Source: the human T2T-CHM13v2.0 reference genome, Homo sapiens. Taken from it: a DNA stretch of 64,000 bases. The notes under the pieces are model-generated. The model did not search any database. It was not told the origin of the DNA and saw only the letters and a program-made list of their open reading frames with translations. Every line of letters begins with the position of its first letter. Position 1 is the stretch's first letter. Position numbers and translations under genes: made by a program. Shown one piece after another: positions 1-64,000 of the stretch. The stretch is from assembly GCF_009914755.1 (NCBI RefSeq), contig NC_060930.1. One strand, given 5' to 3'.

Positions 1-1079
1 GACCTAGCATCTACCTTGGCCCCACAACAGACACAGGAACAGCTCTGCCTCCTCGAGTTCTTCAGACTCAGACTGCAGTGCTCTTTGGAAGGAACTTTAG
101 GTAAATACAGAACCAACAAGTCCATCGTCTACGTGTGTAGCTGTGGCTATGGGGCAGAAGATGGTCATTGATGGTGAGAGAGGGAACGGGCTGGTGGCAG
201 GAAGGATCACAAAATGAGGCCTAGACCAATGTCCACATCATGGGATGCTGAGGTGGCCTCTCAGGCAACATCAGATGCAAAACAGATACCAGAATATTCA
301 CCCAGGTTGGATTCCTTAGGCCCCTCGTTCTGAAAGCAAAAGTGCTCAGATTCAGTCATGAGAGGGAATGTGAGGACACACTTGTGAGGACCAGGCACCT
401 CACATGTTCAGAAGGTCGGAAAATAGCCTCTGAAAGGTGAATCCTGTGCTTGGCTTGCTGAAGGGGTCCCTGGCAAAGCACAGCCCCAGCTGTGTCCTTG
501 TTGTAACAAGCCAGTGCCTAGTGGGCTCTCTGAGCTTATGCGGTCTGCTAACAAATGATCTGGAAACTTTGTAAGTACAGTATTGATTATGACTAAAGAT
601 AAAGTAGATTTAATTTCACTGGCAATCTGAAAAGAGTATCTTTAAGAAAAGCTAAGTGACCTATGAATTAGAAGAGAATAAGAAAGAATAAGTAGATAAT
701 CCCAGATCAGCTTTCCTTGACCTTCATAACTGCAAAAGATTCCTTTTTTTTGCCTTGAGATATTCCACTTATATGAATAAAGTGAAATAGTATTGTTCCT
801 TTAGAAAATAATTTTGACAGGTCTTACTAATTATTGAGATAATCACTTGTTTGCTGTCCAGAGAACAAAAGCCTGCATTTCAGAAAGGCCAATATTGTTT
901 TTATTTGCCTTATACTTTCAGTGGGTAGGCTTAGGTTTATTTCAGACTTAGGTTTTCTTGCAATGCAGGTATTATGTAGGCTATATGCCTGCCCATGCAG
1001 TCATGTTGATTTAAGTGTATAAAATGCTTGGACACATGGAATCATGGATCCTAGAGAAGAAGCTATCTAAAGAGCTTAT

Positions 1080-1420
1080 TGTGTCAGTCAGGATGGGCTA
1101 AGTTATGCTGTGCTAACAAACAATTCCAAGATCTTAAAGAACAAAAATAAATAGGCTTATTTTGTGCTTCTGCTGCACTTTCAATGCCAGTCAGTAACAG
1201 TTCTTCTGCATATTGTTCAGTAGTTCAGGCTGAGGAAGTTTTAACTGGAAAATTGCTGGTTGTTACAACAGAAGGAAAGTAAAAACATGGGAAACCATGT
1301 GTTCGCTCTCAAAGCTTCTACCCACATGTGTGACACATTCCTTTTGCTCACATTTTACTAGCCAAACTCAGTCATGAAGCCATGCATGCAGGGAACAAAG
1401 GTGGAAATGTGTAATGCGCC
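1080..1420 (-). mobile_element. Old MaLR LTR (MLT1J/K/L-like)
   Basis: Begins TGTGTCAGTCAGGATGGGCTAAGTTATGCTGTGCTAACAAAC and contains GCTCACATTTTACTAGCCAAACTCAGTCATG, typical of MLT1 LTRs read in reverse orientation. Confidence 0.7.
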
Positions 1421-1899
1421 CATCAGGATGCACACCAAAGTCTTGGACACAACAGTGGTCTTGCACCCTGCTTTGAGACAAGGTCTACAAATGATCCTTG
1501 TATACCCTTCTTCCCAATGACTCTCATGTGAGCCTTTCCTAGATGCAGTCTTCAGCAAGAGGACTCTCAGCCTTCCACGTAATGGAAATACAATCAGCAG
1601 TTGAAAGCACAGAATTAACTCCACTGGTGTAAAAGCTAGTGCCTTGCTTCTGTCCCAGAGTCACCAGGATGTCCACCAGGGAAATGAGTCAAGTTGACTC
1701 TGCAGTGAAGAGGCTGCATCAGCATCAGCCCTGTGTCATCCACGATGATTACATTATCCATATCCCTGGTGATGGAGCTAAAATATCCAATGATCACACA
1801 TAGGACACAATGACACACTGTAGATCATGACCTGCCTAGGCCACAATTTGCACTAGGGATCAATGACCTAGAACTACATCAGTGAAATCTGTTGAACAA

Positions 1900-4800
1900 T
1901 GAGAGAAGAGATTCTCTTACTTCAGTAATTGAGAAGAAAAATGAATTCTCCTACCTCAGTAACTGTGGAAAAAGACTGATTTACCTCAGTACCTGTGAAG
2001 AAGAATAGATTTTCCTACTTTAGTAACTGTGGAGAAAAATGTATTCCTCTATCTCAGGGACTATGGAGAAGAACAGATTCTCCTACAGAGAAGAGTGGAT
2101 TTTCCTACCAAGGTAACTGTGGATAAAGAGGGATTCTCCTACCTTGGTAACTGTAGAGAAGAAGACATTCTCTAACCTCAGGAACTGTGGAGAAAGATTC
2201 TTCTACCTCAATAACTGGAAAAAATGAATTTTCCTATTTCAGTGACTGTGGAGAAGGTAAAGAAACTCTTACTTCAGTAAATAGAGGGGAACAGATTCTT
2301 CTACTTCGATAACTGTGGATAAAGAGAGATTTTCCTCCTCAGTAACTGTGGAGAATAGATTCTCCAATGAGAGGAACTGTGGGAAAGAAAGGATTCTTCC
2401 ACATCAATAGTTGTGGAGGAGAGATTCTCCTACATTATAACTGTGGATAAAAAATGAATTCTCATTCAGAAACTGTTGAGATGCATGTATTCTCCTACTT
2501 CAGTAACTGGAAAAGATTTGATTCACTTACCTCCTCAATTGTGAAAAAATGATAAATTCTACTGTCTTTGGAGGAAGAAAAGATCTCCTGCCTCAGTACC
2601 TGTGAAGAATATTGGATTCTTCTACCCCAGTAACTGTGGAGAATAACCAATTTCCCTATATCTGTAATTGTGGACATGGAGAGATTGCACTACCTACACG
2701 TGGAGAAGAATGGCTTCCCCTACCTCCATAACTAAGAAGAAGAATAGATTCTGCTACTTTTGTATCTGTGGAGGATGAAAGGTTTTTTTTACCTCAGTAC
2801 CCATGGAGAAGAATGAATTCTCTTACCTCACTAATTGTAGAGAAAGAGAGACTTTCCTATCCTATCTCAGTAACAGTGGACAATAATGGATTTTTTTTAA
2901 CCTCAACAACTATGGGAAGAAGAGATCTCCTTTAATAACTGTAGAAAAGAATGAATTCACCAACCTTAGTAACTGCAGAGAAGAGATTTTCCTACCTTAG
3001 TAACTATCATGAAGATTTTATTATTCTACCTCAGGAATTGTGGAGAAGGATACATTCTGATACTTCAGTAACTATAGAGAAGGAGAGGATCTTCTCCCTC
3101 AATAACTGTTAAGAATGGATCCTACCTTAGTAACTGTGAAGAAGAATGGACTCTCTTACCTCAGTAACTATGGAGAAGAATGATTCTTTTATCTCAGTAA
3201 ATATAGGGAAGAACAAACTCCATAACTTCAGTAAAAAGAAGAGAGATTCTTCTATCTCAGTACAGGTGGAGAAGAATGGATTCTTCTAATTCAGAACTGT
3301 GAAGAAGAGATTATCCTCTTGTAGTAACTGTGGAGGAAAATGGATTCTCCTCCTTCGTGACTTTGCAGAAGGAGAGATTCTTTTATCACAGTAACTGTTG
3401 AGAAGAATGAATTCTCCCTCTTCAATACATGTGGAGAAGAATAAATTCTCCTACCTGAGTAACTGGAGAAGGAAGGACTTACTTTAAAACTCAGTAACTG
3501 GGAAGGAGAGAGCTCCTTCAGTAACTGTGTAGATGAATGAATTTTCCTAATTAGTAACTGTGTGAAAAAAGATATTCTCCTACCTCAGTAACTGTAGTGA
3601 ATAATTTATTCCTCTATCTCAGTAACTGTGGAGAAGAATAGATTCTCCTGTCTTAATAACTCTGGAAACGGATGGATTCTCTTCCTTCAGTAATTGTGAA
3701 AATGAATTCTCCTACCTTGGTTATTGTGAAGAGGATAAAGGCTGCTACCTCAGTAACAATGAAAGAAGATAGATTCTCTTACCTCAGTAACTGTAGAGAA
3801 AAACGTAATCTCCAAGCTCATTAACTGTAGAAAAGGAAAGATTCTCCTCACTCAGTAACTGTGCAGAAAAATATTATCTTCCCTTAACTGTTGGGAAAAA
3901 AAGAGGATTCTCCTACCACAGCAAGGGAGCAGAAGAGATTTTCCTACCTCAGTAATTGCAGGGAAGAATTATCCTACCACAACATCTACAATGAAGAGTA
4001 AATTCTCCTACTCGAGTAACTGTGGAGAAGAATGGATTTTTTTAACTTCAGAAACTGAAGAATGAATTCCCCTAATCAGTAAATGCATGAAAGAGGAGAT
4101 TCTCCTACCTCAATAACTGTGGTAGAGAATTTATTTTCCTATGTCAGTAACTATGGAGAAGAATGGCTTCTTTTACCTTCTTGATAGATGTAGAGAAGCA
4201 TAAATTCTCCTAGCTGAGTAACTGTGGAGACTGAGGAGGAAGAGACATTCCTCTACATTGGTACCCATAGACAATAATGGATTTTACCAACTCATAACTG
4301 TGCAAATGGACAGATTCTTCTATTTCAGCTACTGTGGAAAAAAAATACATTCTTCTTTAGTACATGTGGAGAGGAATGGGTTCTCCTATCTCAGCAACTA
4401 TGAAGAAAAGATTCTTCTACCCAAGTAATTGTCAAAAAGAATGGATTCTTCTTCCTCAGTAACTTTGGAGAAAGATCTATTCTCTAACCTAGTAACTGTG
4501 GAGAAGGGGAGATTCTCCTACCACGGCAACTGGAGAAAGAAAGGTTCTTTTGTCTCAGTAAATGTAAGGAGGAATGGATTCTTCTACCTCAGTAACTGTG
4601 GATAAAAAGAGATTCTCCTACCTCAGTAATTGTAGAGAAAAGCGATTCTCCTTCCTCAGTAACTGGGGAAGAAAAGCTTTTCTTCCTTAGTAACTGTGGA
4701 AAAGGAGAGAGTCTCCCGCCTCAGTATCTGTGGAGAATAGATTCTACTTTGTTAACTGTGGAGGACAGTGCTGCTACCTGAGTAACTGTGGAAGAGAGAT

Positions 4801-4965
4801 TCTCCTACCTCAGTAACTGTGGAGGAGAGATTTTCCTACCACAGTAACTTTGGAGAAGGAGAAATTCTCCTTCTTTAGTAACTGGAGAAATAGAGCTCTT
4901 CTTCTCTCAGTAACAGTGGAGAAGAATGTATTCTACCTCATTAAGCTTAGAGAAGGAGACATTCC
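1900..4965. repeat. Diverged tandem array (satellite-like), ~35-bp unit, roughly 85-90 copies
   Basis: Recurrent unit close to TTCTCCTACCTCAGTAACTGTGGAGAAGAATGGA over ~3 kb with many substitutions and indels. Confidence 0.95.
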
Positions 4966-5439
4966 CCTTCCTCTCTGGTGAGAATAAATCTGGGCTCCTG
5001 GTCAGAGTAGTATCAGTGTAGTCATTGCCAAGGCTTCTTGTTTGTGTGCCTGTGAACTTGGGAATGTGCTGAAATGAGACATGGTGGGCTGGATTGAGAA
5101 AGACGGGCCAGGGGGGCTTTGGCTCTTGTGAAGCTTCTCCACCAGTGAAAGGCACAGCTTGGCATCTCCTTGTTCACAAAATGGTGTGGAAGATTATTAG
5201 AACTGAGAGCCCCAGTGAAAAGAGAAACTCTTCACATCCCCTGTAAAAGCTGTTGGTGAGAGGCCCCTGAGGGAAGTTGGGGGATACCAATGCCCTCTCT
5301 TCCCTACCAAGGGAGTGCACCTTCTGGACATCTGGAGAAGAATCACAATAATACTTTAAAAATCACAGGACCAAAATCGAAAATCAAACCCTGACAGAAA
5401 ATATGACAAGGCAGAATTGTAGCTAATTGTGGATAAGAT

Positions 5440-5645
5440 AGTCTGCGTTTGAATTATGGCTCTAGCACTTACCAACTGTGTGGCCTTGAGCAAGTTAGTC
5501 AACTTCTCTGCGGTTTCAGTTTTCTCATTTGTAAAATTGGGATGACAAAATGACTTGTGTGGTTAGCCTCCTGTGAGAAATAAATAAGATAATACCTGCG
5601 ACGCACTCAGAACAATGCATGGCACAAAGCAAACGTGCAGTCGGC
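5440..5645 (+). mobile_element. MIR SINE
   Basis: MIR core: TGTGTGGCCTTGAGCAAGTTAGTCAACTTCTCTGCGGTTTCAGTTTTCTCATTTGTAAAATTGGGAT. Confidence 0.85.
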
Positions 5646-7104
5646 ATTCGCTGCAAACAATTTCTTGTCCTGAAAAAAATGTTGATTAGACCATGGTGAG
5701 CCAAGAGGTGAAGGCCATTTTCCTTAAAAAGTCCCATTGGAGGCCTGACCTTGGTTTCTGCAAACTGAGCAGCTGAAAAAGCAGAACTGAAGGTTTGTTC
5801 TGCCATTGTTCTGTAACAAAGCTTATTGCTGAGAATGGAAGTTTAAGAGAACAACTTTGCCAAAAAGAAATTTCATCACTCCTTGAAATGGCAACCCTAA
5901 TTCGGGGTTTTTAGGAAATTCCCTCAGAGACCCAGTGCTCTATTTTCCTCAGATTACCCCCATTTAGCTATTTGTGCTGTACACCATATAAATTGTCATC
6001 GCTAAGTCCAAGATATCGTGACTCATAGACTGCGTCTTTGTTTTCCTAAAGAATGAAGAGTCCAAGAGGAATAGAAAAGCATTTTTTCATCCACAATGTT
6101 TTTTTTTTTTTTTCATTTGAGATCCCCCATGTGGTGTTGGATGCAGGTTATGGAAACAAAGGTGTAGGTCATTACCTCCAGGGTCTCATAGGCTGGTGGG
6201 AAGGCAGGCCAGGGAACCTGCCTGTAGCAATTGATCCCTGGTATATTCACAGGCTTTGGGCCCAATAGAAACGAAGGGTGGGAGCCCAGGGACTCAGAAC
6301 CCGGAACAGGGGGAGGCGAATCCGGAGGGTGAGAGAATGGAGGGCAGGGCTTCCAGGAGGGAACAGCCCAGGCCAGGCAAATGGTGAGAGGCCTCTCACA
6401 TTTGGGAACTGTGAGAGATTCCATGTGGCTGAGAGGTGGCTTCGTGGGGAAGACGTGAGGGCGAGCGGAACAGTGTGGAGGCAGATCACAGAGGGCTCTG
6501 TGTAACTTACGCAAGACCTGAGCACCAGGCGGAGCCGTCAAGGGAAATTTAGGTTGAGCAGAGATACAATTGGGTTTGGAATATCTCTCTACAGCAGCAG
6601 TAAAATACCATGCAGGTGACAAGACTGGGAGCCGGGAGAGGAGGCAGGAGGGTGTGGGTGGTTCAGACCAGGGATGGACAGTGGGGCCGAGGGGAGGAGA
6701 CATTGGAGTGGCACCATGTGGACAGGGGCAGGTCTTGGGAACACATAAAACTGAAAGGAGATGTGGAAACATCCAGGCCCACAATCTAGGGGTCCAGGGG
6801 CTGTGGCCACTGGAGTGCCATTCAAAGACTTCTCCCAAGCCCACCCCAGGTGAAGCCCCTCCCCTGCCTGTGCTGGCTTGGTCCTGGGAGCCAGGGCCCC
6901 TCCCTCATCGCAGCTGCTAAGCTGGACCATCCAAGAAGTAAAGCAGCACCCGCCTACCATGGCCCACGCCTGAGTTTCCCGGCCTGAGCCTTCATTCTCA
7001 AAGCTGTTTCTTGTTTTAAGGCCATTTCCTCATGGTCCTCCCCTGCCTGCGATGCTCAGCCCTGAATTCTTCACCAGACTCTTAACAGTGAGTGATTCGC
7101 TCCT

Positions 7105-7330
7105 CTGTAAACATCTCCTCTGTGAAAGGCCTTGCCCAATCTCCAAAACTAAATTAAGTCCTCCTGTTACAATACCCTATACTTCGCCTCACAACATTTA
7201 TGGCAACGTGCAATTATATATTTCTGTGTGTGGCTGTTTGTTTTATATTTAGCTTCCTTCATAGACCATGATCTCCGTGGGGACAGGGCCCCTGTGCCCC
7301 CACGCCCAGGGCGGGCTCTACACCGACGCC
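7105..7330 (+). mobile_element. L2 LINE 3' fragment
   Basis: CTCTGTGAAAGGCCTT...TAGACCATGATCTCCGTGGGGACAGGG resembles the L2 3' region. Confidence 0.55.
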
Positions 7331-8359
7331 TAGAAAACACACGTGCAAAGGCAAAGGCATGAAGTCAGCGAACAAGAGAAGGCTGGATTGGCTCCAGGTT
7401 TCCGGTGGTTGACAGTGCCCAGTGTCATTCACCAAATGTGGGATAGGCCGCGGGAAAACACACTGTGAGAAGGAGAGAGGAGCTGTGGATCTGCTTCAGA
7501 GCTGTCTGGGCCAGGCCCCTCATTCCAACTGATAGGGACTCGCCCGTCCAGATTCAATGTCTCCTGTGAGTCGCCAAGCGTACAGGGATCACAGGAGCCT
7601 TGGGCTCACGAAGTGTGTGGCCCCCCTGTGCAGATGAAGGACCAATGGCCAAGGGAGCAAGAGAACCCTGAGCCTTCTGTAAGGCAAACCCACTCAGCGC
7701 TGTTTCCCACTGGGTTCTCCTGTGGAGAAGCCCCTCAGACCAGGAATATGGTGCAAGAGCTTCGAATTCTTTCTCCTGGGCCAGCGGTCACCCAAACAGC
7801 TATCATTAGTCAGCAGAGACTTTTGGTCCACAGGAGGCGGATGACGCACTTGGTCCTAACAGGAAGTTTCCTGGATCCGTTTGGTTTGCTGCTGTTGGGA
7901 GACCAGGCAGCCGCCTTCTTATAGCTGTGTTGTTCTCACTCACGCGGTCTCCAGCAGCACCGCCATCCCACAGTTTCCTGACCCTAAAGTGTCTGAGGCC
8001 CCCACTGCCTCTGGCCAAAGCACATCACCTGCAGTTCACTCCCAACTGCCCCTCACCACTTATGGAGCTCCCGCCAAAGCAGCTTCCACGTGCTGAGGAC
8101 GGCAACCTGCATAGTTCACTGAGGGGTGCTCAGTTGCCCTCCCAGGGTTGGGGCAGCTTGTTGAGTGCAGATAGTGAGACGGAGTAGGAGGCTGAGGGGC
8201 AGGAGGTTTGCCACCTGCAAATCACAGGTGGATTTCTGCCGTTAATGACAATGCTCTGTGCTGATGAAGGCCTAGTCTGTCACAGTTAGTAATTCTATAA
8301 TAACACATTACATTTTCATAGCATTTGTACATTTTCCAAGTATTTTCATGTTCATTACT

Positions 8360-8570
8360 CTTTAATAATAGCTACAACTTTTTTTTGACCTGAAGTACAC
8401 TCCTGTGCTGCCCACTGACATTTATTAACTCATCATATCCTACGCATTTATTCTTCACTCACAGGCGAGAAAGCTGAGGCCTGAAGATGTCACCTACACT
8501 GATGGAGGTCAGTTAATTCAGGTCTGTCCGACCCAGAACCCACACCCTAAATCACTGCAGGCCACTGCCT
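8360..8570 (-). mobile_element. MIR fragment
   Basis: ATAATAGCTAC...CACAGGCGAGAAAGCTGAGGC...CAGGTCTGTCCGACCCAGAACCCAC, reverse MIR-like. Confidence 0.55.
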
Positions 8571-10000
8571 TCTCCCCAAAGTGCCCTGTAGGAAGATTAA
8601 ATAAAAACTCGCCTTCTCCCAATTGAGCCAATGGTCCCAGCAACCATAGTGATGGCACTATCAGGCAGGGCAGGTCCCCCTCTTACCGATATGGGAGCTG
8701 AGACAAGGAGCCCCTCAGAGCCCAGTCTGAAGTTTCACAATGAAGACAGCTAAGTCACTCCCTTCCTCCCTGCCTCCCCCGTCCTTTCTTCCTACCTTTC
8801 CTCATCAACGAAGCATCCATTAGAAGCCTCCCCTATGGAAAACATTGCTCTGTGAGGATACTATGAAAGTCTCCTGGAAATCAGGAGTGGTCTGGGAATT
8901 TCCAGGGTTGTGTGTGCACACGCGCATGTGTGTTTCTGTTGATAGTACTATTAACAATACAGTAAAAAATAAAGCACTGAATCAGAATTTCTTAAAATTG
9001 TTATATATTTCAAACATTTGCACTCAGCATATTAATGTTTTTATATGTAATTCACACCATTTTATTGGCAGTGTGTCTGGAAATGGGACTAACATTTATA
9101 AGAGCATGTGCCTTTATAGAAATGCGGAAAAGAAAAATGCTGTCTCTCACTCGTGTCATTATGTGACAGTAGGTAAAACTGCATGTGGAGAATGAAGTAC
9201 TGAAAATAAAAAATTAAGGCCCTTCATTAGTATTAGGCCCTGGGTCAGCTTGGGCGAGACAGTCTCCACCTCACAGATTGGCGTCTGCTGGGTTTAAACT
9301 CTTCCTCCCAAAGCACACAGCCTCTTGCCTGTTGCCACCCAGTTGAGTGTCAAGTGGAAGTTCGGAGCCATTGGCTCCATCCCGGCTGCCCACAGAGGGA
9401 AAAAGTGCTGCTAAAGGGGTCGTGTGTTTGGGGAGATGGACTGAAAGCACTCGTGGGTGTGGAGAGGACCGTGGGCTCTGTCCAAGCCCTGCTGCCTCTG
9501 GCCTGGACTGGGAGTGTGCTGCAAGGTCTGGGTGTCCAGGGCCATCGACTCTCTGGACAGCACCGTTCAGTGTGTGCTTCCCTCACATCTGCGGGGGCTA
9601 CTCAGGAACAGGAAGCTGTCCCAGGCTCTCTGGACCTCATCTGCCAAATAACAGAACAGTAACATTGCACAGGTTTGTGGGAAGATTTGTGGAAATAATT
9701 ACATGTCTCTAGTGAATCTGAACTAGAATTCGCAAAGGATATATGTGGGTTAGGAACCTGAGACTAGTTCTGCGTATCCTATAATGCAGCATCTGCATAC
9801 CATAGTATTGGTGAGATCAACACACTTTGCGTGGAAATTGTGATCCCTCACTTCAGACATGCATGAAAGGCCCTAGATCATGCCCTGGTGATGCCTGCCA
9901 TGGTTTCCAGCACGGGCCCTCAACCACACAAGCTCTAAGACTGCACCAGCAACATTGACCAGAGCTTGTTCTTTCAACTATCTATATGGGCATCATCCTT

Positions 10001-10100
10001 ACCTCCACCTCTCCACCGGCATGTCCACCTCTCCATCTACACGTCCACCTCTCCGTCCGCGCGTGTGTCACCTCTCCATCCACACATCCATCTTTCCACA
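10001..10100. repeat. Degenerate 20-bp minisatellite (4-5 copies)
   Basis: Core TCCACCTCTCC recurs in the 10001, 10021 and 10041 blocks, then degenerates. Confidence 0.7.
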
Positions 10101-10629
10101 TGTCCAGGAAACTGTTGCCCTGGGGGCCAGAAAAGTGTAGTTTGTAGCCCTCCACACTAGACGCACACTTTTGCTGTCTCCACCTTGCTAGTGTGGTGGG
10201 CCACGGTGACCCACTCTGGTTGGTCGGTCAGCACACAGTGCGGCGACCGCAGCTCCGTGGTAGACGGTGCACTGGGACCCAGCAAGGCTGGCCGTCCCTC
10301 TGGCGGGGTGGTCAGAGCCGCTTCCTGGAAGGCGGATTTCAGCCGAAGTGCTAATGTCGCCAGGACTTCCTGGCCGCGGACCTGCAGAAGGAGCTCCCAG
10401 AACAGTGCAGGCCACGGGGCTTTAATGCTGCTCCTCCTTCTGCGTCCCATTTTACAAAATAACATTAATAGTAGGTTGATCACAGTTAATTGTTGTTTTG
10501 TAGATTGAAAGCATTTGGAGATTGACAATTTAATAAAGTTTATATTGTTCCAGCTAAGCATAAAAACTTAAAAATTTATAAAGCGCCTTCTAAAACAGTC
10601 ACTTTGCTTCAAACATTTCAATCCTCAAA

Positions 10630-11720
10630 CCCGCCACGTGACTAAGTTAGGGCCGGTATCCTTCTCCCGGCCTCAGGTGAGGAAACTGCCTGCGCCAGGT
10701 TCTCTGGGCCGCGCGGAGCCGGGGCTGACACAGCTGCGGGGCTGGGGTTTCCGATCCCAGCGCAGAGCGTCTCCCGCTGCTCCTGCGGGTGTGAGGCTCC
10801 CGGGATGCCCCTCCCTGAAGTGGGTCGCGACCCGCATCGGGATCCGGGCAGCCAGGCCTCGCAAAAGGCCCTGGGCCCGGGTCTGCTGCTCCGGCCTGAC
10901 CCCTCAGAACCGCCCGAGGCTAGCGCGCCGGGAACCCCGGCCTCAGCCCCTCGCTCCCGCCGCCCTCTGTCTGGAGCTGCCGGGCCGCTCCGCCCCGCAC
11001 GTGGATCCCGGCGGCCGCCCTAGGTGGGGCCTCTTGGCCGGGCCGTCTCCAGCGCCCGCCCTCCCGTGCGTCCCAGCTCGGTGGTGAGCGGCGTTTCCCG
11101 CCTTTGTCTTCCACCCCCTCCCAGCTCTGCCGTGGGAGGTGGCGCCCTTCTCCGGCTCTCCTCAGGCCGCGTTCGCGCCTCACGGGAGGTCTCGCCAGCC
11201 GGGCAATGCTCGGCGCCGCTTCCCGCGCGGGCTGAGGAGAGATGGCGCAGAGGCGCTGGGAACCCACGGGCTTCTGAGGAGCGCAGCGGGCACGACGACG
11301 GAGCGGAGTCCTGAGGCCACAGCTGAGGAAAGGGTCAAGCTCAGGCTCCCAGGCGGTGGCCGAGGGGGCCCCGGGTGGGGCGGAGGCGCATCCTGGGAGG
11401 CGCTCGGGGAGGGTGCTATGGAGGCCGCCCGAGGCCGCCCCAGGCCGCAGGAAACAGGCGGGCGCGTCCTTCCCGCCTCAGCTACAGGCCTGTGGGGCCG
11501 CCTTCCGGGCGCCGCAGCCGCCTGGGCTGTGTGGTTCCATCTTGCAGATGGGATCAGATGGCCCTGGAGGTGGGGTCCCCCGGGTGTGCGCCCCAGACGT
11601 GCAAGCGCCTCCCCACGCCCCATCAATAAGGGTCACAGCCCCCTCCCCAGACCTGGCGGGGCCTCCCAGCCCTTCACGCAGCGCTGACGGGGCCTCTGCC
11701 CACCGGCCACCCTGGTCTCA
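10630..11720. promoter_or_regulatory. CpG island, probable promoter
   Basis: Very high GC and CpG density over ~1.1 kb; GC boxes (CTCCGCCCC ~10988, GGGGCGGAG ~11377); E-boxes CACGTG at 10635 and 10998. Confidence 0.85.
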
Positions 11721-11859
11721 AGACGGAGCCCACGTCTCCTGCTTGGGCTGGATGAGTGACCCTTCCCTGCGGCCATGAACAGGGAGCTTTAAACGTGTTG
11801 AGGTTGGCCCCTGCCCAGCCCGGCTGAACCCCACTCTGTAGGAGGCGCAGGCATCAGAC

Positions 11860-12286
11860 GCCGGGGACGTCATGGTGGAGGAGACTACCCGTGAGCCCGG
11901 TGACGTCACGGTGGAGACCACCCGCGAGGCTGGTGACGTCACAGTGCAGGAGACCACCGCGAACCTGGTGACGTCACGGTGGGGGAGACCACCCCGAGCC
12001 CTGTGACGTCACGGTGGAGGAGACCACCCCGAGCCCGGTGACGTCACGGGTGGAGGAGACCGCCCCGAGCCCTGTGACTTCACGGTGGAGGAGACCACCC
12101 CGAGCCCGGTGACGTCACGGGTGGAGGAGACCGCCCCGAGCCCTGTGACTTCACGGTGGGGGAGACCACCCCGAGCCTGGTGACGTCACGGTGGAGGAGA
12201 CCACCCCGAGCCCTGTGACTTCACGGTGGAGGAGTCCACCCCGAGCCTGGTGACATCATGGTGGAGGAGACCGCCCCTGAGCCCGG
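11860..12286. repeat. 35-bp VNTR (~12 units) with a CRE palindrome in most units
   Basis: Unit GTGACGTCACGGTGGAGGAGACCACCCCGAGCCC(G/T); TGACGTCA at 11901, 11934, 11969, 12004, 12039, 12110, 12181; variants TGACTTCA at 12075, 12146, 12216 and TGACATCA at 12251. Confidence 0.97.
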
Positions 12287-12399
12287 GTGCCCCTGACCCC
12301 AGGCACTGGATGGGATCCCCGGGGGCCATGTTTTAAAATCAGTTTATTTGCTGTCTCATCTATAAATTATTTTTTAATTGCAATAAGACCGCCTACTCA

Positions 12400-12530
12400 A
12401 AAAGAGTTCTGGAGACAGATGATGGTGGTGTCTGCATGTAGGAATGTATTTAATGCCACTGAACTGAACACTTAAAAATGGTTAAGACGGCACACTTTTT
12501 GTTACCTGTATTTACCACAATAAAAAATTG
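12400..12530 (+). mobile_element. Old L1M 3' end fragment
   Basis: GTTCTGGAGACAGATGATGGTG...AATGCCACTGAACTGAACACTTAAAAATGGTTAAG...TTTACCACAATAAAAAA. Confidence 0.8.
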
Positions 12531-12808
12531 GGAGAAAAAGTAAACACTGACCTTTCAAACACACTAGCTGGTCCTGAGGATGTGCGTTTTGTGTTAGTGA
12601 GGCATAAAGGAACCTCAGAGCGTTGGCCAAAAGATGTGGCCATTAATAAACTATGATTTGGGGTAAATGAGCCTCATTTTTTCAACTGTATAAGGGAGAT
12701 TAAAAATAACATAGTCCTCTGTGATGTGGGGGCAAATAACAAATGTTTGCTTTGGTAACTGCAAATTGTGAATAAATGTCACTGTATAGTTAAAAAACAA
12801 CAGCAGCT

Positions 12809-12904
12809 CATCTGGTCAGCACAGCACCACCAGCCTCCCTCATGGCAGAAACCCAACATCTGGTCAGCATAGCACCACTAGCCTCCTTCATGGCAGAAAC
12901 CCAA
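12809..12904. repeat. 48-bp direct tandem duplication
   Basis: CATCTGGTCAGCACAGCACCACCAGCCTCCCTCATGGCAGAAACCCAA twice (12809, 12857) with 3 mismatches. Confidence 0.9.
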
Positions 12905-13515
12905 CTCTGGTGTAGCGTCAGCACTGAACAACAGATGGAACATTAGCCCAGGACACATAGCGGATCCTGAAGACAGGCATTTGCTCGTGGGTTGAATTTG
13001 GAGAAGCACAACACATTCAGAGGGTAACTGTTCCTGATCTTCAAGGTCGTCCATTAATAAGTGTTCAAAGTTGGTTTGTTCTCCAGTTTTCGACGTATCT
13101 GTGTGTACAGTGAAGTGTCAAGAACTCCAGCCTCCACCGATTCGAGACCACTTGTCCTCTGTACAAATACTTAGCCTGGCAGCAGAGCGAAGAAGAGACT
13201 GCAGGGCATGTTTGTTCTCTGCAGACGCTGGCACCACCCACGAAAGGCAAACAACTGTGTCTGTGGAGCTGGATCCCCTCTGGTCACAGGGAACAGCCAG
13301 ACTTCCTGGGACAGGGGTCAGAAGGTGGGAGACAGGCAGGGGCAGCCAGTGAGGAAGGAACCAGGACGAGGTCCCAGTAGACGCCCGGGAGGAGACAGCC
13401 CAAGCGGAGGAGAGGCCTGGAAGCAGGCGGGCGCCCTGAGCCTTCATGTCCCCTTTGCTGGTAAGCAGCATCTGCCTAGACCTCCTAACCTCGCATTCAA
13501 GAGTCCACTGAGCAC

Positions 13516-13712
13516 GGGCATGGGGAGGGAGCATGTGGACGGCCTCTAACCTGTGCGCCAGCCGACGGTGCCACCAAACGGGAGGCGTGGGCTGTGGGTC
13601 TCCCCTTCTCACTGGGCATGGGTGTGGGGAGGGAGCATGTTGATGGGCCTCTAACCCACATGCCAGCAAATGACGACGATGCCACCGTGGGCTGTGGGTC
13701 TTCCCTTCTGAA
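13516..13712. repeat. ~98-bp diverged tandem duplication
   Basis: GGGCATGGGG...GAGGGAGCATGT...GGCCTCTAACC...CGTGGGCTGTGGGTCT..CCCTTCT occurs twice. Confidence 0.75.
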
Positions 13713-15671
13713 CCTGCATATGCAGCGGCACCTACTTCAGGGCATCTACAAGCCGCCCCTGGCCCCAGCACCACGACACCTCTGCCCCTAAGGAGCTGCG
13801 AGTCCCTGGCCCCCAGGCTTGCCTGGGCCACAGGTTTCTCATGGGAATGGGGATCTTCATAGCACCTCACAGGCCTGCTGTCCTAGGGGCCACTGAGACC
13901 ATCGCTGCAAGGCTGCGAGGTGCACCACCCGGCTCAGTTCTGCTGTGTGGTGGTGATAAGATGACATCTGGGGTTTTGTTTTTGCTTCTCTGACTTCCCA
14001 TCCTTTCAGGCTGGAGGCCCCTGACCCTGCTGGCGTGGCCAGGGGGTTGGGGAGGGAGTGCAGGGAGCTAACCCAGCTGACCAGCTCAGACTGGGAAGCC
14101 TCAGGTGGGTAGGGCAGGCCCGGGGCTGGGGAGGCTCCGCCTTTGACCAGGAGGCCTGTGGCAGAGATGCCTCAGGGGTAGGGTTTCCTGGCTGTTTATT
14201 TCTAGGATAGGACCGATGCCAGTGTCCCTTTTAGAAAAGCTGGAAGAAGCATTCCTGGGTGAAAGTCTGGACAACAGTACCTGCCTGGGCGGCCCGGGCT
14301 CTGCCCCCGCTTCAGCACCCGGGGGGCCCTGAGTGCCTGGCTGCTGAGTCACCTCTGTAGAGCCAAATTCCACAGACGCGCACCTGGCGCCAAACACCTG
14401 GCTCCTGGACCTGCCTGTTCAGGCGCTGTGCCCAGGTTTCTACGTGCCTGGAGGGCGGGAGGCCTGCTGGGCGTGCACGCGATCTCATCAGCACACTTAA
14501 TATACATGTACCCACACCCTGCAGGCGCGTGGACAGGCGGGTCATGGCCTGGTAGCAAGAGCACACCTGGAGATTCTGTGGTGCCTTAACTTTCCAAAGC
14601 ACTCTCATGTGACTGTCCCACGATCACGTCTTCCATCCCTGCCCTCTCAGCCAGGCTCCAGGCCGGGCTCTTCGCCTGCATTGGTGGTGGCCCCTCTGCA
14701 AACTCAGTGCTAGACAAGACAGATTATTGTATTTTGTCCTTGGAGGAACTGAGGCTCAGAGAGTGTGATCTACACACCCAGGCCACACAGCTGGGGTGTG
14801 TCACACAGGCATGAGTGTTCTGACCCTGGGACCAGCCACACCCTCCACCACTCTGGGCACTTCAGGCGAGCTCCTTAATCCCAGCCAGGCCTCTATACAA
14901 AGGTCTTAACTGTCTAGGCTAATATTTTAAGAAATGGGTGGATATATCTGCTTTAGGAAGCCCGTCCATGAATATCCATGCCTGTCCTAGCATGTAAATT
15001 GAAGGACGTCTTTCCATTGAAGAAAGGCTTTTCTTTGAAGAAGCCTTGCTATAAAGTAGAGGTGAACTTCTCGGCCACGTGCAGGAAGGATGGCTTACAT
15101 CAAAGCACATTTCACAGTTTAACCAAGAACTCTCATGTCTGTTAGCACTTGAACTTAATTTAAGATTCGATGTTGCCTTTCCTAGGAAAGATTGTACAAG
15201 TGGGTAGCTTACATTCTGCTTACATTCCAAGCACATTACTGTTCATTATTCAGCCATAAGTGCCATTATTATAGGCCCTTGATGGAGTTACATAAGTGAA
15301 ATGGGCTGAATTTCACTAAGTTTCTATTTTGCACCAGGGGTTTGCCTCAATCAATACTTTTTGGACAAGACCTGGATTGAGACAGAAAGTTGATATTATA
15401 CAAACTAAGGTAAGTTTGTGTTATATTTCCTTTTCAATTGGGACATTAGTTATTGGTTGTCACATGTACTCACACATAAATAAAATGTGGACTTATTAGG
15501 CCAGGAGGAAGGACAGATACGGGGGAGGAGAAGCTGTAACCAGAAGGCAGTAGAAAGCCCAGACCTCCCCCAGGGCCCTTGCTGCACTCAGTCCCTGTTG
15601 AGTCAGAGACAGGGAGAAGCCAGGGCGTAGGGGAGTTGGTGAGGGGAGCAGCCTTGGCGAGCGGGAGGTGG

Positions 15672-16412
15672 GGAGACGGAGATGGAGATGGAGACAGAGA
15701 GATACAGACAGAGACAGAGAGAGACAGAGATGGACAGAGACAGAGATGGGGACAGAGACACAGAGATGGAGAGACAGAGATGGAGAGAGACAGAGATGAA
15801 GAGATACAGAGATGGACAGAGACAGAGATGGAGAGAGACAGAGACGGAGAGAGAGATGGAGAGAGAGACAGACATGGAGACAGACAGACAGAGACGGAGA
15901 GAGACAGAGATGAAGAGAGACAAAGATGGAGAAAGGCAGAGACAGACAGAGACAGAGATGAAGAGAGACAGACGGAGAGAGACAGAGAGAGATGGAGAGA
16001 GACAGAGATGAGGCGGACAGAGAGACATGAAGAGAGATAGAGATGGAGAGAGACACAGATGGAGAGAGACAGAGATGAAGAGATAGAGAGATGAAGAGAG
16101 ACAGAGATGGAGAGAGACAGAGAGAGACAAAGACAGGGATGGAGAGAGATAGAGATGGGGATAGACAGAGATGAAGAGATACAGAGACAGAGATGAAGAG
16201 AGACAGAGTGAGACAGAGATGGAGAGAGAGAGATAGATGAAGAGATACAGAGACGGACAGAAACAGAGATGGAGAGAAACAGAGATGAAGACAGACAGAG
16301 ATGGAGAGATACAGAGAGGTGGAGATGGAGAGAGATAGACAGGGAGAGATGAAACAGAGAGACAGGAATGGAGAGATACAGGGAGAAATGGAGACAGAGA
16401 GAGGTGGGGACA
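15672..16412. repeat. GA-rich low-complexity tract (GAGACA/GAGATG units)
   Basis: ~740 bp of purine-rich GAGACAGAGATG-type repeats. Confidence 0.95.
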
Positions 16413-17204
16413 GAGCGAGCCAGCTTGTGCCACTCCAGGGCCGGGTTCTGTGTACACATGGGCACGGCATCCTGGGCCGTGCATTGCTTTCCCAGAGCGC
16501 GTGGCTGTCTGTGGGGACAGGACCAGGAAGAAGCCGCCTGGTTGCTCTCAGGCCACCTCAGAGAAGGCGGGAGGTGACTTCAAGACAGAGAGGACACCAG
16601 AGAGGCTGCTCCCAGCCAGCAGAGCCGAGCACAGGTGTGGAGCCTCGAAATGGCCTCGACTCCAAGGGGACTTTGGAGCAAGCCCAGCAGCGGAGCCAGG
16701 CAATGGGTGGGGTTTGTCCGCCAGAGAAGGGCAGAGCAGAGGCCCAGCCAGAACTTTCAACCTGAAACCCAGGATCCCTCAGACCCTCTGATCGGCAGAA
16801 GCTCCTTTAACTGGGAATTTGTTTATATTTCAAGTGAACTGTTGCTAAACGCTGTGTTTTAGGCTAGATGAATCAAGGCCTGGCACACCTGACGATGTCA
16901 AAGGGGGCCTGGGAGCTGGAGACTTCCATGTCCATGGGCAAAAGCAGGGTGGTGCTCAGGTGCTGGGAGGAGGTCCTGGGCCTCTGTGTCCTTGCAGCAG
17001 GAGGCTGGATGTAGAAGAGAAGGCAGCCGCCTGGGCGTTCAGTGCCGCCCGACAGACGGCCCCACCTCTGCCACAGCCCTTCCCGCCTGGTCCATGCCCT
17101 GCACCAACCCCAAAGTGACCTCTGTAAAACTCAGGGCCATTTTCCTGACGGAAATTCCACAATGACCTTCAATCTTAGTCGTACAATGGAATCTCTTGTA
17201 GATA

Positions 17205-17320
17205 TATATATTTTTAAATGCTCACACCTGGGCATCACCAGAAATTTAGGCCTCATTGGTCTGGGCTGGAGTCCGGGCACTGTTAAAAGCCCCAGGTGAT
17301 CCTGACACAGCCGGGTGGGG
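17205..17320. mobile_element. MER5-like hAT MITE fragment
   Basis: ATTGGTCTGGGCTGGAGTCCGGGCACTGTTAAAAGCCCCAGGTGATCCTGA. Confidence 0.55.
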
Positions 17321-17417
17321 TTGGCACAGGTGGAATCCCTCCTTCATGATGTCCCGGCAGCTGCTTGAACCACCCCAAGCATCATCTCGCAAACAGCAGC
17401 GATGATAATGAAATGCC

Positions 17418-18030
17418 CACCTGCACCCGAGGTCCTGCAGTCCTGCAGCCGCCAAGCTGGTCCACGCCTGCAACCGAGGTCCTGCAGCCACCAAGCTGGT
17501 CCACACCTGCACCTGAGGTCCTGCAGCCGCCAAGCTGGTCCACACCTGCACCCGAGGTCCTGCAGTCCTGCAGCCCTGCAGCCACCAAGCTAGTCCACGC
17601 CTGCACCCGAGGTCCTGCAGCCGCCAAGCTGGTCCACGCCTGCACCCGAGGTCCTGCAGCCGCCAAGCTGATCCACGCCTGCACCCGAGGTCCTGCAGCC
17701 ACCAAGCTGGTCCACACCTGCACCTGAGGTCCTGCAGTCCTGCAGCCACCAAGCTGGTCCACACCTGCACCCGAGGTCATGCAGCCACCAAGCTGGTCCA
17801 CGCCTGCACCTGAGGTCCTGCAGCCCTGTGGCCACCAAGCTGGTCCATGCCTGCACCTGAGGTCCTGCAGCCCTTCAGCCGCCAAGCTGGTCCATGCCTA
17901 CACCCGAGGTCCTGCAGTCCTATGGCTGCCAAGCTTGTCCATGCCCTGTAACCTGCTTGAAAGGCACTTTAAGACCTGCACCCGAGGTCCTGCAGTCCTA
18001 CGGTCCTGTGGCCACCAAGCTGGCCCATGC
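17418..18030. repeat. 39-bp VNTR (~13 units) with optional 8-bp internal duplication
   Basis: Unit CCTGCACCCGAGGTCCTGCAGCCGCCAAGCTGGTCCACG; some units carry an extra TCCTGCAG or CCCTGCAG. Confidence 0.95.
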
Positions 18031-18314
18031 CCCTGTCACTTGCTTGAAAAACGCTTCAACACCTGGCTTCCACATCCCTTCCTGGAGCTTCCCAGAGCCT
18101 CCAGTGAGTCTGCAGCTCCCAGCTCTGCACTGCCTGAAATCACAGGGAGACGTACGTGTCAAGGTGCGAGTGCCATGCCTGTCCTCTCAGGAACAGCATT
18201 CTGAGCTCCTCACTGTGGAAGCTGCTGTGGTCTCTGCTTCCACGTGGGCACAGGCCATCATGCAGCAAGGTGTGAGCGAGGACCCCACTCTCAAAATGCA
18301 ACACGCTTGACTGT

Positions 18315-18505
18315 CCAATACACACAAGGACTCATGTGCACACACAAGTGTCTACACATGTCCACACAGTACATATGCCCACACACACGGTACAGTCATA
18401 CACGTGCACACAAGTGCAATGCACACATCCATGTGTCTGCACATGTTCACATGTGAAGACGTGTTTGCATGTGTATTCACATGTGTGGACACCTGTGCAC
18501 ACCCC
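18315..18505. repeat. Degenerate (CA)n/(TG)n alternating purine-pyrimidine tract
   Basis: CA-rich first half switching to a TG-rich second half. Confidence 0.75.
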
Positions 18506-21209
18506 CCCCACCACCGTCACCACTGTGTCTCTGGTGGTAGTGAGAGGGTAAGGGTAAGAATTTCTGGATCCCACATACGATATCCTAAAGCAAAATGCCC
18601 TCACGCCTCCTCCCTGAGAGAAGACGCAGCAGCCACAGGAAGTGAGCTTCTTGGACAAGGAACATCAGGCGTCCAGTGCCCCACCGGCTTCCTGGTGCCT
18701 AGTCCCCTAAAGAGGTTAGAGGTGCTGATAAAATGAGCTGCTGTGCTGATGCCTGGGGTGACTGGGGTGGAGGGATGTGGGGGCGGCAGCCCTGTTGTCC
18801 TGGAGCTGCTCCTTCTCCCCGCTGCATCACTCCTGGGCCTCTCCTGGAGGCCTGAGCCATCCTCCCCAGGGCAGCCCCAGGCTGTGCTGCCTGAGCAAAC
18901 CCAGAGCCCAGCCCTCCCTCCCCCTGCAGCCTGAGGGCAGGGACCATGGCAAGCCCTTCTCCTACAGCCCCAGTGCCTCAGCAGCCTCATTTTCGGGGAC
19001 GTGCCAGCTCATTTTCTGGTCTGTTTTGTGGTGTGGCAACAGCCTCGAATCACAGCAGCCTGAACAGCCCAGTAAATATTTACACAAACCTGGGGCTGGC
19101 AGGCCCTCTCCTTTGTGGGGCTGCCCTGCTGAAAGGGAGGGGAGCCAGGCCGGCTCAGTCCCAGCTCGGCGCAGATGGTGCCTGCAGCACGCAGTTCTTG
19201 CGGGGACGCAGCCGGGATGCAGACGTGGGCTTTTGAAGCCCCCGGCAAAAGCTGGTGGCCGCTCCTGGCTGGGGTTCTGTGGTCTTGTGTCTGGAAATGT
19301 GGCCTGGGAACATCCCTGAGGTCTCCCCAGAACAGCAAGGATTGTCTTCTTTCTTATGCTCTTCATCAATGCACAGGCAGCCCTCTGAAGTCCTCAGAAT
19401 GCTCCAGATCTGGACAGTCACCTCCCAGCTGGGCTCTGGTGCTCTGGAAATCAGAAACAGGTTTCTTATGTGGTTCATTTTTCTCCATTTCCAGGCATTT
19501 TTATTGTTATTCTTATTAACAAATGACATCATCACTGCCAGTCATAGTAAGTGTATAAAAGTGCATTTATGGGGCATATCCATTGAGGCGTTCCCAGGAC
19601 AGAGACGGGCCAGGGAGGCCAGAGTTCTCCGCCTTCGGCAAAGGCAGCCATGAGTCAGTCATAAGTTAGGGTGACAGGCGCCTGGCGTCACAGGAGACCT
19701 CAGGCCACAGTCACAGGGAGAACTGGGCATCATCACCGGGCGCCTGGCCTGTGTGCCCCCATCCAACCAGCCCGAGCTATGAGCTCCTCATAACCAGCAG
19801 CCCGAAACCAGAGAGGACTAACATCTACACCTCCTCTACACCCAACAGGGACAGCTCACAGCGCCCAGGGCTCAATGGAGACCAGATGTTTGGGAGAGGT
19901 GGGAGAGGACATGGGGTGAGGCCTGCTGCTTCTCCAGTGAATAAGGTGGCTGGAATTAGGATTAAATTTGTAAGGGAATGTTTGGGCCAGAGGACCCACC
20001 ATTTCTGCGGTCTCTATCTCCCCCAACACCCCAAATGTCCAACAAGGATACAGAGCCCAGGAAAAAGCCGGGCTCAGGGAGGAGACTCGGAGGGCAGGTC
20101 ACATACCTGCTGGTGGAAAGCCAGGCAGGAACCCTGTGTGGCCATGACATCAGCACGGAAAGGCCCCTGGACCTCAGCCTGTCCCCACTGCATGGCAGGC
20201 AAGAAGCAGCAGCCCAGAGGTGGCCCCACGTTAGGGCCAGAGTCCCAGTGTGGCTCCCATCTCCTGGGGCAGCTCATGGCACTAGCCAGAAAAGCCCAGT
20301 CGGGGGATCCAGGGGCTCATGAGACACGAGACATTTGCTTCTTCCCTTGGACACTCCCTTCTAGGAACAGGGTGAGCTGGAGAGAGGCAACAGAGCAGGA
20401 GCAGGGAGCACTGAGGGTGGCTCCGCCTGAGGGTACAGCACACGTCCAGGGCTGTCTGCACACTGTTTCTCCCTCTCTTCTCACTCCCAATTTAGAACAA
20501 GTGCCCAGGGGAAGAAAGAAGAAAAGAGATGCTGCTCCTGCTGCCTGTGCCTCCTCCTTCCAGAGTGCTCTGCAGGGCAGGCTGCAGGCAGGGCCTTGTC
20601 ACCCTGGCACCCTCCAGTTCTCCATCTCTACCACTCCATCTGGACCCGTGCGCCAGCCGGTATCCAGGACCCCAACCTTTCCCTCTCCGTAAACGAGTCC
20701 GTGCAAATTCATGGCCCCAGCCCATAAAGAACAGGGTGTTTCCGTCTCTTAGGCCTCAAATGTTTTAAATGCACAGAAAGAGATAGTGAGTGTTCAGGGT
20801 GTCTCTGCCGCATGCATTCAGCAGGAGCTACCATGGCCGACCTGGGCACCACACTTCAGATATGTGGCTCTGCACAGTACAAGAGATTGGGCCAGTCATC
20901 ATGTCCTACAAACACACAGCACGGAGGCATTACCTACACCACAAACCCACAGGTGCTCAGGGACAAATGTTTAAGCTACTGAGGCTGCACCAGGCTCAAA
21001 CACAGATGGCATCTTTCAGATCACCAGAGGCAGTGTCCACCAGACGTGCAATTCCTCTGCAGGAGTCAGACCCCAGGTCACCCAGCTTGCTGGGAGGGTT
21101 CCTCCGGAGCAGAGGGAGACATGCCCAAGTCAGACTGGGGAACACCAGCAGTTGACTTCCGTAGCGTTTGCCACCAGTACCATCTTCCTCTGTAACTGTA
21201 TCTTCCCAA

Positions 21210-21760
21210 CTTCTTGTGAATATCTCCACCAGATGTTCCATCAGCACTTAAAACTCACATTTCAACACTTGATCTGAATTCCTCCAAATCCCACTTCTTC
21301 CCCTGGGCACCTTGATTCGGTGCTGGCACCACCATCAACCAGGCAGCCAGAACCAAACTTTGGGCTTCTTCTCACTCTCATGCTCCCATGCAAACCACTG
21401 TGAAGTCAGGTCATTGCTCTCTCTGAACTGTCTCCTAAAATCACCCCTTTTCCCAATGTCTACCCCTAACTCTCAAGGGAACCCCTCATCCCCATCCATT
21501 TTGGCCAGTCTGCCTGGCACACCCTCACCCACGATCCTTCCTGCAGCACAGAGCTTTCATACCCTACTCAAGTATCCAGCACAGGGAAGTTCTTTCCTCC
21601 TGGGTGTGGAGCCCATCAGCACCCGGGTGAGTGTCGAGCCCACCTCCATGGCACCCTTCTCTCTTGAGTCCCAGACAAACCAAGTGCTCCCAGCTGCCAC
21701 CTGGCCCTGCTTTTCTGCCCTGCCCTTTGCTCAAGCCATTTGCACTCAAAGTGACCTGTC
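21210..21760 (+). mobile_element. L2 LINE fragment
   Basis: ATCTCCACCAGATGTTCCATCAGCACTTAAAACTCACATT...GGCACCACCATCAACCAGGCAGCCAGAAC typical of L2. Confidence 0.6.
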
Positions 21761-23033
21761 CTTCAGGCCCAGCCTGCATCAGACACACTCTTTCCCAGAC
21801 CCAGCCCGCAACAGACACACTCCAAATCTACAGCAGAGGAGGCCTGGAAGTTGGGTCTGGCTGCTCCATCCAGGGGTCTTTGCCAAGCAGATGCTTGACC
21901 CTCCTGGGGGGCCCCACTGGCCCCTCCTCCTCTAGTTTACCTAGCGCGCCTGTGGTCTCAGAGTCCTCCACACCCAAATCACCTCCAAGAATCAAAACTG
22001 AAATTGGGGAAGAAACAGTTCGCATGCTTCTGAGGGAAAGAACCTATCCCTCTAGTTCCCAAATGTGTAGTCAACCCTGCCCGAGGGCTCCTGGAGAGAA
22101 GGGGAGGGAAGGGACGTCTGGACACAGGTCTCTTGTTGCACCTGAAGGCCCTGAGTCCAAATACAGTCTCACTGGGAGCTGGGACTTCAGCGCAGGACTG
22201 GGGGGCGCCATTCAGTCCACGAGATCTGCAGCATGTAGGGAGGGTGAGGTCGGGGAGCAGGCAGAGGCTTGTGCCCAGGCTGCAAAGTTTCTCAGCCTGT
22301 TGGGCAGGGATACAGCTTTAAACAAAGAAGTCCAGTCAAGAGCCCTGGCTGCTGGCACAGATCACCACACTGGAGATGTGACACGCCACCTCGCCATGGC
22401 GTCTGCCACTGAGAACGTCCCAAGCCAGGCCCTAACCCGCCTGCCTGGGTTTTTCACCCCGGGCTCTCTTCAGGGCCATAACCTCTTGGGATGGATAATG
22501 AATGTTCATTGATTTTTATTAGTATGTGAAAACAAACACATCTTAAGTAATAAATAATGTATTTAAAGTTATCTATGGTTGAAGTATGTATTACAAGGTC
22601 CATTTACATATGATCTTTAAAAATATTCCTATAATTTCCTCATTTGGCAAGTGTTATATGCACTTTACTCCACTTTCAAAGTAAATGTAAGAAAAACCCA
22701 TGGCTCATCAATACTTTTGAAGCAAACGACTATTTTCTATTTTATTTAAGGACTGAGTGTATGTTAGAAAATCAAATTACTTGCATGTACTATGTCTCCA
22801 AATGACTTTTATGATCCAAAGTTTAGAATATTTTTATTCAGATGTTTAAATAGCTGCTTCTCTAGAGATCATATTTTGTTCCCAAACGGTGCAAGGGACT
22901 TTGAGACATGTCTGAAACTCTTTCCAAACAGCACATTGATGGTGTGACAGCTCATATTCACAGTCAGCAAAAAGCAAAATGGCTATGACTACCATTCTAT
23001 TTCCCCTTTTGTCCATTGGATGTGAGGGACATC

Positions 23034-23160
23034 TTGACATGTTATGGAGGCATCTTGCTAAATGACTGACGTGTTATGTAGGCATCTTATTAAATGATTG
23101 ACATGTTGTGCAGGCATCTTGCTAAGTGATTGACATGTTATGTAGGCCTCTTGTTAAATG
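23034..23160. repeat. 32-bp minisatellite (~4 copies)
   Basis: Unit ~TGACATGTTATGTAGGCATCTTGCTAAATGAT. Confidence 0.85.
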
Positions 23161-23281
23161 GATGCAACTTAGAGACATCCTGAGATTTACTTGCAGAACT
23201 GCTGCAATTCTTTTTAGTACTTGCCGGCTTTCCTTAGCTTCCTCATAGCCACTGTCAATTTACATGGAATAATATATGACT

Positions 23282-23650
23282 ATGAGGAATAAAAATACAA
23301 TTCTAAGGCCCGCAACCAACTGAAATGACCTCCCCTTGGCCAAAGGGACCTCTGAGAAACCTTGAAAACTGAGTTCCCAGCCATGACAGAGGGGAGGTCA
23401 GACTTGCTTCGTGATCCCCCTCCCTCATTAAGCACCATTAGGCTTTCTTCCCTGAGGGCTACACAGAATACAGCCCCTTCAAACGAGACCATGCTGATTT
23501 CCACCAACTTGATGTCACCCCTCTCTTTTATGGTTTGGGCACAAACACTGACCAGCACTCCTTCCTGATGGGAGAGCACTGACTTCAGACTGTAGCTCTG
23601 CCGGGCCCTCACAGGAAGCACAGTGAGGGTTTTTGCATCCCCTGCTTCAC
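23282..23650 (+). mobile_element. MER4-group ERV1 LTR (MER39-like), 3'-truncated
   Basis: AATAAAAATACAATTCTAAGGCCCGCAACCAACTGAAATGACC...CCAGCCATGACAGAGGGGAGGTCAGAC matches the MER4-group LTR 5' motif. Confidence 0.7.
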
Positions 23651-24674
23651 ATTTCCCCTCCACGCTGCCCTAGGAGAGGTTCTCCACGAGGGCTCTGCCC
23701 CTACAGCAGGCTGCTGCCTGGACATCCAGGAGCTTCCATACATCCTCTGAAATCTAGGCAGGAGCTCCCAAGCCTCAACTGTTGCCCTCTGCACACCCAC
23801 AGGCTTAACACCACGTGGAAGCTGCCAAGGCTTACAGCTTGCGCCTTCTGGAGCAGCTGCCTGAGATGTATCTGGGGCCTTTTTAGCCATGGCTGGAGCT
23901 GGAGCAGCTGGGACACAAGGAGCAGTGTCCCAAGTCTGCGCAGGGTGGTGGGGTCCTGGGCCTGGCCCGCAAAATCATTCTTCCCTCCTAGGCCTCTGAG
24001 TCTGTGATGAGAGGAGCTGCACTGAAGTTCTCTGAAATGCCTTTGAGGCATTTTCTCCATTGTCTTGGCTATCAACATTTGGCTCTTGTTTACTTATGCA
24101 AATTTCTGCAAGCCAGCTTGAATTCCTTCCCAGAAAATGGGTTTTTCTTTTCTACCACATGGCAGGGCTGTAAATTTTCCAAAATTTTATGCTTTGCTTT
24201 CCCTTTAAATTTAAGTTCCAATTTCAGATCGTTTCTTTGTTTATGCAAATGAGCATAGGCTTTTAGAAGCAGCCAGGCCAAATCTTGAACACTTTGCTGT
24301 TTAGAAATTTCATCTGCCAGACACCCTAAATCATCTCTCTCAAGTTTAAAGTTCCACAGATCCCTAGAGCAGGCACACAATGCCTCCAGCCTCTTTGCTA
24401 AAGCATAGCAAGAGTGACCTTTACTCCAGTTCCCAACAAGTTCCTCATCTCCATGTGAGATCTCCTCAGCCTGGACTTCATTTTCCATATGACTATCAGC
24501 ATTCTGATCACAATAATTTAACATGTCTCTAGGAAGTTCCAAACTTTCCCTCATCTTCCTGTCTTCTTCTGAGCCCTCCACACTCTTCCAACCTCGGCCC
24601 TTTACCCAGCTCCAAAGCAGCTTCCACATTCCAGGGATCTTTATAGCAATGCCCCGCCCCTGGTACCAATTTTC
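23648..24674 (-). mobile_element. MST/THE1 MaLR internal region (truncated)
   Basis: Minus-strand ORF 24090-24695 (EGSEEDRKMRESLELPRD...GNWSKGHSCYALAKRL) is the MaLR internal ORF; GAAAATTGGTACCA follows the LTR. Confidence 0.92.
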
Positions 24675-25057
24675 TGTATCATTGCATTCTCCCATTGTTA
24701 TAAAGAACTGCCTTATAAGGGTGACTTATAAGGAAAATAAGGAAAAGAGGTTTAATTGTCTCATAGTTTCACAGGCTGTACAGGCTTCTGCTTCTGAGGA
24801 GGCCTCAGGAAACTCACGATTGGGCAGAAGGCAAAGGGGAAGGTGTCATGACTCCTGTGGCCAGAGCGGGACACAAGAGGCAGCAAAGGGTGAGGTGCCA
24901 CACCCCTTTAAATAACCAGCGATAACTCACTATCATGAGAACAGCAAGGGGGAAATCTGCCCCCGTGATCCAGTCCCCTCCCGCCAGGCCCTCCTCCCAC
25001 ACTGGGGATGACAATTCAACACGAGATTTGGGCAGGACACAAATCCAGACCATATCA
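24675..25057 (-). mobile_element. MSTA-like MaLR 5' LTR
   Basis: Minus strand starts TGATATGGTCTGGATTTGTGTCC and ends ...GATACA, directly abutting the internal sequence. Confidence 0.9.
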
Positions 25058-25448
25058 CACACCTTGCTCCTCTAACACACGGGCAAAAACATCAGTCCCT
25101 TCCAGAACTTCTGAAGGTTCACAAAACACCCTGGGGAAACGTGTGCCTCTTTAATTTTTGTTAGAGTTTAACTCTGATGTTGAAATGCAAGCATTTTGAG
25201 TGTGAGGTGAGGGAACACTTGGAAATTTTCTCAGTCGGCCACATGTGCTCTGGGACACTCAAAATCTCCCAGGCATCTCCACCAAGAGACCCAGCCCCAC
25301 AGGATCCTCTGCTAAGAGTAGAGGATTATCCCTCCCCTCTGCCAGAGCAGCAGTGAATCACCTTTCAGGTGTTCGGGGTCAAGCCATTTTCACCATGACT
25401 ACCTGCCAGAGCCTGAGGGTCCCAGCAGGACATCCCAGCTCCTGACCT

Positions 25449-25570
25449 GGCCCAGGACCTGCAGCCTCTGCCCAGACACGCCTCCCAGGGCCCAGAACCA
25501 GCAGCCCCAACCTGGACATGCTTCCCAGGGCCCAGGACCAGCAGCCCCCACCCAGACACGCTCTCAGGGG
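25449..25570. repeat. 40-bp diverged minisatellite (3 copies)
   Basis: GGCCCAG(G/A)ACC starts at 25449, 25489, 25529. Confidence 0.8.
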
Positions 25571-26889
25571 CCGCTCCAATCACACCCACGTCTCAGCTCT
25601 TACTAAGGCTCAGTTTCAGTTTTGCAATGCTTCTCATGTGCCTATCCCCCAAGCCTTTTCAATCTGCTAATTTTCCAGCAAATGAGACATGACAAAAAGT
25701 CTTGTTTATCTTAGCTAAATATCTCAATTAAAACACTCCATTCTGAAAGCATGACGTGGCATTTGGCACCTTCGTGGTAGCACAAAACAGCTGGCGAGAT
25801 GCTCTGTGCTCCGAATGTCCACCAAGAGTCAGCTTCCGGACACTTCTGGACCCTCCCACACTGTCACAGGGGAGGGTGTGGGGGTATGGGTGCTCGAGTT
25901 ATCCTCGTGTGAACCAGACGCCAGTGAGGGATGGGGACAACCACGGTGCCCTCAGCGCTGGCCATGGGTGCTTCCCACCGAGGGCCCTGAGGACAACATG
26001 GACATTCTGCTGTCCTGGGCACCTGGCACACCTGCATGTCCTTCTAGAGACCAGGGGTTTGGCTCCACCCCACTAGTTCAAATGTGAAAGCAGAAAGCTC
26101 TGCATGTCTCTGCTTAGAAACTTGCTGAAAGATAAAGGTCAGTGTTAAGCACCTTCTCTGTGTGAGACAGAAACAAGGAGGATCCCTGCCCTCAGGGCTG
26201 CTGGGGGGAGGTCCTGTTAGGAGGATGAGTGCTACAGTAACTGCTGTGTTCCCTGGGATGACGGCTGCAGTGGGGGCGAAGGTCAGATTCATGATGAGCA
26301 CTTGGGTCCTGCTTCCCAGCTGTGCTGGGGGATGTGCACGGACACCACCCTGATGACCAGGAAAGCCCGGCCCAAGCTCACCTCTGACTGTGGACAGTGC
26401 GAGCTCTCAGATCTGTGCGTGGCAGAGGGCTGGTCCTCGTGGCCTCCAACCTGGGAAAATTTTACATAGACGTTACACTCCTGAAAATAAGTTGGCAAGT
26501 TATCCTGTAGCAAATGTTCTGAAAGAGTGAAGAAGTCTTTTATAAAACATGATACCACAAGCCAATGTTCTTTTTCACAAAAACCCAAATGCTTTCTTCC
26601 CATCCCAGAGGATCTGGATGGACTCAGCGGGTCTGAGGGGGGCTCAGTTCACTGGACGTCTACAAACCCCTGGGGGTTATTCCCACGTGCACACCAAGTG
26701 GAACCAGGAAGTAAACACTCTGGCTCACGGCCTGTGCATCTGGTGTGCATGAATCAGGAGGCCGACCCTCGCAAAGGTATGAGGGAGCCCACCTCCAGTC
26801 ACCACCCCAGCCAGGCTCTGGGAAGAAGTCATTCCGTTTCTAGCTAACGTGCAAACTCTTCTGAGCAATGTCAGACACATTCTTTATTT

Positions 26890-27272
26890 TCTGTTTACCT
26901 TTGTACTTTTAACTAATTTTAGTCTTACAGTAGAGTCACAAAAATAACAGCTCTTCCTGACACACCATATCCAACTTCCCTGAGTTAGCCCCTTAGCCCC
27001 AGCACGACTGCCAGAACCAGGACACTCACACCGTGCTATTCATGAAACGCAGACTTCAGATAAACCTCATGGTGTTTCCACATGGGCCCGGCTTCTGCTC
27101 CAGGGTCCATCAGGGTGGTCCCCTGCGTCCAGTTGCCTGTGGCCGTGGCTGCTCCCTTGTCTTTCGAACCTTGACACGTTGGAAGACTTGATCAGTTATT
27201 TTGCCAACTATCTGGTCTGTCCAATTGGACTGAAGTGAGGCACTATCGGCAAGAATGCCACAGAGGTGATGC
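26890..27272 (-). mobile_element. Old L1M (L1MC-like) 3' UTR fragment
   Basis: CTTGTCTTTCGAACCTTGACACGTTGGAAGACTTGATCAGTTATTTTG...GGCAAGAATGCCACAGAGGTGATG. Confidence 0.6.
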
Positions 27273-27274
27273 CG

Positions 27275-27760
27275 AGTCCCTGCTGGGGCGCAATGTCCCT
27301 GCTGTCCCTCCATGTCCCTGCTGTCCCACCATGTCCCTGCTGTCCCTCCGTGTCCCTGCTGTCCCTCCATGTCCCTGCTGTCCCACCATGTCCCCGCTGT
27401 CCCTCCGTGTCCCCGCTGGCCGTGTCCCCGCTGGCCCACCGTGTCCCTGCTGTCCCACCATGTCCCTGCTGTCCCACTGTGTCCCCGCTGTCCCTCCGTG
27501 TCCCCGCTGGCCGTGTCCCTGCTGTCCCTCCGTGTCCCTGCTGTCCCACCATGTCCCTGCTGTCCCACTGTGTCCCCGCTGTCCCTCCGTGTCCCTGCTG
27601 TCCCACCGTGTCCCTGCTGTCCCACCATGTCCCTGCTGGTGCACCGTGTCCCTGCTGTCCCACCATGTCCCTGCTGTCCCTCTGAGTCCGTGCTGGCCCA
27701 CCGTGTCCTTGCTGTTCCTATGTGTTCTTGCTGGTCCACCATGTCCTTGCTGGGGCACTG
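27275..27760. repeat. 19-bp VNTR (~25 units)
   Basis: Unit TGTCCCTGCTGTCCC(ACCA/TCCG/ACTG) with shorter TGTCCCCGCTGGCCG variants. Confidence 0.95.
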
Positions 27761-28445
27761 TGTCTGGGGCTTACGAAGTACTAGTGGTCACCACTGGCTG
27801 TGGGCCTCCATCACCGGGGGAACAATGCTACCACTGCTTGCCCACTGTGAGGTTACAAAGTGATTCTCCTTTTTGAATAATAAATATCTTCTTAGCTAAC
27901 TGCCTATCACATATGTCCATATTCAAGATTTGAAAAATCAAATTATCATCTCCCCAGGAATCAAAACATCCCCATTCCCTTCCACCCCCTGCAGAAAGAC
28001 GGTTTCATCGGGAGTCTGTTAGAGCCAGGTGGGGAAGGGTGGCCGCCGGAATGTCCCAAGCCTGGCCTTGAGCTTCGGACCATCTGCCAGGAGTGACTGC
28101 CCGGGTGCTCAGGAACACCACTGTGAACTTAGAGGTTGAAGTCCTTGAGAAACCAGGCGTCTATAAATAAATATGTAAGTTAAAATATTGATTAAACTTC
28201 CATTTTTATAGAGTACCCAAGCACGCGACAGGAAGGAAAGTTTACTGGGAGGATCAGATCCCTGTTTAAGGGAAGAGGCCGTGGAGTTGTCCTCGATCCC
28301 AGGAGAAGACAGTCACACACTGTGCTTCTAAGAAAGAACTGGTCCCACCATAGGCGTGTGGCTGCCACAGATCCACGTCCAAGCAGAAGTCACAGCTGTT
28401 CAGAAAAGAAAGGCAAAAGGAAGAAAGACATCTCTGTTTGAAAAG

Positions 28446-29042
28446 TGTAAACCAAAAACAAAACTCTGAGGCCCTCCAGTCATCTGAATGGACTTCCTCC
28501 TCAGCCAGGGCTCTTAAAATGTAACCTGAGAGGTGGGTTCAGGCCATGACGGGAAGCGGGGGTCACACACGTCTCATTGTACCCCTCACTAACAGCAGCA
28601 CAGACTTTGACAACAACATTTTGCACCCTATTCTGTCTGCAGCCTCCTAGCTAAAGCTTCATCTGCATGACAAAACCTTGCTCTCCACACCGTTATCTTA
28701 ACCCAGACGTTCCTTTCTGCTGCATCTCAGGTCTTTGGACAAACTCAACCCATTGTCAACCAGAAAACCTTTAAATTTACCTGACACCTGGAAGCCTCCC
28801 CTCCCTGCCAGCTTTGCGTTGTCCACCTTTCTGGACCAAGCCACTCACCAATGTACTTCTCAAATGTCTTGGATTGGTGTCTTATGGCTCCCTAAAGTGT
28901 ATAAATCCAAGCTGTCCCCCGACCACCTTGGCACATGTTCTCAGGACCTCCAGAGGGCTGTGTCACAGGCCATGGTCACTCATATCTGGCTCAGAATAAA
29001 TCTCTTCAAATATTTTCTAGCGTTTGACTCTTTTTGTGCACA
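28446..29042 (+). mobile_element. MER4-family ERV1 solo LTR
   Basis: TGTAAACCAAAAACAAAACTCTGAGG...TGGCTCAGAATAAATCTCTTCAAATATTTT...TGCACA; TG...CA termini; flanks AAAG/ATAG may be a 4-bp TSD with 1 mismatch. Confidence 0.88.
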
Positions 29043-29384
29043 ATAGCAAAGGCTACAAGTTTCTTTCTTTGCTCTGATTAATCAGCCCAGAGCCTCCTCT
29101 CTTGCCACCAGTGAAATTTAAAATGAACGAAGGTGTTTTACTGATGGGGTCTGTGCAGACCCAGTAGGCAGGGGGGTCCACTTTCCTGCTAGCTGTCCCT
29201 AGCGTCGTTGGCCAGGTGCAGAGGGGTCTGTCATTCTCCTACCAAAAATTTCACCCGTGCATGTGGGGCCTTTTGTAACACAGGATCTTAGGTCCCACTG
29301 CAGGTACAGGAATCAAAACCATCATTCCAGCCAGGCTCAAGGTAAATCCTGTGCCCAGGAAGGTGTGAGAAGCATTTCTCTGCG

Positions 29385-30055
29385 CCAGGAGCCCTCAAAC
29401 TTTTCCTGTAACAGCCCAGAAAGTGAATACTTCAGGCCTTGCCGGCCACACTACTCCACTCTGCCACTGTGACATGAAAACCACCCGGGACAGTTTGTGA
29501 TCAGAAGAGCAGGGCTATATTCTAATAAACTTTACTTGATTTGGCTCAGTTCAGCCCAGTTTGCCATAGGTGGGCAGCATCTTGGCTGGCAAGATGATAA
29601 CGAAGCACCCCAGCTCTGAGCCACCCACATCTCACGTCAAATGGTAAGCCCCAGTGTTGCAGGTGGGGCCTGGTGGGAGGTGATTGGATTATTGGGCGGA
29701 TTTCTCTCCTGTGCTGCTCTCGTGATGGTGAATGAGGGCTTGTGAGATTTAATTGTTTATAAAAGTGTGTGGCACCTCCACCACCCCTACCCCATCATCT
29801 CTAATCCTCCTCCTCTGGGCATGTGAGACATGCCTGCTTCCCCGTTGCCTTCTGCCTTCTGCCATGCCTGTAAGTTTCCTGAGACCTCCCCGGCCATGTT
29901 TCCTGTACAGCCTGCAGAACCATGAGCCAACGAAATCCCTTCTCTTTATAAATTACCCAGCCTCTAGACATTTATAAAGAGTGCAAGAACAGATTAATAC
30001 ACTTACAGACTTGTGGCAGGACAGGTGTGACCCTGGGCCAGTTTTCAGCCCCTGC
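29385..30055. mobile_element. MER58-like hAT MITE interrupted by an MST LTR
   Basis: CAAACTTTTCCTGTAACAGCCCAGAAAGTGAATACTTCAGGC...CTACTCCACTCTGCCACTGT...AATAAACTTTA; resumes after 30001 and ends ...CAGCCCCTG. Confidence 0.6.
29620..30001 (+). mobile_element. MSTA/B-like MaLR LTR
   Basis: CCCCAGTGTTGCAGGTGGGGCCTGGTGGGAGGTGATTGGAT...TCTTTATAAATTACCCAGCCTC...ATTAATACA. Confidence 0.88.
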
Positions 30056-30274
30056 TCAAGGTCAGTTACTGTCTGGAAACAGCCCCGTTTCCCTTGCAGA
30101 TTCAGAAGGGAAAGGTCATGTTTCTAAACATGGAATAGGACATGGCGATTGTTGAGTCACACTGGAGAATTTGATTTGAATATAATTGGTTCACAAAACA
30201 CTAGAAGCTAATGGATGCAAGAGTGTGGCCATAGTAATGATTTCAGGATGTCTTCCCAACAGCCCCGAGTGACA

Positions 30275-30400
30275 GATGTGTTATCATTTCCTTTTTATTC
30301 AGACAAGAACATTGAGGCTTGAAAAAGGTAAATTACTTACTCAAATTCTCATGTTTAATAAGTAGGACTGGGATTTAAACCTAAGAGCTAACAGCAAAGC
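30275..30400 (-). mobile_element. MIR fragment
   Basis: CAGACAAGAACATTGAGGCTTGAAAAAGGTAAATTACTT...TAAGTAGGACTGGGATTTAAACC. Confidence 0.65.
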
Positions 30401-30449
30401 ATTTTAGACCGTAAAGTATAAGAATAAGCGTGAATGCGATTCTCAGCCC

Positions 30450-30985
30450 AGTGTAAGACCAGGTATCGCCGGATGAGAGACGGCCACTCCTGGGAACAGT
30501 GGTGAAGCTGAAAGAGCCAGTCCTTCAAGGTGGATCCTGAGTGGCTAAAATAGAGCCCAGCGGCCGTTTGCTGTCTATAGGTCATACAAACACAGAGTCC
30601 CCCCAAAACCGCACCCTTGCACCTGGGATACTTTCTGGGCTCACCTGAACCAACCAATCAGAGCTCACCTGATCCAACCAATCAGAGCTCACCCAATCCA
30701 ACCAATCGGAGCTCACTGGCTTTGGCCAAATCAAGACCCGACTGTTATCAACTAATCAGAACTCAGCTGCCTTGACCAATCAGAACTAAGCAAGTTTGAA
30801 TCCTTCATTTGGATACACAGACCTGACTGAGACCTGGGTGGGAGCTTTTGCTATAAAACCGGAACGTTCCCTTTGTTCTCCAGGTACATTTGTTTACACC
30901 AAAGGCTGCATCTTCCCGGTTTGCAAACTGTGCACTGGAGTCTCCTTCTTCCAAACTCCTTTTCAGAGGATGTGTTTACTCTGTA
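30450..30985 (+). mobile_element. ERVL-class solo LTR (LTR47-like) with CCAAT array and TATA box
   Basis: CCAATCAGAGCTCACC repeats, CAGAACTAAGCAAGTTTGAATCCTTCATTTG, TATAAAA at 30852, CCCGGTTTGCAAACTG; subfamily from recall. Confidence 0.75.
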
Positions 30986-32474
30986 TTTATAACTTCAGGA
31001 GCGCAATCGCAGCCACGGTTTCTCTTGTTAGTGCTACATTACTTTGATTTTATAATCAGCCAAAATATTGTGATAAAAAAATCCCCTTTTCATAATCTGC
31101 GAATTTTAGACGTCACGTGGTACGACTCAAAGTCATACCCATTTCTTCCCAAGAAGAAAATTTACTCAAAATCCATAAAAGATTTGGCTCGGTTCGGCTC
31201 AGTTGGCCACAGGCAGGTAGCCTGTTGGCTGGAGGAACAGAAACGAACGACCCCCACTCTGAGCCGGCCTCAGAGACTTGTGGTCTAGCCGAATGCTCCC
31301 TGTAGAGGGAGATGGCTGTTTGTGTGTCCTTGGTGCACGGATGGCAGAACAATCTGACGTCCGTTATTAACACATTTGTCATATCAGCCACCTCTTTAAA
31401 CGGGTGTCCCAGAGTAACAAGATCCAGAAAAATGCCAGCAGTCTAGTTGGAACACAGGGTCCCACTGGCTGAGATACTGGCTGTCCTCAAGTGAGGACAG
31501 GCGCTATCAGGGACTGCAGCCACAGCATCCACATGTCAGGAATCAAAGGCCACCGTTTTCTCCGGCGTTTACATTCAGGCACGGTCCCCCTCGCCCCAGA
31601 TCACATCTTCAGAGTCTCAACAGCCCAGCCACTGAAGAATTGCTGCAGCCCTGCATAACCTCATACCTGTCTGGTACGGATCCACTAGACTAAAGGCTGA
31701 GGTGGAAGAGGCTTTTGTGTCCCTCGGTGCAGGACAGACTTGTCCCTGCAGAGAAGTATTTACAATGAGGGCAGAGCTGGGGTGTGAAGGACCCTCCACA
31801 CGGGGCTGCTCCCTTCTCCCTGCAACGCCACACAGGAGGCGGTCTCCACAGTGCCTCATCCCAAATGGCAGTGTCTAAGTTTGAACACTGTGTGGCCCTA
31901 ACAGCACTGCCTGCGTCAGTGGCTGAACAGTCAGTTTTGAGGCAGGTGGGCCGTCTTTCACACAGGTAAGAATAGATGGGGAGACAGCATTGATGTGGCC
32001 CAGACCTATGACCTGTGAGAGAGCCTGGATCTCCACTGGCCAGTTACCCAAAGGAGGTACAAGTGAATGTGCCCACCAGGGGCTGTGACACATCAGGTGT
32101 AAAGTTGTTATCACTATGCCTGGCATGTAACAGGCTCAGAAAACACTGACCATTATTTTGCAAGAAAACAAGTAGCTCAAAATAGCCACAGTGATGATGA
32201 ATTGGCAGCACTGCCTTCATTTCAGGATAAGGAAGCCGCCTGGAGGTGCACACCCAGACTGTACTGGGAAAGGAGGGTCCCTGAGCTCGGATCTGCACAC
32301 CACTAACCAGCCCTTTGTGCAGGAGCCCTTGAGCTGTGGCCCTGGCTCACACCAGGTAAGAGAAAATATCTGTGGTCCTAACTAAACACAGCCAAACTTG
32401 GATGCCAGAGCCTACTGCCAGATGCATGTCCCCACCTGAAAGGTGGCCACTGTGGCTAAGTGAGAGGGCTGGTT

Positions 32475-32918
32475 CACATTCCACAGAGCCTGTGCTCACG
32501 GTACCTGCATCCATGAAGCTGTGTCCACGGATCCCCATGTTTCAGGGACCTATGCTCCAGGGAGCCGGCAAATTGGAGACCCACGTTCCACAGAGCCTGT
32601 GCTCACGGCACCTGCATCCATGAAGCTGTGTCCACGGATCCCCACGTTTCAGGGACCTGGGCTTCAGGGAGCCAGCAAATGGGAGGCCCACATTCCACAG
32701 AGCCTGTGTTCATGGCACCTGCATCCACGAAGCTGTGTCCACGGAGCCCCATGTTTCAGGGACCTGTGCTCCAGGGAGCCTGCACATGGGAGGCCTATGT
32801 TCCACAGAGCCTGTGTTCACAGCACCTGCATCCATGAAGCTGTGTCCACGGAGCCCCAAGTTCCAGGACCTGTGCTCCAGGGAACCTACACATGGGAGAC
32901 CCCCGTTCCACAGAGCCC
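32475..32918. repeat. 107-bp tandem repeat (~4.2 copies)
   Basis: TTCCACAGAGCC at 32479, 32586, 32693, 32800, 32906. Confidence 0.95.
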
Positions 32919-33727
32919 ACATTCCCTCTCTCCTCCATCACTTCTTCCTGGTCCTCGAAGCGTTTCTTTCAGGTCTGCCTGGTACTGCGGCTGCTTCTGA
33001 GGACTTTGGACCTGTGGGCTTCTCTGTCTCAGTGGGACCTTTGTCATCCCTGCTGGTCTAGTGGGAAAGCACCCTGAGCACGGCTGGCAAGCCAGCAAAA
33101 TGAAGAAATGTGTGTGGTGCTGTCTGGCCAACTCCAGACTCCCAGCACTGCAAAGTCAGGAACTCGAAGTGACACAGAATCTCCGGTGGCATCAAGTGGC
33201 AGAGGCAGGTGGAGTTTGGCTGAGTTGTTACCTTGGTCTTTGTGATGCTTTGTGACCAGGGTCTGCTCTCTGGTGCCTTAATCCCAGGACAGCAAAAGAA
33301 GAAGGCAATCCTAGATCAACGTCTCTTGGCTTTTCTGGCCTGGCACCCAGAGTTCAGTTTCTTAAACTCTGCCTAACACACAGGTCGGCAGCACTTCCCA
33401 CAGAACTGGACTCCCAGTTATGGCCGGGACTTTGGCAAGGACACACTCATTCATGAGCATCAAGAGTGATACCCATCCACGACCCTGAGGGCCTGCTGGT
33501 GCAAGACCCAAACTCAACATTTTCAGTGTGGCCTCCGCCTGCTCTTGGTCACCTGACCAGGTTTCTGTTCCTGAGCCCTGTGGATGGTTCAGACGTCCCC
33601 ATCCACATGAGGGTCATGTGATGCGGCTTTAATTTCCACCTGGCAACCCTGGAAGCCCACGTGTGTCTCAGGAATGCATGGCTTCCATCTCCTCTACAGC
33701 CACAGGCAACAGGTCTACCTAGGGCAT

Positions 33728-34166
33728 GTGTGGGCAGCACAGGGTGCATGGTCACCTGCAGTGGATGGTGTGGGCAGCACGGGGTGCGTGGTCACCTGCA
33801 GTGGATGGTGTGGGCAGCACGGGGTGCGTGGTCACCTGCAGTGGATGGTGTGGGCAGCACGGGGTGCGTGGTCTCCTGCGGTGGGTGGTGTGGGCGGCAC
33901 GGGGTGCGTGGTCTCCTGCGGTGGGTGGTGTGGGCGGCACGGGGTGCGTGGTCTCCTGCGGTGGGTGGTGTGGGCGGCACGGGGTGCGTGGTCGCCTGCG
34001 GTGGGTGGTGTGGGCGGCACGGGGTGCGTGGTCGCCTGCGGTGGGTGGTGTGGGCGGCACGGGGTGCGTGGTCTCCTGCGGTGGGTGGTGTGGGCGGCAC
34101 GGGGTGCGTGGTCGCCTGTGGTGGGTGGTGTGGGCGGCACGGGGTGCGTGGTCGCCTGTGGTGGGT
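33728..34166. repeat. 40-bp G-rich VNTR (~11 copies)
   Basis: Unit GTGTGGGCGGCACGGGGTGCGTGGTCTCCTGCGGTGGGTG. Confidence 0.97.
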
Positions 34167-35284
34167 GTGCGGGGCCTTCTGTGAGGCAGGACAGGCTCTA
34201 CATGCACTTCGGCTTCTTGGCAGATCTGAGCGAATGAGAACTGCCCTGGGCTTCGCTCCCGTTTAACTTTGCATGAAGAAGAATGTTCTCCACTCTGACT
34301 TTAAGCCAAGTGCTTGTCTAAGTGCTTCTCTGACAGGGAGACAACACTCCTTCCCCGGAGCCTTCCACTGGGCCTGGACATCTCCCGTCTCTGGGCTCTG
34401 AGTTAACTTTGTGATGCCAGCTCTTTGTGGGGTGTGCGCACGGCTGCAGGTGAGGAGACCTGTGAGAGTCGGAAGCCAGCTGCCACCCCAAATGATAAGC
34501 ACATTGTAGCTGTCTCTGCATGGCTTCGTTGCATGAGGAAAGTCACTACTGTCAATGCAGGGCTGCTGGTCTCCACCTCGGAACGTGGCAGTGCACAATC
34601 CATCACTGCCCTGTGTTCGCAGGTCACAGAGAAAAGAAATGCTTTCTCTATTCCTTCTCGCAGTTAGTATTTTGTGATTATAGAAAAACTGTGCGTAGTT
34701 GGAAGTAGGGAAGGGAAGGAGGGAGGGAGGAAGAAAAACAGAAAGAAAATAAACCAAAAGAAAAAGAAGGAAGAAACCACCGTATTTTCAGTTTGCTTCG
34801 AATTATTAAAGTGGCTCAGGGAAAAAACTTTAATCTGAAAATAGTGGCCAACACGAGACAGGACGCCGATTGCTGCATGAGTAAGAGGAAGCACCGCAGA
34901 CCACCGCCGACGAAATTCTGGATTTTTTGAGGAGGGATTTCCTGAAGCGGGTGTTGAATATGGGCATGAAGCCACGAGGCTGAATCTAGATGTATGTTTC
35001 ACGTTTCTCACAAGAGCTGATGTTGGTTTTTGATTGCAAAAGATGCCCATTGCAGAAAAACAAAAACATATGTGTCATGAGGAGCCTCAGAAACCTCCCC
35101 AAGCCCTCCACACAGAAGTGATTGTGAGTGCCGCTCCAGACCTCGCCCTATGGGATCTATAGGACCTGTAGACCTATAGCTGCCTGTATGATCCTGTGGG
35201 TACAATCTCCTAATGTAGGTGAGTGTGTGGTCTTTATAACACAGAAGTACATGCGAGCCTCAGGGGCTGCTTTTTATTGACAGT

Positions 35285-35470
35285 TCATGATAATAATAGC
35301 ACACAGTGCATGTGGGGCATGGGGTGAGGGCTGGGTATTTACTGACTGTCCTGTGAGGTGGTGTGATTTCTGTCCCCACTTGGCCAATGAGGGCCTGCGG
35401 CACAGAGGGGTTACCAGCTCTCCTAAGGCCAACAGAGTTGATGGAGGGCTGGCTCCTGAACCACACCAGC
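35285..35470 (-). mobile_element. MIR fragment
   Basis: CCTGTGAGGTGG...TGTCCCCACTTGGCCAATGAGGGCCTGCGGCACAGAGGGGTTA...CCTAAGGCCAACAG. Confidence 0.55.
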
Positions 35471-35819
35471 CTGATGCAGGGGACTCAGCATTTTCACGAC
35501 CCCATATTATCATATCAATGTGCCATAATTTATTTAGATCTTTCCCTTTGTTGTTTCAATTTTTCCCTCTTAATGAACAGCTCATAGCCAAATTTTTGTG
35601 TACCTCATTATTTCCTTACACCCTCCCCAACTCCTCACTCTACGGTGACTCCACTGGGCAAAAACTTGCACACTTTAAGAATTTGGAAAATGTGTTGACA
35701 AATTACATCCTAGAGAGGGGGGCTCCAATCCCAGCCGAAGCAGATGGAGAGGCCCGCCCACGTCTTTGCTAACCATGGGAATATTTTTCCTAAAGGAAAA
35801 GCTTTGCCAGTTTGGTAGC

Positions 35820-36123
35820 TGCTGTGATTTGAATGATGACGGCCCTTCTGAAATTCAGGTTGAAACTTAATCTCCAAAGCAACAATATTAAAAGGTGTGG
35901 CTTTGGGAGGCCCCACCCTCATGACTGGGATCAGTGCCCTCACAGAAGGACTGGAGGTTGAAGGGAGCGTGTAACTGAGCACCTAGCAAGAAGGCCCTCA
36001 CCAGACACCAGTGCCGCCGCCTTGGACTTCCCCATCTCCAGAACACTAGGAAATAGCTTCTGGTTCTTTATAAATTACCCAGGCTCAGATATTTTGTTAT
36101 AGCAGCAGGAACAGACTAAGACA
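35820..36123 (+). mobile_element. MaLR solo LTR (MSTC/MSTD/MLT1A-like)
   Basis: TGCTGTGATTTGAATG...TTTATAAATTACCCAGGCTCAGATATTTTGTTATAGCAGCAGGAACAGACTAAGACA; flanks GTAGC/GTAGA fit a 5-bp TSD with 1 mismatch. Confidence 0.88.
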
Positions 36124-36964
36124 GTAGATAAGAACTGTCCTTTCCGCTCTAACATTCCGGCCATCTTTGAGAACAGGCTCTGCGTGTCCTGCCCAAGGAC
36201 AGGCATGATTTCAATCCTTTCCCAAAGAAACTGCCAGCAATGTGACCCGTAAGGCAGTAAGTTTATGCAATTAAAATTTTGACCTGATTTCTTCATTAAC
36301 AGTCTGAGTTTGGCTGGGCTGTAAAGCTGAGCAAAGGTTTAAGACAGAGCTCGGGCTTCTGGTCTTTCTCTTACAGGTGTACATTTAATACCAGGGCTCT
36401 GCCAGGGCTTCTAGAAAGAGCCTAGGGTGAGGAGGAAGCTCAGGGAGCTTGTGCTCCCAGAAGAGCTGCATCACAGAAGTGGAGATGGGGGCCGCACATT
36501 GGCCATGAGTACCCACGGATTGCAGTAGCCCCACTGAGGCCCCTTAAGGTGATAAAGACGAATTACAACCAAAGACTCTGGGGACTGGTCCCGGTGGTGG
36601 ACCTTCGGTGTCCTCGGGGAGCACGGTGGGGGCAGGTCCTGGGGGCCAGTGTGGGCTCTCTGTGCTCACACTTGGGAAGGAGCAGAGCAGGCCCTGAGAC
36701 ACTGCCACAGCCTCCCTCCTCCTTCCAAAAAGAGGAAGAGACTGTGATGTTCCAGCTCTGCCCGTGTGACTCAACCAGGGCTGCGGCCGACTGCGTGACC
36801 ACCAGGAAGAGGCTGTTTACATCTTCGGGAATCCCACATCTGGCCAGGCTCAGCTCAGGGTGGAGGGTCCCCTGAGCACTGGGGATGACTGGAAGCCTGC
36901 AGTCCCAAGCTAGGTGGCCTGGCCCGGAGCTCCTGAGATTTGGGCATCAGAGTGGCCGAGTTGC

Positions 36965-37135
36965 TCAAACAGGTTCCTGTACATCTGTGAGTCTCCGTTT
37001 TCTTCTCTGTGAAATGGGGACAATAAAACCACCTACTTTATTGAGTCATCGCAAGCCGGAAGAGGGTGATGTGTGTAAAGAGATTAACCCAGTATCTAGT
37101 ACCTCTAAAGTGCTTAACAAATGACACCTATCACA
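36965..37135 (+). mobile_element. MIR SINE
   Basis: CTGTGAGTCTCCGTTTTCTTCTCTGTGAAATGGGGACAATAA...AAGTGCTTAACAAATG. Confidence 0.8.
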
Positions 37136-39490
37136 GTGATTTTAACTGGCTTATTTCTCCATAAAATGAACGCGGAATCCGTCCATGGCCTCGTTCTCAG
37201 AATGCAATTTCATCCCCACCAAACTGAAAACTCTTCAACAGCAGCAGCACCTCCCTCCACACCATGTTCCTCCTCCTTGATTTCTAGACCCAGATGCAGG
37301 TTGAGGTGGGCAATGGGGTCGCGCTTATCCTCACTCCTCGTCATCACCAGAGAGGTGGTGACCTTCCGGGGACCCCCATAGACAGGCTTGGTCTGGCTCT
37401 GCTTCCCAGGAATTCCCTCAGTGGTTTTGTGTTTCTTTCTTTCTTTCTTTCTTTTGACTCATTCTTTCCCGTCAGTGGGGCTCGGTGTTTGCTGGATGAG
37501 AGCGTGTTCTGTCGGCAGGTGGCATCCAGTTCTACGGGGTCCTCTGTGGATGCTAGGGTGCCCGGGAACCAGCAGTTCCACGTTGCATTTTCCTGGATGT
37601 CCGAGCAGAGCACCCGGGTCAGGCGAGTTCCCAGAAGCTCCTTGCCTTCTCTTCCCTGCATCAGGAAGGCTGGGGAGGGCGGCTCTGGATCCTGAGGGGA
37701 AGCCACTCGGATCTCCTGCAGCTGCTCAAGACCACGGCACTGTGACTGTGCTTGCCCATCTGGAAAGCCTCAGGCGTGCAGGAGCTTGGCTGGGCTCCAC
37801 ATTTGGACACAGAACCTGCTCCATCTGAGCTCGTGGCTCTTGGTCAGCCCAGGCTCAGGGAGCCTCTCGACGGGGTGGAATTTTGGGTTTCACCCACTTG
37901 GCTGATGCTTCCTGCCCTGTGTAATTGAATCAATCCTTTACGTAAATGCTGTTTCGTAACTGCCCGGGCTTTTCAGGGCCTCTGGGCCCTGGCTGAAAAC
38001 CTAACTCAGCTCCTGCCTGGGAGGCTTTGCGCGGCAGGCCTGGCTGGTGGGAGGGTTTGGTGCCAGAGGCATCCGTCGGGTGAGGAGCAGGACCTCCCAC
38101 GGTGAACATGGTGGCCACGTCCCCGCAGAGCCCAGCCTACTGAGCTGTCCAGTGAACCCTTGTGCACTTAAGCTAAAACACGCAGCCGTGCCCCCAGGAG
38201 GCCGCTTAACACAGAGCAATAGCCGGGTCCTCGACGATCCAGCTGCAGAGACATCACCAATCCCAGTCTCCCTGGTTCCCGCGTCAGCCTCGCCCTGCCC
38301 TGGGCCACGGCTGCACAGCACGTGCCTCCTCACCAACACCACGCGTCACACTCTGCAAGCCCCCGGCCCCTCCACGTGCGAAAGGGGGCTGCTCCTCAGG
38401 GTTCTTTGGGCTGTAAGGGTCCCGCCGTCCCCCAGTTTTTGTTGGACATCTGTGAAGCCCAGCCTTTCCAAGCAGATGCTGTCCCTCCGCTCCAGCCAGT
38501 TCCTCCAGATGAGGCCAATGTGTTCCCAAGCATGTCGGGTCACATTTCCTGTGTGTTTTGGTCCTGCAAGCAGGACTCTCATGAAAATGGCAGAAAGGTC
38601 GTCAAACAGCTCCCCTCTTCGCCGCGGCCGTCACAGATGGAGCTGGAGGCACACGCATGTGTATGGCACAAATGGCCACATTTGGTTCTGAGAAGCCATC
38701 GCAGAAACTCAAGGGCTGAGGAAGCCAGGCCCTGGCATTAGATCTGATGCATGAGGGAGAGGCTCAGCAAAGCAGAGGATGAGTCCCGAGGCCTCGTTTC
38801 CTCCAGAAAACCCATCCCTCCTGCCTGCACCCTCCAGGCTGCTGAACACACCTGCCCATGACCGCCTGCCCCGGCACTGCCTCGCCGCCCCTCCTCAAGT
38901 CTCTCCTTCCTGAGGCATAATTTCTGCTTTAGCACAGGGTGGCCCATGGGGCCCTGCTGGAGTCTATGTCCGGGAGGGAGCAGACCTCATGTCCGTTTCC
39001 CACACACCCTGCAAGCACCCATCAAGGCATCCAGCTGTAACCTGGTACCGAATAAATGCTCGACTCCTTCAGAATCCATGTTTACTAGGGGGTTAGGTAT
39101 AAAATAATCGCAGGTAATAATCTCATAGAGTCAAAACTGCCCTTGAGAATTCCTTAAGAGCCACCAATCACAGCCTCAAGTTGCATCTCAACCATCACAG
39201 GAGGCAGTGACCCCCAGGCGGGACCAGAGGCCTTCTCCCAGGAACATGGTCAGCAGAAGACACTGCCTCCAAACTTCAAATTCAGGCCCAACACAGGAAC
39301 ACACAGCAGAGGCGCAGCTGAACTGCATGGATGGTGCGACTGTGGCCACGCTCCCAGAGCAACACACGGACCCTCCAGGGAGACAGGAGCAGGTACTAGG
39401 AGCTCAGAGGGCAGTGCTACAGCCACAGAGGGTGTCACCAAGAATTAGCAGCGAGAGACCATCACTCTGTAGGCCAAGCCTGCGCTGATG

Positions 39491-39685
39491 CAGGCCGGGG
39501 TTTCTCCGCGTTGGCACAGTGGACGCTCTGGGCTGGATAACCCTTCATTTCAGGGGGTCTTGAGCACAGCATGTGTTCCACGCATCCCTGGCCTCTGCCC
39601 ACCAGATGCCAACAGCATGTCCACTGTCACGATCGAGTCTCCAGATGGGGCCCGATGTGTCAGGGTGGGGGGCGCCCACTGAGGC
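39491..39685 (+). mobile_element. MER20 hAT MITE
   Basis: GGTTTCTCCGCGTTGGCACAGTGGACGCTCTGGGCTGGATAACCCTT...GCATCCCTGGCCTCTGCCCACCAGATGCCAACAGCA...TCTCCAGA. Confidence 0.75.
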
Positions 39686-40406
39686 TTCTGCTTGGCCTTG
39701 GGCACCGTGAGGCCCTTTCACTGGGTTGACAGGAGCACTGACCATTCCAGCCCTGCCTGGGTCCCCACTGGCTCTGCTGACCCCTGGAGCTTCTTCCTCA
39801 ACCCTGAGCTATTTCCTCAGTTTGCACCCAGCCTGGGGACCCACCTCGGACCCCTGGACCCGCCCTTGGAGCTCGCCATTCTTGACAATGAAAATTTAGC
39901 CTCTGTCCTCTCCGAACTGTGACCTCTGTCCCCCAAATGGGTCGAACCCCTTCCTGCACTGTGACCTCCGGGCGGGAAGTCAACAGCTTGTCCCCTCCTG
40001 GCTGGAACCTCCCTGAGGGCCCCTGCCCTGTGCTGCCTGCTGCCCAGAAGCCGCGTGGATTCCGGTCCTGAGTTGTTTAAAGCAGGGGCGCAAAGCCAGT
40101 CCTCATCACCCCATCATGGCTAGAAGAGGGAATGTTTAAACAGACGATGTTTCATCAAGAATGTGGGTAAAATAGTTTGGTCTATTGTATTTCATAGTGT
40201 TAGAAAACCAACTTGACTTTAACAAAAATAATTAGCTTGGCAATTATCACCCTAAATACTCTCAGGAATTTTTATTTTTTAAGAACTTTAAGCAAAAGTG
40301 GAATTTATTTCTCTCCCTCCCACCCCATTCTCTTTGGGGCTTTCTCTCCCAACTTTTTCCACTTTTTTTATTTCTTCACTACTCTGAGCAGGACATCCTT
40401 TAGAGC

Positions 40407-41540
40407 TTTCTCTCTCTGTCCCTCTCTCTCCTTCTGTCTCTTTCTGTCTCTGTCTCTGTCTATCTCCCTCCCACCCTCTCTCCCTCCCTCTCTCCCTCCA
40501 TCTCTCTCTCTGTCTCCCTCCCTCTCTCCCTCCCACCCTCCCTCCCTCTCTCCCTCCCTCTCTCCCTCCCTCTCCCTCCCTCTCTCCCTCCCTCTCCCTC
40601 CCTATCTCCCTCCATCTCTCCTTCCCTCTCCCTCCCTCTCTCCCTCCGTCTCTCTCTCTTCATCTCCCTCCCTTTCTCCTTCCCTCTTTCCTTCCCTCTC
40701 CCTCCCTCTCTCCCTCCCTCTCTCTCTCCGTCTCCCTCCCTCTCTCCCTCCCTCTCTCCCTCCCTCTCTCCCTCCCTCTCTCTCTCCGTCTCCCTCCCTC
40801 TCTCCCTCCCTCTCTCCCTCCCTCCCACCCACCCTCTCTCCCTCCCTCTCCCTCCCCCTCCCTCCCCTCTCCCTCCCCCCTCCCTCCCCGTCTCCCTCCC
40901 CTTCTCCCTCCCCCCTCCCTCTCTCTCCCTCTCTCTCCCTCTCTCCCCCTCTCTCCCTCCCTCTCTCCCTCCCCCTCCCCCTCCCCCTCCGCCTCCCCCT
41001 CTCCCTCTCTCTCCCTCTCTCCCCCTCTCTCCCTCCCTCTCTCCCTCCCCCTCCCCCTCCCCCTCCGCCTCCCCCTCTCCCTCTCTCTCCCTCCCTCTCC
41101 CTCTGCCTCCCCCTCCTCCTCCCCCTCCGCCTCTCTCTCCCTCCCCCTCTCCCTCCGCCTCTCCCTCCCCCTCCCCCCTCCCTCCATCTCTCCCTCCCTC
41201 TCTCCCCCCTCCCCATCCCTCCCCCTCTCCCTCCCCCCTCTCTCCCTCCCCCTCCCTCCCCCTCTCCCTCCCTGTCTCCCTCCCCCTCTCCCTCTCTCTC
41301 CCTCTCTCTCCCTCCCTCTCCCTCTCTCCCTCCCTCTCTCCCTCCCTCTCTCCCTCCCCCTCCCCCCTCCGCCTCCCCCTCTCCCTCCCCCTCCCTCCCC
41401 CTCCCCCTCCCTCCCCCTCCCTCTCTCTCCCTCCCCCTCTCCCTCCCTCTCTCCCTCCCCCTCCCCCTCCCTCTGTCCCTCCCCTCCCCCTCCCCCCTCT
41501 ATCCCTCCCTTTCTCCCTCCCTCTCTCCATCTCTCCCTGT
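40407..41540. repeat. ~1.1 kb polypyrimidine (CT-rich) tract
   Basis: Almost pure C/T (CCCT, CTCCCC units). Confidence 0.97.
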
Positions 41541-42705
41541 CCTGGCTCTTCATGGTGCTCCCAAAGAGTCACTGTGGCTTCTCCCAGACTTCAGTGTCTT
41601 AGAGAAGAGCTAGTTTATGTGGAAATCCTGTTCCCTGGATGTTAGATTAGTCGGTTAATTCGTGAAATCATCACCTCCACATACCCACTCTGGTGTCCTC
41701 TCCACCGCCCTCAGCAGGCCTCTATTGGTGCCTAAGCTTTTAGTAAAAACCGTTTATCGTGACTTAATGGGCACGTCCCAGACAGCGACCCCGGGCTGTG
41801 TGTTGATGGCGTTCACAGTGTCCTGTGGGAAACATAAAAAGTACAGTGTCCTGGAGACCGTGGGGCACTCTCACAGACAGAACATTGTTCATTCTCCCCA
41901 CATCTTCATAAAATGAGAAAGATCAGGCACGTGATGGCCCCAAGAACTGCCATTCACCCCTTCCTTACATAGCGCCAGCATTGGGACAGGTGTCCAAGGA
42001 CCCCCAACAGTGGGGCCGGCTGCCTGTGGGTGTGTCACAGGAGAGGTCCCACGTCGTCATCCCAGGTACAGGTCTTCCCACCCCACCAAGCACAAACTGT
42101 ATCAGGAAAGGGGGACAGACCCAGCTGCATTTGCAAGCGCTGGTGTCCACACGGGAACGTGGCGGAACGTGGCAGGCCTGGCTTCGGGATGCAGGCAGAC
42201 GCAGGTGGCATTCAGCAAAGCCCAAGGGCGGCACCATGCAGGCATGGATACAAAGAGGGCTCCAGCTGGGGCAGAGGCCGGGCAGCCAGGGAAGCCCCGT
42301 GGGGAGTGCCAGGGCAGCAGGAGGAGTCCCCACAGCTCCAGCCAGGCAGAGAGGGGAGATGATCTCACTGCGGCCGTGGCTGTGCTGCTCCCAGCTCCTC
42401 TGCTCCTCTGCTCCTCAGCCCCAAGTGGCAGCCCCTTCGTTCTCCCCATGTGCAGCAGGAAGGGAAGAGAGACACGAGAGCCGTAGCCTTCCGGGCACAT
42501 GGGAAAGAATTCTCCACATTATTGTAATTTTTGAACAAAAGTAACCAGTGAGAGGGATGGAAGTTGTGGCATTGCCTAGTCCCATTCACTCAGTGCACAC
42601 TTTACAACGGGAACCATCGAGTTTCAAAATATTAATGAAAAGGACAGTTCTTGCTTTTTTCATATTTCAACTAAGATGATGATAATAGTTATAATGATAA
42701 TGGTG

Positions 42706-42786
42706 AAAGATAAAAATAAAATAAAAAATAAATACATAAAAATAAATAATAAAAATAAAATAAATAAAAATAAAAATAAAAATAAA
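42706..42786. repeat. A-rich (AAAAT)n-like simple repeat
   Basis: AAAATAAAATAAAAAATAAAT... Confidence 0.85.
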
Positions 42787-43366
42787 CATGTGCCCAGGAC
42801 CCCAGGGGTGAGTCGGCACAGAATGAATTGAGGTTCCCTCTGACCTCGGTCCGGCTGAGGGTCCCGGATGCAGAGGGTGGGTGCCTGCCCAGTGCGGAGC
42901 CGGCTCCCGCATATTCCAAACCATCCTTTGCAGGCTGCGGACAACCAAGCCAGGTTTTCTCTCTTCCCATTTCAATTTCTAAAGCTCTGTCCAGAAGGAC
43001 AGGAACAACTTTCAGCTCCAGGAACGCGGTAGGGGCCAGAGGCGGCATCTTGGAGGGGTGGTTTCAGGAGGGGGCGGCAGAAGAACCCAAGTCTGCGAGG
43101 GTAGGTTTGTTTGCTTGCGAGCAAAGCACTTCCCGTCCATCCTCATGTGCCTGAGAGGTGCCTTGGGTGTGGCCTCCTCTCCAGCCCTCACGCATGGATG
43201 AGTCTGCCCCGTGGAGCACAGCACCCTGAGAATGCCATCTCCTCTCCCAGAACTTACACACCAGTGCAGGTCTGCCAAGAGCAGAGCATAAACAAAGAGA
43301 CAGATATGCCTGTGAATGTTTCAGAACCAAAGAAAGGAAGAACACATCCCAAAATGCAGTAAGTGC

Positions 43367-44373
43367 CAACCACCGTCCACAAACAGGAGAAGAGACACTG
43401 ACCACCACACACCAGGCAACCACCGTCCCACAAACAGGAAAAGAGACACTGACCACCATGCACCAGCCAAACACTGTCCACAAACAGGAAAAGAGACACT
43501 GGCCACCACACACCAGCCAACCACCATCCACAAACAGGAAAAGAGACACTGACCACCACGTGCCAGGCAACCACCATCCCACAAATAGGAAAAGAGACAC
43601 TGACCACCACGTGCCAGGCAACCACCATCCCACAAACAGGAAAAGAGACACTGACCACCACGCGCCAGGCAACCACCATCCCACAAACAGGAAAAGAGAC
43701 ACTGACCACCACGCGCCAGGCAACCACCGTCCACAAACAGGAGAAGAGACACTGACCACCACGCGCCAGGCAACCACCATCCCACAAACAGGAAAAGAGA
43801 CACTGACCACCATGCACCAGCCAACCACTGTCCACAAACAGGAAAAGAGACACTGGCCACCACGCGCCAGGCAACCACCATCCACAAACAGAAGACACAC
43901 TGACCACCACGCGCCAGGCAACCACCGTCCACAAACAGGAAAAGAGACACTGACCACCACGCGCCAGCCAACCACCGTCCACAAACAGGAGAAGAGACAC
44001 TGACCACCACGCGCCAGGCAACCACCGTCCACCAACAGGAAAAGAGACACTGACCACCATGCACCAGGCAACCACCGTCCACAAACAGGAAAAGAGACAC
44101 TGACCACCATGCACCAGCCAACCACCGTCCACAAACAGGAGAAGAGACACTGACCACCACGCGCCAGGCAACCACCGTCCCACCAACAGGAAAAGATACA
44201 CTGGCCACCACGCACCAGGCAACCACCGTCCACAAACAGGAAAAGAGACACTGACCACCATGCACCAGCCAACCACCGTCCACAAACAGGAGAAGAGACA
44301 CTGACCACCACGCGCCAGGCAACCACCGTCCCACCAACAGGAAAAGAGACACTGGCCACCATGCACCAGGCAA
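43367..44373. repeat. 50/51-bp VNTR (~20 copies)
   Basis: Unit CAACCACCGTCCACAAACAGGAAAAGAGACACTGACCACCACGCGCCAGG. Confidence 0.97.
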
Positions 44374-46033
44374 CGGAGGCGGGTGTCGCTGGCTTCAGGA
44401 CGCTCCCTGAGATGCTCTTTGGCAGCCGGTGCAAGCGCCTAACAGTATTTGCCCCAGGCTATTATTAAAACGCGTTTTCCCTCCCTGGGCTGAGGCAGCA
44501 GCCTGGTGCTGCCAGAAGAACACAAAAATGTTCAGGGTACGAAGGGCTTCACTACAGATAATCCTTAAAGTGGATTATTTCATTCACAGAATCAAAAGTG
44601 CAGAGCATTCAGGACCAAAACCTTGTCCTAACAGCAGCAAGAGCAGCCTCGATTTGCGTTTATGCACACACTCCGATGTCTGACACCACGTGTGACTGTC
44701 ACAAAAACCGTGGGAGGAGCTTAAACATGAGGGAACCCTCCCACTGCTGCTTTCCAGAAGGGCAAGTGAGGCTCAGAGTCCTGCGGTTTACTCACCCCAC
44801 AGAGCCAGGCAGTGGGGAGAGCAGGTTGTGCAGGGGTGAGGCTGGGATTGTCCGTCCGACGCCCGGTGACGGCCCCGCAGAGCCAGGCAGCAGTGTTGGT
44901 AGAGGTTTGGAGTTAGGTGTGGTCAGATGTGGAGGGTGGGGCTCAGGAAGGCAGCCTCACCCCATCATCAGCATGGCCTTAGGATAGGACATTGCCTTTC
45001 CCTGTCCAGTGAGAGAAAGTCAGCAGGCTGACAAAGCAGCCGTCCCAGGGCCCTGAGCCGCCCCGGGTCTCCCCCTCATCTCTTTCTGTCCTCAGAAACC
45101 CAGGCTCTGTTGGTGTAGGGGGGTTGCTAGCTCTGAAGGAGATCTCCTGGCCCCTAAACTGATGTTTTATTAACCAGGTTGATGACTGTGTGGAACTTTA
45201 TTATAAGGAAAGATTTTACCGCTTTCCTCACTACTTATTATTCTTTTTCTTAAGAGGCAGGAAGGGGCCTTGTAACCAGAATGGGATTTGCAAATCCACC
45301 CTGCGTGAAGGGCCATCTTTCCCCCACACCTACAGTCCTGCCCCCAAGAGCCAAACTGTCTTGAAGCCAAATGGCAGCTCACCCAGCATGTGTGAGGCGC
45401 TTTTCACTTATTCCTCACGAAAACGGCCTGAACACCACATGGAGAATCTCATCTTATCTGCAGACATCACTGTTGGCGCATTTTTGGTGGGGAAGAACCA
45501 ACATTGGCACACATCAGCCAAACATCCAACGTCCACTCAAACCAGTACTTCTGTACACCCTCTACTGTGGCCCACGTGGAACCCTGTACAGCCCATGGCC
45601 AGCCTGCCCTTGGGAACACGTGGCACATACCCAAAGCCTGTGGCCAACCCTGAGGGTCCCCACTGCCGTCTGGGAGGAGCCATCTCCATAGAACTCCTGG
45701 CCCTGCAGGCTTCTCTGTTTGGTCCCGGTCTCGGTCCAGGCAGGGAGACGCACCTCCCAGTAGCCCCTGTGAAACCGCACTGCGAGGGCAGTGCCAGGAG
45801 GGCTGGTCCAGGTGCCGTGGATTTTCCCCTAAACTCTTTTTGATCTTCCAGTTACAGTTTAAAACAGCTAAAATGTTAACAAAACAAGCAAGCAGTGGAA
45901 GTGAGTTCAGTTCAGTCGTGAGGGAGGAAAGCCTGTCCCCTGGTTACAGCACTTGTTCGGTGGCCTCGAAGGCAGGCCTGTGGGCCTGGCTCAGATTCCG
46001 AGGAACCTGCAGCTGCAGGCAGCCCGGAGGCCA

Positions 46034-46500
46034 CCCTGCCCTCCCCCTCCCCCTTTCCCTTCCCCCTCCCCTCCCCATTCCCTCTCCCTCCCCCTCCCCC
46101 TTTCCCTTCCCCCTCCCCTCCTCATTCCCTCTCCCTCCCCCTCCCCTTTCCCTTCCCCTCCCCTCCCCCTCCCCGTCCCCCTTTCCCTTCCCCCTCCCCT
46201 CCCCCTTCCCTCCCCTTCCCCTTCCCCTCCCCTCTCCACTCTCCCTTTCCCTTCCCCCTGCCCTCTCCCTCCTTCCTTTCCCTTCCCCCTTTCCCTTTCC
46301 CCCTCCCTCTTCCCCACTCCCCTCTCTCCTCCCCCTTCCCCTCCCCCCTGCCCCTTCCCTCCCCCTTCCCCACTCCCCTCTCTCCTCCCCCTTCCCCCTC
46401 CCCTCCCCCCTGCCCCTTCCCTCCCCCTTCCCCCCTTCTCCTCTCCCCTCTTCTTCCTCCCTCCCCTCCCCCCTTTCCCCCTCCCCCACTCCCACTCCCA
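46034..46500. repeat. Polypyrimidine (CCCCT/CCCTT) tract
   Basis: ~460 bp of nearly pure C/T. Confidence 0.95.
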
Positions 46501-48055
46501 GAGGCAGAGCTTCAGGGCCTCCAGGGTCCCTCCCCGACCACGTCCTCATCTGATTCCAAACTGGAAATTCTCATAATCAATTTCATCCGAATACCAAATG
46601 AGTAACAAATGCCTCCCTTTCCCACATCCTGGCTCTTGCCTCCAAGCTGAGCTCCACGTGGAGGAACCCAGGACATCCACCCACTCACCCTCAGCAGCCT
46701 CTCCAGGCCCTGTGGCCGCCACAGCTCAGACCCCAACAGACGGATGCCAGCCGCATCTCGGGCGCCACAGTCCCTCCTGGGACGGCTCCAGTGACACACC
46801 TGGATCTTCTCTCCAAGGACTCACCTCTCCAGGTCCTCATCCCAGGCCGCCCCGCCCCCAGCCCTGTCTCACGCCGTTCCTCCTCGGGCACAAGCCCGCG
46901 CCAGCTCTCATTTCACCTCCGCTGTCCCCTTCCCTGCTGGTGCCTGCGACTATCTAAACTCCTTCCGGAGAGGAGCAGCTCAGTGTTCAAACCACCGACA
47001 ACAGAAATTGGTGGGAGGGTTGTGTTTGCCCCACAAGTGAAAGGGCGCACGCAGCCTCAGGGGTGGGTTGAACAGAGCCGCACCTGTGATTAACCCGGAG
47101 CCCAGGAGTATCCCGGTTCCCTGCTTCAAGGCCTGTCTACTGGGGCTTCCTTCTGCCCCAAACCCTGAAGGGGCGTGGAGAGGCCTCTTGCCTTTGTGCT
47201 TACGCGCCACACGGTCTCCATCTGCACAAATTTCCGTGTGCAGTAGACAGTTATTCCCCAGTCCTTTGACGGAGGTGTCCCCTGGAATGCCTACCCTCGT
47301 GCAGCTGGCGTGCCTGGGGCCCAGGAGCCAGCACACAGCCACGCCTAGGTCAGAGGTTCTCACTGAGACTGCAGGGACGCTGCACGCAGGAGGCCGGGCT
47401 TGCCTGAGGGACTGCACTTTGCAGAGGGCGCGCCAGGAGCCGTTGTCCGGGCCTGGGACTCCCTCCATACAGGCCTTCATCTCGTGGTCTGAGGTCTGCC
47501 TTCTGTAGGCCGTTCTGGGGCAGGGAGACTGAATGCAGAGCGAAGTGCATCCCCAGGCCCTTCTCAGGTGACTGCTCACAGCCACTCTCCTTCCAGAACG
47601 AGGTTTCTACGGCACAAAAGAGATTTTGCAGATTTTTTGCTTCACCTTCATCCTAACTTTGCATGGAGGTAGAAGTCGGCCCGTGCCACTGTCTGTCTCT
47701 CTCTTGCCTCATCGCCTGTCCTCGCAGCCCAGTCCTTGGGGCCGGTCTCCATAGGCCCCAATGCCCAGGACAGCCCGTCTGCAGTGCCTCATGCTCCTGA
47801 GCCATCCTCTGAGCTCAGAATCTCCCCAGCAGGTTCCACCAGGGTGTGAACAGTCCCTGCTCCGTCCGGTGTGTGTCGCTGGAAGGCAGTGGGCTTCTGT
47901 AAGAGAAGACCAGGTACAATCCCTCAGGAGGATGCCTGGACATATCCAACACACATGTTCCCTTCAACTCAGCAATTCTTACAAAGTCTTCAACAGCCGT
48001 GGGGAGCGCTGGGTGATGCGGGCACGGCCACAGCCGTGGGGGGCGCTGGGTGATG

Positions 48056-50414
48056 CGGGCACAGCTCATGTAATTGAGCTTCACTTTATGGCACTTTCCA
48101 GATACTGCGTTTTTCAAGATGGAAGGTTGGGCGACCCTGCAGCCGGCAGATCTGCTGTTGATGTTTTTCCAATAGGGCGTGCTCACTTCGTGTCTCTGTG
48201 TCATATTTTAGTAATCCCTGCAATATTTGAATTTTTTTCATTATGATAATAGTTGATGGTGATTTGTGAGCCATGATCTTCCGTGTTTCTATTGCACCTG
48301 TTTGGGGCACCACAAACCACATCCATGTAAGATGGTGGACTTAGTCTATAAACATTGTGTGTGATCTGACTGCTCCGTGGACTGGCCACGTCCCCGTCTC
48401 TCCTCCTCTAGTTGGGCCTCCCTGTTCCCCGAGCTGTGATTATATTGAAATTGGGCCAGTGAATACACCTATAATGGCCTGTATGTCAAGTGAAAGCAAG
48501 AGTCACATCTCTCACTTTAAATCAAAAGCAAGACATGATCAAACCTGGTGAGGAAAGTGTGTTGAGAGCAGAGACGGAACAAAGGCTGGGCCTCTTGCAC
48601 CAAGCAGCCCAGTTACGGATACAAAGAGAAGTTCTTGAAGAAAATTAAAAGTGCTATTCCAGTGAACGCATGAATGATAAGAATGTGAAACAACCTTACT
48701 GCAGAATGTTTTAAGGTCTGGAGAGATGATCAAACCAGCCACAACATTCCCTTAGGCCAAAGCCTAACCCAGAACGAAGCCCCAACTCTCTCCAATACTA
48801 TGAGGGCTGAAAAGTTTGAAGTCAGCAGAGGCTGGTTCATAAGGTTTAAGGAATGAAGCTGTCCCCATCACATAAAAATGCAAGGTGCAGCAGCAGGTGC
48901 TCACGGAGAAGCTGCAGCAGGTTCTCTAGGAGATCCGGCAAAGATCACTGATGAAGGTGGCTACACTAAACAGCAGATCTTCACTGTAGACAAAACAGCT
49001 TCTACTGGAAGAAGAGCCTGGTTTGGAAGTTTCAAAGGACAAGCTGACTCTCTTATTAGGGGCTAATGCAGCTGGTGACTTTAAGTTGAGGCCAACGCCC
49101 ATTTTCCATTCTGAAAATCCTAGGGCCCCTAAGAATGACGCTAAATCTACTCTGCCTGCGCCCAATACATGGAACAACGAAGCCGGAATGACAGCGTATC
49201 TGTTTACAGCCTGATTTCCTGAACATTTAAGGTCACTATTGAGAGCTACTGCTCAGAAAAAAAAAACATCTTTTTAAAATACTGGTGTACTCACTGATTA
49301 TGTACCTGTCATCCGAGGCCTCTGATGCGGATGTACAAGATTAATGTGTTTTCACACCTGCTAGCACAACATCCATTCTGCAGCCCATGAATCAAGGAGT
49401 CGTCTCAACTTTCCAATCTCAGTATTGAAGAAAAGCATCTCATACGGCCGTAGCTTCCGTAGATAGTGATTCCTCTGATGATCTTGGCAAAGTGAATTGA
49501 AAACCTTCTGGAAAAGATTCACCATTCTAGATGCCATTAAGAATGTTCATGATTCTTGGGAGGAGGGTGACACATCAACATGAATAGGAGTTTGGAAGAG
49601 GTTGATTCCAACCCTCGTGGATGACTTTGAGAGGTTCTAGACTTCAGTGCTAGAAGTTACTGCAGGTGTAGTGGAAATAGCAGGTGAACTAGAATTAGAA
49701 GTGAACCTGAAGATGTGGCTGAATAGCTGCAATTTCTTGATAAGACCTGAACGGATGAGGAGTTGGTTTTTGTGGATGAGCAAAGAAAGTGGTTTCTTGA
49801 GATAGAATTGACTCCTGGTGAAGAGGTTGTGAAGATTGCTGAACTGACCACAAAGGATTTATAATATTCTATAAACTTAGTCGATAAAGCAGCAGCAGGG
49901 TTTGAGAGGATGGACTCCAGTTGTCCAAGAAGTTCTAGAGTGGGTAAAATGCTGTCAAACAGCATCATGTTTTACGGAGAAAACTTCAGTGAAAGAAAGA
50001 GTCGATCAGTGCAGCAAACGTTATTGTTGCCGTAAGACACCACCACAGCCACCCCCACCTTCAGCAGCCCCCACCTGATCAGTCAGCAGCTGTCAACATC
50101 AAGGTGAGGCCCTCCACCAGCAAAAAGACTACGACTCCCCGAAGGCTCTGATGATCATTAGCGTTTTGTTTTTTGCTTTTTGTTTTTGTTGTTGATGTTG
50201 TTGTTGTTGTTTTAGCAATAAGGTATTTTTTAAATTAAGGTAACGACTTTGTTTTTAAAGAAATAATGCTATTGCACACTTAGGCTGAAGTAGTGTAAAC
50301 TTAACTTTCATATACACCAGGAAAACAAAAAATTCCTATGACTTGCTTTATTGCAATATTCGCTTTATTGGGGTAGTCTGGAACCAAACCCACAGTGTCT
50401 CCAAGGCCGGCCTG
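48056..50414 (+). mobile_element. Tigger1 DNA transposon, near full length (~2.36 kb), transposase disrupted
   Basis: Diverged termini CGGGCACAGCTC...CTCCAAGGCCGGCCTG followed by TA; ORF fragments [31 protein letters not shown] (49023-49214) and [11 protein letters not shown] (48878-49066) match Tigger1/TIGD1-type transposase. Confidence 0.93.
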
Positions 50415-53403
50415 TACATGAACAAGGATGTTCACTGACGCCTCTTTGGTGGTGCCAAAAAGCTGGAAATAACCTTAGGGGCTGGGAAATAAGTTCCAGC
50501 ACATCCACGAAATGGTTAAGCAGTGAGAAAAGAAGAGACAAATCTTCTGTGCTGATACAGAAAAATGCCGGAACATATCGTTATACACACATGTAAATTC
50601 CTTTAAAAACCCGAGACGCACCACAGCACATACAGGAAACAGCATTCCTAAAATAGCTGCCCAGGAACATTCTGGGATGATGGGAACCTGACTGTTCATT
50701 GCAGTCAAGCCCGAGAGGACCATCGTCTGGGAGCTCTTACTTCGCATGTTAAGACTTTTTGAATTACTTTTATCATGACAATTTATTTACTTGTGTAGTA
50801 TCAAAACCAAGTATAAATTGTTCAAAAATAAAATAACACACCTCTTTAGATTGCTGTTGGACTAAACGGCCTCCCCTAGGACTTTCAGCCCTCAAGGCTC
50901 TGGTGGCCCGACTTCGGCAAGGGGCTTCCCAGTGGCCCTGAGCGGGAACCCTCTGCAGCCCAGACAGGGTACAGGCCCCATTCCAGCCATCCTCCTCCCA
51001 CAGGACACCCTGAAAACCTGCCCGAGCCCCACTGGTGGCTGTGCTGCTCCTCACCCCCCCTCTGCTGGAGCCATAGGAGCCTCCTCAGGAGCCCTTTCTC
51101 CATTTACTGCACCTCCTCTCCTGCCAAAGAGGCCCTGGAGTGCAGGTGAGGGCATCTTGCCAGCCCCAAAGGTGGCCTCATGCCCTTCCATCCACTGGCA
51201 GTCCCCTCCACAGTCCCCGGGAGCCTCACAGAGCCCTTGTGCTTTGATGCTGACTCAGTTCAGTCTCAACCAAGGGATCGTCCATCTGCCTACCACAGAG
51301 CCAGCCAGCCTGGAGGGATCTGCGCAGATCCCGGGGTCTGTGAGGCGATGGGCAACGCCCTGTGCCCACGTGTGGCTGCTCTCCCAGGGGTGCACCTTCC
51401 TCTGGCCCCACACACCCCTCCCTGTGCACATCAGCCACACTGCTTTCTGAGTTCCATTTCCTCTGTTCTGAGCTGCAGTTGCTAATGCCCTCACTCTGTC
51501 CCACAGGGAAGGGCCGGCGTGAGGGAGGGCCAAAGCCCATTCCTCAGGAGAGCCCGTCACCAGCCTGGCCTGCAGCGGCTTCCCTCCCAGCTCCCAGCTC
51601 CGGCCTCTGATGTGCCCGGCACGGACTAAGCGTGTCACTGTCGCCCCGACTGCCACAGCAACCGCACCACTTACCGAGGAGCCACGCTCACACTCCCCCA
51701 GCCCCCAGGGCCACAGACTAACAGAATAACGTCTTTGGAGGAGACGATGCAGAGGAGTGCTTTCTCCCCTGGGGCCTGCTGGTGTGCGCAGAGCTAATGA
51801 AACCCACCGGCCAGAGGCAGCTGGTAACTCTCTGGCTGTCCTGGGCTGCAGGACTATGGCCACCAGTGGACAGATGGCGGGTGGGAGACAGCCAGCCCTC
51901 TAGAACCCTCTTGACCTGAGCTCTCAGGCTCCTCAAACCATACCCAGGACCCTCTTAGTTCCTCCCATCCTCTGTGCCCCAAGCTGATCCCCCAAAGTCT
52001 GCCCTAGGCAGTGGATCACAGGCCCAGGTGGAGCCCAGGCAAAGGTCTGCAGGGCAGGCCTCGGTGGTGTCTGCAAAGACCTGGCCACATGCATCTCCCA
52101 CCCAAACCGTGGAGCTGAGCTTCGAAGGCAACACTCCCCCAACAGATGTACTGGGAGCTGCCGCAGAGTGGAAAGCCGGCAGGCTGCTCATGTAGAAAGG
52201 GGATAAAAGGGGGCTGAGTCCAGCCCAGACATTGCCCTGAGCGGGGCCTCCCTGGGAAGCAACTCTGGGTGTCACCACTGTCATCGCCCCTAACGGATGG
52301 GAAAACAATCTCCACGCCACAGCTGCTAATGTGCTTCCCGGCCCGGCCACCCTCCACCCTCGTCATCTGTGTTTTTCCACGTCATGGTCCGTTAACCCCT
52401 CGAGGCCCATGGCAGCCCCCTGAGGAGCGAGTGCCCTCAGGCCCTGGACTGAGCAGGTCTGGAGACAGGGGTGTCGTGGTGGGGTGGGGAGGAGCCGATG
52501 TCAGGAGAGTCAGCGCTGAGCACACCTGGAACCAGGAGAGTGGGAAACGTTGCCACCAATGCTGAGTGCCTGCTGTGCACCCCACCATCTCAGGGCCCCA
52601 CTCACTGTGTAAGGTGGGATTTTACTGTCCCTGCTTTATACACAAGTGAGCTACATTTTGCAGATGTTAATAAAGAGGCCTAGGCCACCAGAACCATGAG
52701 CCACAAGTGGGGACTGTGACCACCGGATGCTCCAAGCACAAAGCCCATGGGCACCCAACCCTGCCAGTCACTGCACACGCCTGTTTTATTGGAAGAGGAT
52801 TTGGGTCCCAGTCCAAGAATCCATGGTCCCCTTGGAGCTGTGCTACACGGGCCTCCTTCCTGCAAGGCAGCACCATCCTTCTTCCGGTCCAAGTTTGGTC
52901 AGAAATTCTACGAAACATGAAGTGTTACATCCGCATCACCATTTCACAGACTAGAAAACCCACTGAAGGAGAAACAGAATGACTTGAGCAGAACCATCCA
53001 AGCTCCAGGTGAAGACAGCGTCCCACGAGCCAAGCCAGCATCAAATTTCACTCTGGAATCTCAAGCATGAACCCGACAAACAGCAAGCACAGACCCTGGT
53101 GTCCGGATGGGAGGGGATGCAGGAGGCCCTCGCCAGGAGACTGGGAGGAGAAACACCAGGAGATCCTGGGCTGCCCACATTGGCAGTTCTTAATCCCCAG
53201 CACACGAGGTCAGCCAGATTCCAGACCCCACTAGAGGAAGGGAAAGAGCACTTGGAGAGGACGGCCTTGAACGCTCAGTTCATCACACCAAACTGTTCGT
53301 CAGCCCTGCTCTTCCCACAGAATTAGAGTACAGCAGAATGCATGGGCCACACCCATCGCGAATCCTACCCCCAAGTCCTACCACCCTCCTGGTGCCTACA
53401 CTC

Positions 53404-55690
53404 ATCACATCCATCCCTCCATCCACCCCATCCCTCCATCCACGCCATCCCTCCATCCACCCCATCCCTCCATCCACGCCATCCCCCCATCCATCCCATC
53501 CCTCCATCCACCCCATCCCTCCATCCACGCCATCCCTCCATCCACCCCATCCCTCCATCCACGCCATCCCCCCATCCATCCCATCCCTCCATCCACCCCA
53601 TCCCTCCATCCACCCCATCCCTCCATCCACCCCATCCCTCCATCCACCCCATCCCTCTATCCACCCCATTCCTCTATCTATCCCCATCCCTCCATCCACC
53701 CTATCCTTCCATGCATTCATTCCTCCATCCATCCCATCCCTCCATCCATCCCTTCCCTGCATCCACCCCATTCCTCCATCCACCCCATCCCTCCATCCAG
53801 CCCATCCCTCCATCCACCCCATCCCTCCATCCACCCCATCCTTCCATCCACCCCATCCCTCCATCCACCCCATCCCTCCATCCACCCCATCCCTCCATCC
53901 ACCCCATCCCTCTATCCACCCCATCCCTCTATCCACCCCATTCCTCTATCTATCCCCATGCCTCCATCCACCCCATCCCTCCATCCACCCCATCCCTCTA
54001 TCCACCCCATTCCTCTATCTATCCCCATCCCTCCATCCACCCTATCCTTCCATGCATTCATTCCTCCATCCATCCCATCCCTCCATCCATCCCTTCCCTG
54101 CATCCACCCCATTCCTCCATCCACCCCATCTCTCCATCCAGCCCATCCCTCCATCCACCCCATTCCTCCATCCATACCATCTCTCCATCCACCCCATTCT
54201 GCCATCCATCCCCATCCCTCCATCCACCCTATCCCTCCATCCATTGATCCCCCATCCACCCCATCCCCCCATCCACCCCATCCCCCCAACCACCTCCATC
54301 CCTCCATCCACCCCCATACTCCCATCCACCCCATCCCTCCATCCACCCCATCCCTCCATCCACCGCATCCCTCCATCCACCCCCATCCCTCCATCCACCC
54401 CCATCCCTCCATCCACCCCCATCCCTCCATCCACCCCATCCCTCCATCCACCGCATCCCTCCATCCACCCCCATCCCTCCATCCACCCCCATCCCTCCAT
54501 CCACCCCCATCCCTCCATGCATCCCATCCCTCCATCCACCTCATTCCTCCATCCACCCCATCCCTCCATCCACCCCATCCCTCCATCCACCCCATCCCTC
54601 CATCCACCCCATCCCTCCATCCACCGCATCCCTCCATCCACCCCCATCCCTCCATCCACCCCCATCCCTCCATGCATCCCATCCCTCCATGCATCCCATC
54701 CCTCCATCCACCTCATTCCTCCATCCATCCCCATCCCTCCATCCACCCCATCCCTCCATCCACCCCATCCCTCCATCCACCCCCATCCCTCCATCCATCC
54801 CATCCCTCCATCCACCCTATCCCTCCATCCATTCATCCCTCCATCCATCCCATCCCATCCCTCCATCCCTTCCCTCCATCCACCCCATTACTCCATCCAT
54901 CCCCATCCCTCCATCCACCCCATCCCTCCATCCACCCCATTCCTCCATCCATCCCTATCCCTCCATCCACCCTATCCCTCCATCCATTCATCCCTCCATC
55001 CATCCCATCCCATCCCTCCATCCCTTCCCTCCATCCACCCCATTACTCCATCCATCCCCATCCCTCCATCCACCCCATTCCTCCATCCATCCCCATCCCT
55101 CCATCCGTCCCATTCGTCCATCCATCCCCATCCCTCCATCCACCCCATCCCTCCATCCACCCCATCCCTCCATCCACCCCATCCCTCCATCCACCCCATT
55201 CCTCCATCCATCCCTATCCCTCCATCCACCCTATCCCTCCATCCATTCATCCCTCCATCCATCCCATCCCATCCCTCCATCCCTTCCCTCCATCCACCCC
55301 ATTACTCCATCCATCCCCATCCCTCCATCCACCCCAACCCTCCATCCACCCCATTCCTCCATCCATCCCCATCCCTCCATCCGTCCCATTCGTCCATCCA
55401 TCCCCATCCCTCCATCCGTCCCATTCGTCCATCCATCCCCATCCCTCCATCCACCCTATCCTTCCATCTATTCATCCCTCCATCCATCCCATCCCTCTGT
55501 CCGCCCCATTCCTCAATCCACCCCCATCCCTCCATCCACCCCCATCCCTCCATCCACCCCCATCCCTCCATTCATCCCCATCACTACCACCATCCCATGC
55601 CTCCATCTCCAACCCTATAGCCATCCTCATTCCTACCCTTCTGTCATCTATACCTTCACCCTCCATTCCTCCATCCACCCCCATCCCCAC
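53404..55690. repeat. ~2.3 kb CCATC-based minisatellite (dominant 17-bp unit CATCCCTCCATCCACCC)
   Basis: Continuous CCATC/CCACC/CCCT units with larger duplicated blocks. Confidence 0.97.
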
Positions 55691-57232
55691 TGCCCACTTC
55701 CAAGCCTCACTCGCTGGCATCAGCTCCTGCCTCCCCAGAGTTTCTCTGCTCTGGGTGTTCCTCACACAGGATCCTACCAGGCTACAGCAGATTCTTGCAC
55801 TCCGTGGGGCCTGCACCCTCCGCACTTTTCTGGTGACCTCTCTTCTCCTCACAGCTCCCTCCCGGGGGCTAGTCTGTATCCACTCCCACACCCTGCAGAG
55901 TGTCAGCATCCTGGACCTGCAGGGCAAGGGAGTGTTCTTAGTGCGGCAGCCCCTCCTCCTGAGCCCCCTGCTCACCATCCTCGCAATTCCTGCTTCAGGG
56001 CACTTCCGAATGGCCAGGGCCTGGTCTTCCTGTGAGCTCAGTCACCAGGTGGCTATGTGCCCTTTGACGAGTGACTTAACCCCCCACGAAAGGATGAGGC
56101 TGACAAGCTGCACCCTCACATGTGCCCTGTGCCTGTTTGTTTGGGACATTGTACGACGAGGCTCATCTGATCTTAAACCCCCTGCTTTGCATGCAAACGA
56201 GATTTTCTCAGTGCTCTGGTGCAGCCCCTCCATGTGTGCACAGCTTGGCTATTCTGAGGGAGCTGCCTTTCCTGCCGGCCGCGTGACCTACGCCTGCAGC
56301 TGGGAGAGCTGAGACTGCGTTGCGGTGCTTGGGTACTCTGCCAGCAGAGGGTGGGCCGCAGGCTGGTGGGAGGCTCAGACAAAACTCCAGCTGCACCCTG
56401 CACTTACACGGGCGGCTCTGAGCCTCCTTCAGGACAGCCCTGGGATGGCTTCATGAATGCTGGTACCACAGCCTGCGCTGGGAAGGTCCACCTCCTGAAG
56501 CCGGCTCACGTGGTCTGTGCACTCCGGAATGTCCAGAAGCTCATCTCAGCTGGAGGCATCCCTCATGCCAATGTGATTTGTGTCTGGGTGGAGGACGGTG
56601 TGGAAGTGGAGAAGTCTTGTTTCTGACGTTGTTTTCCTCAACAGCGTAGCAGAAGCTTGTCAGTGGAGAGACACCAGAGGCTGGTGATGCTCAGCTCACA
56701 CATTTTTCTATGGGCCCAAAGCTCTTCGCCAGCACAGAAGCATTTATTCTTCCCAGAGGAAAAATTTCATGCTTCACCACCTAACCCCACTGCAAATAAA
56801 GAGAAGCATTGTCAAAGCTGGGGCCTAGGAACAGTGCTGGGAATATGATTTGGGAGCACAGAGAGCAACAGCCTTGCAGCACTTGGCATGAGCCACACCT
56901 CCTGCGTGGCCAGCAACCTCTCCCTGGCCACTGTGGCAAAGGCCACCCTGCGGCCACGGCTTCAGACGCTGCTTCTGAGTGACCACACTATGTGGCTCTG
57001 CCTTTGTTCTGCTGGTCTGTCTCTGCAGATGGGACAGGGGCTCCCTAGTGAGCCTGAGACCTCATCGAGAGGCCAACCTGCTTGAATCGTGTCCTCTCCT
57101 GTCTTGTCTGCCCACTGGCTACAAAAATCCCATGTCGCATGTGTGGGCTGCTGGGGGTTCCCCTCAGCATCAGACATCCTAAGAGTGGCCGCTTGAGCCT
57201 GGCCCTGCCCTGGACATTCAGGTCAGACGAGG

Positions 57233-57414
57233 CCGGGAGGGCACTGCAAAGGCCCAGTGGCCTCGAGGAAGGTCAGGAGCACCCCTGCTCCACCGGGAGG
57301 GCACTGCAAAGGCCCAGTGGCCTCGAGGAAGGTCAGGAGCACCCCTGCTCCACCGGGAGGGCACTGCAAAGGCCCAGTGGCCTCGAGGAAGGTCAGGAGC
57401 ACCCCTGCTCCACC
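57233..57414. repeat. 60-bp tandem repeat, 3 identical copies
   Basis: CCGGGAGGGCACTGCAAAGGCCCAGTGGCCTCGAGGAAGGTCAGGAGCACCCCTGCTCCA x3. Confidence 0.98.
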
Positions 57415-57424
57415 TGGAGCCTCA

Positions 57425-57815
57425 GTGCCAGATTGGGCAGCATCCCCACAAAGTCCACATCCTTCTCAAACCTCTGAATGGGATCTTACTTGGAAACAAG
57501 CCATTGCAGGTGCCACTGGTTAAGGTGAGGTCTTCCTGGAGTAGGCAGGCCCTTCGTCCAGTAAGATGGTGTCCTTCTAAGAGGAGGAGGAGACACAGGC
57601 GTTCAGGGAGACAGAGGCTGAGAGCAAGTGAGAGGCCACAGCCAGGAACCATGGAGGATCGCCAGCCACACCAGAACAGGGAGACGCACAGAGCCCAACC
57701 CTGCTGGCACCTTGGTCTTGGACCTCTGGCTCCAGGATGGCAGGAGAGCACACTTGCGCGGTGTGAGCCCCTGGTTTGTGGTCCCTCCTTACCACAGCCT
57801 TGGGATGTTCATACT
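57425..57815 (+). mobile_element. MLT1B/C-like MaLR LTR
   Basis: AACCTCTGAATGGGATCTTACTTGGAAACAAG...TTAAGGTGAGGTC...GGTGTCCTTCTAAGAGGAG...CCCTGCTGGCACCTTGGTCTTGGACCTCTGGCTCCAG. Confidence 0.8.
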
Positions 57816-58212
57816 GGAGACACCTGAGAACTGCTTCCAATTTCACAGCCTCTGTTCGCCCATGGAGGAGCCCCCAGCTGTGGCCATGGTTCTGCCTCAT
57901 GTGGGGCTACTTGTCTGGGAGATTTCCCTCTGCAGAGTGGCCCATGGTGGACACCAGAGAGAGATGAGGCTCCTAATGAGACCTGTGGCAAATCTGAATA
58001 CTGTTTTCTGCAGTTTTGCAGGGTTTTGTTGGGTGTTTAGCAGCTTAGGGCTGCAGCAGGGTGGCGTGGAGTGAGGCGTCTGCGGAGTCTGGTCACCCTG
58101 GTCTCAGTCCTTCATCTTTAAGATTCAATCTGGGTCTACTGCGTGCTTGCTGTGTGACTTTCCACAACTGGCTCAAACTCCCTGAGCCTCAATTTTATGA
58201 TATTCACTTTAA

Positions 58213-62760
<4,548 letters not shown>

Positions 62761-62784
62761 CCTCAATTCTCTGTCTAATTCTGG

Positions 62785-62960
62785 GTCCTTGGCCATTCCC
62801 ACCTCAGTTAACAGAAAATGCCAAGACATACCACTTGCTGGTGTCCAAACCCAAGATGAGCCCAGAATTTTTCTTCGCCTCACATTCCACACAGAATCCC
62901 TGAGCAGTCTTGCAAGCTCTGGCTTCAGGAGTGGTCCCAGCCCCGCCACGCCTGTGCCAT
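62785..62960 (+). mobile_element. L2 fragment
   Basis: TTCCCACCTCAGTTAACAG...CTCACATTCCACACAGAATCCCTGAGCAGTCTTG. Confidence 0.45.
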
Positions 62961-63337
62961 GCTGCCAGGCCAGCAGCCTTCCCACGTGCCTTCCCGCCTA
63001 CCCTGCGCTCCACCTGCAGCACAACCATGCAAACACAAATCAGAGAACACTCACTCTTGGAGCCCAGAGCCACCCGTCAGAAGCGCAGCCTCCTTGGCCT
63101 CACGGGGAGCCACCCACAGTCAACGGCCCACGAAGCCTGCATGTGAGTCACTGCAGGGTGCAGGCAGCCCCGGGCCCTCCACGACAGGGATGTTCCCAGA
63201 TGCAGCTGAGCAGGGGCAAACCACCCCCCGCCATTCCACATCCAGACTTCTGACTCAGAACCCATAGTGGTTGTTTTTTGAAAAACGAAGCAAAGCTGTA
63301 AATTGGGTCACATTATACTCTGCTTAAAACCCTATAC

Positions 63338-63590
63338 TAACAGTCTGGCAGTTCCTCAAAAGCTAAATGTAGAATAACTATATGACCCAGAAATTCAACT
63401 TGCAAATATAGAACCACGAGAAATGAGAATGTAGACCACACAAAACCTTGCATGCAGATGCCTGTGGCAGTGTCGCCTATCACAGCCATAAGGTGCCAAC
63501 AACCCAAATGCCCATCAACTCAGGAACAGAGAAACAAAACCTGGTCCATCCAGACAATAGAGTATTATTTGGTAATAAACAGAAATGAGT
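63338..63590 (+). mobile_element. Old L1M fragment
   Basis: AACAGTCTGGCAGTTCCTCAAAAGCTAAATGTAGAATAACTATATGACCCAG...CAACCCAAATGCCCATCAAC. Confidence 0.85.
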
Positions 63591-64000
63591 GCTGGTGGAG
63601 CGAGGAGGAGGCAAAGCAGGGGCACAGAGCGCCCAGGGACGTGTGGCCACTGTCGGGACTGTTTGGTGCCACAGGATGGCTGGGCTGGGGCTTGGCCTGC
63701 AGGATGGGCTGGAAATGCTCTTAATTCCTCGGAAGCTAAGAGACACCTGAGAAGGAGGGACAGCCTGGGCCTGGGAGCCGGGTGGACATAGGAAAAGGCT
63801 TTTAGTTTTTCAAAAACTGAGCAATAAAAGACTTGGACTTGTTTTTTAAAAATTTGTAGAAGAGATAAGAACAAAAAATCTAGAAACTGGAAAAAATTTC
63901 AAGTTGATGAGGCCTTGACTCAATAATGACCTTGTATCTATGATTTGCTTTCTCATTCACTCATTCACTCATTCAGTGAATATTCAAGAAACCCACACTG

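What the first reader, a model, noticed from the sequence alone, without database searches (positions are those of the whole stretch)
11860..12286. CRE-multimer VNTR abutting a CpG island: a natural, possibly copy-number-tunable cAMP-response enhancer
Seen: ~12 units of 35 bp; 7 carry the perfect palindrome GTGACGTCAC (CRE at 11901, 11934, 11969, 12004, 12039, 12110, 12181) and the rest carry single-base variants (TGACTTCA x3, TGACATCA, GGACGTCA). Six units also contain GACCACCC (11916, 11987, 12022, 12093, 12164, 12199), matching 8 of 9 bases of the GLI site GACCACCCA. The array starts ~150 bp from the island edge. Established: TGACGTCA is the high-affinity CREB/ATF site, full palindromes are scarce because of CpG decay, and methylation of the central CpG blocks binding. 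Retained CpGs imply recent expansion or an unmethylated germline state. Inference: this resembles a synthetic multimerised CRE reporter; unit number, unit type and methylation could set the cAMP inducibility of the adjacent promoter. Best candidate for an undescribed regulatory system in the window.
Basis: partly seen in the sequence, partly recalled or inferred. Interest (0 to 1): 0.85.

Follow-up and report, generated by a model that had tools for sequence, protein, structure and literature searches.

The report
CRE-bearing minisatellite on a CpG island
A 12-unit tandem repeat beside the promoter of an uncharacterised human non-coding RNA gene carries seven perfect binding sites for cAMP-responsive factors, but it looks like an ordinary repeat that copied a site it happened to contain, not a new regulatory system.

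Summary
Window 11861-12286 holds 12.1 units of 35 bp. It contains all 7 TGACGTCA sites of the 64-kb window, each within GTGACGTCAC; shuffles expect 0.44.

The array is the CpG-dense downstream shoulder of a CpG island. It lies inside exon 1 of predicted lncRNA LOC105378150, at +393 to +818 from the annotated start. The region is subtelomeric 6q27, with about 20 minisatellites in this window.

The seven sites are not independent. The 3' half is three copies of a 71-bp dimer, which also spread a dead variant (TGACTTCA) to 3 units. The CRE core varies as much as the rest of the unit. In T2T-CHM13, runs of three full CREs occur at about 12 loci, one of them a 224-unit array on chr17. Two of three matched control palindromes form such runs at least as often.

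The GLI reading fails: 0 full sites.

A close precedent is in print: the TRIB3 33-bp promoter repeat, with one bZIP-factor site per unit and copy number that tunes expression.

Verdict: a real, striking array. It is at best a new member of a known kind. Factor binding, methylation, copy-number polymorphism and cAMP response are all untested here.

The parts
10650..11700 (.). Core of the CpG island (GC 0.73, CpG o/e 0.73, 103 CpG)
11469..13460 (+). Exon 1 of predicted lncRNA LOC105378150; annotated start at 11469. It contains the whole array.
   Evidence: hub annotation given with the finding; not tested here
11861..12286 (.). 35-bp minisatellite, 12.1 units, GC 0.69, CpG o/e 0.75, 38 CpG. Stops in all six frames.
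12038..12249 (.). Three copies of a 71-bp dimer (a CRE unit plus a TGACTTCA unit). Units 6 and 8 are identical.
11900..11909 (.). Perfect CRE palindrome GTGACGTCAC (unit 2)
11933..11942 (.). Perfect CRE palindrome (unit 3)
11968..11977 (.). Perfect CRE palindrome (unit 4)
12003..12012 (.). Perfect CRE palindrome (unit 5; this unit equals the consensus)
12038..12047 (.). Perfect CRE palindrome (unit 6)
12109..12118 (.). Perfect CRE palindrome (unit 8)
12180..12189 (.). Perfect CRE palindrome (unit 10)
12075..12082 (.). TGACTTCA variant (unit 7). It has neither TGACG nor CGTCA. The same change is at 12146 (unit 9) and 12216 (unit 11).
12251..12258 (.). TGACATCA (unit 12), a CpG-to-CpA decay variant at the array edge
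11865..11872 (.). GGACGTCA (unit 1), an edge variant that keeps the half-site CGTCA
12060..12065 (.). CCGCCC (GC-box-like word) made by A>G in CCACCCC. Also at 12131 and 12271.
12361..12366 (+). TATAAA, 172 bp beyond the last perfect CRE, in AT-rich sequence. No start site is annotated there.

Best explanation
This is a GC-rich 35-bp minisatellite in the repeat-dense subtelomeric part of 6q27. It forms the downstream shoulder of the CpG-island promoter of lncRNA LOC105378150 and is transcribed as part of exon 1.

Shown: the founder unit contains a 10-bp palindromic CRE, and amplification in 35-bp and later 71-bp register multiplied it to 7 perfect copies. The mechanism (unequal exchange or slippage) is inferred.

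Inferred:
- The array is CpG-dense and continuous with the island, so it is probably hypomethylated in the germ line.
- Where it is unmethylated in cells, CREB1/ATF1-type dimers would occupy it, as they do other CpG-island promoters.
- That would add constitutive activator sites whose number depends on allele length.
- Any effect is likely modest and on the lncRNA. A dedicated cAMP switch is not indicated.
For: Repeat anatomy:
- Units 6 and 8 are identical, and three 71-bp dimers fill 12038-12249.
- Edge units 1-3 and 12 are 75-86% like the consensus unit. Inner units 4 and 6-11 are 91-97% like it, and unit 5 is the consensus itself.
- The window holds about 20 separate tandem arrays (42 TRF rows).
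- The unit has no copy elsewhere in T2T-CHM13: 6 of 6 matches at <=3 mismatches lie in the array.

CRE runs elsewhere in the genome:
- Three full CREs at gaps of 10-40 bases: 11 matches in 7 loci. At gaps of 41-70: 18 matches, adding 5 loci. At gaps of 0-9: none.
- These include chr17:179069-185340, 28 bp x 224 units with 27 full CREs.
- Matched central-CpG palindromes at gaps of 10-40 gave 0 (AGTCGACT), 44 (GTACGTAC) and 29 (ATGCGCAT) matches.

No extra conservation of the CRE core: 5/96 against 23/324.

CpG: o/e 0.75 in the array. Ten of the 13 other arrays compared in the window lie at 0.00-0.47.

Print: CREB1 binds almost only unmethylated CpG-island promoters and is blocked by motif methylation (PMC9729108 passages).
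Against: - Seven perfect 10-bp palindromes in 426 bp is the second-highest full-CRE count among the 12 loci found.
- The control palindrome arrays that searches printed sit in AT-rich, simple-looking repeats. They are an imperfect match for GC-rich minisatellites.
- CpG transitions are only 1.6 times as frequent per base as other changes (9/96 against 19/324, p=0.24). This fits protection from methylation, which could reflect function.
- Selection on a repeat that is homogenised by turnover is hard to see in 12 units of one haplotype.
- No occupancy, methylation, expression or population data could be consulted.
Confidence: 0.55

Rival explanations
1. One reading: a working cAMP-response enhancer whose unit number, unit type and methylation tune the output. 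It would drive the lncRNA promoter, or a cryptic TATA promoter just downstream of the array.
For: - 7 full CREs.
- TATAAA lies at 12361, downstream of the array.
- CpGs are retained.
- The TRIB3 VNTR shows that the principle works in vivo (PMC7425993 abstract).
Against: - The array lies +393 to +818 downstream of the annotated start.
- The nearest perfect CRE ends 172 bp before the TATAAA, and the others lie 240-460 bp away. Reporter activity dropped beyond about 120 bp, and natural CREs cluster 1-150 bp upstream of starts.
- A dead variant spread to 3 of 12 units, and the core is not conserved above background.
- None of the 5 RefSeq enhancer features listed for the window overlaps the array (hub annotation).
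- No protein-coding gene is listed within 100 kb (hub annotation).
Confidence: 0.15
2. An inert repeat. The array is methylated in most or all cells, as many subtelomeric CpG-rich repeats are, so the CREs are never occupied. CpG retention reflects youth and homogenisation only.
For: - CpG decay is visible at the edges: unit 1 CACGG>CATGG, and unit 12 TGACATCA and CATGG.
- The 160-bp gap between island core and array has o/e 0.49.
- A second very young array in the window (33728-34167, 97% matches) is equally CpG-dense (o/e 0.81) without lying beside a large island. It is itself called island-like by my scan.
- Methylation blocks CREB1 binding.
Against: - The array is contiguous with an island whose core has o/e up to 0.89.
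- It lies within the first 820 bp of an annotated transcript.
- CpG transitions are not markedly in excess.
Confidence: 0.2
3. The palindromes act through DNA or RNA behaviour, not through transcription factors. Self-complementary neighbours could pair as slipped structures that promote instability or recombination, or the repeat could work within the lncRNA.
For: - Two adjacent units fold better than shuffles (z -2.8; 3 of 200 shuffles fold as well) because neighbouring palindromes pair.
- CRE-like M26 sites bound by Atf1 promote meiotic recombination in fission yeast (PMC2677671; title and start of abstract in the search listing only).
Against: - The whole array as single-stranded DNA is unremarkable (z -1.29; 9 of 100 shuffles fold as well).
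- A single unit has z -0.12.
- No Rfam family matches in 9000-24000.
- No match to the pattern CCNCCNTNNCCNC, recalled as the PRDM9 motif, on either strand in 10000-13500.
- No evidence ties human hotspots to CREs.
Confidence: 0.05

Closest known systems
TRIB3 promoter 33-bp VNTR (PMC7425993; abstract read)
   Same: A human promoter-region minisatellite of about 33-35 bp in which each unit carries a site for bZIP factors. It is the demonstrated case of copy number setting promoter output.
   Different: - TRIB3 has 1-5 copies of a C/EBP-ATF element upstream of a protein-coding gene. It has reporter and RNA-seq proof, and the unit is a conserved single-copy element in other mammals.
- Here there are 12 units with a palindromic CRE, downstream of the start of an uncharacterised lncRNA.
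- No functional, population or cross-species data are available here.
Expression- and methylation-associated VNTRs in general (PMC8024321 passages; bioRxiv 10.1101/2020.12.16.423078 passages)
   Same: Tandem repeats near starts and in subtelomeric regions. They are proposed to act by multiplying factor sites and by changing local methylation.
   Different: I could not find this array listed as such a locus. The tables I could search were uninformative.
Synthetic multimerised CRE reporters (bioRxiv 10.1101/625434 passages)
   Same: Several consensus CREs in a row. Output rises with the number of sites.
   Different: - Synthetic sites sit within about 120-180 bp upstream of a minimal promoter at chosen spacings.
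- Here the spacing is 35-36 bp, a rotation of about 120 degrees per unit at 10.5 bp per turn.
- No core promoter lies at the right distance.
Other CRE-bearing tandem arrays of the same genome
   Same: GC-rich minisatellites with a full or near-full CRE per unit:
- chr17:179069-185340, 28 bp x 224 units, 27 full CREs
- chr1:242.51 Mb, 25 bp x 5, 5 CREs
- chr12:132.50 Mb, 51 bp x 6, 6 CREs
- chr17:0.89 Mb, 65 bp x 6, 5 CREs

Most lie near chromosome ends.
   Different: The units are unrelated apart from the CRE. Alignment scores above shuffles are inflated by the shared core. None shares this unit at <=3 mismatches.
Viral CRE multimers: the 19-bp repeats of the cytomegalovirus immediate-early enhancer and the 21-bp repeats of the HTLV-1 LTR (recalled, from no call)
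   Same: Natural enhancers built from repeated CRE-type sites.
   Different: The viral repeats are few, interspersed with other sites, lie upstream of a TATA promoter and are experimentally proven.

Membership tests
Minisatellite / VNTR | Head-to-tail units of about 10-100 bp in several copies | tested here: met
   Period 35, 12.1 copies, 85% matches; higher-order period 71
Minisatellite / VNTR | Copy number varies between individuals | not testable with these tools
   Only one haplotype (T2T-CHM13) is held. The catalogues searched gave nothing usable.
Minisatellite / VNTR | Not a coding repeat | tested here: met
   Stops in all six frames across the array. The TGA of the palindrome rotates through the frames.
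CpG island | GC >=0.55, CpG o/e >=0.65, length over 200-500 bp | tested here: met
   Array GC 0.69, o/e 0.75, 426 bp. My scan merges it with the core into 10154-12278.
CpG island | Unmethylated in the germ line and in expressing cells | not testable with these tools
   Indirect only: CpG transitions 9/96 against other changes 19/324, p=0.24
CREB-target / cAMP-responsive promoter | Full CRE TGACGTCA present | tested here: met
   7 sites, all GTGACGTCAC
CREB-target / cAMP-responsive promoter | CRE within about 150 bp upstream of the start site or TATA box | tested here: not met
   The array lies +393 to +818 from the annotated start. The only downstream TATAAA (12361) lies 172 bp beyond the last perfect CRE. 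The rule comes from PMC1796609 and 10.1101/625434.
CREB-target / cAMP-responsive promoter | CREB/ATF occupancy and induction by cAMP or forskolin | not testable with these tools
   No ChIP, ATAC or expression data within reach
TRIB3-type regulatory VNTR | Each unit carries a bZIP-factor site | tested here: met
   7 of 12 units have a full CRE, 1 (unit 1) keeps a half-site, and 4 have lost both half-sites (TGACTTCA x3, TGACATCA)
TRIB3-type regulatory VNTR | Copy number correlates with expression; reporters respond to unit number | not testable with these tools
   Needs population genotypes with RNA-seq, or reporter assays
GLI-responsive element | GACCACCCA nonamer | tested here: not met
   0 matches on either strand in the window. 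The six GACCACCC are followed by C (5) or G (1).

The most novel reading that the evidence does not exclude
The array is a methylation-gated landing pad for CREB/ATF/CREM factors, and its length varies between people. When unmethylated, for example in germ cells or on cAMP signalling, its 7 or more palindromic CREs would drive transcription of LOC105378150 or of a cryptic TATA-linked start near 12390. Allele length and the share of dead TGACTTCA units would set the output. That would make it a natural dose series of a classic signal-response element.
Probability: 0.12. Interest if true: 0.55.

Novelty: new member of a known kind. Interest (0 to 1): 0.3.

Why it matters
If the array binds CREB-family factors and varies in length, it would be a natural allelic series for asking how the number of sites and CpG methylation set the output of a signal-responsive element in native chromatin. 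TRIB3 showed the principle for a different bZIP-factor site.

The test is cheap. The unit is unique to this locus in T2T-CHM13, so existing ChIP-seq, ATAC and bisulfite reads that carry it can be assigned by k-mer counting.

The likely target is an uncharacterised lncRNA, with no protein-coding gene listed within 100 kb. The DSL-domain match that I took, from recalled coordinates, to be DLL1 lies about 267 kb away. The biological stake therefore looks small.

Tried and rejected
- Coding repeat: rejected; stops in all six frames.
- Known RNA: 0 Rfam matches in 9000-24000.
- Special single-strand structure: the whole array has z -1.29 and one unit z -0.12. Only a two-unit piece reaches z -2.8.
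- GLI site: 0 full nonamers.
- The pattern CCNCCNTNNCCNC (recalled as the PRDM9 motif), AP-1 heptamer, NRF1 word, CCAAT: none in or beside the array.
- Paralogues or a dispersed-repeat origin: the whole array and the unit match only this locus.
- Common origin with the chr17, chr22 and chr16 CRE arrays: scores exceed shuffles, but the shared CRE core was selected for. Left open.
- Genome-wide excess of CRE multimers: not seen against three matched palindromes.
- Published catalogues:
  - The array is absent from the 467 human-specific VNTRs of PMC8327921: 0 hits for TGACGTCA in the 2 of 3 supplement files that could be searched.
  - Searches by estimated hg38 or hg19 position in the supplements of PMC10234305, PMC11701250, PMC4857002 and PMC8275641 found nothing. 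My positive control, the neighbouring 17-mer array, was also absent, and one file was stored cut. These searches are therefore uninformative.
- Literature: LOC105378150 occurs in 1 paper, only as the nearest gene in a GWAS table. 'Minisatellite' with 'cAMP response element' and 'CREB' gave 5 papers, none on such an array. 'VNTR' with 'CREB1', 'ChIP-seq', 'eQTL' and 'motif' matched 2 papers; the 1 listed is on SVA elements.
- Not held: a 2005 PNAS paper on CREB occupancy. What I say of TATA dependence beyond searches is recalled.
- Supplements of bioRxiv preprints are closed. The eVNTR and mVNTR tables of 10.1101/2020.12.16.423078 may bear on this locus and were not seen.

Full report
**What is there**

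The window sequence at 11861-12286 is a tandem array of 12.1 units of 35 bp (85% matches). It has a better-fitting higher-order period of 71 bp (6.0 copies, 90% matches).

I split the array at the CRE-like core into 12 units of 33-37 bp:
- Seven units carry GTGACGTCAC, at 11900, 11933, 11968, 12003, 12038, 12109 and 12180.
- Three carry TGACTTCA, one TGACATCA and one GGACGTCA.

All 7 TGACGTCA of the 64-kb window lie in the array. In 100 dinucleotide-preserving shuffles the mean is 0.44 and the maximum 3.

**Setting**

The array has GC 0.69 and CpG o/e 0.75, with 38 CpG. It follows a CpG-island core (10650-11700, GC 0.73, o/e 0.73) after a 160-bp stretch with o/e 0.49. A scan with GC>=0.55 and o/e>=0.65 in 200-bp windows, merging runs no more than 100 bases apart, returns one island-like stretch, 10154-12278.

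By the hub annotation, the start of predicted lncRNA LOC105378150 is at 11469 and exon 1 runs to 13460. So the array is transcribed and lies at +393 to +818.

The window carries about 20 separate tandem arrays (42 TRF rows). This fits its place about 0.75 Mb from the end of chromosome 6 (chromosome length recalled). I compared 13 other arrays of the window. Ten have CpG o/e of 0.00-0.47. Only 33728-34167 matches this array in CpG density (8.4 against 8.9 CpG per 100 bp).

**How the seven sites arose**

- Units 6 and 8 are identical. Units 6-7, 8-9 and 10-11 are three copies of a 71-bp dimer.
- Inner units 4-11 are 83-100% alike. Edge units 1-3 and 12 are 70-86% like the other units.
- The G>T change that destroys both half-sites (TGACTTCA) sits in the second unit of each dimer, so one event was amplified three times.
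- Edge units show CpG decay (CACGG>CATGG, TGACATCA).
- Relative to the consensus unit there are 28 substitutions and 9 indel positions. 5 of 96 CRE-core bases are changed against 23 of 324 other bases (Fisher p=0.64). CpG-type transitions affect 9 of 96 CpG bases against 19 of 324 for all other changes (p=0.24).

So the CRE is no better kept than the rest of the unit. CpG decay is only mildly raised. That fits a young or homogenised array, a germ-line hypomethylated one, or both.

The array cannot code: stops occur in all six frames. It matches no Rfam family. As a single strand it folds no better than shuffles (z -1.29), although two neighbouring palindromes can pair (z -2.8).

**How unusual is it in the genome?**

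The whole array and its unit (at <=3 mismatches) occur only here in T2T-CHM13.

Runs of three full CREs:
- Gaps of 10-40 bases: 11 matches in 7 loci.
- Gaps of 41-70 bases: 18 matches, adding 5 loci.
- Gaps of 0-9 bases: none.

Counts of full CREs in the tandem arrays that I examined:

| Locus | Unit and copies | Full CREs |
|---|---|---|
| chr17:179069-185340 | 28 bp x 224 | 27 |
| this array | 35 bp x 12 | 7 |
| chr12:132.50 Mb | 51 bp x 6 | 6 |
| chr10:134.11 Mb | 37 bp x 29 | 6 |
| chr1:242.51 Mb | 25 bp x 5 | 5 |
| chr17:0.89 Mb | 65 bp x 6 | 5 |
| chr13:112.25 Mb | 79 bp x 3.6 | 4 (5 in the 3.1-kb locus) |
| chr22, chr2, chr16, chr5 | - | 3 each |
| chr1:4.87 Mb | 23 bp x 2.8 | 2 (3 in the 3.1-kb locus) |

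Three control palindromes with the same base composition and a central CpG gave 0, 44 and 29 matches at gaps of 10-40. The reversed, CpG-free pattern gave 48.

CRE multimers are thus rare because CpG words are rare. They are not commoner than two of the three matched words, and this array is one of a small class. The control arrays that searches printed sit in AT-rich, simple-looking repeats, so the comparison is rough.

**Reading as a regulatory element**

From print:
- Canonical CREs concentrate 1-150 bp upstream of start sites, and 81% of conserved ones lie in CpG islands (PMC1796609, abstract and passages).
- CREB1 binds almost only at unmethylated CpG-island promoters and is excluded by motif methylation in vivo (PMC9729108, passages).
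[quoted passage not shown] Activity falls beyond about 120 bp from the minimal promoter (bioRxiv 10.1101/625434, abstract and passages).

At this locus:
- The sites are of the best kind, but they lie downstream of the only annotated start.
- The one TATAAA after the array (12361) is 172 bp beyond the last perfect CRE and has no annotated start.
- The island core itself has a single half-site, at 11685.

I therefore expect occupancy by CREB/ATF dimers if, and where, the array is unmethylated. Their number would depend on allele length. I do not expect a strong cAMP switch. All of this is inference; none of it could be measured here.

**GLI**

No unit holds GACCACCCA. GACCACCC is the right arm of a GGTGG-N6-CCACC inverted repeat.

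**Comparison with what is known**

- The TRIB3 promoter 33-bp VNTR has 1-5 copies, with a C/EBP-ATF element per unit. More copies give more reporter activity and more mRNA in many tissues (PMC7425993, abstract).
- Genome-wide studies report that VNTRs within 100 bp of transcription start sites are twice as likely as others to be expression-associated, and argue that length acts through factor sites (PMC8024321, passages). They also report expression- and methylation-associated VNTRs enriched at promoters, with many associations in subtelomeric regions, as expected from the known enrichment of VNTRs there (bioRxiv 10.1101/2020.12.16.423078, passages).
- I found nothing in print on this array itself. 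LOC105378150 occurs once, as the nearest gene in a GWAS table.
- The array is not among the 467 human-specific VNTRs of PMC8327921. That table did give an anchor: its 17-mer at hg38 chr6:170064716-170066619 is the window's array at 53411-55607. This puts the CRE array near hg38 chr6:170,023,166-170,023,591, give or take indels.
- Four further supplement searches by position were uninformative.

**Verdict**

Most likely (0.55) this is an ordinary island-shoulder minisatellite whose founder unit happened to contain a CRE. It probably serves as a constitutive landing pad when unmethylated.

The rivals are:
- an inert, methylated repeat (0.20);
- a structural or RNA role (0.05).

It would be a new member of a known kind. 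Interest is modest.

Noticed in passing
window 53411-55607: A 17-bp x 128 array (CCATCCCTCCATCCACC). It matches the entry 'LOC105378150, chr6:170064716-170066619, 17-mer' in the table of human-specific VNTR expansions of PMC8327921. The table pairs that entry with a variant at chr6:170063801.
   Followed up: partly
window 33728-34167: A 40-bp x 11 array with 97% matches, GC 0.73, CpG o/e 0.81. It is a second, very young CpG-dense minisatellite, and my scan calls it island-like.
   Followed up: no
window 1-64000: About 20 separate tandem arrays in 64 kb. They include 34 bp x 71 (2569-4934), 50 bp x 20 (43367-44374), 19 bp x 25 (27294-27752) and 33 bp x 10 (61375-61707). This is typical minisatellite-dense subtelomeric sequence.
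   Followed up: partly
L034 (G000:C17:179069-185340): A 6.3-kb array of 28 bp x 224 whose consensus holds CGACGTCA, with 27 perfect TGACGTCA, GC 0.70 and CpG o/e 0.83. It is the largest CRE-like multimer among the loci I examined in this genome. It carries the same TGACTTCA variant as the chr6 array.
   Followed up: partly
L009 (G000:C1:242512788-242512915): A 25-bp x 5.2 array with 98% matches and 5 perfect GTGACGTCAC, CpG o/e 1.32. It is a compact CRE pentamer.
   Followed up: no
window 12060, 12131, 12271: An A>G change in CCACCCC turns three units into CCGCCCC. This adds GC-box-like words and new CpGs inside the array.
   Followed up: no
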